64,000 nucleotides of DNA from a virus. Taxonomy: Duplodnaviria > Heunggongvirae > Uroviricota > Caudoviricetes. This document shows, one piece after another, positions 1 to 64,000 of the stretch. Location of the stretch: positions 33,387-97,386 of the IMG/VR virus record IMGVR_UViG_3300031760_000012; one strand, given 5' to 3'. Every line of letters starts with the position of its first letter. Position 1 is the first letter of the stretch. The notes beneath the pieces are model-generated. The model was not told where the DNA came from. It saw only the letters and a program-made list of their open reading frames with translations, and did not search any database. Made by a program: the position numbers and the translations under genes.

Positions 1-3000
1 CAAAAGATCGTCATGATGGCGAATCAGCTGATGGCATCGTTTCGATTTACAAAGATGCGATGAGTGCAATCTCAGCAGAAGCCGCCAGAGTAAGAGCTGA
101 AGGTGCGTCAGAAAACAACGAGTACCTGATCGAACTCAAGCGCCAGTGGTACGACTATCGTGACCGTGTCAAGGAAGTTCAGAAGGAAGTATACGCAGAA
201 CAGGCTGCATGGGCGAAGCATCAGACAACAATGCTGGAGTCAACCATCGTAGGAAGCTCCGGCAAGAGCCAGTTGATCGGCGCATATCAAAACGAACAGC
301 GCGCGTTGCTACAGGAAATTTCCAATCTGGCGGCAATGGGCTATCAAGAGACAGACCAAGAGATTTACTCGCTCCGTGAGCAGATCGCATCATTGAACGC
401 GTCGATTCGAGAGACACAGAAGGAAGTTGTCGAGAACGCAGCTGCATTCGCAAAGCACAATACGACGATGGCACAGTACGCTACGGCGCACACTGGAGAC
501 TCGAGGTCGATGATCGGCGCATGGCGCAGCGAGCAGGCAGCACTACAACAACAAATTTCTGCTCTGGCGGCGATGGGTTATCGAGAAACAGATCAGGAGA
601 TTTACTCTCTGAGAGAACAGATCGCTGAGCTGAGTAACTCGATCGTCGAGGCGAACGCTCAGTGGCTTGAAATTCAGGCACAGATCGACCGCCGCGAAGA
701 GACGATCATGGACTATTATCATTCCTCTCCGCAGGACATGATGAAGTACTACGACAAGATGATCCAGCGCACACAGGAGCGCCGCAACCAGCTTTACGGA
801 CTCGGCTACGGAGAGTTCAGTAGCGAGGTCCAAAGTACGATCGACGAGTACTGGGACTACATGCAGAAGAAGCAGGATGCGTACAAGGAGCAGCTCCAGC
901 AGGCGATCGACGTATATGACCTGTACAAGAAGGAACTCGAAGTCGGCAAATATCCGTTCGAGGAATTCGTCCGTGTCATATATGAAGAGCGCGCCAATGT
1001 CGAAGAAATGATGCGTGCTCTGCGCAACATGGGATACGCAGAGAACTCGTCCGAAATGGTATCACTGAAGCAGCAATGGCTCGAGGCGATCAATGAGATC
1101 GAGGACCGTGCTTCTGACGCCATGAGCGAGATTGACCGCCGTCTTGGACATCAGATCAAGATGATCCAGAATAACTACACGATCCCAGAGGCAGCTGAAC
1201 GGACTATTCCGTTGCTGAAACAGCAGCAGCGTGAGTACCACGAACTGGCAGAGCAGCTCAGAATGCTGGGCTACAACGAAGATAGCGAAGTCATCCAGAA
1301 GCTCGAGGAAGCATGGTGGGATGTACAGCGCGAAATCGTTAACACCTACAAAGAAGCGATGGACGACATCATCGCAGTATCTGAGCATACTGTATCAATG
1401 GTGTTTGACCGTAGAAACTATTCATATCAGGAATATGTAAACGAATATAAGCGCATCCAATCTGAGCTCCATGCGACTGCTGACAAGTATCGTGAAATGG
1501 GCATCGATGAAAACGACGAGCTTATTCGCGACCTTCAAGATCAGTGGTGGGACTACGAAGACAAAGTTCTTGATGTGTTCCAGAATCTGGTCGACGAAGC
1601 AAGCAAGTCGATCGACGCTCTGAAGGGAGCCTACGACGACTTCCTTAAAGCGGCGGAAGACTATGGACAATATGGAGCGCTTTCATACGATTCATTCAAG
1701 GCGATCATCGATCTTGGTCCAGAATATCTGTCATACATTACTGATACTAACGGCTTGCTGCAGATCAACAAGGCGAACATCAAACAGGTTCTTGCCGCCA
1801 AAGCAGAAGAGCTTGCTGTTGATACTGCGCTGAATTACCTTGAGCGCATTCGCGAAGCACGCATGACCGATCAGGTCGACCTCATTGACGAGCTGACCAA
1901 AGGAACACAACACGCAGCATCCGCGACTCGTGAACTGATCTACTTCCAGCTGAAGAACTTAGGTTTGACGCAGACTCAGTTCGAAGGAGCTGTGGCGAAT
2001 CTGGACAAGATGTTCTCGCTGAAGGACCAGTTCGTGCTCGATATCGACGTGGCACTGAATCCGGAAAATACCAGTTCGCTGGACGATCTCTCTGGGTCGT
2101 TCGACGACATGGTTGGCTACGTCGAGGATATGATCAAGTCTGAGTACGACGAGATGGGCAAAGCTCTGGACGAGCAGCTCAAGAAGTACAAGGACATTGT
2201 CGACAAGAAGAAGGAAGCCCTGAAGCTTGCGAAGGAAGAGGCAGACTACGAAGAAGAGGTCGCCGATCAGGTCAAAGAGATTGCGAAGCTGCAAAATCAG
2301 ATCGACCAGTTGTCGCTGGATGACAGCAACGAGGCACGCGCGAAGCGTGCCAAGCTGGAAGAAGAGCTTGCCAACGCGACGAAGAAGCTTGCGGACAACC
2401 AGAGAGATCACGCAATTGCGGCTACGGAAGATCAACTCGACGCGGACGTTAAGGCAGTCGAGGAATCGACCGATGCACGCAAGGAGGCAATCAACGACGA
2501 AGTAAGTTCAGCAGAGAAGCTCCACCGACTGGCGATGGATCGCATCATGCAGTACGGAGAGCAGAATCTGAACAAACTGCTTCAGGAAGTGCTCGACTGG
2601 AACCTGAAGTCAGGCAACTCACTCGAGCGGAACATTAAGGATACATGGATCGACATTAACAACCTTGTTGAAAGATACGGATCTCTCGTAGGCGCGATCG
2701 CGGCGATCAGGAATTCGTCACTGAAAGATACCGTCAGAGAAGTAATGGCCGAAGGTGTCGGCACGACGAATACTGGCTCGAACGACATTATCGGACGAAG
2801 CTACTACAACGGTCTCGACATGACTGAGTTCCAGAAGGTGCTGGACAGCATGATCGAGAACTCAATGGACTGGTGGACTGCGACGCGGAACAACCAGCGT
2901 AGATCTGTCACAGAAGAAGCGAACGAGAACTCCAGACTGTCGAACAAATTTAAGCAGCTGACCGGCGTGTCGAGTACACGTCGCGGAGACGGACGCTGGT

Positions 3001-3644
3001 ATATCGACGATTCCGACAAGCTTCTGTACGACAATCAGGATGTCGGTGAATGGGTCGTTAACCGGATGAAGGAAAACGACGCGAAGGTAATCGCCGGAGA
3101 TATGACGTCTGCTCAGGCGCAGAAAGAGAACGCTGACTTTGCTCAGTCGCTTGGTCAGTATACTGGCGCAAGAGTCACCCAGGGATCGGACGGTACATGG
3201 TATTACAACGGACGCAAACTGTACGATGTCACCAAGTTCCACTCTGGCGGCGTTGTCGGTAAGGGAACATTGAAGCAGGATGAGATCATGGCGAAGCTCC
3301 AGAAGGGCGAGATGGTTCTGAACAAAGAGCGTCAGAAAGGCTTGTTCAAGCTGGTCGATCTGGCATCTTATCTGTCAGAGAAGCTCGGCGTGAATCTCCG
3401 TGGCAAGACGCTTTCTGCTAGCGGAGACCTGAAGAATATGGATCTTGACGGAGTTACGAAACCGACGAATCAGATTAACTCGAGCGTGAATTTCGCACCA
3501 AATATCAATGTTACTATCTCTGGCGGTGTTGAGGATCCAATGTCAGCCAAGAAGTATGCAAAATCGATTGCCGATCTCACATTGGGCAATCTCAAAGAGG
3601 CATTCTCACAGAAAGGCATCACGCGCTCACTGCAGAATGCATAA
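1..3644 (+). CDS. tail tape measure protein; 5' end lies outside the window (frame open back to nt 3)
   Basis: 1194+ aa, highly charged and alpha-helical, with internal sequence repeats (LAAMGYxETDQEIYSLREQIA occurs twice). It sits immediately upstream of the tail tip proteins. No in-frame stop between nt 3 and the first ATG at 60. Confidence 0.75.
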   Translation, partial: KDRHDGESADGIVSIYKDAMSAISAEAARVRAEGASENNEYLIELKRQWYDYRDRVKEVQKEVYAEQAAWAKHQTTMLESTIVGSSGKSQLIGAYQNEQRALLQEISNLAAMGYQETDQEIYSLREQIASLNASIRETQKEVVENAAAFAKHNTTMAQYATAHTGDSRSMIGAWRSEQAALQQQISALAAMGYRETDQEIYSLREQIAELSNSIVEANAQWLEIQAQIDRREETIMDYYHSSPQDMMKYYDKMIQRTQERRNQLYGLGYGEFSSEVQSTIDEYWDYMQKKQDAYKEQLQQAIDVYDLYKKELEVGKYPFEEFVRVIYEERANVEEMMRALRNMGYAENSSEMVSLKQQWLEAINEIEDRASDAMSEIDRRLGHQIKMIQNNYTIPEAAERTIPLLKQQQREYHELAEQLRMLGYNEDSEVIQKLEEAWWDVQREIVNTYKEAMDDIIAVSEHTVSMVFDRRNYSYQEYVNEYKRIQSELHATADKYREMGIDENDELIRDLQDQWWDYEDKVLDVFQNLVDEASKSIDALKGAYDDFLKAAEDYGQYGALSYDSFKAIIDLGPEYLSYITDTNGLLQINKANIKQVLAAKAEELAVDTALNYLERIREARMTDQVDLIDELTKGTQHAASATRELIYFQLKNLGLTQTQFEGAVANLDKMFSLKDQFVLDIDVALNPENTSSLDDLSGSFDDMVGYVEDMIKSEYDEMGKALDEQLKKYKDIVDKKKEALKLAKEEADYEEEVADQVKEIAKLQNQIDQLSLDDSNEARAKRAKLEEELANATKKLADNQRDHAIAATEDQLDADVKAVEESTDARKEAINDEVSSAEKLHRLAMDRIMQYGEQNLNKLLQEVLDWNLKSGNSLERNIKDTWIDINNLVERYGSLVGAIAAIRNSSLKDTVREVMAEGVGTTNTGSNDIIGRSYYNGLDMTEFQKVLDSMIENSMDWWTATRNNQRRSVTEEANENSRLSNKFKQLTGVSSTRRGDGRWYIDDSDKLLYDNQDVGEWVVNRMKENDAKVIAGDMTSAQAQKENADFAQSLGQYTGARVTQGSDGTWYYNGRKLYDVTKFHSGGVVGKGTLKQDEIMAKLQKGEMVLNKERQKGLFKLVDLASYLSEKLGVNLRGKTLSASGDLKNMDLDGVTKPTNQINSSVNFAPNINVTISGGVEDPMSAKKYAKSIADLTLGNLKEAFSQKGITRSLQNA

Positions 3645-3695
3645 CGATAAAACTACTACGAGGTGGGAGGCTTGTCCTCTCACCTCTTCACATAA

Positions 3696-6600
3696 ATGAA
3701 AGGAGGGACGCTGGTGATTGTCGATTTTCAGACGATAGACATTTACGACAGGCAGCCGACACTGGTCTTGAAGGCGCCAAGCGGCAAGGTCATTCAGACA
3801 CTGGGCTACGCGCACAATATCGAGTGCAGCTTTAACTATAGCGAAACGAGCAAGCTCACCTTTGACCTGCCGGCATATGTAAATGGCGAACCGACACCTA
3901 ATTACGATAAGGTCGTCGGAGAGATGATTATTGACTTGGTCGGATGGGGATTATTCATCCTTCAGAATCCGAGCACAACAAACACAGGCATACAAGAAAC
4001 GAAGTCCTGTACAGCCTATTCGTTAGAATACGAACTGACTCATCGGCAGATGTCTCTTGAAGAAGGCACGTACAACTTTTGGGACTCAGGCGTAACCGCC
4101 GGCGACTCCCCTACCACACTCATGGGTATCATCTTGCAGTATTGTCCAGGCTGGAGTATGGGCGACGTCGACAATGCGCTCATTGGCAAGTACCGTACAT
4201 TCGATCAGATTCAGGATAATGCGTACAATGTCATGATGAATACGCTGCAGGTTCCGTACAACTGTATCTTCTCGTTCGACACATATAAAAGGAAGATAAA
4301 TGTCATCGACGCGAACTCAGACGCTCCGTCCAACCCGATCTTCATCTCGCTGGATAACCTTGCGAAAGAGATCGAGATCAACGAACAGTCAGAGAATCTG
4401 ATCACGGTGCTGGATGTGTACGGCGCAGACGATGTTGATATCAGAGGCGCGAACCCGCTTGGCACGAACAAGATTTACAATCTGGACTACTTTATGAACG
4501 AGGTCCACTTCGACCAAGAGACCATCGACAAATGGAACGCGTGGAAGGATACGTTTGAGCAGAACCGCCAGACGTATTATGATTTGTCGATTCGTCGCGC
4601 TATGAAGACATCTGAGAAGATTGCGCTTCAGGCACGAAAGACCGACGAGGAAGGTGTCCTGTCAACGTACGAGACTGAGCAGGGCGTCAACATCCGTCAG
4701 CTATCGTACGGAGACGAGACTGGCGCGGTTCAGGAAAGACTCGACGAACTCAACGACTTGATCCCACAGCAGCGTGCGACGATTACTGGAACACAGCTCG
4801 AGATCGACGAAGTTCAGTCTGAGCTCGACGATATCCTTGCACAGCTCAAGGAAATCAACGAGGCAACGGCGTTTGAAAGCTTCTTTACGGATGATGAAAT
4901 CGAGCAGCTTCAGCACTACTTCATCGAGAACGCGCTTGAGGAGTCGTCGTTTGCGGTTAATGAATACACATCGTTTTCGGACGAGTCACAGACAGCGGCT
5001 GATGTGCCGATCACGTCGACGGTTACTGGTTCACAGGTAACAACTGTTGATCCGCGCGAAGGAACGAACGAGGAGATCTATTCCTTCATTGACGGCACGG
5101 TTGAGGTGTCATACGGCAGTTATACTGACGATGACGATGTTGAACATCCACGATTTACGATTACCGCAAGCATTAAACGCGGCTCTGCGGAGTTGAACGA
5201 CACGACTGAAGATGACGTAACGACGAGACGCCTGACCGAGACTATCGTCGTCGGCGCAGGGACTAAGACCGACAACAAGGAAAACAATGTGTCGCAGTTC
5301 ATGAACGGCACGCTGATCATCCTGGGCAAGCACGAGTCGACCGAGTCGGACGTTGCAGACACAGAGATCAACGTCATGCGCGAAGGATCGACCTTGACAT
5401 GCTCTGTCTCAGAAGGCGACATGTACCTGACCTCACAGGCGACGCTGTTCGAGCAGTACGACGTCGAGCTGGATCTGTACGAGTTCGCACAGGAAGAACT
5501 GCGCAAGATGGCGTATCCGACGTACACATTCAAGATCGACACATCGAACTTCCTTGCACTGGAAGACTTTAAACAATTTGCATCGCAGCTCTCGTTGGGG
5601 CAGCGTTTATATATAGATATCGGAACAAAAGTACTGGAGCCAATTCTAGTCGGAGTCGAGATGTCATTCGAGGATCTGACAGACTTCTCGCTTTCGTTCA
5701 GCGACACATACCACGGAGACGACAATGCATTCGGACTGGTGGATTTGTTGCAGAAAAGCGTCAGCATGGGTCACAAGCTTGATCTGAGCAAGTACTCGTA
5801 TGGCGCGTATGTAAACAGTGGAGCGAACACAGCGGTAAAAGATTTCATGACTTCTGCATTGGACGCGTCTAAAAACGCCGTCGTAAACGCCGCTAATCAA
5901 GCCGTCAAAATCGACGAGTCAGGAATTCGGCTCAGAAATCCGGATGAATCTGGAGGATTCGACGATGAGCAGATGTGGATCATCAATAACAATATCGTTC
6001 TTACTGATGACGGCTGGAACACTGCAAAGGTTGCGATTGGTCATTTCCATGACGATAACACGGGAGATGGCTGGGGTGTCGTTGCGCCGAACATCGTAGG
6101 AACACTGCTCGCAGGAGAGAATCTGGTCATCGAGTCAAAGAAGGCTGGTGTTCCGGGGAGCTCTGGCGAAACGTCGCTATTCAGAGTCGACGGAGATGGC
6201 GCGTCATTATACAACGCGAAGTTCGAACTTATTACACCACTCGGAGAGACCAGTGATGGCGTTGGTCATTACGGCAATATCGTCCTCGACCCTGAGCTTG
6301 GCATCGGTATCGGCTCGTACTCAGGTGCGTACACGAAGCAAAATGTGACACGGAGAGGTCATTCCGGTCAAGTTGACGGGATTATATTTACATCAGACGA
6401 CGGATCGATCAGAGAGTGGAACTCAGACATTATGAGCGGTGGTCTCAACTCGTACGATGGTAATACGAATTTCTGGGTTGACCTAGATGGCAGTATTCAT
6501 TTCAAAGGAACGCTCGAAGGTGCAGATGGTCAGTTCACAGGATCGCTCAAGGTCGGAGATCCGGATGGATCGCTGACTGGTGAAACGCATGGACTCTATG

Positions 6601-9170
6601 TCGACGAAAACGGAAATCTTTCTCTTGGCGGAATCTATAAGCCGGGCAGTCAGGTTGATGGCTCCACAGAAGAAGGTCTCGAGGCGCCGTTCTATGTAGA
6701 CGCGCAGGGTAACATGTATGCGACATCCGGCACGTTTACGGGTGTTGTAAGCGCAGACAATTTGTTATTCAAAGATCCGACAACAGGTAATTTTGAAAGT
6801 GTTCTCGACGACCACAACCGTATCATGAGCAACTTTCTTGACCTCGGCGGCATACAGCTGGAGGGCGAGACCGGTAATATCACGATGAGCGGTACGCTAA
6901 ATCTAGGTGGACTGAGTAGCATCATCTGGGGAAACAATATCCCTGGGTCGACATACGAGTATTCTGATGACGGAATCACATGGGTCGCTGAGAATAAGGA
7001 TCAGGTTACGCTTGTAGTATCAACGGTGAACAATCCGGGTATAAAACAAGGAAATGTCAAAATCTTCTACGACACTGAGTTCCTTGAATTTGGTTCTATC
7101 ACGAACGGTTCTGTCTCATCGGTAATTGCTGAAAACGACAAGACAACCGGTTGTGTAACATGTAAATTCGGCAACGGGACAAGTACTGTTTCAGGGAATG
7201 GTACACTATGTACTTTGACATTTAACGTAAACGGACGAGTACGCGGCGACTATAAGTTCACTTCTGGCGGCAAATATACGTCAGACTCAGAGCGCGATGT
7301 TCCGGTTGTAAACATTCCATTTACGCTTGGCACGTCGTATGGTGAAAGCAGTGCTGTTACTGGGTCGCCGTTCAAATATCAGGCAACAACAACACAAGGT
7401 ATAAACGATAAGAAATACTGCAGAACTGTCACGAAGTACACAAAGCGCGACCAGGCGGGAAATCTTACGGAAATCATAAAGTACGGAGAGCCAACTCTTA
7501 CGACAACAGGATCGTATTTGCCGTCATATATCAAAGAGACTCATATTGACATGGGAGCGGTAACCTCTCCGTCGTTCCTTGGTAACGACATGTACGCAAT
7601 CAACTTTAAGATCGTCGACGGGTTTACTCAAGGAAGCGAAGGCACTGCTGTCCCGCAATCCATCCTAGGAACGATGGGTCAGATTAACGGATGGGCTGGA
7701 AAATACAAGTCTGACGGAAGTAAATTATACACAGTAGGCGTAGGACTACGACAAGATGACGACCATTACGTAATTTGTACAAGCCTTGGGACTAGGCTTC
7801 AGACAGGAACTGTTAACAATAATTCAGGAACCGGCTGGAGTAGTGTTGTTACAATGTCATCGTCTGCTTATATGGCGAGTGGTAATAGACTGTATCTTGG
7901 CTTAGAAAATAACAATGGAAGACTTATCGGCGGATATTTCAATGTAAATTCAAGCGGAACAAGAACGCCTAAGTCGATTGTTGAGATGACGTCTAGTGAA
8001 GCGAAAATGCAGTATTCCACATCTACATCTGGCGTATATTCAACCGTTAGCCTTACAGAATATGACGCAATAGTTAGCTACACAGACGAAGTATTTTTGG
8101 ATGCTGGGATTTCAGGCGTGACCATCCAGTATACAGCCAACAGTAAAATAGAAATTGGTGGCAGTATTAATATAGAAACAAAGGGCTATGAAACAAATAT
8201 TTCTATATCGGCAAATAATAACGCTGGCTTAAAAGCAAATAGTGGAACAGCATCGCTTATTGGAGCAACGTATACAGAGATCATGGCGACCCATAGCGCT
8301 GGCGCGAATGTACAGATAAAAGACTACGTTGGGAATGTCAGATGGACATCAAATAATTCCGAAGCAAGAATGCAGTATTCGTCAACTTCTGTCGCGTGTT
8401 CGTCAACAGGAATATCTATTGATTCAGGCAAGGCACTTACAATGACAGGAACTTCAATAGGTATTACAGCATCTGCCGGGACAACTATTAATACAAGTGG
8501 TAGTTACTCAACTGTCATACAGTCAGGCGGGTCAACAAGACTTTCAGCAGGATCACAAGGTATATGGCTTCACGGTCAAACTCCAACATCAAACTATGAG
8601 CATCCATATATCAAAGTAACAACAACAGAAGCTTATATGCAATACAGAACAAACAGATATCTAAACGTCGGCAATTCTGGCGTTGAGATGAGATTCGATA
8701 ATACTGGGTTTGTTTCTGTTAACAGCACAAATGCAAGACTTTCGTATGACACACTTGTGTATGTAAATTGTTACGGATCTGGCGTCGATATACGCGCTGG
8801 AAATTATCAAATGTGGATATATACAGACGGGTCTTACGGTCCTTCCGACATAAGATGGAAGAAAAATATTGAATATTCAGTAGACGGAGACCTTGTTGAT
8901 GAACTCAAACCGGTAAGATTTATGTATAACTGGGGAACAGATTATACTTATGGATTTATAGCTCAAGATGTGCGCGATGTAATTCCTGAGCTTGTTGGGG
9001 TTAAACATGGAGAAGGAGATCCAGAAGATGGTTATTTAGGGCTGAATTACGACGCATTCGTTCCTATCCTCACAGCAAAGCTCCAGAAACACACGCGGAT
9101 CATCAAAGAACAGGAAGACCGCATTGCAGAATTAGAACGACAGATAAGAGAGGTGAGAAACGATGGATGA
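3696..9170 (+). CDS. tail tip/fiber protein (1824 aa): N-terminal phage minor-structural (Tal-like) region, long beta-rich central part, C-terminal peptidase S74 intramolecular chaperone domain
   Basis: The C-terminus (DIRWKKNIEY...GFIAQDVRDVIPELV...LNYDAFVPILTAKLQ) matches the conserved auto-cleaving chaperone domain of phage tail spikes/endosialidases. It follows the TMP directly. RBS AAAGGAGGG; the true start may be the GTG at 3714. Confidence 0.75.
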   Translation: MKGGTLVIVDFQTIDIYDRQPTLVLKAPSGKVIQTLGYAHNIECSFNYSETSKLTFDLPAYVNGEPTPNYDKVVGEMIIDLVGWGLFILQNPSTTNTGIQETKSCTAYSLEYELTHRQMSLEEGTYNFWDSGVTAGDSPTTLMGIILQYCPGWSMGDVDNALIGKYRTFDQIQDNAYNVMMNTLQVPYNCIFSFDTYKRKINVIDANSDAPSNPIFISLDNLAKEIEINEQSENLITVLDVYGADDVDIRGANPLGTNKIYNLDYFMNEVHFDQETIDKWNAWKDTFEQNRQTYYDLSIRRAMKTSEKIALQARKTDEEGVLSTYETEQGVNIRQLSYGDETGAVQERLDELNDLIPQQRATITGTQLEIDEVQSELDDILAQLKEINEATAFESFFTDDEIEQLQHYFIENALEESSFAVNEYTSFSDESQTAADVPITSTVTGSQVTTVDPREGTNEEIYSFIDGTVEVSYGSYTDDDDVEHPRFTITASIKRGSAELNDTTEDDVTTRRLTETIVVGAGTKTDNKENNVSQFMNGTLIILGKHESTESDVADTEINVMREGSTLTCSVSEGDMYLTSQATLFEQYDVELDLYEFAQEELRKMAYPTYTFKIDTSNFLALEDFKQFASQLSLGQRLYIDIGTKVLEPILVGVEMSFEDLTDFSLSFSDTYHGDDNAFGLVDLLQKSVSMGHKLDLSKYSYGAYVNSGANTAVKDFMTSALDASKNAVVNAANQAVKIDESGIRLRNPDESGGFDDEQMWIINNNIVLTDDGWNTAKVAIGHFHDDNTGDGWGVVAPNIVGTLLAGENLVIESKKAGVPGSSGETSLFRVDGDGASLYNAKFELITPLGETSDGVGHYGNIVLDPELGIGIGSYSGAYTKQNVTRRGHSGQVDGIIFTSDDGSIREWNSDIMSGGLNSYDGNTNFWVDLDGSIHFKGTLEGADGQFTGSLKVGDPDGSLTGETHGLYVDENGNLSLGGIYKPGSQVDGSTEEGLEAPFYVDAQGNMYATSGTFTGVVSADNLLFKDPTTGNFESVLDDHNRIMSNFLDLGGIQLEGETGNITMSGTLNLGGLSSIIWGNNIPGSTYEYSDDGITWVAENKDQVTLVVSTVNNPGIKQGNVKIFYDTEFLEFGSITNGSVSSVIAENDKTTGCVTCKFGNGTSTVSGNGTLCTLTFNVNGRVRGDYKFTSGGKYTSDSERDVPVVNIPFTLGTSYGESSAVTGSPFKYQATTTQGINDKKYCRTVTKYTKRDQAGNLTEIIKYGEPTLTTTGSYLPSYIKETHIDMGAVTSPSFLGNDMYAINFKIVDGFTQGSEGTAVPQSILGTMGQINGWAGKYKSDGSKLYTVGVGLRQDDDHYVICTSLGTRLQTGTVNNNSGTGWSSVVTMSSSAYMASGNRLYLGLENNNGRLIGGYFNVNSSGTRTPKSIVEMTSSEAKMQYSTSTSGVYSTVSLTEYDAIVSYTDEVFLDAGISGVTIQYTANSKIEIGGSINIETKGYETNISISANNNAGLKANSGTASLIGATYTEIMATHSAGANVQIKDYVGNVRWTSNNSEARMQYSSTSVACSSTGISIDSGKALTMTGTSIGITASAGTTINTSGSYSTVIQSGGSTRLSAGSQGIWLHGQTPTSNYEHPYIKVTTTEAYMQYRTNRYLNVGNSGVEMRFDNTGFVSVNSTNARLSYDTLVYVNCYGSGVDIRAGNYQMWIYTDGSYGPSDIRWKKNIEYSVDGDLVDELKPVRFMYNWGTDYTYGFIAQDVRDVIPELVGVKHGEGDPEDGYLGLNYDAFVPILTAKLQKHTRIIKEQEDRIAELERQIREVRNDG

Positions 9171-9579
9171 GTTTGTACGCGGCGCGACCAGCGTCTTAGA
9201 AGTAACGGTCGATCAGGATATCAGCGAGTCGACAAATATCGAAATGTGGATCGACACATTCAACGACGTTTATAAGCACGAAAAGGACGCACTGAAATAC
9301 GTACGCGTCTCGAACGGTGTAACGACCGTCGGCTACCAATTAACTCAGTATGAATCCCTCTCTTGTCGCGAGGATTATATATCGGTTCAGCTCAGATGGA
9401 CCAGTGACACTGGGATTGTCGGAGCGACCAAAAAGAAATATATGGTAATCAACGACGCTGAGTGGGAGGATCGCATCACGCTCGAGCCGAGCGACGACGA
9501 AGACGATGCAACATATCTCGGCATTGACAGAATCCCTGAACGTGACATCTTGACGATGATGAACGAGCAGGACGGGTGA
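9163..9579 (+). CDS. hypothetical phage structural protein
   Basis: 138-aa ORF. Its ATG overlaps the stop of the upstream gene (ATGGATGA), suggesting translational coupling. Confidence 0.5.
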   Translation: MDEFVRGATSVLEVTVDQDISESTNIEMWIDTFNDVYKHEKDALKYVRVSNGVTTVGYQLTQYESLSCREDYISVQLRWTSDTGIVGATKKKYMVINDAEWEDRITLEPSDDEDDATYLGIDRIPERDILTMMNEQDG

Positions 9580-9590
9580 AAGGAATAATT

Positions 9591-9752
9591 ATGGAAACTA
9601 TTAAAAACAACATCGCATTAGTAATCAATGCACTTAACAACGTAGAGACCAAAGGCGTGCAGAATCTCAACAATCTTGTTGGTAGTATCAACATCTTGCA
9701 GGAGACACTGAACAAATTATCAGAGCCGCCAGAAGTCGTCAATGAGGAGTGA
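9591..9752 (+). CDS. small hypothetical protein (53 aa); not in the ORF track
   Basis: ATG at 9591 preceded by AAAGGAATAAT; clean ORF METIKNNIALVINALNNVETKGVQNLNNLVGSINILQETLNKLSEPPEVVNEE; it fills the gap between the flanking genes. Confidence 0.35.
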   Translation: METIKNNIALVINALNNVETKGVQNLNNLVGSINILQETLNKLSEPPEVVNEE

Positions 9753-9758
9753 TCTCAT

Positions 9759-10559
9759 ATGGCATTTTATGGATGCGATTTCAAATACGACTCGTCATGG
9801 GCGAGCAACCTTGAGCTGCAGATTTACGACTTCGACTCTTCTGATCAAGGGTCGACGTCGGACTTTGTGGCTCAAGGAACCATCGTCAGCGATGCCGTAG
9901 CCGGGCGCGATGACATTTTGCTGTACGGGCAGGAGCAGAAAGATACTCTTGCCCCGCATCTTGTCTTCGGTGTCAATCAGGGACGGCTCGACGAGGACCG
10001 CTGGCTGACGCGGAAGGAAATCGCGCACATCGCAGAATGGCTCACAGCTGACGGACGGTGGCACTGGCTCAAGATCAAGCAGGAAGATATGGTCGAGTAT
10101 CGTTACAAGGTCGTTCTCGAGTCGCTGCAGCTGCTGCACAATGGGACGTATCCGTATGCGTTCGAGGCTAGCTTCGTCGCGGATTCTGCGTATGCGTACA
10201 TGTACCCGCGAGAATACACATGGCACAGGGGCGAGAACGAGTTTTACAACATCAGCACGAGCAAGATGTACTACAAGCCGACGCTACTCATCCATCTTTC
10301 TTCTGGCGGCGACTGCTCGATCGTGAATCACTCTGATGGCGACAGGGAGTTTAAGCTCGCTGGAGTTCCGGGGTCAGTGTCAAACATCTTGGTCGACAAC
10401 GCGAACCAGATTATCACGGATGTTGATGGCGGTCTGAATTTGTACGAGTACTTTAACTTCAACTTCTTCAGAGCGGTCAAAGGCAAGAACGACCTGACCG
10501 TTACCGGCAGTGATGAGATTGTTGCTATGTGCGAGTTCCCTATGAATATCGGGGTCTGA
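9759..10559 (+). CDS. hypothetical tail-associated protein
   Basis: 266-aa ORF within the tail module; no recognizable motif. Confidence 0.5.
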   Translation: MAFYGCDFKYDSSWASNLELQIYDFDSSDQGSTSDFVAQGTIVSDAVAGRDDILLYGQEQKDTLAPHLVFGVNQGRLDEDRWLTRKEIAHIAEWLTADGRWHWLKIKQEDMVEYRYKVVLESLQLLHNGTYPYAFEASFVADSAYAYMYPREYTWHRGENEFYNISTSKMYYKPTLLIHLSSGGDCSIVNHSDGDREFKLAGVPGSVSNILVDNANQIITDVDGGLNLYEYFNFNFFRAVKGKNDLTVTGSDEIVAMCEFPMNIGV

Positions 10560-10575
10560 TAATCGAGGTGATTAA

Positions 10576-10968
10576 ATGAAACACTATTTAGACTTACCCG
10601 GTCTCACATTTTTCTACAATCAGATCAAGCAGCGATTCGCGCTGAAGGCAGACATCGGAGCGCCTCTTATCGCGAAGAACCACTCCGAGATGACAAATCA
10701 GAAAAAGATTTATGTCTATACAGGATCTGAGGATGGATATACGAATGGCAACTGGTACTATTACGATTCCGGACAATGGGTTTCTGGCGGAGTATACAAC
10801 GCAGTTGCTGTTGAGACTGACAAATCACTTGGGCTCGAGAATTTGCCGGCAGACTCAAAGGCGACCGGAGACGCGATAGCTGGTCTTAGAGCAGAGATGC
10901 CGGAACTTATTGAAGCGAACCACAAGATGATAACAAGTGAAGATGTAATCAATATGTGGGCAGAATAA
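10576..10968 (+). CDS. hypothetical protein
   Basis: 130-aa ORF; RBS GAGGTGA upstream. Confidence 0.5.
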   Translation: MKHYLDLPGLTFFYNQIKQRFALKADIGAPLIAKNHSEMTNQKKIYVYTGSEDGYTNGNWYYYDSGQWVSGGVYNAVAVETDKSLGLENLPADSKATGDAIAGLRAEMPELIEANHKMITSEDVINMWAE

Positions 10969-10982
10969 CGGGAGGTGATCCA

Positions 10983-11468
10983 ATGACATATGTAAAAGTA
11001 AATGATGAATTAGATCTTGCAATTACTGAGGCAGAGCCGATCTACCAAGGCGAGAATTTCTCAAAATCCGTCACGTTCATCGTTCCGAAAATCGTGAGCG
11101 AACTGGACATAAAGTCGACGATTGCGTACCTCGTTTACATCAGAGCGGATGGCCATCCGGATATTGTCTACCTCGAGCGCGAGGAGGAAGATTACAACGA
11201 CGACTATTATCAGTACGTCGTTCCGATCCCGGAGACCGTCACAAGGTATCCTGGTGAGATCGTGTTCTGGCTCGAGTTCTTTGCAGGGCTTGCGTCGAAT
11301 CCGACCGTGCTGCGCACTGGCACGAGCGGACTTCATATCATCGAGCATCCTACTGTGACAGACTCTCTGACAGATTCTCAGGTTACGGCTATTTATCAGC
11401 TGTCTGCAAGGATCCTCGACACGGAGGACGACGTGACTCCGACGTATAACGATGTAATACTTTTCTGA
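10983..11468 (+). CDS. hypothetical protein
   Basis: The ATG at 10983 is preceded by GGGAGGTGA and is a better start than the track start at 10956; 161 aa. Confidence 0.5.
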   Translation: MTYVKVNDELDLAITEAEPIYQGENFSKSVTFIVPKIVSELDIKSTIAYLVYIRADGHPDIVYLEREEEDYNDDYYQYVVPIPETVTRYPGEIVFWLEFFAGLASNPTVLRTGTSGLHIIEHPTVTDSLTDSQVTAIYQLSARILDTEDDVTPTYNDVILF

Positions 11469-11473
11469 CGGGG

Positions 11474-12805
11474 GTGATGACGATTAGTAGATCGCATATT
11501 GCGTATGGAGCAAAAGACGATATACGGGGAGCGATCGCCGCGAAGAAGATCCCGAAGAATTGTCTCATCGTGACAAAGATCACAGATCCATACGAACAAG
11601 CAGAATTATTTTATTATGACAAAGAGAAAAACTTGCGCGCCCTCTCGACGAAGGAAGTGTTCAGCTCGCTGGAAGCAGCGACTGCATGGGTCAACTCGTA
11701 CTATTGCGTAGGCCGCCAGATCGTGGTTCTTGTGGACGACGAGTGGCACCTGTATACGGTCGACGCTGAGAACAATCTGGTACTGCGCGACGGAAGCGAC
11801 AAAGTCGCGGATATCGCCCCAGAGGACCCGTCCATTCATGTTGGCGGCACGAGCACATCCCCTACTATATCCGTCGTGATCGACCCGGTACTGGCGAACG
11901 GACTTGACATTGGCGAAGACGGAATCTTGCTGATGCCTGCGACACAGCAGACTGCAGGCGCGATTTCAGCAGCCGACAAGACGAAGCTGGACGGGATCGA
12001 GGCAGGCGCGGAAGTAAACACGATTCGCGACATCGGCACCGGAGCAACCGAGGGTACAATCTCTGTTAACGGCGTCGACGTGCGCGTCAAAGGACTCGGC
12101 TCAGCAGCGTTCACAGATTCGAACGCGTACCAGCCAATGGGAACTGGTATGAACTACGCTGTCGTCGAGGAGCTCCCTGACGTTGGTCGCACAGATACGA
12201 TTTATCTGAAGGCGAACAAGGGCGAGGAAAACAACGTATTCGACGAGTTCTTATACGTTAACGGCGTCTTCGAGTTAGTCGGAACTACCAAGACGGACCT
12301 GTCCGACTATTATACTCGTGGCGAAGCCGACAGAAAGATCAATTCAGTGGTCACAGAGGCGCTTATCCCAAAGGCGAACTCTGCTGATCTTGCCAAGGTC
12401 GCGACAACCGGATCGTACAAAGACCTGTCTGACAAGCCGAAGTTTCCGATCATCGTTAACTGTAAACAGAAGAGCGATGGTTATTACTACGCGGAGACTC
12501 CGTTCGGAACTGCGAAGAGCTTGCTCAAACAGGGACTGCAGGTCGCGATATACTGGCCGCCAACGAATATGGTGTTCCAGTGTACGATTTACAGCGACAG
12601 CACCAACGTCATGTACCTTGGCGTAATGGACAACACCACGTATCGTTTCTTACAGTGGACTGGCAGAAACGATCGTGTTGAAGAATATTCAAAAGCAACA
12701 TTTATCTCTAAAGAATACCTACAACTTTATTACACAAAAGAAGAGGTGGACGATATGTTTGCTCAAATCGAAGAAGATGAAATTACAAGAATGTGGGGTG
12801 TCTAA
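11474..12805 (+). CDS. tail-fiber-like protein
   Basis: 443 aa. Contains KTKLDGIEAGAEVN-type fiber repeat motifs and Gly/Thr-rich segments. Sits directly upstream of the giant fiber gene. Confidence 0.55.
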   Translation: MMTISRSHIAYGAKDDIRGAIAAKKIPKNCLIVTKITDPYEQAELFYYDKEKNLRALSTKEVFSSLEAATAWVNSYYCVGRQIVVLVDDEWHLYTVDAENNLVLRDGSDKVADIAPEDPSIHVGGTSTSPTISVVIDPVLANGLDIGEDGILLMPATQQTAGAISAADKTKLDGIEAGAEVNTIRDIGTGATEGTISVNGVDVRVKGLGSAAFTDSNAYQPMGTGMNYAVVEELPDVGRTDTIYLKANKGEENNVFDEFLYVNGVFELVGTTKTDLSDYYTRGEADRKINSVVTEALIPKANSADLAKVATTGSYKDLSDKPKFPIIVNCKQKSDGYYYAETPFGTAKSLLKQGLQVAIYWPPTNMVFQCTIYSDSTNVMYLGVMDNTTYRFLQWTGRNDRVEEYSKATFISKEYLQLYYTKEEVDDMFAQIEEDEITRMWGV

Positions 12806-15800
12806 TGAGCATAAAGTATTTAGGAGAATCAGGCACACGAACCCTCATCAACCAGCTTAAGTCTCGCCTTGCCGAATTTTACGACAAGACAGAGACCGAC
12901 ACAGCGATCGAGGTCGCACTTTCAGATGAGATCGCGCCACTGGCTGAGACGATTACGACGCTCAACCAGAACAGTGAGACATACTGTCAGGCACTGGAAG
13001 TTGACGAGGACGGTCTCGTGTGGCTGCTCAACAATGGACAAAGAATAGAAGGGCCATACGGACCTTTCGCTGGTGGCGGCGGAGGCGGCGGTGGCTCGTC
13101 AGTAGGCGGCGCAACAATGAGAGTCTCAAACACGACTGGATGGCTCTCGAATACCGTCGTCAAAGATGCCGAGTGCAAAGTCAGCATGACATGGTCTTCT
13201 ATTGAAGATGACATGCCTACAGGCGATGGTACTGTAAAGGTTTCCGTAAACGGAGTCTTGAAATCGTCGCGAAACGTAGCACAGGGTGCATTCGAAATCG
13301 ACGTAGCTCCTTATCTCGCCACCGGTACGAACATGGTACAGGTTGCTCTGTCTGACGTATACGGAACGAATCGTAAAATCAATTACACGATTACCGTAAT
13401 CGAGCTTTCGATCAGTTCTACGTTCGACACAACGGCAACTTTCTCCGGGAAGATCACCTTCCCTTACACTCCTGTCGGCGCGGCGACGAAGACAATTCAC
13501 TTCATCCTTGACGGGACGGAGCTTGACACACTGACAACGTCTGCGTCGAACAGACAATTATCATACGTTATTCCACAACAGTCTCACGGCGTTCACGTGT
13601 TCGAGTGCTACTTCGACGCTACCATCAACGGTCAGATCGTAACTTCGAACAGACTGTACTACGAGATCACATGCATCAATGAGGAAAGCTCCTCTACGAT
13701 CATCTCATCCTCGTTCAACCAGTCAACCGTGACGCAGTATACGACTCTGAACATTCCGTACAGAGTATATACACCGAGTTCGTCTACGTCACCTGTGACG
13801 ATCAAGGTTAACGGCGAGACAAAAGCTGAACTTACAGTCGACCGTTCAGAGCAGATCTTTACTTATAGACCGTCAACCCCTGGCACGCTTACAATCCTCT
13901 TTACATGTGGCGACGTTAATAAGACGATCACGCTTACAGTAGAGGAAGCCGAGGCTGACGTTCACGCTGAAACGCAGGATCTTGCTCTGTATCTGAACGC
14001 GATCAGCCGTAGTAACGCAGAAGCCGATCCATCGATCTGGCAGTACAACAACATCAAGGCGACATTGACGGGATTCAACTACATTATCGACGGCTGGCAG
14101 CAGGATGACGAAGGTATCGACGTTCTCAGAGTCGACGGAGATGCGCGTGTCACAATTCCGTACAATCTGTTCGGAACTGACTTTAAGTCGACCGGTAAGA
14201 CAATCGAGATCGAGTTCGCAACTCGTCAGGTATCAGACTACACAGCGACTATTATCTCTTGTTTCTCTGACGGCATTGGTCTTCAGATCACACCGCAGAT
14301 GGTAACATTCAGCGGCGCACAGACATCGACGAATACTCTTTACAAAGAGAACGAGCATATCACACTGTCAATCGTTGTTGAGAAGCAGAACGAGAACAGA
14401 CTGATCCTTGTTTATATCAACGGCATCATGTCAAGGGCGATCCAGTATGCGTCTGGTGAGCGTTTCTCACAGCTGAGTCCGGTTGGCATTAGTATCGGAT
14501 CTGACGACTGTGGTGTCGACATTTACAAGATCAGAGTCTACGACAATAGTTTGTCAAGAGAACAGATTCTGGACAACTGGATTGCGGATACTCAGGATGG
14601 TCCGACAATGCTCGAACGTTATAACCACAACGACGTGTACGACGAGTACGGTAGTGTATCGATCAACAAGCTGCCGAAGGATCTTCCATATATGATCCTT
14701 GAGTGCGACGAACTTCCGCAGTACAAAGGTGACAAGAAGAAGACTGTCAAAGGTTCGTTTACTGATCCAGTCGACTCATCAATGGATTTTACTTTTGATG
14801 GCTGCGAAATGGACGTACAGGGTACATCATCCGCTCCATACTACAGGAAGAATTTCGATATGAAATTTAAAGCCTGCGGATTCGACACAGCGTCTGGTAA
14901 TGTGCCGGTATACGCTCTCAGAAAAGGATCAATTCCGTTCAATCGTTTCGTCCTTAAGGCTGACGTTGCGTCATCCGAGTCAACAAACAACACTGGTCTG
15001 ACAATGTTTTATAACGATACATGTCCTTACAAGACCCGTGAGATGCTGGCCAACTCCAAGGTGCGTCATGGTATTGAAGGTATTCCAATTGTTCTTTATT
15101 GGCACGATACCGTCAACGACAAAACGTATTTTTGGGGCAAGTACAATTTCAACCTTCCTAAGCGTGCAAATACTCCGCTGGGCTATTCCGGTAATATGCA
15201 GTCTTGGGAATGGCAAAGAAACAACTCACCGAATGTTAAGTTCCAGGCGTCAGACTTCACGACTGAAATCTGGGATGAAGAAGCCGGTCAGTATAAGCCT
15301 TTATGGTACGACGACTTTGAGGCGCGATTCCCTGAAGATACATGGCGCGACTATACTCAGCTCAAGGAAATCCTCGACTGGGTAGTATCGACCGACAGGA
15401 CCAAGGCGACGAATGAAACGCTTAGTTCTCCTGTATCATACACTCTGGATAATACGCTCACGCTTGTGAACTATTCAGACGACACGAGTTATACAGTAAC
15501 CGATGCCGCCAACAACAAGAAGACGATTACGTTCACAAAAGATACTCCAGCTTATCGACTCACGAGGTTCAAAGCGGAATGCGGTGATCGCTTCGAAATG
15601 CAGTCTGCGTATTTCTATTACCTTTTCACAGAGCTGTTCTTAATGATCGACTCTCGTGCAAAGAATATGTTCATCGGCTTCAAGGGATCCGACGTTACGT
15701 TGCAAGGATCATCGCTTACGAGAAAGGCTGTGTTCGAGCCATACGATATGGATACCGCGATTGGTACTAACAACTCCGGTGTTCTGATGTTCGGATACTA

Positions 15801-18800
15801 CCTCGAAGATACTGACCATGTATCCAGCATTATCTCTGGCGGCGACGAAGGCGGAACTGATGCGCCTGTATTCAACGCGCAGGATTCTGTATTCTGGATG
15901 AACCTTAGAGACTCGTCAAGACCTGAACTTATGAGCATGTATAGAACGCTGAGAAGTGGTGCATGGTCATATTCGATCGTTGAGACAATGTTCGAAAATC
16001 ATCAGGCGAAGTGGCCAGAGGCGATCTTCAACGAGGACGCGTATGCGAAGTATTTAACTCCGCTTGTAGAAGCCGTTACGGTAGACGAAGAAACTGGCAA
16101 GCTCATCAAGACAGACCGTTACCTGACTATGCTTCAGGGATCTAAAACCGAGCAGCGTAAATGGTGGCTCAACGGGCGCTTCCGCTATATCGACTCCAAG
16201 TACAACACAGGCGATGCCGCCAACAAGTATATCTATATGCGTCTGTTCAATAACGGAACGCTGACGATTACCCCGGCGATCGACATGTACGTAGGAGCGA
16301 GCTTTGGCGGTGGAAGTACTCCGAACTTGAAGAGAACAACTGCGAATACTCCAGTTTCGTTCCCGTATCAGATGGACACGGGCGTAACCGAAATGGAAAC
16401 ATGGGTCTACTCCGCCGACTTGATCACAGACGTTGGCGATCTGGCTCCGCTATTCCCGAACGAACTGGACTTCAGTAGGGCGACCCGTATCAAGAATCTG
16501 AAGATCGGCGACGCATCACCGACCTACAGCAATGCGAACTTTAAGACACTGGACGTGCGGAACTCTGCCCTGCTCGAGACAATCGACGTACGGAACTGTC
16601 CGCAGCTGACGATTACGGTTAATCTCGAAGGATCGCCGAAGCTCAAAGAAGCGTACTTCGACGGAACTGCGATTACAGGTGTTGATCTGGTCGATGGCGG
16701 CGTGCTCGAGACGCTGCACCTGCCTGCGACGATTACGACGCTGACGCTGATGAACCAGAACAAGCTGACAGATCTGCAGATCGACTCTTACTCGAACGTG
16801 TCAAGGCTCATGCTGAAGGATATGAATCAGTCTGTTCTGAATCCACTGACCGTGCTTAGGCAGATCAGACCGAACGCACAGGTTTATATCAGCGGTCTGG
16901 AGCTGACACTGGCAACTGCTGCTGAGATCGAGGAGTTCTTGGATTTGCTCGACACGATGCAGGGTGTTGACCGTGAGAAGGGCACCGACGGATCGTGGGT
17001 TTACCATACGTATGATACTGCTCAGGTAGCTGGTGTTATTACGACAGGTTCGCTCACTGGCGCACAGGTTGCTTCGTACAACGCGAGATATCCGTACCTC
17101 GAGATCAACGCTGAGCATATTGAGTCAACGCTGACATATATGAATTTCGACGGGACGCAGACAATAAAGACTGTTCGGTGCTTGGATGGCGTGCCACAGG
17201 AAAGCGGTCCATCAGGTCCTACGAGGGAATCCACAGCACAGTACAACTTCACCTTTGTCGGCTGGAGCCGTGACAAGAACGCGGAAATTGCGCAGAGCGA
17301 CGCCGCGTCAAACGTCAAGGGCGACCGTACGATCTACGCTGCGTACACAAAGGCAATCAGATCGTATACAGTTACTTGGAAGAATCAGGGTACGACACTT
17401 AAGACAGACACTGTTGAGTATGGTGTTACTCCTTCATACTCAGGTCCGACCCCGACATATCAGGGACAGACATCGACTGGCTGGGACCCTGAGATTAGCC
17501 CGGTGACTGGCAATATTACGTATAACGCGACGTATCTGCCAAGATATACTGTTACATATTACAACGACACGACTGTAATAAAGACTGAGCAGGTTACGCA
17601 AGGCGCGAACGGTGTGCCACCTACTGAAACTCCGACGAAGCCTGGAAGCAATCCGGGAGATTACGAGTTCATGGGCTGGAATCCACTACCGAATAACGTA
17701 CAGGCGAACATGTCTGTATATGCACAGTACAAAGATAATCGGTCGGTTGTTGTTAAGTATTTGACGAATAGTCTTGATAAGTATGAAACGACATCGAATA
17801 CAACCCTGGCAGCAAACGCGTTCTATAATATGTCTTCGCTTACAGAAGTTTCTGGCCCGTTGACAACAATTGATTCATCAGCGTTCTCAAGCGCATCGAA
17901 TCTTACAAAAGTTGATCTGACCGGAACAAGCCCTGTGACGATTTCGACCACAGCGTTGGCAAGTAAGGCGAAATTGGACGCGTTGTTTATTCGCAGCACA
18001 ACTATGTCGTCTATGTCGAGCACGAGCAATCTCGCAGGCACAAAGATCTCTGCAGGAGCAGGAGCTATATATGTTCCGAGCGGATTGGTCGCGTCGTACA
18101 AAGCTGATTCAATATGGAAGAATTATTGCATTGCCTCGATTGACGATTATCCTATTACAGATTTCTCGACGATTACTGATTCGTGGGAGCAAATTTTCGC
18201 GAATGAGACTAATGGGTCGTATGCGAACAAGTATCACGTTGGTGACACAAAGAAGATCACCATTAACGGTGTCGAGGATTACATGCAGATAGTTGCCATG
18301 GAAGCAGATGATCTCGCTGATGGATCAGGCAAGGCAAAGATTACGTGGTTGAGCAAGGGATTATTCACGACTCATAAAATGAATGACACAGGTACCAACG
18401 CAAACGGCTGGGCTCAATCCGGTATGCGTACGTGGCTCAGAGAAACGATACTGCCTACGCTGGATTCAACAATTCAGAGCAATATCAAAGAAGTAACAAA
18501 GACGTATTATGATAAGACGACCACTTCGACATTATCAATCACAGATACGGTGTGGATCCCATCAGCTAGAGAAATATACGGAGGCACATCATACGAATCT
18601 GCAGGTTGTGATTATACTTCTCTGTTTAACTCAGATTCAGCACGCATTAAATATGACACATCAGGTACTGCCAGCGGTTGGTGGCTGCGTTCTGCTGATA
18701 GCAACAACGACACTTACTTCCGTTTTGTGCGTAGCTACGGTGGCGTGGGCAACGGCGGTGCCGGCTATACTTATGGCGTAGCCCTCGGCTTCTCGACTTG

Positions 18801-18801
18801 A
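12805..18801 (+). CDS. giant DGR target protein 1 (about 1998 aa), receptor-binding/tail-fiber type
   Basis: Features in order: poly-Gly linker (GGGGGGGGS); leucine-rich repeats (aa about 1240-1330 and BspA-like LRR near the C-terminus); three Listeria/Bacteroides-type (Flg_new-like) repeats; a C-terminal domain ...WWLRSA...GVALGFST whose last about 130 nt form VR1. The ATG at 12805 overlaps the upstream stop (TAATG); the track start at 12793 is a GTG. Confidence 0.8.
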   Translation: MSIKYLGESGTRTLINQLKSRLAEFYDKTETDTAIEVALSDEIAPLAETITTLNQNSETYCQALEVDEDGLVWLLNNGQRIEGPYGPFAGGGGGGGGSSVGGATMRVSNTTGWLSNTVVKDAECKVSMTWSSIEDDMPTGDGTVKVSVNGVLKSSRNVAQGAFEIDVAPYLATGTNMVQVALSDVYGTNRKINYTITVIELSISSTFDTTATFSGKITFPYTPVGAATKTIHFILDGTELDTLTTSASNRQLSYVIPQQSHGVHVFECYFDATINGQIVTSNRLYYEITCINEESSSTIISSSFNQSTVTQYTTLNIPYRVYTPSSSTSPVTIKVNGETKAELTVDRSEQIFTYRPSTPGTLTILFTCGDVNKTITLTVEEAEADVHAETQDLALYLNAISRSNAEADPSIWQYNNIKATLTGFNYIIDGWQQDDEGIDVLRVDGDARVTIPYNLFGTDFKSTGKTIEIEFATRQVSDYTATIISCFSDGIGLQITPQMVTFSGAQTSTNTLYKENEHITLSIVVEKQNENRLILVYINGIMSRAIQYASGERFSQLSPVGISIGSDDCGVDIYKIRVYDNSLSREQILDNWIADTQDGPTMLERYNHNDVYDEYGSVSINKLPKDLPYMILECDELPQYKGDKKKTVKGSFTDPVDSSMDFTFDGCEMDVQGTSSAPYYRKNFDMKFKACGFDTASGNVPVYALRKGSIPFNRFVLKADVASSESTNNTGLTMFYNDTCPYKTREMLANSKVRHGIEGIPIVLYWHDTVNDKTYFWGKYNFNLPKRANTPLGYSGNMQSWEWQRNNSPNVKFQASDFTTEIWDEEAGQYKPLWYDDFEARFPEDTWRDYTQLKEILDWVVSTDRTKATNETLSSPVSYTLDNTLTLVNYSDDTSYTVTDAANNKKTITFTKDTPAYRLTRFKAECGDRFEMQSAYFYYLFTELFLMIDSRAKNMFIGFKGSDVTLQGSSLTRKAVFEPYDMDTAIGTNNSGVLMFGYYLEDTDHVSSIISGGDEGGTDAPVFNAQDSVFWMNLRDSSRPELMSMYRTLRSGAWSYSIVETMFENHQAKWPEAIFNEDAYAKYLTPLVEAVTVDEETGKLIKTDRYLTMLQGSKTEQRKWWLNGRFRYIDSKYNTGDAANKYIYMRLFNNGTLTITPAIDMYVGASFGGGSTPNLKRTTANTPVSFPYQMDTGVTEMETWVYSADLITDVGDLAPLFPNELDFSRATRIKNLKIGDASPTYSNANFKTLDVRNSALLETIDVRNCPQLTITVNLEGSPKLKEAYFDGTAITGVDLVDGGVLETLHLPATITTLTLMNQNKLTDLQIDSYSNVSRLMLKDMNQSVLNPLTVLRQIRPNAQVYISGLELTLATAAEIEEFLDLLDTMQGVDREKGTDGSWVYHTYDTAQVAGVITTGSLTGAQVASYNARYPYLEINAEHIESTLTYMNFDGTQTIKTVRCLDGVPQESGPSGPTRESTAQYNFTFVGWSRDKNAEIAQSDAASNVKGDRTIYAAYTKAIRSYTVTWKNQGTTLKTDTVEYGVTPSYSGPTPTYQGQTSTGWDPEISPVTGNITYNATYLPRYTVTYYNDTTVIKTEQVTQGANGVPPTETPTKPGSNPGDYEFMGWNPLPNNVQANMSVYAQYKDNRSVVVKYLTNSLDKYETTSNTTLAANAFYNMSSLTEVSGPLTTIDSSAFSSASNLTKVDLTGTSPVTISTTALASKAKLDALFIRSTTMSSMSSTSNLAGTKISAGAGAIYVPSGLVASYKADSIWKNYCIASIDDYPITDFSTITDSWEQIFANETNGSYANKYHVGDTKKITINGVEDYMQIVAMEADDLADGSGKAKITWLSKGLFTTHKMNDTGTNANGWAQSGMRTWLRETILPTLDSTIQSNIKEVTKTYYDKTTTSTLSITDTVWIPSAREIYGGTSYESAGCDYTSLFNSDSARIKYDTSGTASGWWLRSADSNNDTYFRFVRSYGGVGNGGAGYTYGVALGFST
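18667..18796 (+). repeat. DGR variable region VR1 (3' end of target gene 1)
   Basis: Aligns over about 128 nt with the TR at 19271-19398. All 24 internal differences fall at TR adenines (AAC/AAT codons become GGC/TAC/CGT/AGC/GGT and so on). Confidence 0.85.
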
Positions 18802-18819
18802 TCTAAATATCAATCAACC

Positions 18820-18839
18820 TCGCCGCCTGCGTGCGGCGA
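18820..18839 (+). promoter_or_regulatory. GC-rich hairpin downstream of VR1, a DGR target-recognition/IMH-associated stem-loop
   Basis: TCGCCGC-ctgcgt-GCGGCGA, a perfect 7-bp stem about 23 nt after VR1. An identical element follows VR2 and none follows the TR. Confidence 0.6.
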
Positions 18840-18855
18840 ACACGTTGTAAAGGGG

Positions 18856-19263
18856 ATGATTATTATTTCAGTAGTTAAAAGCAAACGTGGCGTATCGAAA
18901 ATGGAGTTCGTCCATAACGCAGGAAAGTTAGCTGCGTTTACAATTAAAAGATGCGTAAATTTTCCGAAGAGATACACATTTTTCATAAGCGACCGGCTTG
19001 CTAATATGGCGTCCGAAGTATATACCAACGTAATACGTGCAAATAATATCTATGCGAAGAATCAGCACGACGCACAAATAAGAATAGATTTTCTTGTCGA
19101 CGCTCGCGGATTACTTTACGGTCTTATTTCTCAAATCGGAATCGCACGAGAGCTATTCACAATAAACGACAATGTAATGGAAGAGTGGATGACTTTGATA
19201 AACACTGAAATATCTCTTATAAACGGCGTGATCAAAAATGATAGAAGAAAGTTTGGGTTATAA
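18856..19263 (+). CDS. avd: accessory variability determinant (Avd-like four-helix-bundle protein)
   Basis: 135-aa basic protein between the VR and TR. The segment FPKRYTFFISDRLANMASEVYTNVIRAN resembles the FPKxE..S.LRRAA.SI..NIAEG core of the Avd/S23-IVP family. Position is the canonical target-avd-TR-RT order. An alternative start exists at 18901. Confidence 0.6.
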   Translation: MIIISVVKSKRGVSKMEFVHNAGKLAAFTIKRCVNFPKRYTFFISDRLANMASEVYTNVIRANNIYAKNQHDAQIRIDFLVDARGLLYGLISQIGIARELFTINDNVMEEWMTLINTEISLINGVIKNDRRKFGL

Positions 19264-19270
19264 ACTGTAT

Positions 19271-19398
19271 ACTGCCAACAATTGGTGGCTGCGTTCTGCT
19301 AATAGCAACAACGACACTAACTTCCGTAATGTGAATAACAACGGTAACGTGAACAACAACAATGCCAACAATACTAATGGCGTAGCCCTCGGATTCTC
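19271..19398 (+). repeat. DGR template repeat (TR)
   Basis: Non-coding copy of VR1/VR2, extremely adenine-rich (runs of AAC/AAT). It lies between avd and the RT and lacks the downstream hairpin. Confidence 0.85.
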
Positions 19399-19571
19399 TC
19401 AAGGCAGACAGAGTAACCATACGGCGAAATCAGTCCATGAAGAGAAGGAGTTTATAACCCTCCCGTATGGGTAAATGAATGCGCTGACGAGACAGAGTGG
19501 ACGCTGCTTGCATGGCAATATTTTATTGTTTCATACTCGGTCTCTACGAGTAGCGTACGAAAGGAATTTGT

Positions 19572-20672
19572 ATGACAAGCGAACAAAGGCATGCTGCAAG
19601 ACGAAAGCGACGTGAAGAAAAACGCCGCCAAAAGAAAGCTGAATTTATGTTGGATTACGACGATTTCGACAAGGTGTTTACATTTGACCATCTGTACAAG
19701 TCGTATGAAAAATGTCGCAGAAGCGTATCATGGAAATCGAGCGTGCAGAATTATATAGCTCAAGCTCCGCTAAAAGTTAATAACACGTTGAAAGAACTGC
19801 GAGAAGGTAAATTTAGAACAGACGGATTTTACGAATTCGACATATACGAGCGCGGCAAAATCAGACATATTAAATCTGTTACGATGCGCGAACGCGTTGT
19901 TCAAAGATGTTTGTGTGATTACGCCCTCACGCCTGTGTTATCAAGGACGTTCATATATGATAACGGAGCGTCGCTACCAGACAAAGGATACCATTTTTCA
20001 ATGAACAGAATTCAGGAGCACCTGAGAGAATGTGGTCGAGATGGATATATTTTACTTTTTGATTTTTCGCAATTCTTCGATAGCATTCCGCACGATATGG
20101 TAAAGGGCATTATCAGAAACGAATTTACTGATGAAAGGATTGTCGAGTTGTGCGACCATTTTGTCGACGTATTCGGCGACGTTGGACTAGGACTCGGATC
20201 TCAAATAAGCCAAATTCTCGCTCTGGCGGCAGTGAATCGTTTGGATCATTTTGTAAAAGAACACCTTAGAATACGTGGTTATGGAAGATATATGGATGAT
20301 GGTTATCTGATTCACAAAGATAAAGAGTATTTAAAATATTGTTTAAAAGAGATAAAAGCACTGTGTTCGGAACTTGGCATTGTGCTTAATCCAAAGAAAA
20401 CTCAAATCGTAAAAATTAGTCACGGATTCACATGGCTGAAATGTCGGTTCATTGTTACTGATAGTGGCAAGGTGATAAAGAAAATCTGCAAGAATTCGGT
20501 AACACGAGAGAGGCGTAAAATCAAAAAACTTTCAGCTATGCAACAACAAGGAATTGTCAGTATCGAGGATGTGACCGCATCATACCAGAGCTGGCGTGGA
20601 TATGCATCACACTTCGACGCATATCGTACAATCCAAAACATGGATAAATTATTTAAGGAGGAATTCTTATGA
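19572..20672 (+). CDS. DGR reverse transcriptase
   Basis: 366 aa. RT motifs present, including YMDD (RYMDDGYL) and the DGR-characteristic motif-4 variant LGLGSQISQ ([IL]GxxxSQ instead of QGxxxSP). RBS AAAGGAA. Located 170 nt downstream of the TR. Confidence 0.9.
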   Translation: MTSEQRHAARRKRREEKRRQKKAEFMLDYDDFDKVFTFDHLYKSYEKCRRSVSWKSSVQNYIAQAPLKVNNTLKELREGKFRTDGFYEFDIYERGKIRHIKSVTMRERVVQRCLCDYALTPVLSRTFIYDNGASLPDKGYHFSMNRIQEHLRECGRDGYILLFDFSQFFDSIPHDMVKGIIRNEFTDERIVELCDHFVDVFGDVGLGLGSQISQILALAAVNRLDHFVKEHLRIRGYGRYMDDGYLIHKDKEYLKYCLKEIKALCSELGIVLNPKKTQIVKISHGFTWLKCRFIVTDSGKVIKKICKNSVTRERRKIKKLSAMQQQGIVSIEDVTASYQSWRGYASHFDAYRTIQNMDKLFKEEFL

Positions 20673-21082
20673 GTAACTATACAGCACTTTTGCATGATGG
20701 GACTGTAATTCCAATCGCAGACGGCACTTACACACTGAATTTGATTTGTAATTTCGAAACGAAGGAAGCGTTCGAGTCCACATGGGGAACAATGAATTCT
20801 GAGTCTCTGAAAACGATCGAAATTCAGCGTGGCGAAATCACGGTTGGAACTTTCTACAACTGCGTTCTGACGAATATCCAGATCGTAATTAATTCAAACA
20901 ACACATATACAGTTCACTTCTATCTGAAAGAAAACGACACTGACGAAGAACTTCCAAAGACGTATACTCAGCTTCTCGCTGAACGTATTGACGCACTTGA
21001 AGATGGTCAGGCAACTCAGGACGGAGCGATCGAAGATCTCGGATACGCAATCTCTGAGCTCGCAGAAGGAGGCGAAGCATAA
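20669..21082 (+). CDS. hypothetical protein, in the XkdW-like position
   Basis: 137-aa ORF overlapping the RT stop (ATGA); acidic C-terminus. Confidence 0.45.
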   Translation: MSNYTALLHDGTVIPIADGTYTLNLICNFETKEAFESTWGTMNSESLKTIEIQRGEITVGTFYNCVLTNIQIVINSNNTYTVHFYLKENDTDEELPKTYTQLLAERIDALEDGQATQDGAIEDLGYAISELAEGGEA

Positions 21083-21189
21083 TGGGAAGATTCTATGGTG
21101 AAAAAATCCTTGCAGGACAGATGACGATTTATCAGGTGCCGAAATACTGGCGTAAAAAGGTTGAAGACTGGCTTGCTGAAAATCAGTAA
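21082..21189 (+). CDS. small XkdX-like protein (35 aa); not in the ORF track
   Basis: ATG overlaps the upstream stop (TAATG). MGRFYGEKILAGQMTIYQVPKYWRKKVEDWLAENQ resembles the small XkdX family proteins that follow tail fiber genes in Firmicutes prophages. Confidence 0.35.
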   Translation: MGRFYGEKILAGQMTIYQVPKYWRKKVEDWLAENQ

Positions 21190-21249
21190 GTTCGATAATA
21201 CGGTGGCTGGGTTCATTGCTCAGCCACCACTGAACAGAAAGGATTAATT

Positions 21250-22272
21250 ATGGCAAATACAAGAGATACATTAGGAGATCAGGCTACTCTTGATGGGCTG
21301 GTTAATGGTACGCTAACGGAGCTTGAAGAAGACGGAGTCACATCTCTTCCGTCGTATGCGCTTCACAAAAACACTCATATCGAGACGCTGAAATTCCCGA
21401 ATGTTACAAGCATTTCCGGTAACGCATTTAACGGATGTTCTGCATTAAAACATCTGGTCCTCGGTAGTTCAACAAAGTGTACGTTGTCAGCAACATCAGC
21501 CTTTACTGGGACGCCGATCAGCATGACTAAAGGCGCGATTTATGTGCCAAAAGATCTTGTGAGTACTTACAAAGCTGACTCCAATTGGAAGAATTATTTT
21601 ATTACATCTGACGAAAATTATCCAACGAGCGAGTATTCGACAATCACTGATTCGTGGGCACAGATCGTCGCGGCTATCAGCGATGGGTCATACGCGACAA
21701 AGTATAATGTCGGCGACACAAAGGCGATTTCGATCAATGGCGTAGATGATTATATGGTTTTGATCGCAAAAGACACTGACGTTCTGGCGGATGGATCTGG
21801 GAATGCGAAAACGACGTGGCTGAGTAAAGGACTATTCGCAACGCACAACATGAATACGCAAAGTACAAACGCAAACGGCTGGGCTCAATCCGGCATGCGT
21901 ACGTGGCTCAGAGAAACAATACTTCCAACTTTAGACTCTACTATACGAAGTGGAATTAAGGAAGTAACAAAAACATACTACGACAAAACCACATCTTCTA
22001 CTCTATCGGTTTCAGACACAGTGTGGATCCCATCTGCTCGTGAGATGTTTGGCGGTACGTCATATGAAGATTCTGGCTGTGACTACACATCATTGTTCAA
22101 TTCAAATTCAGCTCGCATTAAATACAATACATCAGGATCTGCCGACAGTTGGTGGCTGCGTTCTGCTCATAGCAGCTACGACACTAACTTCCGTTATGTG
22201 CGTAGCAACGGTGGCGTGGACGACAGCGGTGCCAGCAGTACTCGTGGCGTAGCCCTCGGCTTCTCGATTTGA
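21250..22272 (+). CDS. DGR target protein 2 (340 aa), a short paralog of the C-terminal LRR + variable domain of target 1
   Basis: About 60 percent identical to the last roughly 330 aa of the 2002-aa protein (same BspA-like LRR, SDTVWIPSARE, WWLRSA, GVALGF). RBS AAAGGA. The 3' end carries VR2. Confidence 0.8.
   Translation: MANTRDTLGDQATLDGLVNGTLTELEEDGVTSLPSYALHKNTHIETLKFPNVTSISGNAFNGCSALKHLVLGSSTKCTLSATSAFTGTPISMTKGAIYVPKDLVSTYKADSNWKNYFITSDENYPTSEYSTITDSWAQIVAAISDGSYATKYNVGDTKAISINGVDDYMVLIAKDTDVLADGSGNAKTTWLSKGLFATHNMNTQSTNANGWAQSGMRTWLRETILPTLDSTIRSGIKEVTKTYYDKTTSSTLSVSDTVWIPSAREMFGGTSYEDSGCDYTSLFNSNSARIKYNTSGSADSWWLRSAHSSYDTNFRYVRSNGGVDDSGASSTRGVALGFSI
22137..22266 (+). repeat. DGR variable region VR2
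   Basis: Aligns with the TR; its 22 internal differences from the TR are all at TR adenines. Differs from VR1 at many of the same adenine-templated positions. Confidence 0.85.
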
Positions 22273-22290
22273 TCTATATACCACTAAATC

Positions 22291-22310
22291 TCGCCGCCTG
22301 CGTGCGGCGA
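22291..22310 (+). promoter_or_regulatory. GC-rich hairpin downstream of VR2 (identical to the one after VR1)
   Basis: TCGCCGCctgcgtGCGGCGA located 25 nt after the VR2 stop codon. Confidence 0.6.
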
Positions 22311-22506
22311 ACCAGAACCCCTTTGGTTTAGCGTGCATGTCTGGACGCTTGTAATATTGGTGACGTATAAACCTTCCAGAATATTCCCATGGTACAGTCG
22401 CTATAGTCCACTCTTTTACGATAGAAAGGAGTTAGTTATGAGTAACTCAGATCCGCCATTTAATTAAATCGCGCAGTTATCGTCATAGAACAGAAAAGAG
22501 AATAAT

Positions 22507-22893
22507 ATGGGATACAGATATTATAACCCAAATCCTTCCGGCAGAATGGTTGGCGATTGTGTAATACGCGCAATATCAAAAGCAACAAACAGAAGCTGGG
22601 AGGAGATCTATGTAAAGGTCGCCATTCAGGGATTGATGATGCATGATATGCCTTCATCGAATTCCGTCTGGGGATCTTTTTTATATAATCAAAATTTTCA
22701 CAGGTATTCAATCCCAGACATGTGTCCGGATTGTTACACCGTCGCCGAGTTTGCCGAAGATAACCCAATAGGTACATTCGTCTTAGCGACCGGCACACAC
22801 GTCGTAACAGTCCAAGATGGAGATTATTACGACGCATGGGACAGTGGATCAGAAATACCAGCATATTTTTGGACTCGAAAGGAGAATAATTAA
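22507..22893 (+). CDS. hypothetical protein (possible Cys/His/Asp papain-like fold)
   Basis: 128 aa; GDCVIRAIS ... GTHVVTVQDGDYYDAWDSG gives a Cys...His...Asp order. No confident family assignment. Confidence 0.45.
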   Translation: MGYRYYNPNPSGRMVGDCVIRAISKATNRSWEEIYVKVAIQGLMMHDMPSSNSVWGSFLYNQNFHRYSIPDMCPDCYTVAEFAEDNPIGTFVLATGTHVVTVQDGDYYDAWDSGSEIPAYFWTRKENN

Positions 22894-23426
22894 TGGCTTA
22901 TAACAATGGATTTCCAATAGGCTATCAACCGATTCAGTCGGTTCAGCCAATGCAGCCTGTCCAGCAGGCTCAGCCAAACGTCAACATGCAACAGCAACAG
23001 ATGTATCAACAGCCAGCTATCCAAACTCAGCAAATGCCACAGCCGCAAAGCAGCGACCATGGAATCATCTGGGTTCAAGGTGATGCAGGCGCGAAGTCGT
23101 ACCTCGTTGCACCGAACCAGAGTGTAATGCTGATGGACAGCGAGCAAAACTGTTTTTACATCAAATCTGCTGACGCCTCTGGCATGCCGCTGCCGCTTCG
23201 GACGTTCGACTATACCGAACGCGTGCAAGCGACCGAGATGCCGCCAGAGAGAGAAGTTGACATGTCGGCGTACATAACTAAGGACGAATACGAGTCCCGC
23301 GCGGCGAACTTCGCATCAACGATCGACGGATTATCCGCGCAACTCTCAGAGTCACTCAAGAAGATCAACGATCTCTCAGCGCAGCTCGAATCCATGTCAG
23401 ATTATTCGAATAAGAAAAGGAAGTGA
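22893..23426 (+). CDS. hypothetical protein with Q/P-rich N-terminus
   Basis: 177-aa ORF; ATGA overlap with the upstream gene. Confidence 0.5.
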   Translation: MAYNNGFPIGYQPIQSVQPMQPVQQAQPNVNMQQQQMYQQPAIQTQQMPQPQSSDHGIIWVQGDAGAKSYLVAPNQSVMLMDSEQNCFYIKSADASGMPLPLRTFDYTERVQATEMPPEREVDMSAYITKDEYESRAANFASTIDGLSAQLSESLKKINDLSAQLESMSDYSNKKRK

Positions 23427-23665
23427 AGTTAGTTATGGCTAATCAATTATTCAACATGCTCGGCGGAGGCATGCCTCAAATGCCGGGACCATTTGGCAAC
23501 ATCATGAATATGCTCGGAGCGCTCACGCAGTTCAGGCAGAACTTTCAGGGCAACCCACAGCAACAGGTCCAGCAGATGCTGAACTCTGGTCAGATCACGC
23601 AGGAACAGTTCAATCAGGCTGCGCAGATGGCGACCCAGATCCAAAATATGCTTAATGGAAGATAA
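23423..23665 (+). CDS. hypothetical small Q/N/M-rich protein
   Basis: 80-aa ORF; ATGA overlap with the upstream gene. An alternative start exists at 23436. Confidence 0.4.
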   Translation: MKLVMANQLFNMLGGGMPQMPGPFGNIMNMLGALTQFRQNFQGNPQQQVQQMLNSGQITQEQFNQAAQMATQIQNMLNGR

Positions 23666-23734
23666 GGGGCACTCACGTATATGAGTGTTTTTGTATGATT
23701 AGATATTTCCATATTTTAACAAAAGGAGAACATT

Positions 23735-24610
23735 ATGGCATTAACATCTTCTGAAATGAGCCCTGCGGATATCGCGGCAGTAACAAACAACAATGGAAAC
23801 AACGGAATGTGGGGAGATTCGTTTAGTTGGTGGATTATCATCCTCTTCCTTTTCGCCTTTGTCGGCAACGGAAGCTGGGGCTTTGGCGGCGGCAACAACG
23901 GTGGCGCTGTTCCGTACATGATGGCAACGAACACAAACGCAGACGTACAGCGTGGCTTCGACCAGGCATCTGTCATGGGTGCGCTTGGTGATCTGAACGT
24001 AGGTCAGGTTAACGGCTTCGCGAATGTACAGCAGGCGATGTGCTCTGGCTTCAACGGCGTAAATCAGGCTGTCAATAACGGATTTGCACAAGCTGAGATT
24101 TCCGCCAACGCGAGACAGATGGCTGATATGCAGCAGAGCTTCGCGTCCCAGACTGCTCTTACGCAGGGACTGAACGCACTGCAGGGTCAGCTCGCTATGA
24201 TTGGAAGCACTCAGGCGATGAACTCCGCCGATCTGAAATACACCATCGCGACTGAAGCATGCGCAGATCGTGCCGCTGTTACTGACGCACTTAGGGCAGT
24301 CAACGACAATGTCGATGCCAAGGCTCAGATGATTATTGACAAGATGTGCCAGTCCGAGCTCGACGCTGAGAGACGTGAGAACGCCAACCTCAGATCTCAG
24401 ATCCAGCTCATGCAGCTGACAAGCACGCAGGAAAATCAAACTCAGACACTCCTTGCCGGACAAAACGCAGGCGTCGCTTCTATTCTGGCGGGTCAGGCTC
24501 AGCGCGCCGCAGAAGTAGAACAGTACGTCAACCCTACAGCAGTTCCTGCATACATCGTGCAGAATCCTAACTGCTGCACTCCTCAGTACGGAACTGGATG
24601 CGGATGCTAA
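23735..24610 (+). CDS. hypothetical membrane-anchored protein
   Basis: 291 aa; one TM helix (WWIIILFLFAFVG), a G/N-rich region and a Cys-rich C-terminus (NCCTPQYGTGCGC). Confidence 0.5.
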   Translation: MALTSSEMSPADIAAVTNNNGNNGMWGDSFSWWIIILFLFAFVGNGSWGFGGGNNGGAVPYMMATNTNADVQRGFDQASVMGALGDLNVGQVNGFANVQQAMCSGFNGVNQAVNNGFAQAEISANARQMADMQQSFASQTALTQGLNALQGQLAMIGSTQAMNSADLKYTIATEACADRAAVTDALRAVNDNVDAKAQMIIDKMCQSELDAERRENANLRSQIQLMQLTSTQENQTQTLLAGQNAGVASILAGQAQRAAEVEQYVNPTAVPAYIVQNPNCCTPQYGTGCGC

Positions 24611-24624
24611 GGTGGTGACGATAC

Positions 24625-25077
24625 ATGGCTGAATATTTAAACAACGACGTCCAGACCGTTGCGCCGGGCGCTGCTGTAGCGCTTCGCACAAGCATTGGAT
24701 GTACAAAAGGTTTTATATACCACCGTCCAGAGAGTGGCATTCTTATTCTCCGCGGTGTCGTCAACAATCCGTGTTCGAATTTTGCACGCTATCAGGTTAC
24801 GTTCAACGGCAACATCGCAGTCGCCGAAGGAGGCACGCCGGGACCGATCGCAGTTGCACTCGCCATCGACAGTGAGCCGATCGCGACGAGTACTGCCATC
24901 GTAACTCCGACTGTCGCCGAGGCGTTCTTTAACGTCACATCGACGGCGATCATCGACGTACCACGTGGATGCTGCCTGAATCTGTCTGTCGAGAATGTAC
25001 CGGCAGATCCGACAGCGGTAACAACACCGACAATTAACGTACAGAATTCGAACCTGACCGTATCGAGAATCGCATGA
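24625..25077 (+). CDS. hypothetical beta-rich protein
   Basis: 150-aa ORF; RBS AAGGTGGTGA. Confidence 0.5.
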   Translation: MAEYLNNDVQTVAPGAAVALRTSIGCTKGFIYHRPESGILILRGVVNNPCSNFARYQVTFNGNIAVAEGGTPGPIAVALAIDSEPIATSTAIVTPTVAEAFFNVTSTAIIDVPRGCCLNLSVENVPADPTAVTTPTINVQNSNLTVSRIA

Positions 25078-25090
25078 GGGGGTTATACGA

Positions 25091-25543
25091 ATGGATAAAT
25101 TAAAGGATCTGAAATCCATGCTCGAGCTCCAGGTGAACCAAATCGTAGCCAAGGGCGACATTAACCCACAGGATCTCGAGATGCTTGACAAAGCAGTTGA
25201 TATTATCAAAGACATAGAAACGATTTGCGCAATGCGCGAGGCGGGCTACTCGCAGACGAATCCATACGCGAGAAACGGATACAGCTATGCTATGGACGAG
25301 GACGGATATTCACAGGGTTGGTTCGACCCTGTATATCACGAGGGCCGGAACTATCATACCAATGGCGGCACACACACCGATGGTATGTCTTACATGCAGA
25401 GACCGATGAATTACAGACGTGGCTACAGTCGCGACGAAGCGAAGGATCACATGCTCGACACACTCGAGGATATGATGGAAGAAGCTACTACAGAAAAAGA
25501 ACGGAACGCGATCAGACGCTGCATGGAGAAGATAAGGGCTTAG
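25091..25543 (+). CDS. hypothetical protein
   Basis: 150-aa ORF; RBS GAGGGGG. Confidence 0.5.
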   Translation: MDKLKDLKSMLELQVNQIVAKGDINPQDLEMLDKAVDIIKDIETICAMREAGYSQTNPYARNGYSYAMDEDGYSQGWFDPVYHEGRNYHTNGGTHTDGMSYMQRPMNYRRGYSRDEAKDHMLDTLEDMMEEATTEKERNAIRRCMEKIRA

Positions 25544-25577
25544 TCTGCCTTTGATATGAAATAAGGGGGTGGACAAG

Positions 25578-25922
25578 GTGACAATACCATGGGAGTTTCT
25601 GTCGACGATTATCGTCGCGGTGTTTGCGTCCACTGGGTTCTGGACGCTCGTTACGAACATTTACAACAAGAGATCGAGTCAGCACTCAGCTGAGACGAAG
25701 CTGCTGCTTGGCGTAGCCCATAACATGATTTTCGACAAGTGCGAGAGATATTTACGGCGCGGCTGGGTTACACCAGAAGAACTGGACGATCTGATTTATA
25801 TATACACACCATATTATGACACTGGCGGCAACGGTACTGCCAAGTTGATGGTTGAAAGAGTAAAACAGCTGCCTGTTAAACAGGTATTTTCGAACGAAGA
25901 GGAGGTCGCGCAAGATGATTAA
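25578..25922 (+). CDS. small membrane protein next to the holin (possible holin partner/antiholin)
   Basis: GTG start preceded by AAGGGGGTGG; N-terminal TM helix (FLSTIIVAVFASTGFWTLV); immediately upstream of the holin and overlapping it. Confidence 0.4.
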   Translation: MTIPWEFLSTIIVAVFASTGFWTLVTNIYNKRSSQHSAETKLLLGVAHNMIFDKCERYLRRGWVTPEELDDLIYIYTPYYDTGGNGTAKLMVERVKQLPVKQVFSNEEEVAQDD

Positions 25923-26172
25923 TTGGAAATTACGTTTTAAGAATAAGACTACTTTGATTACTTTACTCGTTGCGGTAGCAACGTTCATATATCAGATATT
26001 CGGGATCATAGGATATGTGCCGCCAATAAGTGAAAGTGAAGTTGTGCAAATCATCGGAACTCTGTGCAACGTCGCAGTCGCGCTCGGCATTATCGTAGAC
26101 CCGACCACAGCTGGCATCGCCGACTCTGACATGGCGATGTACTACGAATCTCCACGCGGAGGTGATGAATAA
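25915..26172 (+). CDS. holin
   Basis: 85 aa, two predicted TM helices, charged C-terminus. Sits directly upstream of and overlapping the endolysin gene. Confidence 0.65.
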   Translation: MINWKLRFKNKTTLITLLVAVATFIYQIFGIIGYVPPISESEVVQIIGTLCNVAVALGIIVDPTTAGIADSDMAMYYESPRGGDE

Positions 26173-27617
26173 TGATCGTTCCTGTTGACTATATGCAAAC
26201 CGACTCTCGGTGGGCTTCAAATAAATATGCGACCAAAGGTGAATCATCCACGATCAAATCAGCTGGATGTGGCATCACCTGCGCAGCAATGGTTATCGCG
26301 ACGCTGAAGAACCAGTCTGTCACTCCGGCGACGACCGCCAAATGGAGTATGGATCATGGTTATAAAGCGTATCATCAAGGCACGTATTATTCGTACTTTA
26401 AGCCACAGATGGCGGAGTACGGAATCGAGTGTAACCAGATGAACGGATCGACGGTTTATCATGGGTCGAACTCAGCCAAGTCGATGAACGAAAAGGCGGC
26501 TCAGACCGTCCGGAACGGCAACTGGGTTATCGCCTGTATGGGCAAGGGCGACTGGACGTCATCTGGGCACTTCGTGTTATGGTACGGAATTGACGACGAA
26601 GGCTACGCGCTGATTCGCGACCCGTACTCGACCAAGGCAACGAGACGTCGCGCGCCGGTTGCAAAGTTTCAGTATCAGGCAAAATTCTATTTCGAAGTAA
26701 AGGTAAACACAGGTGACAACATGGGCACAAACACTTCTTCTCTGGCGGACACGATCCTGAAAAACGGGGCGAAGTTCGTCATCGACGTAAGTTCACATAA
26801 CGGCACAGTCGACTGGTCTCAGGTAAAGGTTGACGGTGCGATTGTCCGTCTTGGGTATCGTGGCTATGGACAGGGTACGTTAACGATGGACACGCAGTTC
26901 AACGCAAACATACAGGGCTGTATTAAGAACAACATCCCGTACAGCGTTTACTGGTTCACGACAGCGATCAATACGAAGGAAGCGGTCGAGGAAGCTGAGT
27001 ACGTTCTGAACGCAGTCAAAAATCTGAAGCTCTGGTATCCGATCTTTATCGACACAGAGTACTCTAACGCGAACAAGAACGGTCGCTCTGACGGACTCGG
27101 CAAGGCAACCAGGACGGCGGTTGTAAAGGCGTTCTGCGAACGGATCAAACAGGATGGATATATCCCTGGTGTATACGCGTCCGAGAGCTGGTTTAAGACG
27201 ATGATCGACGTAAACGAATTACCGTATCGGTACTGGATCGCGAACTACTCGAAGCGTCCTACGTATCACGACTTTGACGGCTGGCAGAGAACTTCGTCTG
27301 GCAAAGTAAACGGCATTAGCACGAATGTCGACGTATCAGAGTGGTACTCTGAGAGAGTTATTTACGATCCGGTACTTAAGACTGCTCTTGAAGAATCCGC
27401 ATACGCTTCTGTGTACGCAGTTTCTGACACACCGGTCGTAGAACCGGCTCCGGCTCCGGCAGATCCAATGGCAGGACATGAGTGGTCTTTGGATGCGCGC
27501 AACTGGGCTGTGCAGCAAGGACTTGTCAAGGGCAAAGGTGAAGATATCGACTGGTTTGAGAATCTGACCCTTGAGCGGTTCGTGACGATTTTGTATAGAT
27601 ATAACTATATGAAATAA
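26172..27617 (+). CDS. endolysin: N-terminal C39-like cysteine peptidase domain + GH25 muramidase domain
   Basis: N-terminus YMQTDSRWA...SAGCGITCAAMV (peptidase C39-like). Central DVSSHNGTVDWSQVKVDGAIVRLGYRG...IDTEY (glycoside hydrolase family 25 pattern). Confidence 0.8.
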   Translation: MIVPVDYMQTDSRWASNKYATKGESSTIKSAGCGITCAAMVIATLKNQSVTPATTAKWSMDHGYKAYHQGTYYSYFKPQMAEYGIECNQMNGSTVYHGSNSAKSMNEKAAQTVRNGNWVIACMGKGDWTSSGHFVLWYGIDDEGYALIRDPYSTKATRRRAPVAKFQYQAKFYFEVKVNTGDNMGTNTSSLADTILKNGAKFVIDVSSHNGTVDWSQVKVDGAIVRLGYRGYGQGTLTMDTQFNANIQGCIKNNIPYSVYWFTTAINTKEAVEEAEYVLNAVKNLKLWYPIFIDTEYSNANKNGRSDGLGKATRTAVVKAFCERIKQDGYIPGVYASESWFKTMIDVNELPYRYWIANYSKRPTYHDFDGWQRTSSGKVNGISTNVDVSEWYSERVIYDPVLKTALEESAYASVYAVSDTPVVEPAPAPADPMAGHEWSLDARNWAVQQGLVKGKGEDIDWFENLTLERFVTILYRYNYMK

Positions 27618-27933
27618 CGCAAAAAATGGAGAGAGCCCTGCAATTAAGCAGATAGCTCTCTCCGTCTAGTATACAAATTAGTGTACAAAAATCTCGTCCA
27701 AGTAGAACTTCGGTGTACACCGAGATAATCTTTTCATGAGCAAATTGACAGAAATTTGTATTAATTTCGATCCAACCGCAACCGTTGGAATTTCAACGTT
27801 TGTGGGCATTATTTTTAAAAGGATTTTATAGCTTTGCAATAAATACTTTATCTTAATCGAGTTGCAAAAGTTGTGTATTTGCAACACATCCGATGGACGA
27901 TTTATACTTTCGTGTACAAAAAATTTTTGTACA
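27618..27933. promoter_or_regulatory. AT-rich intergenic region between the lysis module and integrase: candidate attP with repeated GTGTACA-containing sites
   Basis: GTGTACAAAAATC at 27681; 12-bp palindrome CGGTGTACACCG at 27711; perfect palindrome GTGTACAAAAAATTTTTGTACAC at 27912-27934 abutting the integrase stop; inverted repeat GTTGCAAA...TTTGCAAC at 27861-27892. Confidence 0.4.
27628..27663 (+). terminator. stem-loop after the lysis genes (putative terminator)
   Basis: GGAGAGAGC-18 nt-GCTCTCTCC inverted repeat starting 11 nt after the endolysin stop. There is no strong T tract, so the assignment is tentative. Confidence 0.4.
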
Positions 27934-29139
27934 CTAAAACCGTGCTATTGCGGAATTAATTTTGTTAATTTCATTTGGGATAGTTTCGTTCGTCATATGC
28001 GTATATTTAAGCGTCATATTATAAGACGAGTGTCCCATTATAGTCTGGACATAAATAGGCGACATGCCGACTTCGAAACACTTCGAGGCGAACGTATGTC
28101 GAAACAAGTGAGGGTGTATCTGCGGAATATCACGCGCAGGACGCCCTTCTTTTTTTGCGTTTTCCTCTTCCAGTGCGATCATACGTTCGCGGTTGTTGAT
28201 CATCAGACTTGCGAAGTTGTGCCTGATGTACGGTCTCCCTGTGCGCGGCACAATAAAGACAAGATCGTAATATTCTTCCTTATATTCTGGTGTCTTCCGC
28301 TTAATAAACTTCTCATGCAGAGCCTGTCGCTTCTCGCGCCACTCGGTTAGTAGCTCTCTCATGCCGCCAATGAAAGGAATCATGCGGTTGCCGGATTCCG
28401 ACTTCGGTCCGACGAATCGGCACTTCATATTCCCTTCGACGTGTGCACATGTAAGCGATCGCTGAATATGGATCAGCCCTTTGTCGAAGTCAATATCAGA
28501 CCATTTTAACGCAGACAGCTCTCCAACGCGGACCCCAGTCAGCAGCATGAACTTCAGCACCTCGTACCCAGGGCGACCCTTCATTACGTCGAAGAACAAT
28601 CTTACCATCCAGTCATCCAGCGCGAACGAAGGATTTCTCTTTCTGACGGCAGTGTTTATATGGATGTCGACGCATGGGTTCGTCTGGATCAGCCCGTTCG
28701 CCACAGCATATTTAAAGATCTGCCGGGTTGTGGATAACCCCGTTACAATCGTCGTAACACCGCGACCACTCTCGATCAGCTCGTTTGTGACACGCTGAAT
28801 GTCGATCTGATGTATATCTTCTAATCTGGCGGATCCGATCATCGCAGGATACGTATTGTCGTACTTCTTCCGGAAGAGCAGCTCATCCAGATCGCACTTC
28901 AGTTTCCGACGCTTCACCGTGTTAAACCATGTTTCGTACCATGAACCGAACGTGGTTTTTCCGGTGTTCCGTGTTTCTTCTTCTCGAATCGCTTCTTTGA
29001 ATTTAGCCCTGACTTCCGTCAGCGATCTCCCAGATGCGGAGACCGTCTTTCCGTCGATCATTTTCCGCGCGACGTATAATCCGTCAGGACGTTGCGATAT
29101 CCCCTTTCCTAATTCTTTTCCTTTTAAGCTTTTGCCCAC
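27934..29139 (-). CDS. int: tyrosine site-specific integrase
   Basis: 401 aa. C-terminal catalytic region HPHLFRHTFAS...GHSSYNMTLKYTHM (R-H-R-Y family). GTG start with AGGAGAG RBS. Confidence 0.9.
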   Translation of the reverse strand: MGKSLKGKELGKGISQRPDGLYVARKMIDGKTVSASGRSLTEVRAKFKEAIREEETRNTGKTTFGSWYETWFNTVKRRKLKCDLDELLFRKKYDNTYPAMIGSARLEDIHQIDIQRVTNELIESGRGVTTIVTGLSTTRQIFKYAVANGLIQTNPCVDIHINTAVRKRNPSFALDDWMVRLFFDVMKGRPGYEVLKFMLLTGVRVGELSALKWSDIDFDKGLIHIQRSLTCAHVEGNMKCRFVGPKSESGNRMIPFIGGMRELLTEWREKRQALHEKFIKRKTPEYKEEYYDLVFIVPRTGRPYIRHNFASLMINNRERMIALEEENAKKEGRPARDIPQIHPHLFRHTFASKCFEVGMSPIYVQTIMGHSSYNMTLKYTHMTNETIPNEINKINSAIARF

Positions 29140-29151
29140 TTTATCTCTCCT

Positions 29152-29337
29152 CTACTTGCCCGTAGATCCCATTCCACCATTCCTGACAGCAGTTGCGTTG
29201 TCGTCAGAAGTGATTCCATACGGCAAGAAGATGCCTTGTGCAAAACGCTCTTCTTTGTTGATAATTACATTATCGCTACTTGCTGTTACGCGCATTTTAA
29301 TCATAATATGCCCTTCGTTGTCTGCGTAATAGTAGTC
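29152..29337 (-). CDS. dut: dUTPase, exon 2 (C-terminal motifs 3b-5)
   Basis: DYYYADNEGHIMIK...ERFAQGIF...RNGGMGSTGK correspond to dUTPase motifs 3 (DYRGE-like), 4 (RIAQL) and 5 (GFGSTG). Confidence 0.65.
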   Translation of the reverse strand, partial: DYYYADNEGHIMIKMRVTASSDNVIINKEERFAQGIFLPYGITSDDNATAVRNGGMGSTGK

Positions 29338-30186
29338 CAATCATGTTACCCTACTGGCTTTTTATCCAATAGTTCCGGAGCTTTCGCTCTTTTAGGCTGG
29401 TCAATTCCAGCTCGGTTCAGCATATATTTTCATAATCAATTATGTCCCGCACTCTTGGGAATATTATTGCTTCCTTAACGCTCAATTCCTATGCGTTACA
29501 ACCCCCAGCGGTTACTGTGGGGTCACGGTATTAGCATAGGCACCACCCGTAGCCTCTACCGTTTTTGCGGGATTTTCCGACGCCGATTTACTATTACGCA
29601 GTGATGCATGCATCGATGTGTGATCTTGCAATGTCATGACTTTTAAATTATCAACATTATTATTTGTTCTATTTCCGTCTATGTGATGAACTACAAATCC
29701 TTGTTTTAAGTATGATTTCCCGTTAATATCAATCGAATTTTCAGGTGTTAACAAATATTGTTCTGCCACAAGTCTATGCTCAAGAACAAATCCATCGCAG
29801 TTGGCAAATGGATGATCTGGTGTTCTTACGAGTATATATCCATAAGTGTTAACTTTCTTGTCGGATTTCCATATTGGATTCTGTTCCCCTCTATTTCCGT
29901 AGTTTGGGTTGTTTTCTCCTTTATATAAAGTTTTTCTATACACAGCCATACACTCCATAGAGCAACAAGAACCATACTTGATTTTCTTTTGAGCTGATGG
30001 TCTCACATAATGAAGCTTTCCGCACACGACACAAGGAACCAGATTTTTATTATTCTTCTTTTTATATTCGCCTTCACACTGTTTGCTGCAAAAATGATGT
30101 TCGCGATCCAGTCTTTCTTTATGCTTGCAGTCAAAAGTCTTCCCGCAATTATCGCATACTAATTCCACATGCATTTATGCTACCTC
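29338..30186 (-). mobile_element. group I intron in dut (about 849 nt) carrying an HNH homing endonuclease ORF
   Basis: Exon 1 ends ...GIIDA on a U. The intron ends on a G immediately before GAC-TAC. Joining the exons restores motif 3 (GIIDA-DYYY). The dut reading frame hits a TAA right at the junction and the HNH ATG overlaps that stop. A Q-like element AAAUCCCGCAAAA is present (plus-strand 29563-29575). Confidence 0.6.
29512..30174 (-). CDS. HNH homing endonuclease (intron-encoded)
   Basis: 220 aa; Cys-rich N-terminal zinc motifs and HNH core GYILV...HRLVAEQ...VVHHIDGNRTNNNVDNL. Confidence 0.8.
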   Translation of the reverse strand: MHVELVCDNCGKTFDCKHKERLDREHHFCSKQCEGEYKKKNNKNLVPCVVCGKLHYVRPSAQKKIKYGSCCSMECMAVYRKTLYKGENNPNYGNRGEQNPIWKSDKKVNTYGYILVRTPDHPFANCDGFVLEHRLVAEQYLLTPENSIDINGKSYLKQGFVVHHIDGNRTNNNVDNLKVMTLQDHTSMHASLRNSKSASENPAKTVEATGGAYANTVTPQ

Positions 30187-30582
30187 AGCGTCGATAATTC
30201 CGCATGTGTTTTGCAGCGTTACCCCGTATTTAAATCCAAGTCCACTTCTTGGACAAATCGTAAAAACCCATCCGTCGCGGATCTTTACTCTTATCCCTGT
30301 TGGAATAACTACACCAACGCCGTTTGATGGAAGTGTAACCTTCAACGGAGATCTAATATCGTAGCCAGCAGATCCTGCAGTGCTGCGTTCTGGAAGACGA
30401 ATATCTTCCCATATCGCAAAGGCATCCTCCTTGCTTGTATACTCCCCGAGATCTTTAAGGCTTTGTTCAAAAATGGCAAAGCTTACCTTTTCAAAATTTC
30501 CCACTACTGGTATTTTTGCATTAAAATTCTCGTTTGTCAATTTAATAGTACCTCCTCTTGTTCCGGTTCCGCAAACGCGCAT
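30187..30582 (-). CDS. dut: dUTPase, exon 1 (motifs 1-3a)
   Basis: AGSAGYDIRS (motif 1), ICPRSGLGFKYGV (motif 2), NTCGIIDA (start of motif 3). Confidence 0.65.
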
Positions 30583-30890
30583 CCGATCTCAGCATCTACA
30601 AATTTTAGTTCTGCGTACATGTCAGACAACGTTCCGTGGTTGACAGACAGCAAGGCGTCAATCGCTTGAAGCCTTGCCATCATGTCCACTTTGTCCACAA
30701 GCTCATTGCCGAGTTGATCCAAGAGATCCTCTCGCTGCATGTACAGCATGTTAATTTCGTCGAGCAGTTCCTCTATCGTGAACTGTATCTCGTCTCCATA
30801 ATTCATTATTTCTTCTAACATGAAATCTCCGTATCCAATTCGTCGGCAACTGTACTTATCCATCCACGGTGATTGTGCGTAAGCGTACAT
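30537..30890 (-). CDS. hypothetical acidic protein
   Basis: 117-aa ORF; overlaps the annotated dut start region, so one of the two start sites is uncertain. Confidence 0.4.
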   Translation of the reverse strand: MYAYAQSPWMDKYSCRRIGYGDFMLEEIMNYGDEIQFTIEELLDEINMLYMQREDLLDQLGNELVDKVDMMARLQAIDALLSVNHGTLSDMYAELKFVDAEIGCAFAEPEQEEVLLN

Positions 30891-31567
30891 GCGGCTACAC
30901 GTTCGTCTTCCTTACTCAAGAACAGGTTAATCGTACTGGCGAACCCGCTGTTCTCTGGATGGCGGTACAGGTCCATCTGGCCCGTGTGACCTATGACGAT
31001 CACCTTGCACGAGTCGTGCATACGCGTCAGTGTTTTCTTTAGCTCCGACAAATAAAAGTTCTGAGCTTCGTCGATTATGACGACTTTGTTTTCGAAGTTC
31101 GTCCCACGCAGGAATGTGTGTGGCATACACTGGATGAACGCCGTTCCATTCTTCTTGCCTTCGAGGTTGTCGTCTGAGACAACGACTCTATTTGGGTCTT
31201 TGTTAATATTTATGATCGCTTCGTAAAGTGGCTCCATATATGGGGCTGTCTTCTGCTCCGTGCCGCCAGGCAGATAACCTTGTTTCTGTTCCTGTGTCGG
31301 CGCGACGATGTAAACGATCCCATCGTAAAGTCCATATTCATATAGCAAGTTAGCCGTGCCAAGCGCCACCGTGGTCTTACCGGTTCCTGCTTTGGCGTTT
31401 GCAAAGATGATCTTCTTCTGTGTGTTCCAGATCGCGTCTCGGAATACTTCTTGTTCATCGTCGAGAGACAGTCCGTAAAATATGTGATCATGTAGGTCTT
31501 TTGGAACGGACTGCCCTTTGCTACTGCTCGTCTTGCTTTTTGCCATCGTTACCTCCGATCTATTCAT
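30815..31567 (-). CDS. phoH: PhoH-like ATPase
   Basis: Walker A AKAGTGKTTVALG and the DEAQN motif characteristic of the PhoH family. Confidence 0.8.
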   Translation of the reverse strand: MNRSEVTMAKSKTSSSKGQSVPKDLHDHIFYGLSLDDEQEVFRDAIWNTQKKIIFANAKAGTGKTTVALGTANLLYEYGLYDGIVYIVAPTQEQKQGYLPGGTEQKTAPYMEPLYEAIININKDPNRVVVSDDNLEGKKNGTAFIQCMPHTFLRGTNFENKVVIIDEAQNFYLSELKKTLTRMHDSCKVIVIGHTGQMDLYRHPENSGFASTINLFLSKEDERVAACTLTHNHRGWISTVADELDTEISC

Positions 31568-32426
31568 CTTTTGTAACTACTGTTCCAGCTCCTTCTACGG
31601 TTATCCAACCGTGCTTCAGCCTTGCTTCGGCTTCCTTCATCGCGATCAGTTCCGGTGTGATTGATGATGACAGACGCTCGTTTGCCTGTGCTTCTCCGTC
31701 AGCTTTCGCGATCGCAATCTCAGCTTCGTTCTGCGCCTTGATCAGCTTAGTCTCAGCTTCTACCTTGGCGGTCTCCTGCTCAGCTTTCGCCTGATCAGCT
31801 TTCTGCTGCGCCTCGATGCGGTTGTTGATCGCTGTCTTGAGCTGCTTGTCAGGATGTACGTCGATGATCGACGCATCAATGACCTCGATGCCGTACTGCT
31901 TTTTGAATTTGTCGTTCAGATAATCAGTGAGCTTATTGTTAATCTCGCTCCTGTTTCCGCTGTACAGATCCATCAGCGAATAGTCAGTTGTTACTTCAGA
32001 CACGGTTGACTTCAGAACTGTCTTGACGCGGTTGTTTACGATCGCTTCTCCGTCCATGCCCTTGAACTTTTTGTACGTGTCGATTACTTTGTCAGGGATG
32101 AACCTATACGACATCTGGAAGCTGATTGCGATCGACGCGTTGTCAGACGTCGCGACGCGGAACGACTCGTTCTTGGAGCTTCCTTCGCGCTTGTCTTTCG
32201 TCAGGATCAGCTGCTCGTTGCCGACTGTGAACTCCTTTACTTTCTTTGTCGGCGCGACCAAGTGCCAGCCCTGCTGCAAGGTCTCGTCCTTAACTCCGCC
32301 GTTCATCGAGTACACGACTCCTTCGTATCCGACAGGAATCTTCTCAATGCAAATAAACGTCATGATTAAAGTGAATACTAAAACAATTGCTACAACAGCA
32401 GCTCCGATTCTACCAATGTTCGACAT
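31560..32426 (-). CDS. SPFH/band-7 (stomatin/prohibitin-like) membrane protein
   Basis: N-terminal TM helix then VPVGYEGVVYSMNGGV...QGWHLVAP, an SPFH-domain-like core, plus a long coiled-coil tail. Confidence 0.7.
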   Translation of the reverse strand: MSNIGRIGAAVVAIVLVFTLIMTFICIEKIPVGYEGVVYSMNGGVKDETLQQGWHLVAPTKKVKEFTVGNEQLILTKDKREGSSKNESFRVATSDNASIAISFQMSYRFIPDKVIDTYKKFKGMDGEAIVNNRVKTVLKSTVSEVTTDYSLMDLYSGNRSEINNKLTDYLNDKFKKQYGIEVIDASIIDVHPDKQLKTAINNRIEAQQKADQAKAEQETAKVEAETKLIKAQNEAEIAIAKADGEAQANERLSSSITPELIAMKEAEARLKHGWITVEGAGTVVTKDE

Positions 32427-32581
32427 CTTTATCCCTTTCTATTTCCATATTCTTCTTGACATTTTCGTATATGTTTACTACTTCATTTCCTACTCTGGCG
32501 GAGATCAGTGAGTACGTCGCAACGACCCACACGATCACAGCCGCCAAGATGACAAGTATCCAGAATGCGATATTCATATTA

Positions 32582-32827
32582 TTACCTCATCCACGGAGGA
32601 GCGTCGTCGAAATGCTTCACTCCGGTTTCATACTTCTTCCGCGCACCACAGTTCGGACAGTAATTATACGTCGCAAAGACGCTGTTGCTGATATGCCACA
32701 CTCCATCGTTGTCGGCATATTGTGTATGGCACGCGTGCTCGAATCCACATGAACAGTGCATGTAGTACGCCGAGTCGATCTTGTACTTGCGGATCTCCCA
32801 TACATGATCTCTTCCTCTAAGTTTCAT
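32582..32827 (-). CDS. small zinc-ribbon protein
   Basis: 81 aa with CSCGFEHACH...CPNCG cysteine pairs. Confidence 0.45.
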   Translation of the reverse strand: MKLRGRDHVWEIRKYKIDSAYYMHCSCGFEHACHTQYADNDGVWHISNSVFATYNYCPNCGARKKYETGVKHFDDAPPWMR

Positions 32828-32836
32828 CGCTCCTCC

Positions 32837-33535
32837 TTATATATGACAGTCCACGATCGTCAGGATCCATTCCGGGTCAGCTGTGTCAATGAATCGCTCG
32901 CGATAGTTTCTATCCCAGTCACGTGCCTCTTCAGGTGTTTCGCTCGACAAACCGAACCAGCCCATTCTACCTTTCTCATGCCACTTTCCGTCAGGCGTCA
33001 CAACTGCGAGCGTATTAAACTCAGAGTTGCGCCGTGCGTAGTCATCGGCAGAATCGTAATATTCCTGATAATATTCTTTCGTGTACCACGTGTTTGCGAT
33101 GTCGTTCATGATGTCGTCCCATTCCACGATGCTTTCGTCGTATATTTCGCGGCTTCCTGCAAAGTCAATATTTTTCACCTTGGCGGAATCGCTATATCCG
33201 GCGAACCATTCTGACACCGTTGTGTACGTCTCGAGCAAGTCACTAAATCTGCCGCCAATACTGTACCAGTCCCATTTACTGTCAGGGTTATACGTTGTCA
33301 AAAGATTGCCATCATCGTCGATCATGTCGTCGTCATACATCGACGCGATCTGATTATAGTAATCTGCGTCGGTCATGTTCGGCTCGTTCTTGTACCGCTC
33401 TTTGCCTTCTTTAATCGCTTCGTCGCGCGTGTACTGAATGTACGGTTCAACCTCGATGTTTTCGTCGTATGGCGCGAGCAACTCATTAATGTCCTGATCT
33501 TCTCTGTGAAATACTGCAACTGCGTAGTGAGACAT
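32837..33535 (-). CDS. hypothetical acidic protein
   Basis: 232-aa ORF with a KWDWYSIGGRF motif; family not recognized. Confidence 0.5.
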   Translation of the reverse strand: MSHYAVAVFHREDQDINELLAPYDENIEVEPYIQYTRDEAIKEGKERYKNEPNMTDADYYNQIASMYDDDMIDDDGNLLTTYNPDSKWDWYSIGGRFSDLLETYTTVSEWFAGYSDSAKVKNIDFAGSREIYDESIVEWDDIMNDIANTWYTKEYYQEYYDSADDYARRNSEFNTLAVVTPDGKWHEKGRMGWFGLSSETPEEARDWDRNYRERFIDTADPEWILTIVDCHI

Positions 33536-33954
33536 TACAGCTCCTTTCGTGTTACCTTTACTTCGACGTGGCGATCACCTTCGAGGTCGGCGCTCATGTC
33601 GAGCAGATCCCCGTCTACGTGAACGCTGAAATTACCTTCGATCTTGCCGATTCCACTTTCTTCTGAGAATCCGAGCAACCACATTCCGACATCCCTCAGT
33701 TCGATTTCTGGGATGAAGTCTTGTTTTACAGATTTGTTTTCAGGCATAAGCATCTCCTCCGTCCATAAATATTTCTGATCGTCAGCGGCAAGGTTGTAAT
33801 ATCCATTGCCGTCGAACCCTTTAATTCTCCTCGTGATCTTGGTCGTTGATCCGCAGTACTCGCCCATCGATTCAACGTCGAAGTCCCACGATGGGTCGAT
33901 GTTTTCTTCCTGGCGGATCGTGACCGTATCTCCAATCTTATATTTAAACCTCAA
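33535..33954 (-). CDS. hypothetical protein
   Basis: 139-aa ORF; ATGA-type overlap with neighbours. Confidence 0.5.
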   Translation of the reverse strand: MRFKYKIGDTVTIRQEENIDPSWDFDVESMGEYCGSTTKITRRIKGFDGNGYYNLAADDQKYLWTEEMLMPENKSVKQDFIPEIELRDVGMWLLGFSEESGIGKIEGNFSVHVDGDLLDMSADLEGDRHVEVKVTRKEL

Positions 33955-34468
33955 TATGCTCCTCCTTGATCATCCAGTCGAAAAATTCCATGAATCTGTC
34001 ATGCAGCTCTTCCAGAGGACCGTTGTTGACGAATGCGTAGTCGTACGCGTAGTCGTGCACGTTGTCATCAGCCATGTTGCCGTATGTGCGCTGGACGCGA
34101 TTCTCGATCAGCAATGTCACGACAGGCACTTCGGTCACCGCACTGACAAAGTGCTCTATCTCTGACGGCTCTCTGATGTGGACAAACATAATGTCGACAT
34201 CGTCCCATTCCAGAAACGCATCGTATATTTCTTTCATGCAGCGGAACGGCAGATCGTTGTACTCCGTGAACGCCAGCTTCACATCCGAAAGAAGTTTCCG
34301 CCCTGCGTCAGTTTTGAATTCCGACTCTGGCACTCCCGCCAGAGAGAGAATTTCCTTGATTGGTGCAATCGACGATGTGTTCAGTACCTCATAGTGCTGC
34401 GCCACAATGTCGACTACTGTATCCTTGCCGGATCCTCCAGACCCGTTAATCACTACTACGAATTTCAT
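33944..34468 (-). CDS. P-loop nucleotide/nucleoside kinase-like protein
   Basis: N-terminal Walker A VVINGSGGSGKDT; size and position fit a phage dNMP/nucleotide kinase. Confidence 0.5.
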   Translation of the reverse strand: MKFVVVINGSGGSGKDTVVDIVAQHYEVLNTSSIAPIKEILSLAGVPESEFKTDAGRKLLSDVKLAFTEYNDLPFRCMKEIYDAFLEWDDVDIMFVHIREPSEIEHFVSAVTEVPVVTLLIENRVQRTYGNMADDNVHDYAYDYAFVNNGPLEELHDRFMEFFDWMIKEEHIEV

Positions 34469-34624
34469 CCTTGTTCTCCAGTCCTATAACCCACTCTTCT
34501 ATTACATCATTCCACAGATCACCGAGCTTGTTTGTCAGCGTCATCAGGTCGAGAAAGGTCTGTGGGTTCTCTCGTGCGATCGTCTGCGACAAATACAGCT
34601 GAAAATCCAGCTCTTCTAACCTAG

Positions 34625-35143
34625 TCATATCGACACCTTTGGCTCGGACAGTTCGACCAGTTCGTCATTCGGCAGGTCTGTGCAGAAACAGATTCCATCG
34701 TGCTCTGCAAAAATATCGCTTGCAATATTCTCGTACAGCGTTGAGCGCATACCGTGAACATCGCCAAGGTTGTCGTCGAAGAACTGAACTACCTTATTAG
34801 CAAATACGATATAACTGACAGGGTTAGTAAACACGCCATCAACAGTTTCCATAAACGAGAAAGCAGGGTTCCCTTCGAGTGCTCTCCGAAACACGTTCGC
34901 GCTCGCCGTCCTGAATGAGTTAGCCGTGACTACCGTGACCTTAATAGTAACTCCTCCGAATGTCTTCTCTGCCGGCAGGAGCTGAGCAATCGCCTCGGCT
35001 TTGTCGTCGTTGTCAACAAGCAGCCTGATCTCGCCTTTGAGCTCGTTGTATTTCACGGTGATCTCAGGGTCTGCTCCGAATAACGCTTCGATCTCTCTGT
35101 AATAAGTCACCCATGGTGCGCTAAGTCCAACAATGTTTTTCAT
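34625..35143 (-). CDS. hypothetical protein
   Basis: 172-aa ORF between the kinase and nrdG. Confidence 0.45.
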   Translation of the reverse strand: MKNIVGLSAPWVTYYREIEALFGADPEITVKYNELKGEIRLLVDNDDKAEAIAQLLPAEKTFGGVTIKVTVVTANSFRTASANVFRRALEGNPAFSFMETVDGVFTNPVSYIVFANKVVQFFDDNLGDVHGMRSTLYENIASDIFAEHDGICFCTDLPNDELVELSEPKVSI

Positions 35144-35145
35144 GA

Positions 35146-35703
35146 TTACTCCTCTTTGTACTTAAATTGATAACAGATTTTGCCCCATTGTTCATGTGGC
35201 TGATATTCCGGACACTCGTCCGTATTTTGATGTGCGCATGCGTCGCACTTCAGATCGATGATTCTCTGGTTTGTCGAACCCCTGAATCGCAGCGACACGT
35301 CGCGCTTGTCCTGCTCGAAGCAGCCGTCAACGAGAACATTACACTTGATCAGTAACCGCATCATGTTCGCGTTGGAATATATTTCGTCCAGTGTGAATCC
35401 GGTATAGATCCACACGTTGTCGTTTGGAATCTCGAGTTGCTCCAGAAGTTCGCACACTTCGTAGGCGCTATACATCGGGTCACCGCCAGAGAGAGTGATC
35501 CCACTGAGGAATGGTCTCTTCATGATCTCCTCATTTATCTGGCGGATCAGCTCAGGTGTGACTGGCTCGCCGTTCTCGAAGTCGTGCGTCTGTGGCGAAT
35601 GGCACCCAGGGCAATCGTGTTCACATCCGGAGACGAATAACACGCATCGGACCCCGGATCCATCAGCGAGAGATTCGTAGTCGACTCCACTTAAATACAG
35701 CAT
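35146..35703 (-). CDS. nrdG: anaerobic ribonucleotide reductase activating protein (radical SAM)
   Basis: GVRCVLFVSGCEHDCPGCHSPQTHDF matches the NrdG GxRxxxFxxGCxxxCxxCxN signature; 185 aa. Confidence 0.8.
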   Translation of the reverse strand: MLYLSGVDYESLADGSGVRCVLFVSGCEHDCPGCHSPQTHDFENGEPVTPELIRQINEEIMKRPFLSGITLSGGDPMYSAYEVCELLEQLEIPNDNVWIYTGFTLDEIYSNANMMRLLIKCNVLVDGCFEQDKRDVSLRFRGSTNQRIIDLKCDACAHQNTDECPEYQPHEQWGKICYQFKYKEE

Positions 35704-35716
35704 TCATTCAACTCCT

Positions 35717-35968
35717 TCATGTGTGTATATATTCATTGCAGCATGTTTTGATAGGATCAGTGTCCCCTATGAGATTAGCGAAGTTGCTAATCCACAGTTT
35801 GTACTCCAGCTCGTCTATTCTCTGTTCGCATTCGTGTTGTCTCTCTTCGAGTACGATTTTCAACGCGTCCATGATCCCTTGCTTGTATGGGTTATCTGGG
35901 CTATTGTCTGCGAGATCCCACAGTCTTTGAATTACCTCATCCATGATCATTCTCCTTCTGGCGGTCAA
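35717..35968 (-). CDS. hypothetical protein
   Basis: 83-aa ORF. Confidence 0.4.
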   Translation of the reverse strand: MTARRRMIMDEVIQRLWDLADNSPDNPYKQGIMDALKIVLEERQHECEQRIDELEYKLWISNFANLIGDTDPIKTCCNEYIHT

Positions 35969-36201
35969 TCATCGATTGCAAGGTTATCGATCTTTTTGTA
36001 CGCGTCCAAATACCACTCGTCCATATCTCCGTTGTATGTCAGCTCGTAGTACATGCCGTCACGAAGAGAACTCGCGATGAGATACTTCCAGTTCTGCAGG
36101 ATCTTGCTTTTCCATACGATGTATGTTGTGAAACTCTCTGTAGTATCTTCCATATGTGCAATGATATAATCTCTCACTATGTTTACAGCTCTATAATCCA
36201 T
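35965..36201 (-). CDS. hypothetical protein
   Basis: 78-aa ORF; ATGA overlap with the upstream gene. Confidence 0.4.
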   Translation of the reverse strand: MDYRAVNIVRDYIIAHMEDTTESFTTYIVWKSKILQNWKYLIASSLRDGMYYELTYNGDMDEWYLDAYKKIDNLAIDD

Positions 36202-36204
36202 GTT

Positions 36205-36654
36205 CTATATCAGACCCCTTTCCTTCGCTTCTTTTTGTTTCATCCAGATGTATCCGCCAGCCTTGCGATAGAAGTGCTCCTTGTTCACGACCCAGCTGAT
36301 GCTTTGGTGGTGAACTCCGGTCGCTCTTGACGCAGCACCGATCGACGGATACGTCGCGATGAGGTTGAGGTCACCGTCGAACTGTGCAACGGCGACCCTG
36401 ACGCTTACCTTTGGCGGTTTATGAAGTACTTCAGTGTTGTACCTTATGTTGTACGAACAGTCACACCATTCCAGATTGTCGGCACGGTTGTTCGTCTTGT
36501 CGCCATCTTTGTGATTGACGTATATGAAGTTACCAGGATCTGGATTGTCAACAAACGCTTCTGCGACGATTCTGTGAACTCGCAGCTTTTTGGGCTTGCC
36601 GTCTTTCGTCAGGCTGATTCGCATATACCCGTACGTTTCCAGCGTTGGCTTCAT
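36205..36654 (-). CDS. free-standing HNH homing endonuclease
   Basis: HRIVAEAFVDNP...YVNHKDGDKTNNRADNLEW, an HNH_3-type core; located just downstream of nrdD. Confidence 0.75.
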   Translation of the reverse strand: MKPTLETYGYMRISLTKDGKPKKLRVHRIVAEAFVDNPDPGNFIYVNHKDGDKTNNRADNLEWCDCSYNIRYNTEVLHKPPKVSVRVAVAQFDGDLNLIATYPSIGAASRATGVHHQSISWVVNKEHFYRKAGGYIWMKQKEAKERGLI

Positions 36655-36755
36655 GATTTTTCCAGTGCGGAGTGACTTAATGTCGCCTGCATCGCTTACT
36701 TCGTATAGTCCTTCGTATCCTTTTATTTCCTTCCATTGAATAGCACATCACCACC

Positions 36756-37727
36756 TTACAGCTCGGTGTAAGCACTATGCTTTACACGGTCGTTTGTCTC
36801 GGCATATTTGCCATCGTTAAATCTCCTATAGTCTGCGGTCAGATATCCTGTAACTCGCCTGAGCTGTAATATGTTTTCGCTTCCGCACTCAGGACATCGG
36901 TCGTTAAACTCTCCCTGATATCCACAATCGAGACACGAGTCTATAGGAAAATTAAATGCAAGGTATGGAATATCGAGTTCTTTAAACGCATAGTCTATAA
37001 TATCTTCGACAGCTTTCGTATTGTTTACAAATGTTGAGTCTAGTTCGACATATGTGATGCAACCAGACTTCGGATACTTCGTGAAAGGAGCTTCACATTC
37101 CAGCTTTTCAAAGATGGATACTTCTTCCCATACAGGAACATGGTGAGAGTTTGTCAGATACTCTCTGTCTGTTACATTAGGAATAGATCCGTACTGTTCA
37201 TATAATTTGTTCCTCGCTGTCATACACAAACTCTCAGCAGGAGTCGCGTATGCCGCTCCATTCAGATTATTTCTTTCGCTAAACTCAGCTGCGAACTCTG
37301 CGATTCTTCTGACGACCGCCAGGGCGAAATCATGAATGTCTTTGTTGTGGACATGATTCTCTCCGAACAGCGCCTGACACATTTCTGCGATGCCGATATA
37401 CCCAAAGGCGAAACTGTTATGTTTCAGAGCATCGTAAACAGAATCTTTACATTTGTCGGCGTCAGATATTGTTCCATTCTGATACATAAACGGTGCCGCT
37501 TCAGCAGGTTGCTGTTTCATAATCTCAAAGCGCTCTAGATGCGCCTTTTCAACGAGCTTCAATGTTCTTTCGAGTTCATTCCAGAATCCGTCTAGATCTG
37601 GTTCTTTGCGCTTACCTAAACAGATGCCATATTCTATTCCGAGCTTTGGCAGAATAATCGTGATCGGGTTGTTGTTGCCGCGACCGACTCTACGATATCC
37701 GAGTCCGTTGCGATCATATCCGATCAT
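36756..37727 (-). CDS. nrdD: anaerobic ribonucleoside-triphosphate reductase, exon 3 (C-terminal part with zinc ribbon and glycyl-radical motif)
   Basis: NNNPITIILPKLG..., the CLDCGYQGEF..CPECG zinc ribbon, and the C-terminal RVTGYL glycyl-radical loop. Confidence 0.75.
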   Translation of the reverse strand: MIGYDRNGLGYRRVGRGNNNPITIILPKLGIEYGICLGKRKEPDLDGFWNELERTLKLVEKAHLERFEIMKQQPAEAAPFMYQNGTISDADKCKDSVYDALKHNSFAFGYIGIAEMCQALFGENHVHNKDIHDFALAVVRRIAEFAAEFSERNNLNGAAYATPAESLCMTARNKLYEQYGSIPNVTDREYLTNSHHVPVWEEVSIFEKLECEAPFTKYPKSGCITYVELDSTFVNNTKAVEDIIDYAFKELDIPYLAFNFPIDSCLDCGYQGEFNDRCPECGSENILQLRRVTGYLTADYRRFNDGKYAETNDRVKHSAYTEL

Positions 37728-38533
37728 CGTGCGACACGGGCGTTTCCGCCCAGACTATATCATGGGTGTCTGGTGCACCCCTCAAACGCTTCGACCCAAC
37801 GAGTTTCACGTCAGATCTACTCTACTCAGTTCCGTACCAGAAGTAACCCAGATTCCTCTTCTGGCGGCTTTTCGATAGTCGTTCCACATTCCGCAACATA
37901 ATCAAACACATAATCATAATGATTCTCTATTTCACCCTTCAATATCCTCGCGACCTTATGTCTGTCTACATGCAGGTCTTCTCCTAACGCTCTTATTGAC
38001 GGGTACTCTTTTCTCCAATCATCTTTAATGGCAACCACTTTAGTTCTGTTTTTGTGTGTTCTGTTTCCACTATGCCATCCATGGTATACATTGTATGAAT
38101 TAGTACACCATTCAAGATTATCAAGAGAGTTGTTAAGTTTATTACTATCAATATGGTTTACATATTTATAATTATTAGGATTATCTATAAATAAATTAGC
38201 GAATAACACATGTACTCTTATGTGTTTGCTGTCACCGTTTTCATCTCTTCTGGAAACTTGATAATAACCATCTGTTCCGACAAAAGGAGTCACAATATTT
38301 CCAGTCCTTGAGTTGTAGATGTTAAAATCATCATCTACCAAAAATCCTTTGTATTCTCTTATAAAAACACCCCCATTCGGAGTGTGTGATTATGTTGCTT
38401 AGCACGGCGATTACCATTGCTGGCTCCCCCGTTAGCACAGACACTATCTGTCATTTCCTACAGATCCTTCCGTTGTCTGTACACCCTACATGTGTAGGTT
38501 CGTTTGAGTTTTACATGGGCCGTCGTGTCGATA
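37728..38533 (-). mobile_element. group I intron 2 in nrdD with HNH ORF; the 5' boundary is approximate
   Basis: RNA (minus strand) has the S element GAUAUAGUCUGG followed by the P9 hairpin GGCGGAAACGCC (plus 37739-37763) just before exon 3. An R-like element GUGUACAGACAA lies at plus 38470-38486. The HNH ORF sits between R and S. Confidence 0.6.
37826..38341 (-). CDS. HNH homing endonuclease (intron-encoded)
   Basis: HVLFANLFIDNP...YVNHIDSNKLNNSLDNLEW HNH_3 core; 171 aa. Confidence 0.8.
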   Translation of the reverse strand: MVDDDFNIYNSRTGNIVTPFVGTDGYYQVSRRDENGDSKHIRVHVLFANLFIDNPNNYKYVNHIDSNKLNNSLDNLEWCTNSYNVYHGWHSGNRTHKNRTKVVAIKDDWRKEYPSIRALGEDLHVDRHKVARILKGEIENHYDYVFDYVAECGTTIEKPPEEESGLLLVRN

Positions 38534-39119
38534 TTGACCCATGGTTGCAAAATAAGTATCAGGATCATCCAGATCTTCATGCGCCTCTGACCAGTCGCAG
38601 TTTACAAAGTTCGGATAAATCCGTTTTGCCATTGACTTCAGAGCAAGCTCCTTGAGATCGTAATTCGGATCTCCCTGCTCTGCGTTATCTCCAGATTTGT
38701 ACTGGAATATCGAAATCGGGAATATTGGTGTAAGGTGGAATTTGCCAATTCCTGATATGCTTGCGAGCAACATGTGTCGCGTTACAAATCTTCCTTCCCA
38801 TGTAGTATTTCTTCCACTATTCAGGGACGTAAATGGAACTTGACTTCCAGCTCTACTCTCAAGTGTATTTAAATTGTGGTACAACGCTTCGAATGACTGC
38901 TTCCCCTCGCGCTCGAGCATATCCATCGCATAGTTATAAACTGCCTCGTGCCAGAGATAATCTTCTTGCTTGTAATCCCCAATAGATATATCAGCAGCCT
39001 CTTTCTTATATTTTTCGATCACTTCGTCACTTGCGTTTGCGATGTATTTCAGACCGTCCGCAAAATGTTTTATGAAGCTCTTCCTTACGAATGGGGCAAG
39101 ATCATAGTCTAGATGCCCA
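38534..39119 (-). CDS. nrdD: nrdD exon 2 (central part); its 3' end is approximate
   Basis: In-frame translation from the 3' splice site gives QYGGVASGHLDYDLAPFVRKSF...HNLNTLESRAGSQVPF...GDPNYDLKELAL...YPNF...ATMG, all class III RNR-like. Confidence 0.6.
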
Positions 39120-39522
39120 CTAGCTACACCGCCGTACTGCCAAACTATGTGTGCAGGTGTAGCATGTTACACACATAGCTCCGACTATATCTTCATCCGT
39201 TTATACGGAGATTCGCGCTTCGATTTAAGGGGGTTTCACCCACTGGGAATCACACCCAGCCCTACTCCTATTGCGAGCCAATACCGCCAATGGGATAGTC
39301 TGTTGACGTTTAAGATTGTTCTTTATAAAATCTAAATCCTTTTGTTGAGTTTTGTTTTCCAGTAAAACACAAATTTACATTTCCAATAAAAGAACAATCT
39401 ATTTCGCACAGGATATTTTCTGATCGGCTACATCAGAACCTTCCCCTGTTAGCACCATTACAGGCACACCCCGGTTGTCCGGGTTCACGAATTTTACTTC
39501 TGATCTTCTCAGATCAGTGAGG
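39120..39522 (-). mobile_element. group I intron 1 in nrdD (403 nt, no ORF)
   Basis: Exon 1 ends CAG-GU on a U and the intron ends ...UAGUUUG on a G. R element GUCAACAGACUAUCC (plus 39271-39287), S element GAAGAUAUAGUCGG (plus 39162-39172), then a P9 hairpin. The spliced product reads ...IMQCQSQ-V-QYGG..., in frame with exon 2. Confidence 0.7.
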
Positions 39523-40177
39523 CACTGTTACATACCTGGCTTTGGCACTGCATGATCACAGCAACCTGCTGACATGCTGTCGCCAGATTAGACGGAGGTC
39601 TTACATCACCATTTCTGGTCGTAAATCCCTCAGTTAACAATTTGTGGAAGTCGATAAACAAACAATTATGCTCGCCCACGTTGAACTTATCCAGATCGTG
39701 CTGATAAATGAGACCATCTTTATGCGCTTTTGCGACATCGTACGACATGTTATACTCAAGTGCGATCATCTTCTGAAGATCGGAACTTGCTTCTTTTTCT
39801 CTGCCGGAGAATGACTTTTCGTCCACATTTGCATTTGAGTTCTCCACATTCTTCGCGTCGATTCGCTCCATTACTTTATTAATAATTGCGTTGTTGATCC
39901 CACGCTTACGCGCATGGTCCTCTCTATATAATATGTATGCTTTCGCAACTCTGTCACATCCTGACAGCATCAGTTCCTTTTCTACGGCGTCCTGTATTTC
40001 CTCGACATTTACCATGCCGCGACCTTTAAAATACTCAGTCTCGATTTTTTCAGCGATTTCATTTGCTACGTCGGAGTTCAGGCTTCCTGTATCCGCCATT
40101 GCCTTATTGATTGCTGCCACGATTTTGCTTTTGTCGAAAAGTACTTTTCTTTTTCCATCACGCTTGAGTACTACCAT
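39523..40177 (-). CDS. nrdD: nrdD exon 1 (ATP-cone and N-terminal region)
   Basis: MVVLKRDGKRKVLFDKSKIVAAINKA is an ATP-cone; ...IYQHDLDKF...DVRPPSNLATACQQVAVIMQ follows the NrdD pattern. Confidence 0.7.
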
Positions 40178-40198
40178 AACTGATCACCATGTCCTTTC

Positions 40199-40657
40199 TT
40201 ATTTACCAACAGATATTGACGCAGTAGCGATCTTGTTTCTCAAGCAGAAACTGTCGCTCCTGTCTACTTTGACAGACCATACTTCATGTTCTTCTCCGGT
40301 GTCTTCCACACCGACAACAGCCCATGGAAACAGGACTCCTTCTTCACCTACGATCACGTCTCCTGGTTCTAGGTCCGTCGTCTCTACCTTTCCTTCTCTG
40401 CCGGCAACATACCATTCTTGATCAGCTGCTGCGTATATCGCCGTATCTGTACTCACATACACGCCCTTACGAAACGTGACTTTGTAAATTTGTTTTTTTT
40501 TATCGAGTTTTCGAACTGTAGCCTTTTTGTATTTTCCTTCTTTTGTGACTACAGCTGTCCTTACCTCATCACCTATCTCATCGAATGTCTGTGTGCCGTT
40601 CTTCGATATGAACGACACACATTGATGAAATCCTCCTTTAACGTCCATAAGCATCAC
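40199..40657 (-). CDS. Hint/intein-like small protein (degenerate, free-standing)
   Basis: N-terminal C-VSFISKNGTQTFDEIG (intein block A-like) and C-terminal VWSVKVDRSDSFCLRNKIATAS (block F/G-like, with HN replaced by TA). No endonuclease domain. Confidence 0.3.
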   Translation of the reverse strand: MMLMDVKGGFHQCVSFISKNGTQTFDEIGDEVRTAVVTKEGKYKKATVRKLDKKKQIYKVTFRKGVYVSTDTAIYAAADQEWYVAGREGKVETTDLEPGDVIVGEEGVLFPWAVVGVEDTGEEHEVWSVKVDRSDSFCLRNKIATASISVGK

Positions 40658-40941
40658 ACCTTCAATAATTTATCTACATCTTCTTCTGATATGTCTCCAA
40701 TCTGCGGCGGGTCGCAACGTAAAACCCATCTGAGCGGTTTCGTGCCACAATCGAATGTGTACTTCGGCGCCGTGGTCGTGGTTGCATAATTCGTGACCCA
40801 TTCGTCAACCGCACCTTTCGAATAATTAATATAACGGTTAACATAAGGAAGCATTGATTTGGTAATTCCTCTTCCGTACCACGATTCTAGTTTTTGCGTC
40901 GTCGTTTTTGTTCCATATGCTTCCGTCAACCCCATGATCAT
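40654..40941 (-). CDS. hypothetical protein
   Basis: 95-aa ORF; ATGA overlap with the downstream gene. Confidence 0.45.
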   Translation of the reverse strand: MIMGLTEAYGTKTTTQKLESWYGRGITKSMLPYVNRYINYSKGAVDEWVTNYATTTTAPKYTFDCGTKPLRWVLRCDPPQIGDISEEDVDKLLKV

Positions 40942-41246
40942 AACAATTCGTCAACTCCTTCGAAGTCAGCTTCCGTAAGCTGGTTGTCGTCAATGAACGT
41001 CAATGTAAGTCCGTCACAACGAAGCTCGACTGTATGCTTTCCGCCAATATCATTTGATGTCGAAGCATAGTCAACTCCTTCGAATCTAATAACTCCAGTT
41101 CTCCCGTTTGAAAAGCTTACAGACATAGACGCATTATTGAAAGACGTTATCGAATAGTTCTGAACAGCCCAATCATTAAGATTCCAGAACACACTGGAGC
41201 CACCATGAACCTCATCGACGATTAAGTTGCTATTATCCAAATACAT
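40938..41246 (-). CDS. hypothetical protein
   Basis: 102-aa ORF; ATGA overlap with the downstream gene. Confidence 0.45.
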   Translation of the reverse strand: MYLDNSNLIVDEVHGGSSVFWNLNDWAVQNYSITSFNNASMSVSFSNGRTGVIRFEGVDYASTSNDIGGKHTVELRCDGLTLTFIDDNQLTEADFEGVDELL

Positions 41247-41325
41247 TAAAATCTCCTCACTACCTGCAGGTCCAGATCGTTTTTAAAACGCTCACACACA
41301 CGCGTAAACACGTCGAATTTTCGGC

Positions 41326-41595
41326 TCATTTGCCAAAAATCGCCTCTTCGATCTCTTCTACGGTCCAACTGCGCCTGTTCTTCGGTTTGTAAGTTCTTCT
41401 GTCGATATGCACAATGTCACCTATGTCGCAGTCAAGAACATCACATATTTTTTCCAGCGACTTCAGCGACACGTATTTGTTCTTTGTCAGATTCGACAAT
41501 ATGTTCCGGTCGATCCCAGCGCGCTGTGCCATCTCCGTTTTGCGCATATGCTTATCGAGCAAGATCTCCCACAGCTGGCTATATTCAACAGACAT
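41326..41595 (-). CDS. XRE-family helix-turn-helix transcriptional regulator
   Basis: MRKTEMAQRAGIDRNILSNLTKNKYVSLKSLEKIC is a Cro/CI-type HTH. Confidence 0.65.
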   Translation of the reverse strand: MSVEYSQLWEILLDKHMRKTEMAQRAGIDRNILSNLTKNKYVSLKSLEKICDVLDCDIGDIVHIDRRTYKPKNRRSWTVEEIEEAIFGK

Positions 41596-42262
41596 TACGA
41601 TCCTTCCCTGTGATTAACCATCCCGCCAGAGGAAGAGTCTCGATCCAGTCACAGACGTACTGCCAATCTGGTAACAGATGATGGCGACGCTGCTTATAGA
41701 TATTCTTCAGCGATCTGTAATTCGTCGACATGCCTGCCGTAAGTTCGAACCCAGTAGGTATGTTATACAACAATTCCAATTTTGCTTCCTTTATCCTCTC
41801 CTGATCTCCGCCTTCTTTTGCGCGGTTGAATTTTTCCAAAAGAGCATTGACAGTATCGATAGAATTTCCGTACACGTATTTGTTTACAGACGACGCTATG
41901 TTGAATTGCGCCGCTCTGTGCATCAGTGAAAACGAAGACACGAAGTCGAGGAACTTGTACCGCTGTACTTGAGTCCACGCTTTCAGAGCAACGGTCAGGT
42001 CGAAGTCGACCTTAATGCCTGTCAGGAACTGATCCTCTCCGCCACCCTTAGCGTTGGCTAACCTGATCGCACGTGAAATATGCTTGTTCGCCAGCAGGTC
42101 TTCTGGATCGTGTGACTGGTTGTATTTGTCGATTGCGCCACGGACCTGTGCGACCTCGGTATCAAACTCTTCTTCTTTTGGCGGCACAGTCATAAACGAA
42201 TAGCCGCTTCTATAAATCGATCTATCTAATGCGTAAATTTCGCAGTTACTAATTTTCGGCAT
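41585..42262 (-). CDS. divergent ThyX-like (flavin-dependent thymidylate synthase family) protein
   Basis: MHRAAQFNIASSVNKY loosely matches the ThyX RHRxxSxxxxSxRY motif, and TNYRSLKNIYKQRRHHLLPDWQ matches the ThyX C-terminal region. The second Arg of the signature is missing. Confidence 0.3.
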   Translation of the reverse strand: MPKISNCEIYALDRSIYRSGYSFMTVPPKEEEFDTEVAQVRGAIDKYNQSHDPEDLLANKHISRAIRLANAKGGGEDQFLTGIKVDFDLTVALKAWTQVQRYKFLDFVSSFSLMHRAAQFNIASSVNKYVYGNSIDTVNALLEKFNRAKEGGDQERIKEAKLELLYNIPTGFELTAGMSTNYRSLKNIYKQRRHHLLPDWQYVCDWIETLPLAGWLITGKDRNVC

Positions 42263-42271
42263 TTCTCCTCC

Positions 42272-42679
42272 TTACTCAGCGTCGGCCAACAACCAGTCAA
42301 GCGTGTCGAGGCTGCACTTGTCACAATCACCGTCGCATACAATGCTGTCCGCCAACGTCGCGAACGATCCATCGAACACACCGTCACCGTCCGTGCGATA
42401 TTTATACATAGCACATGACGAGTTCAGCCCTGCTTTCATGGCGCTCATAACAGCATCATGAATTTCCTGTGCGTGCTTTTCGCAATTCTTCATACTCACA
42501 CCGTCGCTTTCTTCATAAAGGAAATCCATCGAATTCTTAAGACACCTCCGGCATCCACGCAGAGATAGTCCCTTTTTACATAGCTTGCCGACCGACTTGA
42601 ATCTCATCAGCTGACACGATATCGCCATCTTTATTACGTCAAATGTCGATAGCTTCTTAATCTCGTCACTTGTCGGCAT
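42272..42679 (-). CDS. hypothetical Cys-rich protein
   Basis: 135 aa with multiple Cys pairs. Confidence 0.45.
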   Translation of the reverse strand: MPTSDEIKKLSTFDVIKMAISCQLMRFKSVGKLCKKGLSLRGCRRCLKNSMDFLYEESDGVSMKNCEKHAQEIHDAVMSAMKAGLNSSCAMYKYRTDGDGVFDGSFATLADSIVCDGDCDKCSLDTLDWLLADAE

Positions 42680-42929
42680 CTTTCTCGCCTCTTGTCATCA
42701 TCGAGATAATCTCGTCCATCTTTTTCGCGTACGCATCCTTGAACTCATCCGGAGAGATGCCAATCTCCGTCTGTAAGATCGTATTCTGTGCAAGTACATC
42801 AGCCATCGAGTTTAACATTCTCTGCTTGTCTTCTTCTCTCCAGCCACTCATGCGATATACCGCCAGAGACATAAGCTCTGATCCGATCGCAGATATGACG
42901 CCGTCGATCATAATCTCTTTCAGTTCCAT
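42666..42929 (-). CDS. hypothetical protein
   Basis: 87-aa ORF. Confidence 0.4.
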   Translation of the reverse strand: MELKEIMIDGVISAIGSELMSLAVYRMSGWREEDKQRMLNSMADVLAQNTILQTEIGISPDEFKDAYAKKMDEIISMMTRGEKDADK

Positions 42930-42939
42930 TCAAAACCTC

Positions 42940-43158
42940 CTAATCACCATACGCTTCTGGTGCATACATCCACGCGACCACGTCGTTTAATTCCGTATTG
43001 AAGGTCGCGTCGTAGAAACTACCGTTTACATAATATCCCTGCACAACTACTCTATCTGGCGGGTCCACATCTTCGTTGATCGAGACTGTGGTTAATACGT
43101 CAGCGTAGTCGACTGGTTCTTTTTCGTCTGGGTCATCCCACCTAAATCTGTTTTGCAT
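42940..43158 (-). CDS. hypothetical protein
   Basis: 72-aa ORF. Confidence 0.4.
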   Translation of the reverse strand: MQNRFRWDDPDEKEPVDYADVLTTVSINEDVDPPDRVVVQGYYVNGSFYDATFNTELNDVVAWMYAPEAYGD

Positions 43159-43714
43159 CGTTCGCTCCGTCTATCGCAATTCTGTGAATCGTCTTTATCC
43201 CTGAGAGCATGCCAGCCCTGATGATGTCCTTGAGGCTGTACGGCGTGTAGTTGCATACATCAGCCGCCAGATTGAGAAATCTGCATCCGTCGACCGAGTA
43301 GATCGGACCACCATTTCCGCGACCGTGAACATGCCCGTGAATGTTCAGACACCATGGCAATCCACGTACCGGCTCGTGAGAAAGTAGTATCTTATCCGAG
43401 ATCATCAGCGGTCCCGTATAAATCTCGTCGAATATGTCACGGTAGTCGCTACGCCGATCGTGGTTGCCCATGATCAGAATCTTCCTGTTCGCCTTGATCT
43501 GCCGTGCGTAATCTGGGTCGCCAACGTCGCCGAGACATATGAACGTATCCGGACGCTTCACGATATAGTTGATCACATCAACTTGCTCGTCTGGCGGCAT
43601 CCAGTTCGGATCCATGTACACACAATCTGCATCGTTAAAATGTGGGTCAGAGTACAGGTACACCGATCCTCCGTATGACCAATGCTGAAATTTCTCGTAT
43701 AATGTTTTGATCAT
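43142..43714 (-). CDS. calcineurin-like metallophosphoesterase
   Basis: GDVGD, GNHD and GHVHG motifs in canonical order. Confidence 0.7.
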   Translation of the reverse strand: MIKTLYEKFQHWSYGGSVYLYSDPHFNDADCVYMDPNWMPPDEQVDVINYIVKRPDTFICLGDVGDPDYARQIKANRKILIMGNHDRRSDYRDIFDEIYTGPLMISDKILLSHEPVRGLPWCLNIHGHVHGRGNGGPIYSVDGCRFLNLAADVCNYTPYSLKDIIRAGMLSGIKTIHRIAIDGANDAKQI

Positions 43715-43895
43715 CTTGTTTCTCCTTATCTGATCACAAGTTGTCTGAACATCCAGTGCTCCAATTCTTCTTCACACTTTTCGCACAGATCAATTTCCCC
43801 TTCAAATTTATGGGTAATGTTAAACCTTCGTTTAGAAAAGTCTATTTTGTCGTAATCCCCAATCTCACAATCACATCTGTCACAAAATACTTTTC

Positions 43896-44135
43896 TCATT
43901 CTTCCTCCTCCACAGGCATCATCAATGCAAAGCCGACTGGCGCGTATTCGTCCGAGTCAGGGTCGACATAGATGAATGTCGCGTCTGTGACTCCCTGCTT
44001 CTCGCTTGTCGGCATCGGAACACCGATCAGAATCTTGTCTGGATATATACGGTCGACCCAGCCAAAACATCCGCACCATTTGTGTCCGTCCAGAAACTGG
44101 ACGACATCTCCTCTATGTAATTCCAAACACACCAC
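43896..44135 (-). CDS. hypothetical protein
   Basis: 79-aa ORF. Confidence 0.4.
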   Translation of the reverse strand: MVCLELHRGDVVQFLDGHKWCGCFGWVDRIYPDKILIGVPMPTSEKQGVTDATFIYVDPDSDEYAPVGFALMMPVEEEE

Positions 44136-44141
44136 TCCTTA

Positions 44142-45305
44142 TCAAATCGCTCTCAGTATATTGACACATTCTTTAATCCGCTCTGCTGCCTGCTCAACAT
44201 CATCTTCTGTGTTGGCGGCACCAAGCGAGAATCGCACGACTCCGTGAATGAGTTCGTCTGGGACGCCTATCGCCTCAAGCACTCTAGGCGGAGTTAACTT
44301 GTTCGACGAGCACGCCGATCCGACAGAGCAACACACGTCGAAATTGTCCAGTGCCATCAGAAGTGACTCTGCTTCTACTCCATCGAACGCGACCGCGAGG
44401 TTCCCCGGAAGTCGCTTCGATATGCTTCCAGGTCCGATCAGGTGTGTTCCCGGAACACTGTCAATCAGTCGGAAGAATAGCTCTGCTCGCAGAGCGACCA
44501 TGCGCTTGACATGCTTCTTGAGATTATTTTTGGCTAACTCGCACGCCTTGCCAAATCCGACAATGCCTGGCACATTCTCTGTCCCTGACCGCATTCCATA
44601 TTCTTGTCCGCCGCCAAAGAGTAAAGGTCTGGTTGGAACGGTTCGCTCAATATACAGAGCGCCAACTCCCTTTGGTCCACAGAGTTTGTGCGACGACATC
44701 GACAGCAAATCCACGTCGAGTTCCTTTACATCAACCGGAATATTCCCAACAGCCTGGACTGCGTCTGTGTGCATATATCCGCCACACGAGTGAACGTAGT
44801 CCGCAATCGCACGAATCGGTTGAATCGTCCCGATCTCGTTGTTCGCCAGCATGATACTCGCGAATCCGATGTCGCTCCCAAGCTCCTGAGAGATCTCACC
44901 GATCTGCTTGATCTCTGCCGGATCGACGAATCCGTGCCGGTCTACTGGAACGATTACCGAGAGGAATCCGTCCTTCTCAACCTCGATCGCCTTGTTGAAA
45001 ATCGCCGGATGCTCAATCTCAGAAACGACGATTCTTCCGCGAATCTCTGGGCTCATCGCAATGTCGAGCGCCCAGTTGTCAGACTCCGTCCCGCCAGAAG
45101 TGAAATAGATTTCATTCGGATTTGCGTTGATCAGATCCGCGACCTGCTCTCGTGCATGTTCGACCGCGACCTTTACAGAGCGACTCTTTCCATATCTGGC
45201 GGAAGGGTTGTAGTACAACTCGGAGAAGTATGGCTTCATCTCGTGGAGTACTTCCTCGCTCACCGGCGTTGTGGCCGAATTGTCTAAGTAAATCACCTTG
45301 CCCAT
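44142..45305 (-). CDS. cysteine desulfurase (NifS/IscS-type, class V aminotransferase)
   Basis: SSHKLCGPKGVGALY (PLP-lysine SxHK motif) and a C-terminal catalytic Cys region (SVGSACSS); 387 aa. Confidence 0.85.
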   Translation of the reverse strand: MGKVIYLDNSATTPVSEEVLHEMKPYFSELYYNPSARYGKSRSVKVAVEHAREQVADLINANPNEIYFTSGGTESDNWALDIAMSPEIRGRIVVSEIEHPAIFNKAIEVEKDGFLSVIVPVDRHGFVDPAEIKQIGEISQELGSDIGFASIMLANNEIGTIQPIRAIADYVHSCGGYMHTDAVQAVGNIPVDVKELDVDLLSMSSHKLCGPKGVGALYIERTVPTRPLLFGGGQEYGMRSGTENVPGIVGFGKACELAKNNLKKHVKRMVALRAELFFRLIDSVPGTHLIGPGSISKRLPGNLAVAFDGVEAESLLMALDNFDVCCSVGSACSSNKLTPPRVLEAIGVPDELIHGVVRFSLGAANTEDDVEQAAERIKECVNILRAI

Positions 45306-45451
45306 TAGTGCTTCTCCTTCTTACGTAATTTTTTAATCTTGCTTATAACTCCGACCTCATCACGGACTACGTTGACCACGTAAATAATGATCAGACAAAA
45401 AGCAAAACAGCAGCAAACGACTGTTGCTGCATTCATAAACATATCAATCAT
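45305..45451 (-). CDS. small hydrophobic protein (48 aa) translationally coupled to the desulfurase; not in the ORF track
   Basis: MIDMFMNAATVVCCCFAFCLIIIYVVNVVRDEVGVISKIKKLRKKEKH; its stop overlaps the nifS-like ATG (TAATG). Confidence 0.3.
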   Translation of the reverse strand: MIDMFMNAATVVCCCFAFCLIIIYVVNVVRDEVGVISKIKKLRKKEKH

Positions 45452-45827
45452 TTTGTGCGTCCTTCCACGGCTTTGGCAGTTCCATCCATGCTACAGGCGT
45501 TCGATCCCAGCGATCTCTCGTCACAGTGAATCGCTCTATACTCCATAGCCCATCTTCAACATTGTAATAATGCTTGTCTATCTTTCCACGGCGCTCCGTC
45601 GCGAGATACAATCCTGACTTTGGCGGCTTCGCCTCGCAGCATGGTGTCCATTTTGTGTGATCGCTGTATGCTTTGAGATCGTCGAGCAATTTGTAGACAT
45701 CTCCGGCACGATACAGAGCATCATCTTCTTCCGAGTTTGCGCCATGGACAAGCTCGCCAGTTGGACCGATGTGATACCAGTCAAGTTCTTCAAATTTGTC
45801 GATCACATGTTCCATAAATTCATTCAT
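45444..45827 (-). CDS. hypothetical protein
   Basis: 127-aa ORF. Confidence 0.45.
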   Translation of the reverse strand: MNEFMEHVIDKFEELDWYHIGPTGELVHGANSEEDDALYRAGDVYKLLDDLKAYSDHTKWTPCCEAKPPKSGLYLATERRGKIDKHYYNVEDGLWSIERFTVTRDRWDRTPVAWMELPKPWKDAQND

Positions 45828-46300
45828 CCTTCAAACCCCGCTCCATATGCATAGCCGTATTCACATATCCACTCCGTTCCGTCCGGCTCCGTCATACACA
45901 CGATGTACGGGGCAGTTCCACAATGAGAGAACTCAAAGCGATACCCTTTATAGTCGAACGTGACTATGTCGTACTCCCACAAGTCCATTCCTTCACGTCT
46001 GTAGTCGATCTTCTTGATCCTATCAGGAGTTGCTTCGTAGATATCCGGTAGTCCCTGTTTGTAGCATGCGACGCGGATGTCGCCGTCGCCCATGACTCCG
46101 TGATGTGGATGTTCTATCCAGTCGTAGTCATAATCCTGATGCTTATTCAACAAGAAGGTGAAGATCCTACCGCCAGAAGGAACGTCATTACTGTCACATC
46201 CGAACGTCTCTTCATCAGATGCGAATACCGCTACGTCTTCTTTGTCTGGCCTGCGCTCGTCGTTTTTATAAACGAATGCGCCGTAATCGTTGTATGCCAT
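45824..46300 (-). CDS. hypothetical protein
   Basis: 158-aa ORF; ATGA overlap with the downstream gene. Confidence 0.45.
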   Translation of the reverse strand: MAYNDYGAFVYKNDERRPDKEDVAVFASDEETFGCDSNDVPSGGRIFTFLLNKHQDYDYDWIEHPHHGVMGDGDIRVACYKQGLPDIYEATPDRIKKIDYRREGMDLWEYDIVTFDYKGYRFEFSHCGTAPYIVCMTEPDGTEWICEYGYAYGAGFEG

Positions 46301-46459
46301 TAGCTACCTCCTTCAACTATTTATAACTCCGTTCACTACACCTAATACGAAGCCGAAGATGAACGTTGCAAATCCAAATAATTCTGGGAATTCGTGCATA
46401 AAATTATATATTGCTACCATCATTTATACTCTCCCGATTTCTTTTCCGGACGAATGGTT

Positions 46460-46645
46460 TTATATTTTTTTTACATTAATAACAACAACATGTGGATCTC
46501 TGCATTCATTCGGACGTTTCTCCCCCATAAATCCATCGACTGATTTAATTCTGTACTCATTCTGATCACCTTTTACATGAATGACTGCATTGCCGTAAAG
46601 CAATTTCATATCATTTAGGCGCTCAATCAATTCTTTCAACTCCAT
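46460..46645 (-). CDS. hypothetical small protein (start revised to the internal Met MELKELIE)
   Basis: The track ORF 46460-46762 overlaps the upstream gene by over 100 nt. The internal ATG immediately after that gene's stop is the more plausible start. Confidence 0.35.
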   Translation of the reverse strand: MELKELIERLNDMKLLYGNAVIHVKGDQNEYRIKSVDGFMGEKRPNECRDPHVVVINVKKI

Positions 46646-46646
46646 C

Positions 46647-46988
46647 TTATTCACCTCGCATGTCTGCGCCGCAATTCGGGCAGAAATCTGTAAGATCATA
46701 CATAAACCACTCATTGACATTTGCCTGTCTGCCGCATTCAGAGCATCTCCAATCAGGATCAATAAAACCGCTTGTATCGTCGCCGTGATATGTGCTATGC
46801 TGCACCCACTTCCCCTTCTTCTGCTCCGGTTCTACAGTTTGAGCGTGTTTAATATCATTTATTGCCGCATACGTTGCCAGCTTAAGTATTTCAACCTCCA
46901 TATGTTCTGCATCATCCCGCAACTTTTCTATCAGTGCGTCCGCATCAATCGTTCTCATATTTGCTCTCCTACTAACTTGACTCCGCAA
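46647..46988 (-). CDS. Cys4 zinc-finger protein (one of a paralog family in this genome)
   Basis: KGKWVQHS...WRCSECGRQ...CPNCGADMRGE; the same architecture appears at 49481-49831 and, shorter, at 32582-32827. Confidence 0.45.
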   Translation of the reverse strand: MRSQVSRRANMRTIDADALIEKLRDDAEHMEVEILKLATYAAINDIKHAQTVEPEQKKGKWVQHSTYHGDDTSGFIDPDWRCSECGRQANVNEWFMYDLTDFCPNCGADMRGE

Positions 46989-47058
46989 TTAGGACAGAAC
47001 TTTATCTTCTTGACAGTATTGCTCCATCCTAAACATTCTTCGCAGACCTTTTTCGAAC

Positions 47059-47358
47059 TCAGTCATCGATTAACCCCACCTTTACAAATACCTTTCTGGC
47101 GGTCTCGTCTTCCGCAGCGATCTCGTCGATGCTCATGCCGTAATAGCCGTAATAGCTCTGATACACTTTGATGATGTTATTCAGCTCATCTTCTGAGAAT
47201 GTCGAGTCTTCTATCTGCTTTCTGATTTCATTGCATTCATCAATGACTTCTTGTTCCGTCTGATCTGTCCACATCGAATACTCCCACACAGCCGTCAACG
47301 ATGACGCTTCGTACTCTTTGAGTAGATCGAGTGCTATATTTTTCAGATTAATCATCAT
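47059..47358 (-). CDS. hypothetical acidic protein
   Basis: 99-aa ORF. Confidence 0.4.
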   Translation of the reverse strand: MMINLKNIALDLLKEYEASSLTAVWEYSMWTDQTEQEVIDECNEIRKQIEDSTFSEDELNNIIKVYQSYYGYYGMSIDEIAAEDETARKVFVKVGLIDD

Positions 47359-47629
47359 TGCCCTCCCTCTTGTTCCACGCGTTTATCGCATCATCAGCTC
47401 CGTTCGCCTCAATGCGAATGAATCCATCTCTGTCCTGATAGATCTTGCTTACATAAACAGCCGATCTGGATGTACACTGCGTGCATTCGACATAGTATGA
47501 ATTTGCTAAACTCACAGGGTCGCAAGAATAGTCCTGCGACGTCCTAAACATAGACACCTTTAGTTCTGCCTTTCCACCACAGAACGGACAGGTCGCAAGC
47601 TCTCGTTCGTCAGTGTTCTTTTTAAACAT
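47348..47629 (-). CDS. Lar-family restriction-alleviation-like zinc-ribbon protein (start revised)
   Basis: ATCPFCGGKAELK...YYVECTQCTSRS...DAINAWNKRE matches the Lar pattern (CPFCGG...C..C...AI..WN.R). The ATG at 47629 is preceded by AGGAGGATGAGG. Confidence 0.5.
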   Translation of the reverse strand: MFKKNTDERELATCPFCGGKAELKVSMFRTSQDYSCDPVSLANSYYVECTQCTSRSAVYVSKIYQDRDGFIRIEANGADDAINAWNKREGNDD

Positions 47630-47813
47630 CCTCATCCTCCTGAATTTTGCGTATTTTTTCTGCGATACGACTAAGCGATCTGTCCATTTTCTCTGAGTAG
47701 CACATATCCTCTTTATGAAGGGCGCATGGAACAGTCTCGAGTGAACATATAAATATGCCGCCAAAAGATACTGAGTGTCCGCATGTGTACGGATTGTATT
47801 TTTCTTCTGTCAT
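47622..47813 (-). CDS. hypothetical small Cys-containing protein
   Basis: 63-aa ORF; its stop overlaps the Lar-like start. Confidence 0.35.
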   Translation of the reverse strand: MTEEKYNPYTCGHSVSFGGIFICSLETVPCALHKEDMCYSEKMDRSLSRIAEKIRKIQEDEDV

Positions 47814-47945
47814 AATGAGATCGCCCTATATACCGCAACAGCGCCAACAAAGACACCGCAAATAATTCCGATGTAGCTCTTTTTGTAAAAACTACACCCG
47901 CTGATTATTCCGCCTGCTACGCTGAGCAACAAAGTTACCGCAGTA

Positions 47946-48299
47946 TCAATCATCTTCTCCCTCCTGTTCTTTGTCGTCGCCATCAAGATACTTTATGATT
48001 CCTTTCACGAGCGACAGTGCAGCCTCGTGCGAGACACTCCAGCCCATATACTTTCTGTGACAGTAATCACAGTCGCCAGAATCTTGGTACTGACATGTGT
48101 CGCAGTAGACGCCGGTTAGCGACTCTTCGACGAATCGTACAGCGTCGTCAATTTCTCTTCTGGCGGACGGGAGTCGTCTGAGAATTCTAAATTTTTCACA
48201 GTCTCCGTACTTGAATTTGCAAGAGCTTGGATCTGGCGTCATGCCGCATATGTTACATATCGCGTTGACAGCGTCGAGTCTATATACCGTGTCTTTCAT
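47946..48299 (-). CDS. hypothetical Cys-rich protein
   Basis: 117 aa with several CxxC pairs. Confidence 0.4.
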   Translation of the reverse strand: MKDTVYRLDAVNAICNICGMTPDPSSCKFKYGDCEKFRILRRLPSARREIDDAVRFVEESLTGVYCDTCQYQDSGDCDYCHRKYMGWSVSHEAALSLVKGIIKYLDGDDKEQEGEDD

Positions 48300-48307
48300 G
48301 ATTCACC

Positions 48308-48559
48308 TCACTTCTTGTATATGACAACGTATTCTACGTCAAAGTCGTATTTTTCTGCTCCGATGTAGATTATATTTTCTGAGCTTATATGCTTCGAATT
48401 CAAAAACAAAGTAAGCGTATGCTCGGTCTCGAGCTTTGCACATTCATACGTCGGTTTCGACGATGCTGAAGTCGTCGGAGTGTCGCCGAACGCTATAGCC
48501 GCGCAGAACAAACATGCACAAAGAGCTACTACTGAAATCGCTTTTATAATTTTTGACAT
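48308..48559 (-). CDS. small secreted/lipoprotein-like protein
   Basis: N-terminal signal-like segment MSKIIKAISVVALCACLFCAAIA. Confidence 0.4.
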   Translation of the reverse strand: MSKIIKAISVVALCACLFCAAIAFGDTPTTSASSKPTYECAKLETEHTLTLFLNSKHISSENIIYIGAEKYDFDVEYVVIYKK

Positions 48560-49128
48560 TACTTACCTTTCTTTCTCCATGTAGCATGGTACTCCTTACA
48601 TAATTCGGTTCCTTTAACCTTCTTTACGTATATCATCTTCTTTACAGTCGACTTTCGTTCATGTTTTGTTTCCATACCTTTGTGCGTTTTTGTGCTGCCG
48701 ATTGTTTCTCCGATATAATCCCAATTATCAGCTTTATATACAGTTCCTTTTCGTCTTTCGTTTTCGATTACAAAAGTTTCAAATCCATGAACAGCAACAC
48801 CGTAACGGTCTTCCCAATCTTTTGCGATGCGCTTTCTCCACATTGACAATACCTGTGTACCAAGATTTGGAAGATGCTTCTCAAGCCTGAATACTGTGTT
48901 ATTTACAATACAATTCAGAGCGACTTTTTTATTGTATTTTGTCAGACCAAAATATTCGTCTCTGCTTTTAACGGCATATACTGCAGATGCGCCAGATATA
49001 ATCCCAACAATCTCCCCGTCAAGAGAAATTAAATAATGCATCTGTTGACCAAATGTTCCCCTATTGGGAATGTAATGACGATCTCTAATCTCTTGATAAC
49101 GCTCGTCTGATCTCTTGCATTTAATCAA
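48559..49128 (-). CDS. hypothetical protein
   Basis: 189-aa basic protein; family not recognized. Confidence 0.45.
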   Translation of the reverse strand: MIKCKRSDERYQEIRDRHYIPNRGTFGQQMHYLISLDGEIVGIISGASAVYAVKSRDEYFGLTKYNKKVALNCIVNNTVFRLEKHLPNLGTQVLSMWRKRIAKDWEDRYGVAVHGFETFVIENERRKGTVYKADNWDYIGETIGSTKTHKGMETKHERKSTVKKMIYVKKVKGTELCKEYHATWRKKGK

Positions 49129-49173
49129 TTCAACGTTATATATAACTAACCATCTCCTTTAAAACATCCATCC

Positions 49174-49587
49174 TCATCCTTTCATATCTCGTACCGCCAA
49201 AAGGTAAGCTGCAGTGTTACGTGTCCACTCATCGAACCTCAGATGATACCCAGTGCTCGCGTCCCAGTCCTCAAACATGCGCGAATACTTGACCTCTTTG
49301 GCTATGTCTGGATACTTGAGCTGCAAAGATCGTAGTTCTCGCGCCCATTGCGCCCACTTTTCGTCAGAGATCAGATTGTCGTTCAGTTCATAATATATGT
49401 ACGAATGAACAAGCATTTGTAACCTACGTTGCTTTATCTTGGCGGCGATGTAATTGCGCTCATTATCATATGGTGTGAATTCATTTATTTTGATCACCTC
49501 CCATATACGCGTCGCAGTTCGGACAAGACAACCATTGATGCTCTGCAATGTCACCACCGTATGTCGGCGCCTCGATGCCGTATACAT
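49174..49587 (-). CDS. hypothetical protein
   Basis: 137-aa ORF. Confidence 0.45.
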   Translation of the reverse strand: MYTASRRRHTVVTLQSINGCLVRTATRIWEVIKINEFTPYDNERNYIAAKIKQRRLQMLVHSYIYYELNDNLISDEKWAQWARELRSLQLKYPDIAKEVKYSRMFEDWDASTGYHLRFDEWTRNTAAYLLAVRDMKG

Positions 49588-49831
49588 GTACGCCTTTTCC
49601 GCATTCTGAACAGCACCATACCGGGTCGCCTCCAGGAGTTGCGTAACCGCTTATCTTCACCCAGCGACCTTCTTTTCTTGCTGGCGGCAGATCTTTTAAT
49701 ATCGACGCATACCATACAGGATATCGCTCCTCTGGCGGTTCACTTAATATCGCATGTATTGCATCTGCCCTGCTAATCGTATCATTCATTTTTATTCTCC
49801 TTAATAAACATATGTCAACACCAACTATCAA
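49481..49831 (-). CDS. Cys4 zinc-finger protein (paralog of 46647-46988)
   Basis: EGRWVKISGY...WCCSECGKG...CPNCDAYMGGD. Confidence 0.45.
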   Translation of the reverse strand: MIVGVDICLLRRIKMNDTISRADAIHAILSEPPEERYPVWYASILKDLPPARKEGRWVKISGYATPGGDPVWCCSECGKGVHVYGIEAPTYGGDIAEHQWLSCPNCDAYMGGDQNK

Positions 49832-50060
49832 TATAATCTATTATCTCTACAATAATAAAAATGATTGTATATATAATAGAGATAATTGCAATAACACCCG
49901 TGCATGTTCCTACATAGTGAATAATTACGCTCATAGTCCCGTCTGGAGGTATCGGTGACGCAAACATAAATGCAAAAAGAACCACCGTCCATACAACTGT
50001 TCCTCCCCACAAAATCGTAAGGATTGTAAACATCACTCTATACACGCTGTCGCTTATCAT
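49815..50060 (-). CDS. small integral membrane protein
   Basis: 81 aa, highly hydrophobic (2-3 TM helices). Confidence 0.4.
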   Translation of the reverse strand: MISDSVYRVMFTILTILWGGTVVWTVVLFAFMFASPIPPDGTMSVIIHYVGTCTGVIAIISIIYTIIFIIVEIIDYIDSWC

Positions 50061-50223
50061 TTATCACCTCGATACACAACTGTTTAACACATTCAAAACA
50101 CAAATCAACCTTTTGGTAACCTGGCTGCATGTTATGTAAAATCTGCCTTATCAAGCTATGTCGCCTGACAAGCTTTCCGCATTTGTCGCATTTAATTACA
50201 ACGAGTTCCATTACATTAATCAT
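50038..50223 (-). CDS. small zinc-ribbon protein
   Basis: CDKCGK...CFEC motifs; 61 aa. Confidence 0.35.
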   Translation of the reverse strand: MINVMELVVIKCDKCGKLVRRHSLIRQILHNMQPGYQKVDLCFECVKQLCIEVINDKRQRV

Positions 50224-50386
50224 CCTCGTAAACCAACAATATTGGCGTATGACCTACTCTTTCATAACTTCCAAATGATATTGACACTATTTTTTCTTTT
50301 TCAATTTCATATAAATTTAAGTAGTTTGCTAGTTGGAATTCATCAGTAAACATTTTTGCACGATACATCGCAATCTCCTTTCAAAT

Positions 50387-50461
50387 TGGCACGGCGTAGT
50401 GGAGTCGAACCACTACTTTCTGGGTCAAAGCCAGACGGACTAACCGTTATCCGAACGCCGT
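50387..50461 (-). tRNA. tRNA-Gln (anticodon UUG), CCA encoded
   Basis: Manual fold: acceptor ACGGCGU/ACGCCGU, D-stem GGAU/GUCC, anticodon stem UCUGG/CCAGA with loop CUUUGAC, T-arm AGUGG-UUCGACU-CCACU, discriminator G, CCA; 75 nt. Confidence 0.8.
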
Positions 50462-50464
50462 TAG

Positions 50465-50540
50465 TGGCATACCCTGCAGGGCTCGAACCTGCGACACCCG
50501 GTTTTGGAGACCGGCGCTCTCCCAACTGAGCTAAGGGTAC
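50465..50540 (-). tRNA. tRNA-Trp (anticodon CCA), CCA encoded
   Basis: Manual fold: acceptor GUACCCU/AGGGUAU, D-arm GCUC-AGUUGGGA-GAGC, anticodon stem CCGGU/ACCGG with loop CUCCAAA, T-arm GCAGG-UUCGAGC-CCUGC; 76 nt; 3 nt from tRNA-Gln. Confidence 0.8.
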
Positions 50541-50928
50541 GCGGTGCGCGTGGGTTATATGCAACTGCGTATCGTGCAGCCTTCTTTGCCACGCGCGATT
50601 AAAGAACGCGGGCGATCAACTCCGCGCGGTCTCGGGTGTGGATTTGCACCATACATAGAAACCGTTGCTGCTTTCCATCATCTACGTTTCTGGAATCGTT
50701 TCCTTACAGTTTAGCGTCTACCTATTCCGCCACCGAGAAAAATCACCATTCGTAATCAGACAGAATCATTCTGATGTCGTCAAGAAGCGCATTAAATACT
50801 TCTGGCGACAGCTCATTCAACGCACTGTCTAAAAGTTCTTGGATCTCCATCTCGTATGCATTTTTCGTCATTGGTATATACCTTTCGTTAAAGCGGGGAG
50901 TCGAATCATCTCCTCCCCGTGAATCACG

Positions 50929-51132
50929 TCACACTTCTACTGCCACAATGGACAGATCGAAAAGATCATTCGGGCTGTTCGTGAATCCGCGCTTCAAGTA
51001 CTCGTGTCCGCCGTCAACAGATACCATTCCGCAGCTGCATTCGACGTATTCGTGTACGGTTCTGGATTCGATCACATCTCCGCAATGATTACATTTGATT
51101 TTGTTTGAAAAGATCTTTTGTCTCTTTTTCAT
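50929..51132 (-). CDS. small zinc-ribbon protein
   Basis: CNHCGD...CSCG; 67 aa. Confidence 0.4.
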   Translation of the reverse strand: MKKRQKIFSNKIKCNHCGDVIESRTVHEYVECSCGMVSVDGGHEYLKRGFTNSPNDLFDLSIVAVEV

Positions 51133-51142
51133 ACTTCCTCCA

Positions 51143-53125
51143 TTATGCTACGTGTGCGTACTTTCGGAGCTGGAACCATTTGCCGTCTTTCGTGTATTCC
51201 AGGCATCGTATAACATCATTAGGTTTGATAGGGGATTTATCATACGCACCCTTAAACACGGTCATGCGACCCTCGATCCCAGATCCAATTGATTGATAAA
51301 AGACAGCATAGCCGAAAAGCTTTCCGTCTTTTTTGCGCTTCACTGGCTGGACGTCTTTCACGTACAGGGTGCTCCGATCTGACTGCACTCCCGTCACGAA
51401 CCCGACGTAGCCAGCCACGTCAGCGTAGTTTCTGGCTTTCTCAGCCAGAGAGAGATCTGCTATGTGCTGACTCTTGACAAAGTCTTCAGCTGAACGAGCG
51501 ATTGTTTGGGCGTCAAAACCAGTCCAGCTTACGGATTCTTTGCCTGCTTTGGTCAGTCCATCAGCATGCAACCTGAAAACTTCTTCTATGCCGGCGTCAC
51601 GTGCCTTTTCTTTTCGAATTGACTTTGCGTCGCCGGACTTCAATAGCGTATTATATATGTACATCAAAGCCTCGAGCTCCCGCTGATTCCCGAAGTCGCT
51701 GAAGAAGTCGAGCTTGCGCAGTATGTCCATCTGTCTGGCATCAATATCCGTGTTGGATATGTCCGCCAGAAGATCGACAAAGTAGTTGTAAGTTCGGCTA
51801 TGCGCTAGCTCGTATAAGGTCTCGGCGCACCTTTTCGAAATGAACTTCACACTGGCGACCCCGCGGGAAATAACATTTTCGGCTTTGTTGTACTCGTAAT
51901 GTGATCTGGACAAACCAAATTTTGGTGTTGTCATTTTGATTCCGTATACTTTCGCGAGTTCTGCACCGTTGCGTATATCATCGTCATTGGCGGCTGTATT
52001 CAGATACGCCGTGATGAATTCGCCAGGATAATAATAACGGAAGTATGCGCAGTAATATGTCAACATGGAATAGCTTATTCCATGATTCTTGGAAAACATA
52101 TAAGAAGACGCATCTTCTATTACCTGCAAAAACTCCCTTGCCTCATCTTCTGCGACATCCCTTGGTTTATCTGATTTCATACAGTACCCATCCAATATCA
52201 CAGGGATCCATTCCTTCAGTTTGTCAAGGTTCTTTTTTGCGATAAATCTCCTTACAGAGTCAGCGGAAGATCCGGATAATCCACATATTTTTTGAAGAAA
52301 ATCGATGATTTGTTCTTGAAAAACTAGCCAGGCGTAACTTTCTGACAACATTTCATCGATCTGCTTTGATGGATTATGATTATATTTTCTAGAGAACAAA
52401 GCTTCTCTGTACGATGCTCCAGAAGGTCTGATCGCCGCCGTTACGAGTGTTATGTCATGAACACTCTGTGGACGAAACTTTTTGAGACTATTAAATGCAA
52501 AATCACCTTCGAACTGGAATAATCCAACAGGCGATCTCATCATATCTTCAAAGACCTTCTCGTCGTTCCAGTTGATCTCGTGTGCGACGGGATATGGAAT
52601 TCCTATGGACTTACATGTTGTGTCTATAAGCTCCAAAGTTTTTAATGCAAGAAAGTCGAATTTCGCAAGGTTTACATAATGAGCTGAATTCATATCCAGC
52701 ATCAGAATGTTATCATTGTCCTTCCTGTATGTTCCGTATGTATCAGTCAGTGGGATCGGCGAAATTACGATCCCGGCAGGATGAATGCTTAAGCTGGAAT
52801 ACGTGCCTAAAAGCCCATCGTAGTAATAAAACAGTTCTGGATATTTACTCTTTGTGGCTTCCTCATCTGCTTCGAACTCTTTCTTGATCTGATCAATTTT
52901 CTTTACAGACCAAGGACATTCTGCATCTTCGTTCTTTATAATTCTATCGATACGACTGACCTTCTCCCAGTCCAGTTTGAGAGCTCTCCCGATTTCTTCT
53001 ATAACTGCTTTCGATTTGAGAGTCTGATACGCTGCGACTCGCGCCGTATATCTTTCTCCGAATCTATCAATAATGTATTTAAAAATTCGTGGTCGTTGTT
53101 TTTCTATGCAATCGATGTCGATATC
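51143..53125 (-). CDS. dnaE: DNA polymerase III alpha (DnaE-type), exon 2
   Basis: In-frame translation back to the 3' splice site gives DIDIDC...RFGERYTARVAAYQTLKSKAVIEEIGRAL...SIHPAGIVISPIPLTD...FDFLALKTLE...FSKNHGISYSMLTYYCAYFRYYYPGEFITA, all canonical DnaE palm/fingers motifs. The track ORF begins only at the internal Met at 52702. Confidence 0.7.
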   Translation of the reverse strand, partial: DIDIDCIEKQRPRIFKYIIDRFGERYTARVAAYQTLKSKAVIEEIGRALKLDWEKVSRIDRIIKNEDAECPWSVKKIDQIKKEFEADEEATKSKYPELFYYYDGLLGTYSSLSIHPAGIVISPIPLTDTYGTYRKDNDNILMLDMNSAHYVNLAKFDFLALKTLELIDTTCKSIGIPYPVAHEINWNDEKVFEDMMRSPVGLFQFEGDFAFNSLKKFRPQSVHDITLVTAAIRPSGASYREALFSRKYNHNPSKQIDEMLSESYAWLVFQEQIIDFLQKICGLSGSSADSVRRFIAKKNLDKLKEWIPVILDGYCMKSDKPRDVAEDEAREFLQVIEDASSYMFSKNHGISYSMLTYYCAYFRYYYPGEFITAYLNTAANDDDIRNGAELAKVYGIKMTTPKFGLSRSHYEYNKAENVISRGVASVKFISKRCAETLYELAHSRTYNYFVDLLADISNTDIDARQMDILRKLDFFSDFGNQRELEALMYIYNTLLKSGDAKSIRKEKARDAGIEEVFRLHADGLTKAGKESVSWTGFDAQTIARSAEDFVKSQHIADLSLAEKARNYADVAGYVGFVTGVQSDRSTLYVKDVQPVKRKKDGKLFGYAVFYQSIGSGIEGRMTVFKGAYDKSPIKPNDVIRCLEYTKDGKWFQLRKYAHVA

Positions 53126-54084
53126 CTTTTTGATTGTTTATGTTTTGCAGGAGTAAACACTGCTCTCTCCTCATCCCATCCAAGCGTGTAAATGCGATTC
53201 CATATTGTTGAGCTGTTAACACCCGACAACTCAGACCATTCTTTAACAGTGTGCGATTCTCCATTGATTGTTATTGGACTATTCTTGCTTTTTACCGGTC
53301 TTGTAACAGCATCTTCAATGCTCCAACCTTTATACACCCTTCCTCTTAGTGTCTGTATATTTATGTCGAACCTTTCAGATAACTCTCTTAAAGTGTACTC
53401 TTCCCCTTTGTACGAATACTTTTTATTCAATTCCGCAACAGGAGTTTTTATTGCTTTGTCTGCATCCCACTTTCCTTTAGCGACTCTTGCTCTAAGAGTT
53501 ACTTTTTTAATCCTAAATTCGTCCGCCCATTCACAAGCACTCTTTACCTCTCCATCTAATTCCAATAAAATTGTTTTTTCTTTATTAGTACTTTGTGTTT
53601 TAATATCTACAAATCTGCAATTATCAGGACAATACCCTTTGTTAACGTTTATCCTATCAATAGTACACTCTCCGTAATCTGCATTTTCGTCATACCCGTT
53701 CGAAATAGCCCATTGTTTGAACTCTGAATAATCGTGCAGCCATTCATCACACACAGTTATCCCTCTTCCGCCATATCTTGCATACTTTTGATTATTCGTG
53801 TTATAACATCTTCCCTTCATACTCTCCCAGACATGGTACAATCTGTCATAACTGCCTCCATGTGTTAACGAGTTGGTGTGAATCTTTTCATCACGTAAAC
53901 ACCCACAAGATTTTGTATTACCGCTTCTTAAATTCGAACCTCTGACGTTTGTTATGTTTCCGCATTTACAACGACATTCCCATACTGGGGTTTTAATACC
54001 TGTTTCCGAAACATAGTCTTCAACACGCCTTAAAACAGTAAGTCGTCCAAAAGTTTTTCCGGTTAAATCTTTAAGTTTTCCCAT
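53104..54084 (-). CDS. intron-encoded homing-endonuclease-like DNA-binding protein (Zn ribbon + YxxWxxMxxRC...YGGRGI.VC.EW module + three HTH-like repeats)
   Basis: FGRLTVL...WECRCKCGN...SCGC and YHVWESMKGRCYNTNNQKYARYGGRGITVCDEW. Three repeats of the type EWADEFRIKKVTLRARVAKGKW, as in NUMOD-type homing-endonuclease DNA-binding modules. The last about 7 codons overlap dnaE exon 2 in another frame. Confidence 0.6.
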   Translation of the reverse strand: MGKLKDLTGKTFGRLTVLRRVEDYVSETGIKTPVWECRCKCGNITNVRGSNLRSGNTKSCGCLRDEKIHTNSLTHGGSYDRLYHVWESMKGRCYNTNNQKYARYGGRGITVCDEWLHDYSEFKQWAISNGYDENADYGECTIDRINVNKGYCPDNCRFVDIKTQSTNKEKTILLELDGEVKSACEWADEFRIKKVTLRARVAKGKWDADKAIKTPVAELNKKYSYKGEEYTLRELSERFDINIQTLRGRVYKGWSIEDAVTRPVKSKNSPITINGESHTVKEWSELSGVNSSTIWNRIYTLGWDEERAVFTPAKHKQSKRISTSIA

Positions 54085-54384
54085 ACTTCACCTCCCTTCC
54101 ACGAAACCTTACAACACTCCATGTTTCCATGGAGAATAGACTATATCTTTACTCTATCATTTAAGTCGCAGAGCACTCACCGCTGTCCCATATGGGCACT
54201 TAGTCGTTGAACGTTCTCCTGTTCGGAGCTTCGCTGCTGATTGCCTAATCGACGTCTTTTTCAAGCATTCGCGCTTATCTATATTTCATGATTACGCTGT
54301 AGCAGACGCCGCTCTAAAGGGTTTCCAGCAATTCAATGAGTATTTTTTCGAACGCTTACAGCGACATCAGCGAACGTTGGCAAT
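53126..54384 (-). mobile_element. group I intron in dnaE (about 1259 nt) with an endonuclease-like ORF extending across the 3' splice site
   Basis: Exon 1 ends ...IGKD (GAU) and the intron ends ...AAAAAG. The junction rebuilds the polymerase catalytic motif (xDIDIDC, compare PDIDIDF). P-like GAAUUGCUGGAAAC (plus 54321-54334), R element GUUCAACGACUAAGUG (plus 54197-54213), and S element AAAGAUAUAGUC (plus 54139-54149) are all present. Confidence 0.7.
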
Positions 54385-55560
54385 ATCTTTACCAATCTCG
54401 ACGCGATTTTCATTGCAGAACCTTGAAAAAACTGTCCCCCATATCATCGGATTCACATCTGTGATTTCCGTCAAATATGCGACAAGGCTACCAGCAACAC
54501 TACCGCGTCCAGTACCGATTGCAATATTATTGTTTTTACACCACACTATGATTTCTGACATGAGAAGCATGAATCCGCCCATGCCAACCTTTTTAAATAC
54601 ATTCAGTTCTTCCTGTATCCTATCAACATATTCCTGTTCTTTATCTGGCGGCACGATTCCGCTTTCGAGTTTCTCGTTGAACATCTCCCACGTTTTCTCC
54701 TCAAAGATCTCAGTGTCTCTTTCAGGTGATCCGTTTATGATCGGATATTTAATATCTTCTGTGTTCAAATAAAGCTCTTCACACCACTCATCTAACAAAT
54801 TCGTATTCTCGATCGCCTGCATATAAACTTCTTCTGACAAAGCATCTTGCTTCTTGAACGCATCAACAAGCTGATCGTACGTTTTGTACGTAAGATCAAA
54901 TCCTGATTCGTCATAGTCGATATGTTTTGCTTTTAGAAACATCGTCCTGCATTGAGCTTTGTATTCATTGATCGAATGAGCGTCAGTTGCGGCTATAAGA
55001 GGTTTATTAAATCGTTGTGATAATTCGAAAAGCTTTTTGTTGTACGAAACTTGCTCTGGATTTGTGTGCGGTTGCACTTCGTAGAACGTAAATTTTGCCG
55101 CCAGAAGAGGAAAGTATGGGTTGTTTTCGTCGAGCTTATTGAGCGGTCCTGCAAGACACGCAGACGTAGTTATGATATTGTCGCTTATTTTTAAGAACGT
55201 GTCGAAATCAACACGATTCTTATAGTAAAAATGTTCCTCGTCTGAACTCAGTGCGATCAGCCTATTCAGTTCTTCGACGCCTTTCTGATTCCGCGCGATC
55301 ATAACCGTGTGGTAGTTATCCCTAACCTTTTCGTCAAGCGTTTCCGTGAGGTACATTTCTACAGAATGAAGGTACTTGATCCCTTTCTCCTTGCAGTACG
55401 CCCATTTGTCGACCCAGTTCAACGGCTTCCCATGCTCAGAAATCGAGATCGCCTTAAGCCCTTCGTCGACCGCCGCGTCAATGTAATCCTGAAACTTTGT
55501 ACACGAGTCGAGAATACTCAGATCACTGTGCATATGGTATGGCACATATAATTTACTCAC
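54385..55560 (-). CDS. dnaE: DNA polymerase III alpha (DnaE-type), exon 1 (PHP domain + start of palm)
   Basis: HMHSDLSILDS...ISEHG (PHP) and IGTGRGSVAGSLVAYLTEITDVNP...FSRFCNENRVE (DnaE palm). The ORF runs into a stop 5 codons into the intron. Confidence 0.75.
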
Positions 55561-55565
55561 TCATA

Positions 55566-56576
55566 TCACCACTCCAATCTCTGCTCATATAACTTCCTGA
55601 ATACTTCTTCTCCTTTGTCGGCTGGCGAATCTTTCTCATCGAGAACTCCTTCCTGATCTACGATCACACTGACATTGCAGTACCGTCTGAGCTTTTTTAT
55701 GTTCTTATCCGCGAACGGATTCGCATCTTTGTCCAGCGCAAAAACCACGGGTCTACCCAGACGGATCAGCAGCTTATACTGGTCATCGTTCAGGTGCGAC
55801 GTCAGGATCGCGCAGGTATTCCGAAAGCCCCATCCATAGCACATCATTACCGATTTCGCCGACTCGAACAAAACGATTTCATCTTTGGCGGCGATCTCAT
55901 CACATGCCTCGGAGAATCCGTACAGCATGTCCAGATTTCCAAGCGGAAAAAAATATGTATATTTGCGAAGACCTTTTCGCTTAAATTCCGTGTCAGTCGT
56001 GCGCCCTATGACGTTGATAATATTTCCAGAATTGTCTTTTAGTGGAAATACAATCCGATTAGAAAGAGGATCGTACCGGACTTCGAAAACTCTCATCGTC
56101 TCGTCCGTGATCCCCTCGTCCCGCCAGAGTTGTAATTTGTCGTCGTTCCACGTGAATCTACGCATGTAGTCACTCGACAGAATCTTATGCCCGTTGCTCT
56201 TACGCTTGCTGTCTTTCTTCTGATACCGCTTTGCCACAACCACCGAATCAAGATGCGTCTTGCGCGTCAGTTCCGACTCGTCGATCGCGGCGTACCGTGA
56301 CAATATTTTAATCGCTTCTTTAGTTCCAACGCCTTCGTAGACCTTGACAAAGTCCACAATGTCACCACTCGCGCCACTGGAAAAGTCTTTAAAAACATGC
56401 CGATCGGATCTCTCGGTGTTCACGCTGAATGACGGAGTGCGCTCATTCGTCAGCGGAGACAGCGCCCAGTACTCTCTTCCTTTCTGGCGGAAATCTGTAT
56501 ACTGAGATACATAATCTACCATGTCGACATTTCGGTCGATCAGCGCGATCTGTTCTTCTATCGTCATTCGCTCCAC
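55566..56576 (-). CDS. DnaG-like DNA primase (degenerate zinc-binding region + TOPRIM)
   Basis: TPSFSVN...FKDFSSGASGDIVDFV resembles the DnaG Zn-ribbon region but the Cys/His ligands are replaced. A TOPRIM-like segment with acidic residues follows. Confidence 0.6.
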   Translation of the reverse strand: MERMTIEEQIALIDRNVDMVDYVSQYTDFRQKGREYWALSPLTNERTPSFSVNTERSDRHVFKDFSSGASGDIVDFVKVYEGVGTKEAIKILSRYAAIDESELTRKTHLDSVVVAKRYQKKDSKRKSNGHKILSSDYMRRFTWNDDKLQLWRDEGITDETMRVFEVRYDPLSNRIVFPLKDNSGNIINVIGRTTDTEFKRKGLRKYTYFFPLGNLDMLYGFSEACDEIAAKDEIVLFESAKSVMMCYGWGFRNTCAILTSHLNDDQYKLLIRLGRPVVFALDKDANPFADKNIKKLRRYCNVSVIVDQEGVLDEKDSPADKGEEVFRKLYEQRLEW

Positions 56577-56655
56577 CAGATAAAGAAACTCATTATCATC
56601 AATGCTATACCGAATCCAATAAGTGCTACTGATACTGTATGCATCAAACCACCTC

Positions 56656-57996
56656 CTAATACGGAACTACAGGCTCGTGCTGACGCGCCTCTTCGTACGA
56701 AATCAGATTCCCATTGAAGCGCATATCAATGTACTCACCTTCGCCCATCTGCGGACCGTTACGATTTAAAATGATTTTAAGCTTCTTGTTTCCGCACTCA
56801 GGACCATCCTGTTCAATCTCTTCTGGAGTCTTGTCATCGATCATAATAATCGTCGACGCGTTCCGACCTATCTTGGCGGAGTCAGCCAGACGTCCAGTCG
56901 ACGTAGCCTGAGCCGCTCCGAGTGCAGGAATATTCAGCGCGCCTGCGAGCTTGTTCTTGACCAGATCGACGAACTTGCCGAGCTCCGCGTAGTTCGCGTA
57001 CGCTTCATCTTTCGACGACTTAAAATAGTCTATGATCAGAACGTCCATCTTGCCGAGATGCCTGAGTCTCTTCGCGGTTGTATAAACAGTAGACTCGTCG
57101 AATATCGGCATATACAAATGCGTCATTGTCTTCGTCTTTAACCAGTCTCGTGCCGCCAAAAGGTTAGCATGTTCCTCTTGTGAGTAGTTGCCAGACTTCA
57201 GGCGCGAATACTCGATCCCTGACAGATGTGCGTACAGCCTTGTCATGAACATTTTCGTATTTAGCTCCGAGTCCAGATACAAAACCGCCTTGCCCTTTCT
57301 GAGCAAATCGACCGCTTCATTCAGAAGCAGCATTGACTTCCCTTGCTTCGCCTGTGCTCCGAAGATCACAAGCTCGCCAGGCTCGATACGGACGTAATCG
57401 TTTAAGACATTCCATTTGAACGGTATCCCAGAAAGCCCTTCCTGATCTTGGATGATCTGGTCGAGCATCTCATCTGCAATGTCCGCGACTTCTGGAATGT
57501 CTTTTACAATCGAAAACCGCTTCATCGTGTCGTCCAGAATCTGGTACGCACGTGACTCAACATCTTCGATCTCGCGATTCATCGCCATGCGTTTATACTC
57601 GTCAGCCATGGAAACCATCTCGCGTCTGAGTGCTGCGTCTAAGATTTTGTTGACCTCGGCTATGTAATCCACCTGAGTATCTCTGGCGATCGCACCTGCT
57701 TCTTCGAACATTTCGTTGACTGTCTGAACTGTGATGAACCCTTCTACTTTCTGGCGTATCGACTCTTTCCGATACAGCGTGTTCACAATGCTGTATGTGT
57801 CGACTTTTTGGCGACCCTTGTTGACCAGATCCCTGACTGCCCAGTACAGGAACGCATTGTCTTCTGATGTGAAGTGATTCGGCGTCAAATTCTCACTGTA
57901 GAAAATCAAATCAGGCTTCAAAAGCACAGACGCGACGACGGCTGCTTCTGCCTGTACGTCGCGGATCATTCTGTCTTCATCCATACGCCACCTCAC
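56656..57996 (-). CDS. replicative DNA helicase (DnaB family)
   Basis: DnaB-like N-terminal domain, Walker A region GAQAKQGKSMLLLN, and the RecA-fold motifs of DnaB; 446 aa. Confidence 0.85.
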   Translation of the reverse strand: MRWRMDEDRMIRDVQAEAAVVASVLLKPDLIFYSENLTPNHFTSEDNAFLYWAVRDLVNKGRQKVDTYSIVNTLYRKESIRQKVEGFITVQTVNEMFEEAGAIARDTQVDYIAEVNKILDAALRREMVSMADEYKRMAMNREIEDVESRAYQILDDTMKRFSIVKDIPEVADIADEMLDQIIQDQEGLSGIPFKWNVLNDYVRIEPGELVIFGAQAKQGKSMLLLNEAVDLLRKGKAVLYLDSELNTKMFMTRLYAHLSGIEYSRLKSGNYSQEEHANLLAARDWLKTKTMTHLYMPIFDESTVYTTAKRLRHLGKMDVLIIDYFKSSKDEAYANYAELGKFVDLVKNKLAGALNIPALGAAQATSTGRLADSAKIGRNASTIIMIDDKTPEEIEQDGPECGNKKLKIILNRNGPQMGEGEYIDMRFNGNLISYEEARQHEPVVPY

Positions 57997-58181
57997 AACT
58001 TTTTAACTAAAAGAAATACCAGTACGATAACAACAACCAAGCTGATCCATATCGGACTTAAAACCCAAACCCAACTCCACGTGATTACGCCACACAGTTT
58101 CAAAACGATAAAAACCAATGTAAGTAAATCAAGAAAGCCGATTCCGGCTGATGCGTTTTTATTTGAATTCATATAGTTCAT
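57993..58181 (-). CDS. small membrane protein (2 TM)
   Basis: 62 aa, hydrophobic; ATGA overlap with dnaB. Confidence 0.4.
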   Translation of the reverse strand: MNYMNSNKNASAGIGFLDLLTLVFIVLKLCGVITWSWVWVLSPIWISLVVVIVLVFLLVKKL

Positions 58182-58600
58182 ATTATTACCTCAAAAAAGG
58201 CTGACAAGAAAACACGAAAAAGAATTCACTCAGCATAACTAGTGCCCAATGGCGAAACGTGTTTTCGATTTGTCGATTGGCGGATTTGCGTGTTCGTCGA
58301 ATTTTTTGCGTCGAGCGTCGGTTCCATGTGTGCGATACGGTCAGAACCCCATTGCGTTGAACTTGCTTAGTGCAGGATTCACAAAGTCCCCACAAGACCA
58401 ATCTATTTCTACCTAGACGGAAAACATTTGAGACGCGACGACGGATCGTCGATCTCGGGTGCGCTGCATCGTACTTCATCAGCGCCTGAAGCTGTTTTCT
58501 CGTCAGCCTTATGTCGCATACCCCGCCCCTTACGCGACTCTCTGGTGAACCTTAACGTGTTACAGAAAGGAGATGATTTTATACCAGAGCCCATATTGCA

Positions 58601-59284
58601 TCACCCAACAGAATCAATGATGTCCTGCATGGTGTCTGTTTTGCTAAACCTTGGATCGTGGTCGATCTTGATTGTCAGCATCAGCTCGTCGATTTCGTAC
58701 GACCGAGCTTCTACCTCGTCGCTATACCGACCAGCCAGTTTCTTTAGTTTGTTCCGGTCAAAGTCAATCGTGGTAACCTTGCGAACCGGATACCGATACG
58801 CGACCTGTTCACCGGCATGCTCGCCTGACTCGATGATTTTGTACGCGATTGCCTCGCTGCGCGTCTCTGATGTCTTGTGCATCAATGCCGCGTTCAGGAC
58901 GTCTACAATCTGACGCATATGTTTGTTGGTTGCGACAAGTACGTCGATGTTCTTACTCTGGCTCGCCTTTGCGTCACAAATCTTTTCGTCGAGCGCTTCG
59001 ATCTCCGACTCCAGACTGAAGAGCACTTCAACAATCTTCTCTGGGTCGACCTGAGCAAGAACTCCCGGTGCTTCGTATATCGAAATCGGCGACTGTAATG
59101 TGCCTGATCTCGAGTCGAAAAACTCGTCATCGGCTCCAGGATTCGCCTTCGACTTTAAGTGCTCCTCTTTGACGACGCAAAATGCATCAGTTGACATAGC
59201 ATTACGTTTCAGCTCGTTAAACATGCTTGACAGATAGTTTCTGTAAGCAAAAGCTTCTTTTAAATTCATAATTGCCCCTTTCAT
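58601..59284 (-). CDS. hypothetical protein
   Basis: 227-aa ORF; its ATG overlaps the stop of the upstream nuclease gene (ATGA). Confidence 0.45.
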   Translation of the reverse strand: MKGAIMNLKEAFAYRNYLSSMFNELKRNAMSTDAFCVVKEEHLKSKANPGADDEFFDSRSGTLQSPISIYEAPGVLAQVDPEKIVEVLFSLESEIEALDEKICDAKASQSKNIDVLVATNKHMRQIVDVLNAALMHKTSETRSEAIAYKIIESGEHAGEQVAYRYPVRKVTTIDFDRNKLKKLAGRYSDEVEARSYEIDELMLTIKIDHDPRFSKTDTMQDIIDSVG

Positions 59285-60069
59285 TCCTCACCGAAAAACT
59301 CGCACTGGTCACTCAGCCCGCATATGTGATTACATTTCCAATATTCCGCGTCAGCACCCCATTCTTCTTCCTGGCGGATCTGCTCGATCGAATCCAGTGC
59401 CCAGCGCTTTGCTTCTTCGAAGCGCTCCTCATCGAAGGGTTCGATTATGAAGCGAGTCTTGTCGTCGTTGCGGAAGCAGTTGAAAACAAGCCACTTCGGA
59501 AACCTCCCGAACTTTTGCTTGACTGGAATGCAGTACAGATACAGTTGTCTAAGATATTCGTCGAGCTCGGCGTCGCCCTTGGTCGGCTTCTTTCTGCCGG
59601 ATCGTGGCTTCAGTTGGTGGCTCTTGTGGTCGAGAATAACAAGATCACCGTCGTCGGTCTCGCAGACCATGTCGACTATGCCGACAAACTTTCTGCCGCC
59701 AAGAGAGAAATTGTACCGCTCTTCTATCGCGAGTGGCTTCCACCGTTTGAGATCCGTGTCGATTTGCGATAAGTACTCAGCGCCACGATCGAAATACTTT
59801 TCAAAAATCCTGTCGTTCGGAGCTTCTCCTTTGACCGTCTTACGGAAATCCTTAAGATACTTTATGACAAGATCATCGGACGGTGTCCCACTCTCCAGAT
59901 GCTCCGCGATCAGCTCATGCATGAACGAGCCGTAGTCCGAGAAGAACATCGGCTTCTCGTGTTCTCCGTAAATGTAATGCATCAAAAACTGATACGGGCA
60001 CTGATTAAAGGATCCGATCCGCGAATACGACCAGGTCATTTCGTCGATTATGTTGGTATATTTCATCAA
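59281..60069 (-). CDS. PD-(D/E)xK nuclease of the Cas4/RecB family (phage exonuclease)
   Basis: YSRIGSFNQCPYQF, GIVDMV...DGDLVILDHKS (D...D/ExK), and a C-terminal Cys cluster C...CxxxxxC typical of Fe-S Cas4-like nucleases. Confidence 0.7.
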   Translation of the reverse strand: MMKYTNIIDEMTWSYSRIGSFNQCPYQFLMHYIYGEHEKPMFFSDYGSFMHELIAEHLESGTPSDDLVIKYLKDFRKTVKGEAPNDRIFEKYFDRGAEYLSQIDTDLKRWKPLAIEERYNFSLGGRKFVGIVDMVCETDDGDLVILDHKSHQLKPRSGRKKPTKGDAELDEYLRQLYLYCIPVKQKFGRFPKWLVFNCFRNDDKTRFIIEPFDEERFEEAKRWALDSIEQIRQEEEWGADAEYWKCNHICGLSDQCEFFGEE

Positions 60070-60395
60070 AATCGACCCCAGCCGAGGATGTCTCCGATCT
60101 CTTCAAGTTTTTTCTCAACCCGCTCTGCCTTCTCTTTTTCCTCCATGCCTTTCAATACGGGGTTTCTGACGTGCTTAAAATCGCCTGTAACATACCCGCA
60201 GAAATCGTTGACGTCGACATCGTGCGCTTCGCAGATTTCTGTAACAGCATTCGCCAGCCAGACCTTTGCGACGGTCCACTGTGCCTCTTTCGCGTAATCG
60301 ATCGCTCTATACGAAAGATCGTAAAGCTTCGGAATCTGCATCATCCAGTCAAGCATTTCAAATGAACTCATATCAAAACCACTCTTAAATTCCAT
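60066..60395 (-). CDS. hypothetical protein
   Basis: 109-aa ORF; ATGA overlap with the downstream gene. Confidence 0.45.
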   Translation of the reverse strand: MEFKSGFDMSSFEMLDWMMQIPKLYDLSYRAIDYAKEAQWTVAKVWLANAVTEICEAHDVDVNDFCGYVTGDFKHVRNPVLKGMEEKEKAERVEKKLEEIGDILGWGRF

Positions 60396-60465
60396 GTTTA
60401 ATTGCTCCCTCTAAAACTTACTATCTCAGTTAAATCTTTTCCCATACAGCGTGTCCTTTACCGCA

Positions 60466-60834
60466 TCAAAAAGGAACGTCCTCTTCAGAGATGTAATCCT
60501 CATCATCGACTGGCTTCGACTTCTTACCGCCGCCAGAAGAGAATTCAGAGGGTTCATAGTCCCATACAGTGTAATTGGTGTATTTTTTTTCCTGCTCTTT
60601 GACGTACTTTGTCGTAACCTCGCAGCCGTTCAGCTTGATCCTGTCGCCGCGCTTCAGTGTCGCTGCCTTCTTCGCTGCGTCACCTGCGAACATTGCATAA
60701 CCAGACCAGTCGGTCTCGTACTCTCCTGTGTCGCGATCCTTCTTTGACGTTGACAGATTGACATTAAAACTTCTCCCGGACGGATTCTTCTTTACTTCCC
60801 AGATTGTCGCCCAGGCTCCTTCGCGAAACCCCAT
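60466..60834 (-). CDS. ssb: single-stranded DNA-binding protein
   Basis: OB-fold-like N-terminus, Gly-rich linker and acidic C-terminal tail DDEDYISEEDVPF (SSB tail motif). Confidence 0.8.
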   Translation of the reverse strand: MGFREGAWATIWEVKKNPSGRSFNVNLSTSKKDRDTGEYETDWSGYAMFAGDAAKKAATLKRGDRIKLNGCEVTTKYVKEQEKKYTNYTVWDYEPSEFSSGGGKKSKPVDDEDYISEEDVPF

Positions 60835-60836
60835 AC

Positions 60837-61556
60837 TTAAGCTCCTTTCTTGGCGGCTTTACCGCTCTCTTCCATAAAACTATTGACCTTCTCAAGCAGC
60901 TCTCCTGCGATATCAGGAGACTTGATCGAGAAGTAATTCGCCGACGCTTTGCCGGACTCTTTCTTTGTGTACTTTTTGATCAGCTTTGTGATCTCAGGTT
61001 TTATATCTTCATTCGCTTCAACTAACTCGTTGACCTTGCGATGAACCTGCTCGATAATTTTCCGTGCCACGAGTGCGTCTTCGTGATTCTCCGCTTCTTT
61101 CTGGCGGGTTCTCCACTGGTCAGGATCGTCGTTGGTCGTCGCGACATTGAAGAATTTCAGGAGGAAATACCTCCCGCAATACGTCAGCCCTGAGCCGAAC
61201 GCTTGCGATGCGTCTGCTTGCTGACCCGACATCGCCCATGGAACCTCGATGAAATCTGACGGATCATCATCGTTTACCCAGCGCCATAGCATGTCCGCCT
61301 GAACCAAAATCTCGTTGACCGGAATCTCTTCGCCCTTTTTCTTCTTTGTGTACTCGTACGGAGTAACCTGAAGCGTCCCAGGAACCACACTTGGGATTAG
61401 TGATACATGATATTTCTCCATCGCTCCTGTTATCTGTGCGAGAATAGCTTCCTCGTTAACGTATGTATAGCCGTATGCCTGAGAGTCTTTTTTCATGACC
61501 TCTACTGGCTTGCGGATTTTTGCCAATTTTTGATATATATTAAGCTGCTCTGACAA
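60837..61556 (-). CDS. ERF-family single-strand annealing protein (recombinase)
   Basis: N-terminal NIYQKLAKIRKPVEVMKKD...YGYTYVNEEAIL pattern of the ERF superfamily; directly upstream of ssb. Confidence 0.5.
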   Translation of the reverse strand: MSEQLNIYQKLAKIRKPVEVMKKDSQAYGYTYVNEEAILAQITGAMEKYHVSLIPSVVPGTLQVTPYEYTKKKKGEEIPVNEILVQADMLWRWVNDDDPSDFIEVPWAMSGQQADASQAFGSGLTYCGRYFLLKFFNVATTNDDPDQWRTRQKEAENHEDALVARKIIEQVHRKVNELVEANEDIKPEITKLIKKYTKKESGKASANYFSIKSPDIAGELLEKVNSFMEESGKAAKKGA

Positions 61557-61558
61557 AA

Positions 61559-61993
61559 TTAAGCTCCCTTCCCAACCGAAACTGGAATCATACCCTTCAT
61601 ACCTTTAACCCGTTCGACCAACGCTTCTTTGTGCTTTCCTGCGTCAACTGCCTTGTTGATCGCAGTAACAGCTGCGTCTGTGTCTTTTGGATCGATCTTG
61701 TCGACGATATCTGACAAGACTCCAGCGAAATATTTCTCAATCTCTGCGACGACGTCCGCCTTAGGAACCATCTCTTCTCCTTTTGGCGGCAAATCGAAGT
61801 TGAACAAATCTTCAAATGAAACCGTCTTTCCTTTTTTGCCCGTCCTATAAACCAGATCGTCAAGCGTCACATCGTCATTTAACATAAATGGGAACATCAT
61901 ATATTTACTCCTTTTCTTCACCAAACAGCCGCCAGCACAAAAGCACGCACATAGCATCACAAAACGATACGAACAAACGCTCATCGCTTCCAA
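61559..61993 (-). CDS. hypothetical protein
   Basis: 144-aa ORF with a hydrophobic N-terminus. Confidence 0.45.
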   Translation of the reverse strand: MEAMSVCSYRFVMLCACFCAGGCLVKKRSKYMMFPFMLNDDVTLDDLVYRTGKKGKTVSFEDLFNFDLPPKGEEMVPKADVVAEIEKYFAGVLSDIVDKIDPKDTDAAVTAINKAVDAGKHKEALVERVKGMKGMIPVSVGKGA

Positions 61994-62129
61994 AATTACG
62001 TGCGGCTACAAGATCCCACCGGCAATCGTTAAGCGTTTCTACGGCATCGTCATTCCCTTTCTCTTTCTGCCTCTTACTCTCGCGCTTTAGTTCTCGAATA
62101 ACCATGTCAATTTCTGTGTCGAACATGCA

Positions 62130-63017
62130 TCAATTTCCTCCCTTAAGCAAATACTTATTATTGATCGCTTTCATGCTTAGCCAGCCACCAGTAGTAAGAG
62201 ATTGTGTTGGGAAGATTGGTCGAATCACAATCCCTTCCTTCTGCTTTCCGGAAGAATATTTTCCTTCCGCTCGCTCAAGAAGCTGTCCTGCCGTGTATGA
62301 AAAGTCGATCTCTGCTTCCTCTACAGGAACCATCTGAACCCCGAGATTCGCGGTTACGTCTTGCAGCTCGTTAAGTCCGCATAACTCCCACCGTAGTTTA
62401 TCGTCGTTCAAGAAAAGCACATTGAATACAAACCATTCAGGCTTCTTCAGATTCAGTCGATTCTTCTGGATTCCCGGCGAGCAGAACTCACCCTGCAAGA
62501 CCAACCGATCGATTTCTACTTTGGCGGCATACTCAGCAAACCTCTCTGGCAAATCATGTTCATGCGCATATCGCCAGAAAGCAGAAGAACCGTCATCCTT
62601 GTATTCGTAATTATGTCCGCAAACACCGAACTCTCCATCTACGTAATACATTGTTACCGACGTGCCGTCCATCTTTGTCGTGATGTAGTATGGCTTGCCG
62701 CGAAGCTCATCGACCAGTTCTGGAAACGACTGGATCCTGAGCTCGTCCGTTTTAGGGATGTCATACGGCATCAAACCTTTGACGTTACCGCCCGTTGTGG
62801 CGCGTTCTTCAATCTCGAATTTTCTTACGCCGAGGACCTCAGTCACATCGTCGCCTATGGCGTATTCTCCTTCTGGCAGAATCGATATTGGCAAAAGCAA
62901 CCCTTGACTGAGCTGTCCTCTCATGCGAGCTGTCTTCAGTCGAAAACCCTCGCCCATTATGTCAGTCTTCTTATAGCTGCTCTTGCGCAAGAACTCGAAC
63001 TCTTGGCGGATCGGCAA
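62130..63017 (-). CDS. ATP-dependent RNA/DNA ligase (nucleotidyltransferase superfamily, Rnl2-like)
   Basis: Motif I TKMDGTS (KxDG), motif IV-like EGEFC and motif V EGIVIRP. Confidence 0.6.
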   Translation of the reverse strand: MPIRQEFEFLRKSSYKKTDIMGEGFRLKTARMRGQLSQGLLLPISILPEGEYAIGDDVTEVLGVRKFEIEERATTGGNVKGLMPYDIPKTDELRIQSFPELVDELRGKPYYITTKMDGTSVTMYYVDGEFGVCGHNYEYKDDGSSAFWRYAHEHDLPERFAEYAAKVEIDRLVLQGEFCSPGIQKNRLNLKKPEWFVFNVLFLNDDKLRWELCGLNELQDVTANLGVQMVPVEEAEIDFSYTAGQLLERAEGKYSSGKQKEGIVIRPIFPTQSLTTGGWLSMKAINNKYLLKGGN

Positions 63018-63233
63018 AAACGAGTCGATCTCGAAGTAAACTCCGATGTCACCTACCGAAAACTAGCCCTTCTTTGTGACAACCTGCCATCCGAGCACAT
63101 GCGCACACTCGACCGCGTCTGCTCCTTCGATCGGGGTAACATCGTGTATGTACTGTACGGATGCAAGCTTTCTGTGTTTGCTCATTGTTCCTCCTTCTGG
63201 CGGAAAAGAAGACGCCGCTCGCGCGACGTCTGC

Positions 63234-63686
63234 TCATCTCCTTCCTTCCCGTTTCATTCTTCTATATCTCTGCTTAACCACCCTTGGATCTGGATGATAT
63301 TTCTTATACTCTGGGTCGAGTGGCATTATGTTTCGAGGATCGTACCATATCGTCCAACCTTCCTTCTCGGAGATCGCCTTTACGAACGCCGCTCTTATAT
63401 GTTCTGCCTTCGGCGCTGATGCGATGAACAGTCTCACCGTCGGCTCCCAGCCGAGAATCGGATAGAACTCTTTTTCCCAGCCGTCTCTTGAGCACACCGT
63501 CTTCTCGATGAACTCCTGCCGCGGAATATTGTACTTCGGATTTTTCTTCTCCTCCTCAATGAGCCTTTCTGTTTCCGCTTCCATCATCTCAGCGAGCGAC
63601 ATCTCTTTTACATCATGAACTGCTTCTCCAGCTACGAACATCGGCAGTGCTCCTGCCAATAGACTGCCTATTAAAATTCCAAACAT
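63234..63686 (-). CDS. hypothetical protein with N-terminal signal/TM segment
   Basis: 150-aa ORF. Confidence 0.45.
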   Translation of the reverse strand: MFGILIGSLLAGALPMFVAGEAVHDVKEMSLAEMMEAETERLIEEEKKNPKYNIPRQEFIEKTVCSRDGWEKEFYPILGWEPTVRLFIASAPKAEHIRAAFVKAISEKEGWTIWYDPRNIMPLDPEYKKYHPDPRVVKQRYRRMKREGRR

Positions 63687-64000
63687 GCGTTATTTCCTTT
63701 CACAATTAGCATTTTAATATAGTACCCGAAACCCGTTCGCCACCAAGGGCTACAGGGAATTCCTGAATCAAGACAGTACGATATGTAACGCGTATGCAAC
63801 CGCGCCCCACACCGACAAAGCAGCAATCATTGTCATTCCTTCTCCTTCTTTAATGCATCATTTAACCCTTTGGCGGCTTTCTTAATTTCCCGCTTCGCCT
63901 TGTCGACATGCTTGATCAACTCCTCGAAGCTCTCTGCATCTGTGTCCGAAATCCGGCGCCTCAGTGCGCTCTGGAAAATATCTTCGACATTCCGGAAGTA

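Follow-up and report, generated by a model that had tools for sequence, protein, structure and literature searches.

A group I intron with an endonuclease-like gene interrupts the dnaE gene of a Caudoviricetes virus just 5' of its first catalytic aspartate codon

The window, a 64,000-nucleotide stretch of a Caudoviricetes record (IMGVR_UViG_3300031760_000012, positions 33,387 to 97,386), carries a broken dnaE-like gene on its minus strand, as the earlier note had recognised. The Pfam domains were found to be divided over two pieces, with PHP and the N-terminal part of DNA_pol3_alpha lying within 55560-54367 and DNA_pol3_finger and HHH_6 in the downstream piece. The locus contains the following features.

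54391 to 55560, minus strand: dnaE exon 1, 390 codons, the last being GGU (...NENRVEIG), with PHP and the N-terminal part of the Pol III alpha palm; from Pfam, collinearity with the intron-less allele L039 up to 54391, and homolog alignment
53126 to 54390, minus strand: group I intron, 1265 nt, A54390 to terminal G (omega-G) 53126; from RF00028 and the stretch missing exactly in L039
54377 to 54387, minus strand: internal guide 5'-GAUAUUGCCAA-3', 11 nt; read from the sequence
54367 to 54369, minus strand: UGA ending the exon-1 frame seven codons into the intron (...EIG-KDIANVR-stop); from the ORF list and translation
54117 to 54363, minus strand: ribozyme core P2-P9; from the cmscan alignment
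54089 to 54096, minus strand: strong Shine-Dalgarno sequence GGGAGGUG, its GGAGG core 6 nt before the AUG of the ORF; read from the sequence
53104 to 54084, minus strand: endonuclease-like ORF, 326 aa, downstream of S and P9
53104 to 53125, minus strand: stretch shared by the ORF and exon 2 in different frames (codon 320 contributes its last nucleotide, followed by six codons reading ISTSIA and by UAG)
51143 to 53125, minus strand: dnaE exon 2, 660 codons and a stop codon, covering the finger, HhH and C-terminal domains; from Pfam and L039 collinearity from 53125
53125 onward, minus strand: exon-2 start, GAU AUC GAC AUC GAU, encoding D391-I-D393-I-D395
53117 to 53125, minus strand: codons of Asp391 to Asp393, the two Asp aligning with D401/D403 of E. 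coli Pol III alpha and D463/D465 of the Taq enzyme

The frame of exon 2 resumes at 53125, where the note had seen it, and ATG, GTG and TTG are absent from its first 141 codons, indicating that the full polymerase requires RNA splicing. The predicted spliced product, ...RVEIG-DIDIDC..., is a 1050-aa Pol III alpha, and the predicted mRNA junction reads ...GAGAUUGGU joined to GAUAUCGAC.... This protein aligned over its full length with intron-less homologs, with PHP, the palm Asp pair, the finger and HhH all collinear. Asp391 and Asp393, as the equivalents of D401/D403, are presumably the catalytic carboxylates of Pol III alpha, and both aligned ungapped to structures 2HNH and 2HPI (phmmer). Gene callers split dnaE into products of 397 aa and 519 aa and miss 141 codons, among them those of the catalytic DIDID motif, so that such phages seem to be without an intact replicase.

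The intron boundaries were independently fixed by L039, which is 92-93% identical in the flanks and lacks exactly the 1265 bases 54390-53126. Positions 7155 and 7156 of L039 are contiguous and correspond to 54391 and 53125 of the window; L039 reads ...GAGATTGGT followed directly by GATATCGAC..., and its intron-less site is CGTAGAGATTGGTGATATCGACATCGATTGC, in which GGT is joined directly to GATATC. In the homolog alignment the corresponding segment reads RVEIG-DIDID, with no extra residues. The intron-less DnaE P0121 is 98% identical to the predicted spliced product, suggesting that the intron was gained or lost recently. L038, a Logan assembly made independently, matches 54229-51091 with 100% identity, which rules out an assembly artefact. 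These comparisons define in silico both the exact boundaries and a presence/absence polymorphism.

A covariance model search, which the earlier note had proposed, identified the insert in silico as a group I intron: RF00028, whose gathering score is 50, matched 54421-54117 (minus strand) over all 253 model positions (1-253) at 92.7 bits (E 1.7e-22, cmscan). The guide sequence GCCAA pairs with the exon-1 end UUGGU to form P1, with a U.G pair at the splice site; P1 was present in the MFE fold as UUGGU/AA paired with UUGCCAA, where the splice-site U54391 lies opposite the G of GCCAA. P10 is formed by GAUAUU of the guide and the exon-2 start GAUAUC (6 bp, contiguous with P1), and the guide paired with the joined exons has a duplex energy of -11.2 kcal/mol. 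The guide resembles exon 2 because GAUAUC is palindromic. The intron ends ...AAAAAG, its terminal G being G53126. The core elements, all on the minus strand, are listed below; the P-like, R and S strings picked out in the note all occur within the intron in the order it gave.

54341-54334 and 54182-54175: P3
54330-54326 and 54239-54235: P4, the core also having a P5/P5a extension
54234-54211: P6/P6a
54210-54201 and 54149-54139: P7
54197-54186: P7.1, hairpin GCCCAUAUGGGA
54174-54151: P8
54134-54117: P9 hairpin with a GAAA loop
about 54332-54319: P-like element GAAUUGCUGGAAAC
about 54212-54197: R element GUUCAACGACUAAGUG
about 54150-54139: S element AAAGAUAUAGUC

Compensatory changes were seen in P5, P6 and P6a among four related introns, which are few sequences, and P7 is GACUA/UAGUC here versus GAGUA/UACUC in the related intron of L035. 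Extra P7.1/P7.2 helices between P7 and the P3 3' strand are the mark of subgroup IA in the classification of Michel and Westhof; one hairpin lies in this interval here, and two lie there in the relative L025. No convincing long-range pairing was found that would bring the 3' splice site, about 990 nt away, near the core. The RF00028 score, the P1/P10 pairing, the terminal G and the L039 allele bear out the central proposal that dnaE is split by a group I intron with an ORF running past the 3' splice site. The element is very probably a mobile group I intron, possibly subgroup IA-like, between the dnaE codons for Gly390 and Asp391, just 5' of the first catalytic aspartate, and it is predicted to be self-splicing.

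The 326-aa ORF begins after S and P9 and overlaps exon 2 in a different frame, as had been described; its stop codon (53106-53104) places the ORF end 22 nt within exon 2. In silico, the protein belongs to a family of >6800 members whose polar and Cys core is strongly conserved, and its predicted fold comprises an N-terminal Cys-rich Zn-ribbon, which the note had predicted, a central domain that may be beta-beta-alpha-Me-like and three C-terminal HTH-like repeats. The central domain is weakly PacI-like, and its structural match to a nuclease is weak. The label 'HNH endonuclease' comes from PHROG 374/3377 only: the 326-aa protein has no Pfam or NCBIfam match, and among 79 family members no HNH family was found in the Pfam hits and no NUMOD1/3/4 at E <= 0.1. 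The description of the enzyme as NUMOD-like therefore did not hold, Pfam NUMOD/HNH models matching neither the protein nor any of its 78 relatives; the C-terminal repeats gave weak generic HTH matches only, such as Sigma70_r4, HTH_psq and MerR. The central motif is T-I-D143-R144-I-N...N155-C-R-F...Q164..N167, in which R144 is invariant in 79/79 members. This arginine occupies the position of the HNH general-base histidine (strand 1 end, 'D-H' or 'N-H' dipeptide) when aligned by eye to the canonical HNH_3 ORF at 37826-38341 (NHIDSNKLNNSLDNLEW). Residues 319-326 have pLDDT <50 in the model and form a disordered tail beyond the final folded repeat, where the homologs carry no more than short, variable tails.

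The earlier note had ended exon 1 at ...EIGKD (GAU, 54385), with a 1259-nt intron, a product reading ...EIGKD-DIDIDC..., and the aspartate motif assembled across the junction. Such a junction, whose cDNA would read GGUAAAGAU joined to GAUAUC, keeps the frame and follows a U, but it adds KD, two residues present in no homolog, no nearby intron sequence was found that pairs U54385 with a G in a P1 helix, and the direct join in L039 contradicts it. It was rejected on the homolog alignment and the L039 contiguity, and we consider it almost certainly wrong. The true end of exon 1 is ...EIG (GGU, 54391), 6 nt upstream; the intron is 1265 nt long by the L039 comparison; and AAAGAUAUU, previously taken as exon 1, is the intron 5' end and holds the P10 guide. 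Since the 5' splice site comes right after GGU, exon 2 encodes the DIDID motif in full. It is also very improbable that the polymerase is split, with the two dnaE pieces translated apart and assembled non-covalently and with a free-standing endonuclease gene and a dead ribozyme relic between them, even though gene callers give two products and fractured genes parted by endonuclease genes are known, albeit with split inteins (PMC2677866). The core of the ribozyme is intact, with a score far above the Rfam gathering threshold, the guide matches both exon ends, the break lies just before the first catalytic Asp inside one continuous conserved segment, and the insert has stop codons in every frame and no intein motifs. 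Moreover, a split polymerase would leave the DIDID segment untranslated, since the 141 start-less codons of exon 2 are conserved and no convincing ribosome-binding site was seen where exon 2 begins.

A third alternative accepts splicing and concerns the ORF, which might no longer be, or might never have been, an active homing endonuclease; it would then be a DNA-binding remnant or have a maturase-like or regulatory role, and the intron would be immobile or mobilised in trans. The arginine found at the HNH histidine position throughout the family, the lack of Pfam HNH or NUMOD matches in the 79 members, the weak structural match to nucleases and the loss of the ORF's own stop codon, with entry into exon 2, all fit this reading. 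Shen et al. are reported, however, to have proposed in 2010 that in PacI, itself an HNH enzyme, a non-histidine residue starts cleavage. The strong conservation of the polar and Cys core across >6800 members argues for selection for function, related ORFs with homologous intron cores at several dnaE and dnaB sites form the pattern expected of active homing, and the 98% identical intron-less allele points to recent gain or loss. We therefore regard an inactive ORF as unlikely and favour an intron whose ORF may encode a homing endonuclease.

In the mechanism that we propose for this intron, the first 274 nt of the intron would fold in the pre-mRNA into the P1-P9 ribozyme, and the guide GAUAUUGCCAA would grip the exon-1 end UUGGU in P1, with the U.G wobble where cleavage takes place. 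Once guanosine has attacked, this guide would also align the exon-2 start GAUAUC in P10, and the terminal G 53126, about 990 nt past P9, would serve exon ligation, yielding ...RVEIG-DIDIDC.... The 326-aa ORF, with its own Shine-Dalgarno sequence, would fill the space from P9 to the 3' splice site, and its product presumably cuts or nicks intron-less dnaE alleles, leading to homing. The position of the ORF stop 22 nt into exon 2 is probably a product of stop-codon loss ('core creep'), extended into the exon. Because this stop lies inside exon 2, a properly terminated protein can come only from unspliced RNA, and ribosomes completing the ORF would sit over the 3' splice site and over the P10 partner; translation and splicing may thus interact. 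That the stop is deliberately kept in exon 2 as a switch between homing enzyme and DnaE, and that the ORF represents an uncharacterised Arg-type beta-beta-alpha-Me branch, is a more novel reading and rather unlikely. If the switch were real, the intron would amount to a non-stop message once spliced out, the terminated endonuclease would arise solely from unspliced RNA, and the 3' splice site and P10 would be briefly masked by ribosomes reaching the end of the ORF. If the Arg-type branch were real, it would have >6800 members, and catalysis would begin at a different residue, perhaps an invariant Tyr such as has been suggested for PacI.

The arrangement resembles that of the T4 nrdD (sunY) intron with I-TevII, a phage intron of the subgroup IA type, to which ours may also belong; both lie in a gene of nucleotide metabolism or replication. 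Michel et al. reportedly described in Genes Dev in 1992 a sunY catalytic core complete at the 5' end, with the ORF downstream and a remote 3' splice site, and the 5' core, downstream endonuclease ORF and remote 3' splice site here would match this layout. The two differ in host gene (nrdD versus dnaE) and endonuclease family. In sunY the 3' end of the intron forms a structured domain and the ORF stops inside the intron, whereas here nearly all of the stretch from P9 to the 3' splice site is ORF, running 22 nt into the exon. The polymerases of the Bacillus phages SPO1, SP82 and Bastille are family A enzymes rather than DnaE/Pol III alpha, which is family C. Their introns also differ in that the SPO1 ORF lies in P8, not 3' of P9, and in that the enzymes have a canonical HNH motif, in which arginine replaces the histidine here. 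Conserved genes, DNA polymerases among them, are the typical location of phage group I introns (PMC3984707), and PMC3984707 and PMC3073962 cover I-HmuI, I-HmuII and I-BasI in self-splicing group I introns of the SPO1, SP82 and Bastille DNA polymerase genes. These cases share with ours an intron with an HNH-type ORF that interrupts a phage replicative DNA polymerase at a conserved motif, and related phages with different introns at nearby sites.

Overlap of ORFs with intron structure, and 'core creep', were described by Edgell, Chalamcharla and Belfort in 2011 (PMC3073962). As in I-TevI/td, the ORF here was probably extended to the next in-frame stop by stop loss, the extension is short and structurally dispensable, and competition with splicing is expected when structural elements are translated (PMC3073962). 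The cases in PMC3073962 enter intron core helices, whereas here the 3' splice site is crossed into the host exon, so splicing would remove the stop codon from the intron RNA. The dnaE inteins and split inteins (Synechocystis DnaE; PMC2677866) are likewise selfish elements that split the polymerase alpha subunit at a conserved region and make the full-length active protein dependent on a splicing step; they act at the protein level as in-frame inserts, unlike the RNA ribozyme with stops in all frames found here. Many group I introns and HNH genes fragment terL, nrdD and DNA polymerase in Jug gut phages (PMC12880540) and Bastillevirinae (PMC11878797), some introns of intron-rich gut phages being confirmed by metatranscriptomes. 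Those phages, of another lineage and with another polymerase type, resemble ours in having insertions in essential genes, and the window apparently carries further insertions in nrdD too; the text searched mentions no dnaE intron.

The dnaE intron with its endonuclease-like gene is genuine, but it belongs to an ordinary class of mobile elements; its host gene is one for which the literature searched gave no example of a group I intron. Current concepts are unchanged by it; the picture of phage introns in family A/B polymerases, RNR, thymidylate synthase and terminase now extends to a family C replicase. The intron-plus/intron-minus pair, at 92-93% nucleotide identity, is a ready substrate for homing assays, and the ORF offers a way into a large family that has no Pfam model and an HNH-like motif without the histidine. 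In related phages, homologous intron cores with related ORFs were found at other sites in dnaE and dnaB, and group I-like introns occupy at least seven dnaE sites, of which three fall inside 7 nt at the present locus. These dense and independent insertions at the catalytic aspartates, by three different introns, are a clear illustration of how selfish elements converge on the most conserved, least mutable DNA.

The features discussed here lie in a replication module on the minus strand of the window, in which a dnaE-like gene follows the helicase and primase genes and was found by profile searches as two separate ORFs:

57996-56656 (-), DnaB-like helicase gene, uninterrupted
56576-55566 (-), DnaG-like primase gene
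55560-54367 (-), ORF with PHP and Pol III alpha core model positions 1-100
52702-51143 (-), ORF with finger and HhH domains

Megablast of 51143-55560 against phage records gave no match. The reading frame of exon 1 (55560-54391) meets a UGA stop at 54369-54367, seven codons into the insert (54390-53126), and the first 141 codons of exon 2 (53125-51143) contain no ATG, GTG or TTG. Joining the two exons restores an ORF of 1050 codons. Intein and split-gene readings of the interrupted dnaE were rejected.

The earlier note had proposed a group I intron here, and a covariance-model search bore this out: the Rfam group I intron model RF00028 matched 54421-54117 over its full length with 92.7 bits (E 1.7e-22), well above the gathering score of 50, and the P, R and S strings named in that note were all found in the sequence. 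Helices P2 to P9 could be assigned from the cmscan alignment. The presence of a P5 extension and of a single hairpin between P7 and the 3' strand of P3 (P7.1) suggests that the intron may belong to subgroup IA, like other phage introns. The minimum free-energy fold of the core scored z = -1.5 against shuffles, a measure that is uninformative for a pseudoknotted ribozyme.

We determined the intron boundaries by three independent lines of evidence, which moved the 5' splice site 6 nt upstream of the position proposed earlier, from GAU (54385; ...EIGKD) to the end of GGU (54391). In the homolog alignment, intron-less proteins read ...FSRFCNENRVEIG-DIDID..., with no space for an extra KD, and the insertion site is collinear in most of the 34 IMG/VR relatives. 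Within AAAGAUAUUGCCAA, the start of the intron, GCCAA pairs with the end of exon 1 (UUGGU); this P1 helix has the obligatory splice-site U.G and is extended by AA/UU. The neighboring GAUAUU forms P10 with GAUAUC, the six bases that open exon 2. Since the P1 and P10 guide segments adjoin, an 11-nt guide spans the ligated junction unbroken; because GAUAUC is palindromic, the guide resembles exon sequence, which accounts for the earlier misreading. Alignment with L039, a relative's contig with an intron-less allele, matched window 58500-54391 to 3048-7155 and window 53125-50545 to 7156-9771, and L039 is unbroken where the window has exactly 54390-53126 (1265 nt). The L039 junction reads ...GTAGAGATTGGT|GATATCGACATC..., within the intron-less site CGTAGAGATTGGTGATATCGACATCGATTGC, and its protein P0121 (1045 aa) was 98% identical to the predicted spliced product at 100% coverage in a protein search. 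The intron ends with G (53126, omega-G), and the predicted spliced transcript would join ...CGAGAUUGGU to GAUAUCGACAUC....

With the 5' splice site after GGU, exon 2 alone encodes the DIDID motif, which the earlier note had taken to be assembled across the junction. In ungapped alignments with solved Pol III alpha structures, Asp391 and Asp393 of the predicted spliced product match E. coli D401/D403 and Taq D463/D465. In Pol III alpha these positions are the pair of palm carboxylates in the catalytic triad, so the 3' splice site lies directly before the first catalytic Asp codon.

The 25 nt 5' of the insertion site (window 54392-54416, L039 7131-7155) contain four synonymous differences (TGC/TGT, AAT/AAC, AAT/AAC and GTC/GTA), against a divergence of ~3-4% elsewhere in the gene, and the 37 nt 3' of the site are identical. 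The cluster is compatible with either a co-conversion tract or target-site variation, the counts being too small to decide.

The P9 hairpin is followed by an endonuclease-like ORF that fills almost all of the ~990 nt from P9 to omega-G:

54134-54117 (-), P9 hairpin with a GAAA loop
54096-54089 (-), Shine-Dalgarno GGGAGGUG, 3' of the P9 hairpin
54084-53104 (-), 326-codon ORF, 3' of the P9 hairpin

We looked for a long-range helix that would draw the 3' splice site towards the core and enclose the ORF in a P9.x loop, comparing the linker from P9 to the AUG (Shine-Dalgarno included) with the intron's final 60 nt, and found none convincing; the best long-range duplexes fell elsewhere in the ORF, and the intron tail reached only -13 kcal/mol. 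P10, and possibly a two-base P9.0, are the only contacts that could be identified for this splice site. The T4 sunY/nrdD intron also has a 3' ORF and a remote 3' splice junction, a layout that the window intron resembles. On L025, a relative's contig, ~11 and ~9 nt separate the stops of the related ORFs from the 3' splice site; the family thus usually has the core first, the ORF next and the splice site last. A local fold pairs the Shine-Dalgarno (unpaired probability 0.06-0.42), but its energy of -12.8 kcal/mol is too modest to base a claim on. A sigma-70-like scan detected no convincing minus-strand promoter inside the intron.

As the earlier note had seen, the ORF lies downstream of the S element and ends inside exon 2. 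Its UAG stop (53106-53104) is 22 nt into the exon, and the splice site splits codon 320 (AG|G). A second, independent assembly (Logan) matches 54229-51091 at 100% identity, so assembly error does not account for the overlap. The AlphaFold model of the ORF has a pLDDT of 92.8 and is confident throughout apart from residues 319-326 (<50), and in homologs the last folded repeat ends with ...GW..E.A..tP, followed by short variable tails. The exon-encoded tail is therefore most simply viewed as neutral, added when a stop codon was lost. Such an extension would correspond to the 'core creep' that Edgell et al. describe (PMC3073962), reaching the exon in this case. After excision the intron would contain an ORF with no stop, and the protein could be terminated properly only on RNA that still includes exon 2; in addition, omega-G and the P10 partner would lie beneath ribosomes completing the ORF. 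A phrase search of a limited corpus found no description of intron ORFs running into the downstream exon.

The affiliation of the ORF protein was investigated by profile and structure searches. PHROGs placed it in a family labelled HNH endonuclease (phrog_374, E 1.4e-72). Its protein family is a large one, and 6859 members fall within E <= 1e-10. Neither Pfam nor NCBIfam gave a match to the ORF, phmmer against PDB sequences returned only noise, and Foldseek against PDB returned nothing at E <= 0.001. None of 79 family members matched HNH or NUMOD models, their C-terminal repeats matching only weak HTH models, and the former description of the ORF as NUMOD-like was dropped. The AlphaFold model contains the following parts:

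N-terminal Cys-rich beta ribbon (C37, C39, C41, C60, C62)
Central domain with a beta-beta-alpha unit (residues 141-165)
C-terminal part of three repeats, each of two short strands and three helices

A visual alignment of the motif T-I-D143-R144-I-N-x-N-K-x-Y151-x-P-x-N155-C-R-F with N-H-I-D-S-N-K-L-N-N-S-L-D-N-L-E-W, the canonical HNH_3 motif in a different window ORF, places an invariant Arg at the position of the general-base His. Two defining HNH features were tested and are absent from the ORF. The protein is predicted to act like a modular phage HNH homing enzyme, and may nick DNA instead of cutting both strands.

Relatives carry homologous intron cores: L025 has one near codon 548 of dnaE and another in dnaB, and L020 has one upstream of dnaE (Rfam 78-86 bits). 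The L025 dnaB intron (888-1750), of the same family and with a related 3' ORF, splits the helicase gene between ...ELGKFVD and VKNK..., and L020 766-1713 has a near-identical core at the equivalent upstream position. The four related cores share 66% column identity, with compensatory changes in P5, P6 and P6a. A survey of relatives at 45-60% protein identity marked dnaE as an intron hotspot, with insertions at these codons of the spliced protein:

140/153, L035
Inside the Ile389 codon, 4 nt 5' of the window site, L032 3141-4001 and L033 1552-2409 (~860 nt, canonical HNH ORF inside the core)
Gly390|Asp391, window
Asp391|Ile392, 3 nt 3' of the window site, L035 3689-4000 (312 nt, no ORF)
~548, L025
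597/599, L020-L022
~678, L027-L030 and L037
734/735, L017, L018, L020, L022, L023 and L026

Only part of the dnaE insertions was recognized by Rfam, and RF00028 did not match the L032, L033 and L035 insertions at or near the window site even at E 0.1, probably because a ~600-nt ORF splits the core in L032/L033 and because L035 is divergent. In the insertions of L025, L032, L033, L035, L017 and L020, R- and S-type motifs precede a P9-like hairpin, and P7 of the L035 intron has changed in a compensatory way. By their R/S motifs, P9 hairpin and P7 covariation, the L032, L033 and L035 insertions appear group I-like. From the L032/L033, window and L035 sites, three different introns would occupy the catalytic motif within 7 nt.

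Group I introns with endonuclease ORFs are well documented in conserved phage genes, including DNA polymerases (PMC3984707, PMC3073962, PMC11878797), and gut jumbo phages contain thousands of group I introns, part of which are confirmed by metatranscriptomes (PMC12880540). In the partial corpus searched, no description of a group I intron in phage dnaE was found. The dnaE insert is a real group I intron with exact boundaries, its host gene having no earlier report in that corpus, and it is of modest interest for its insertion directly before the catalytic Asp, its ORF crossing the 3' splice site and its atypical endonuclease family.

Near the replication module, tRNA-Gln(UUG) and tRNA-Trp(CCA) lie in tandem 3' of dnaE (window 50387-50540, -); L039 (92-93% identical) is without the ~85-nt tRNA-Trp segment, at L039 9771-9777. 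In intron-less relatives, IS605-type OrfB/TnpB (Cas12f-like) and IS1595 transposase genes occur near this module (L039 1-97; L041 and L042 7913-9153).

The anaerobic ribonucleotide reductase gene nrdD (window 36756-40177, -) is in three collinear pieces (Pfam NRDD positions 2-99, 128-263 and 272-562). The first gap (~39500-39140) contains a sub-threshold RF00028 match (39424-39162, 21.2 bits, E 0.43) and the S element GAAGATATAGTC with no ORF, and the second (~38500-37730) contains a canonical HNH_3 ORF (38341-37826). The window thus probably holds two more introns, in nrdD. On the plus strand, window 12793-22272 is likely a diversity-generating retroelement, with an RT-2 RNA (RF03077, 104.9 bits) at 19399-19578, a reverse transcriptase (RVT_1, YMDD) at 19572-20672 and a possible small accessory ORF at 18856-19263. 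Two possible target genes, a 2002-aa ORF (12793-18801) and an ORF at 21250-22272 (DUF6273), have near-identical C-termini (...WWLRSA.S..DT.FR.VRS.GGV...GVALGFS).
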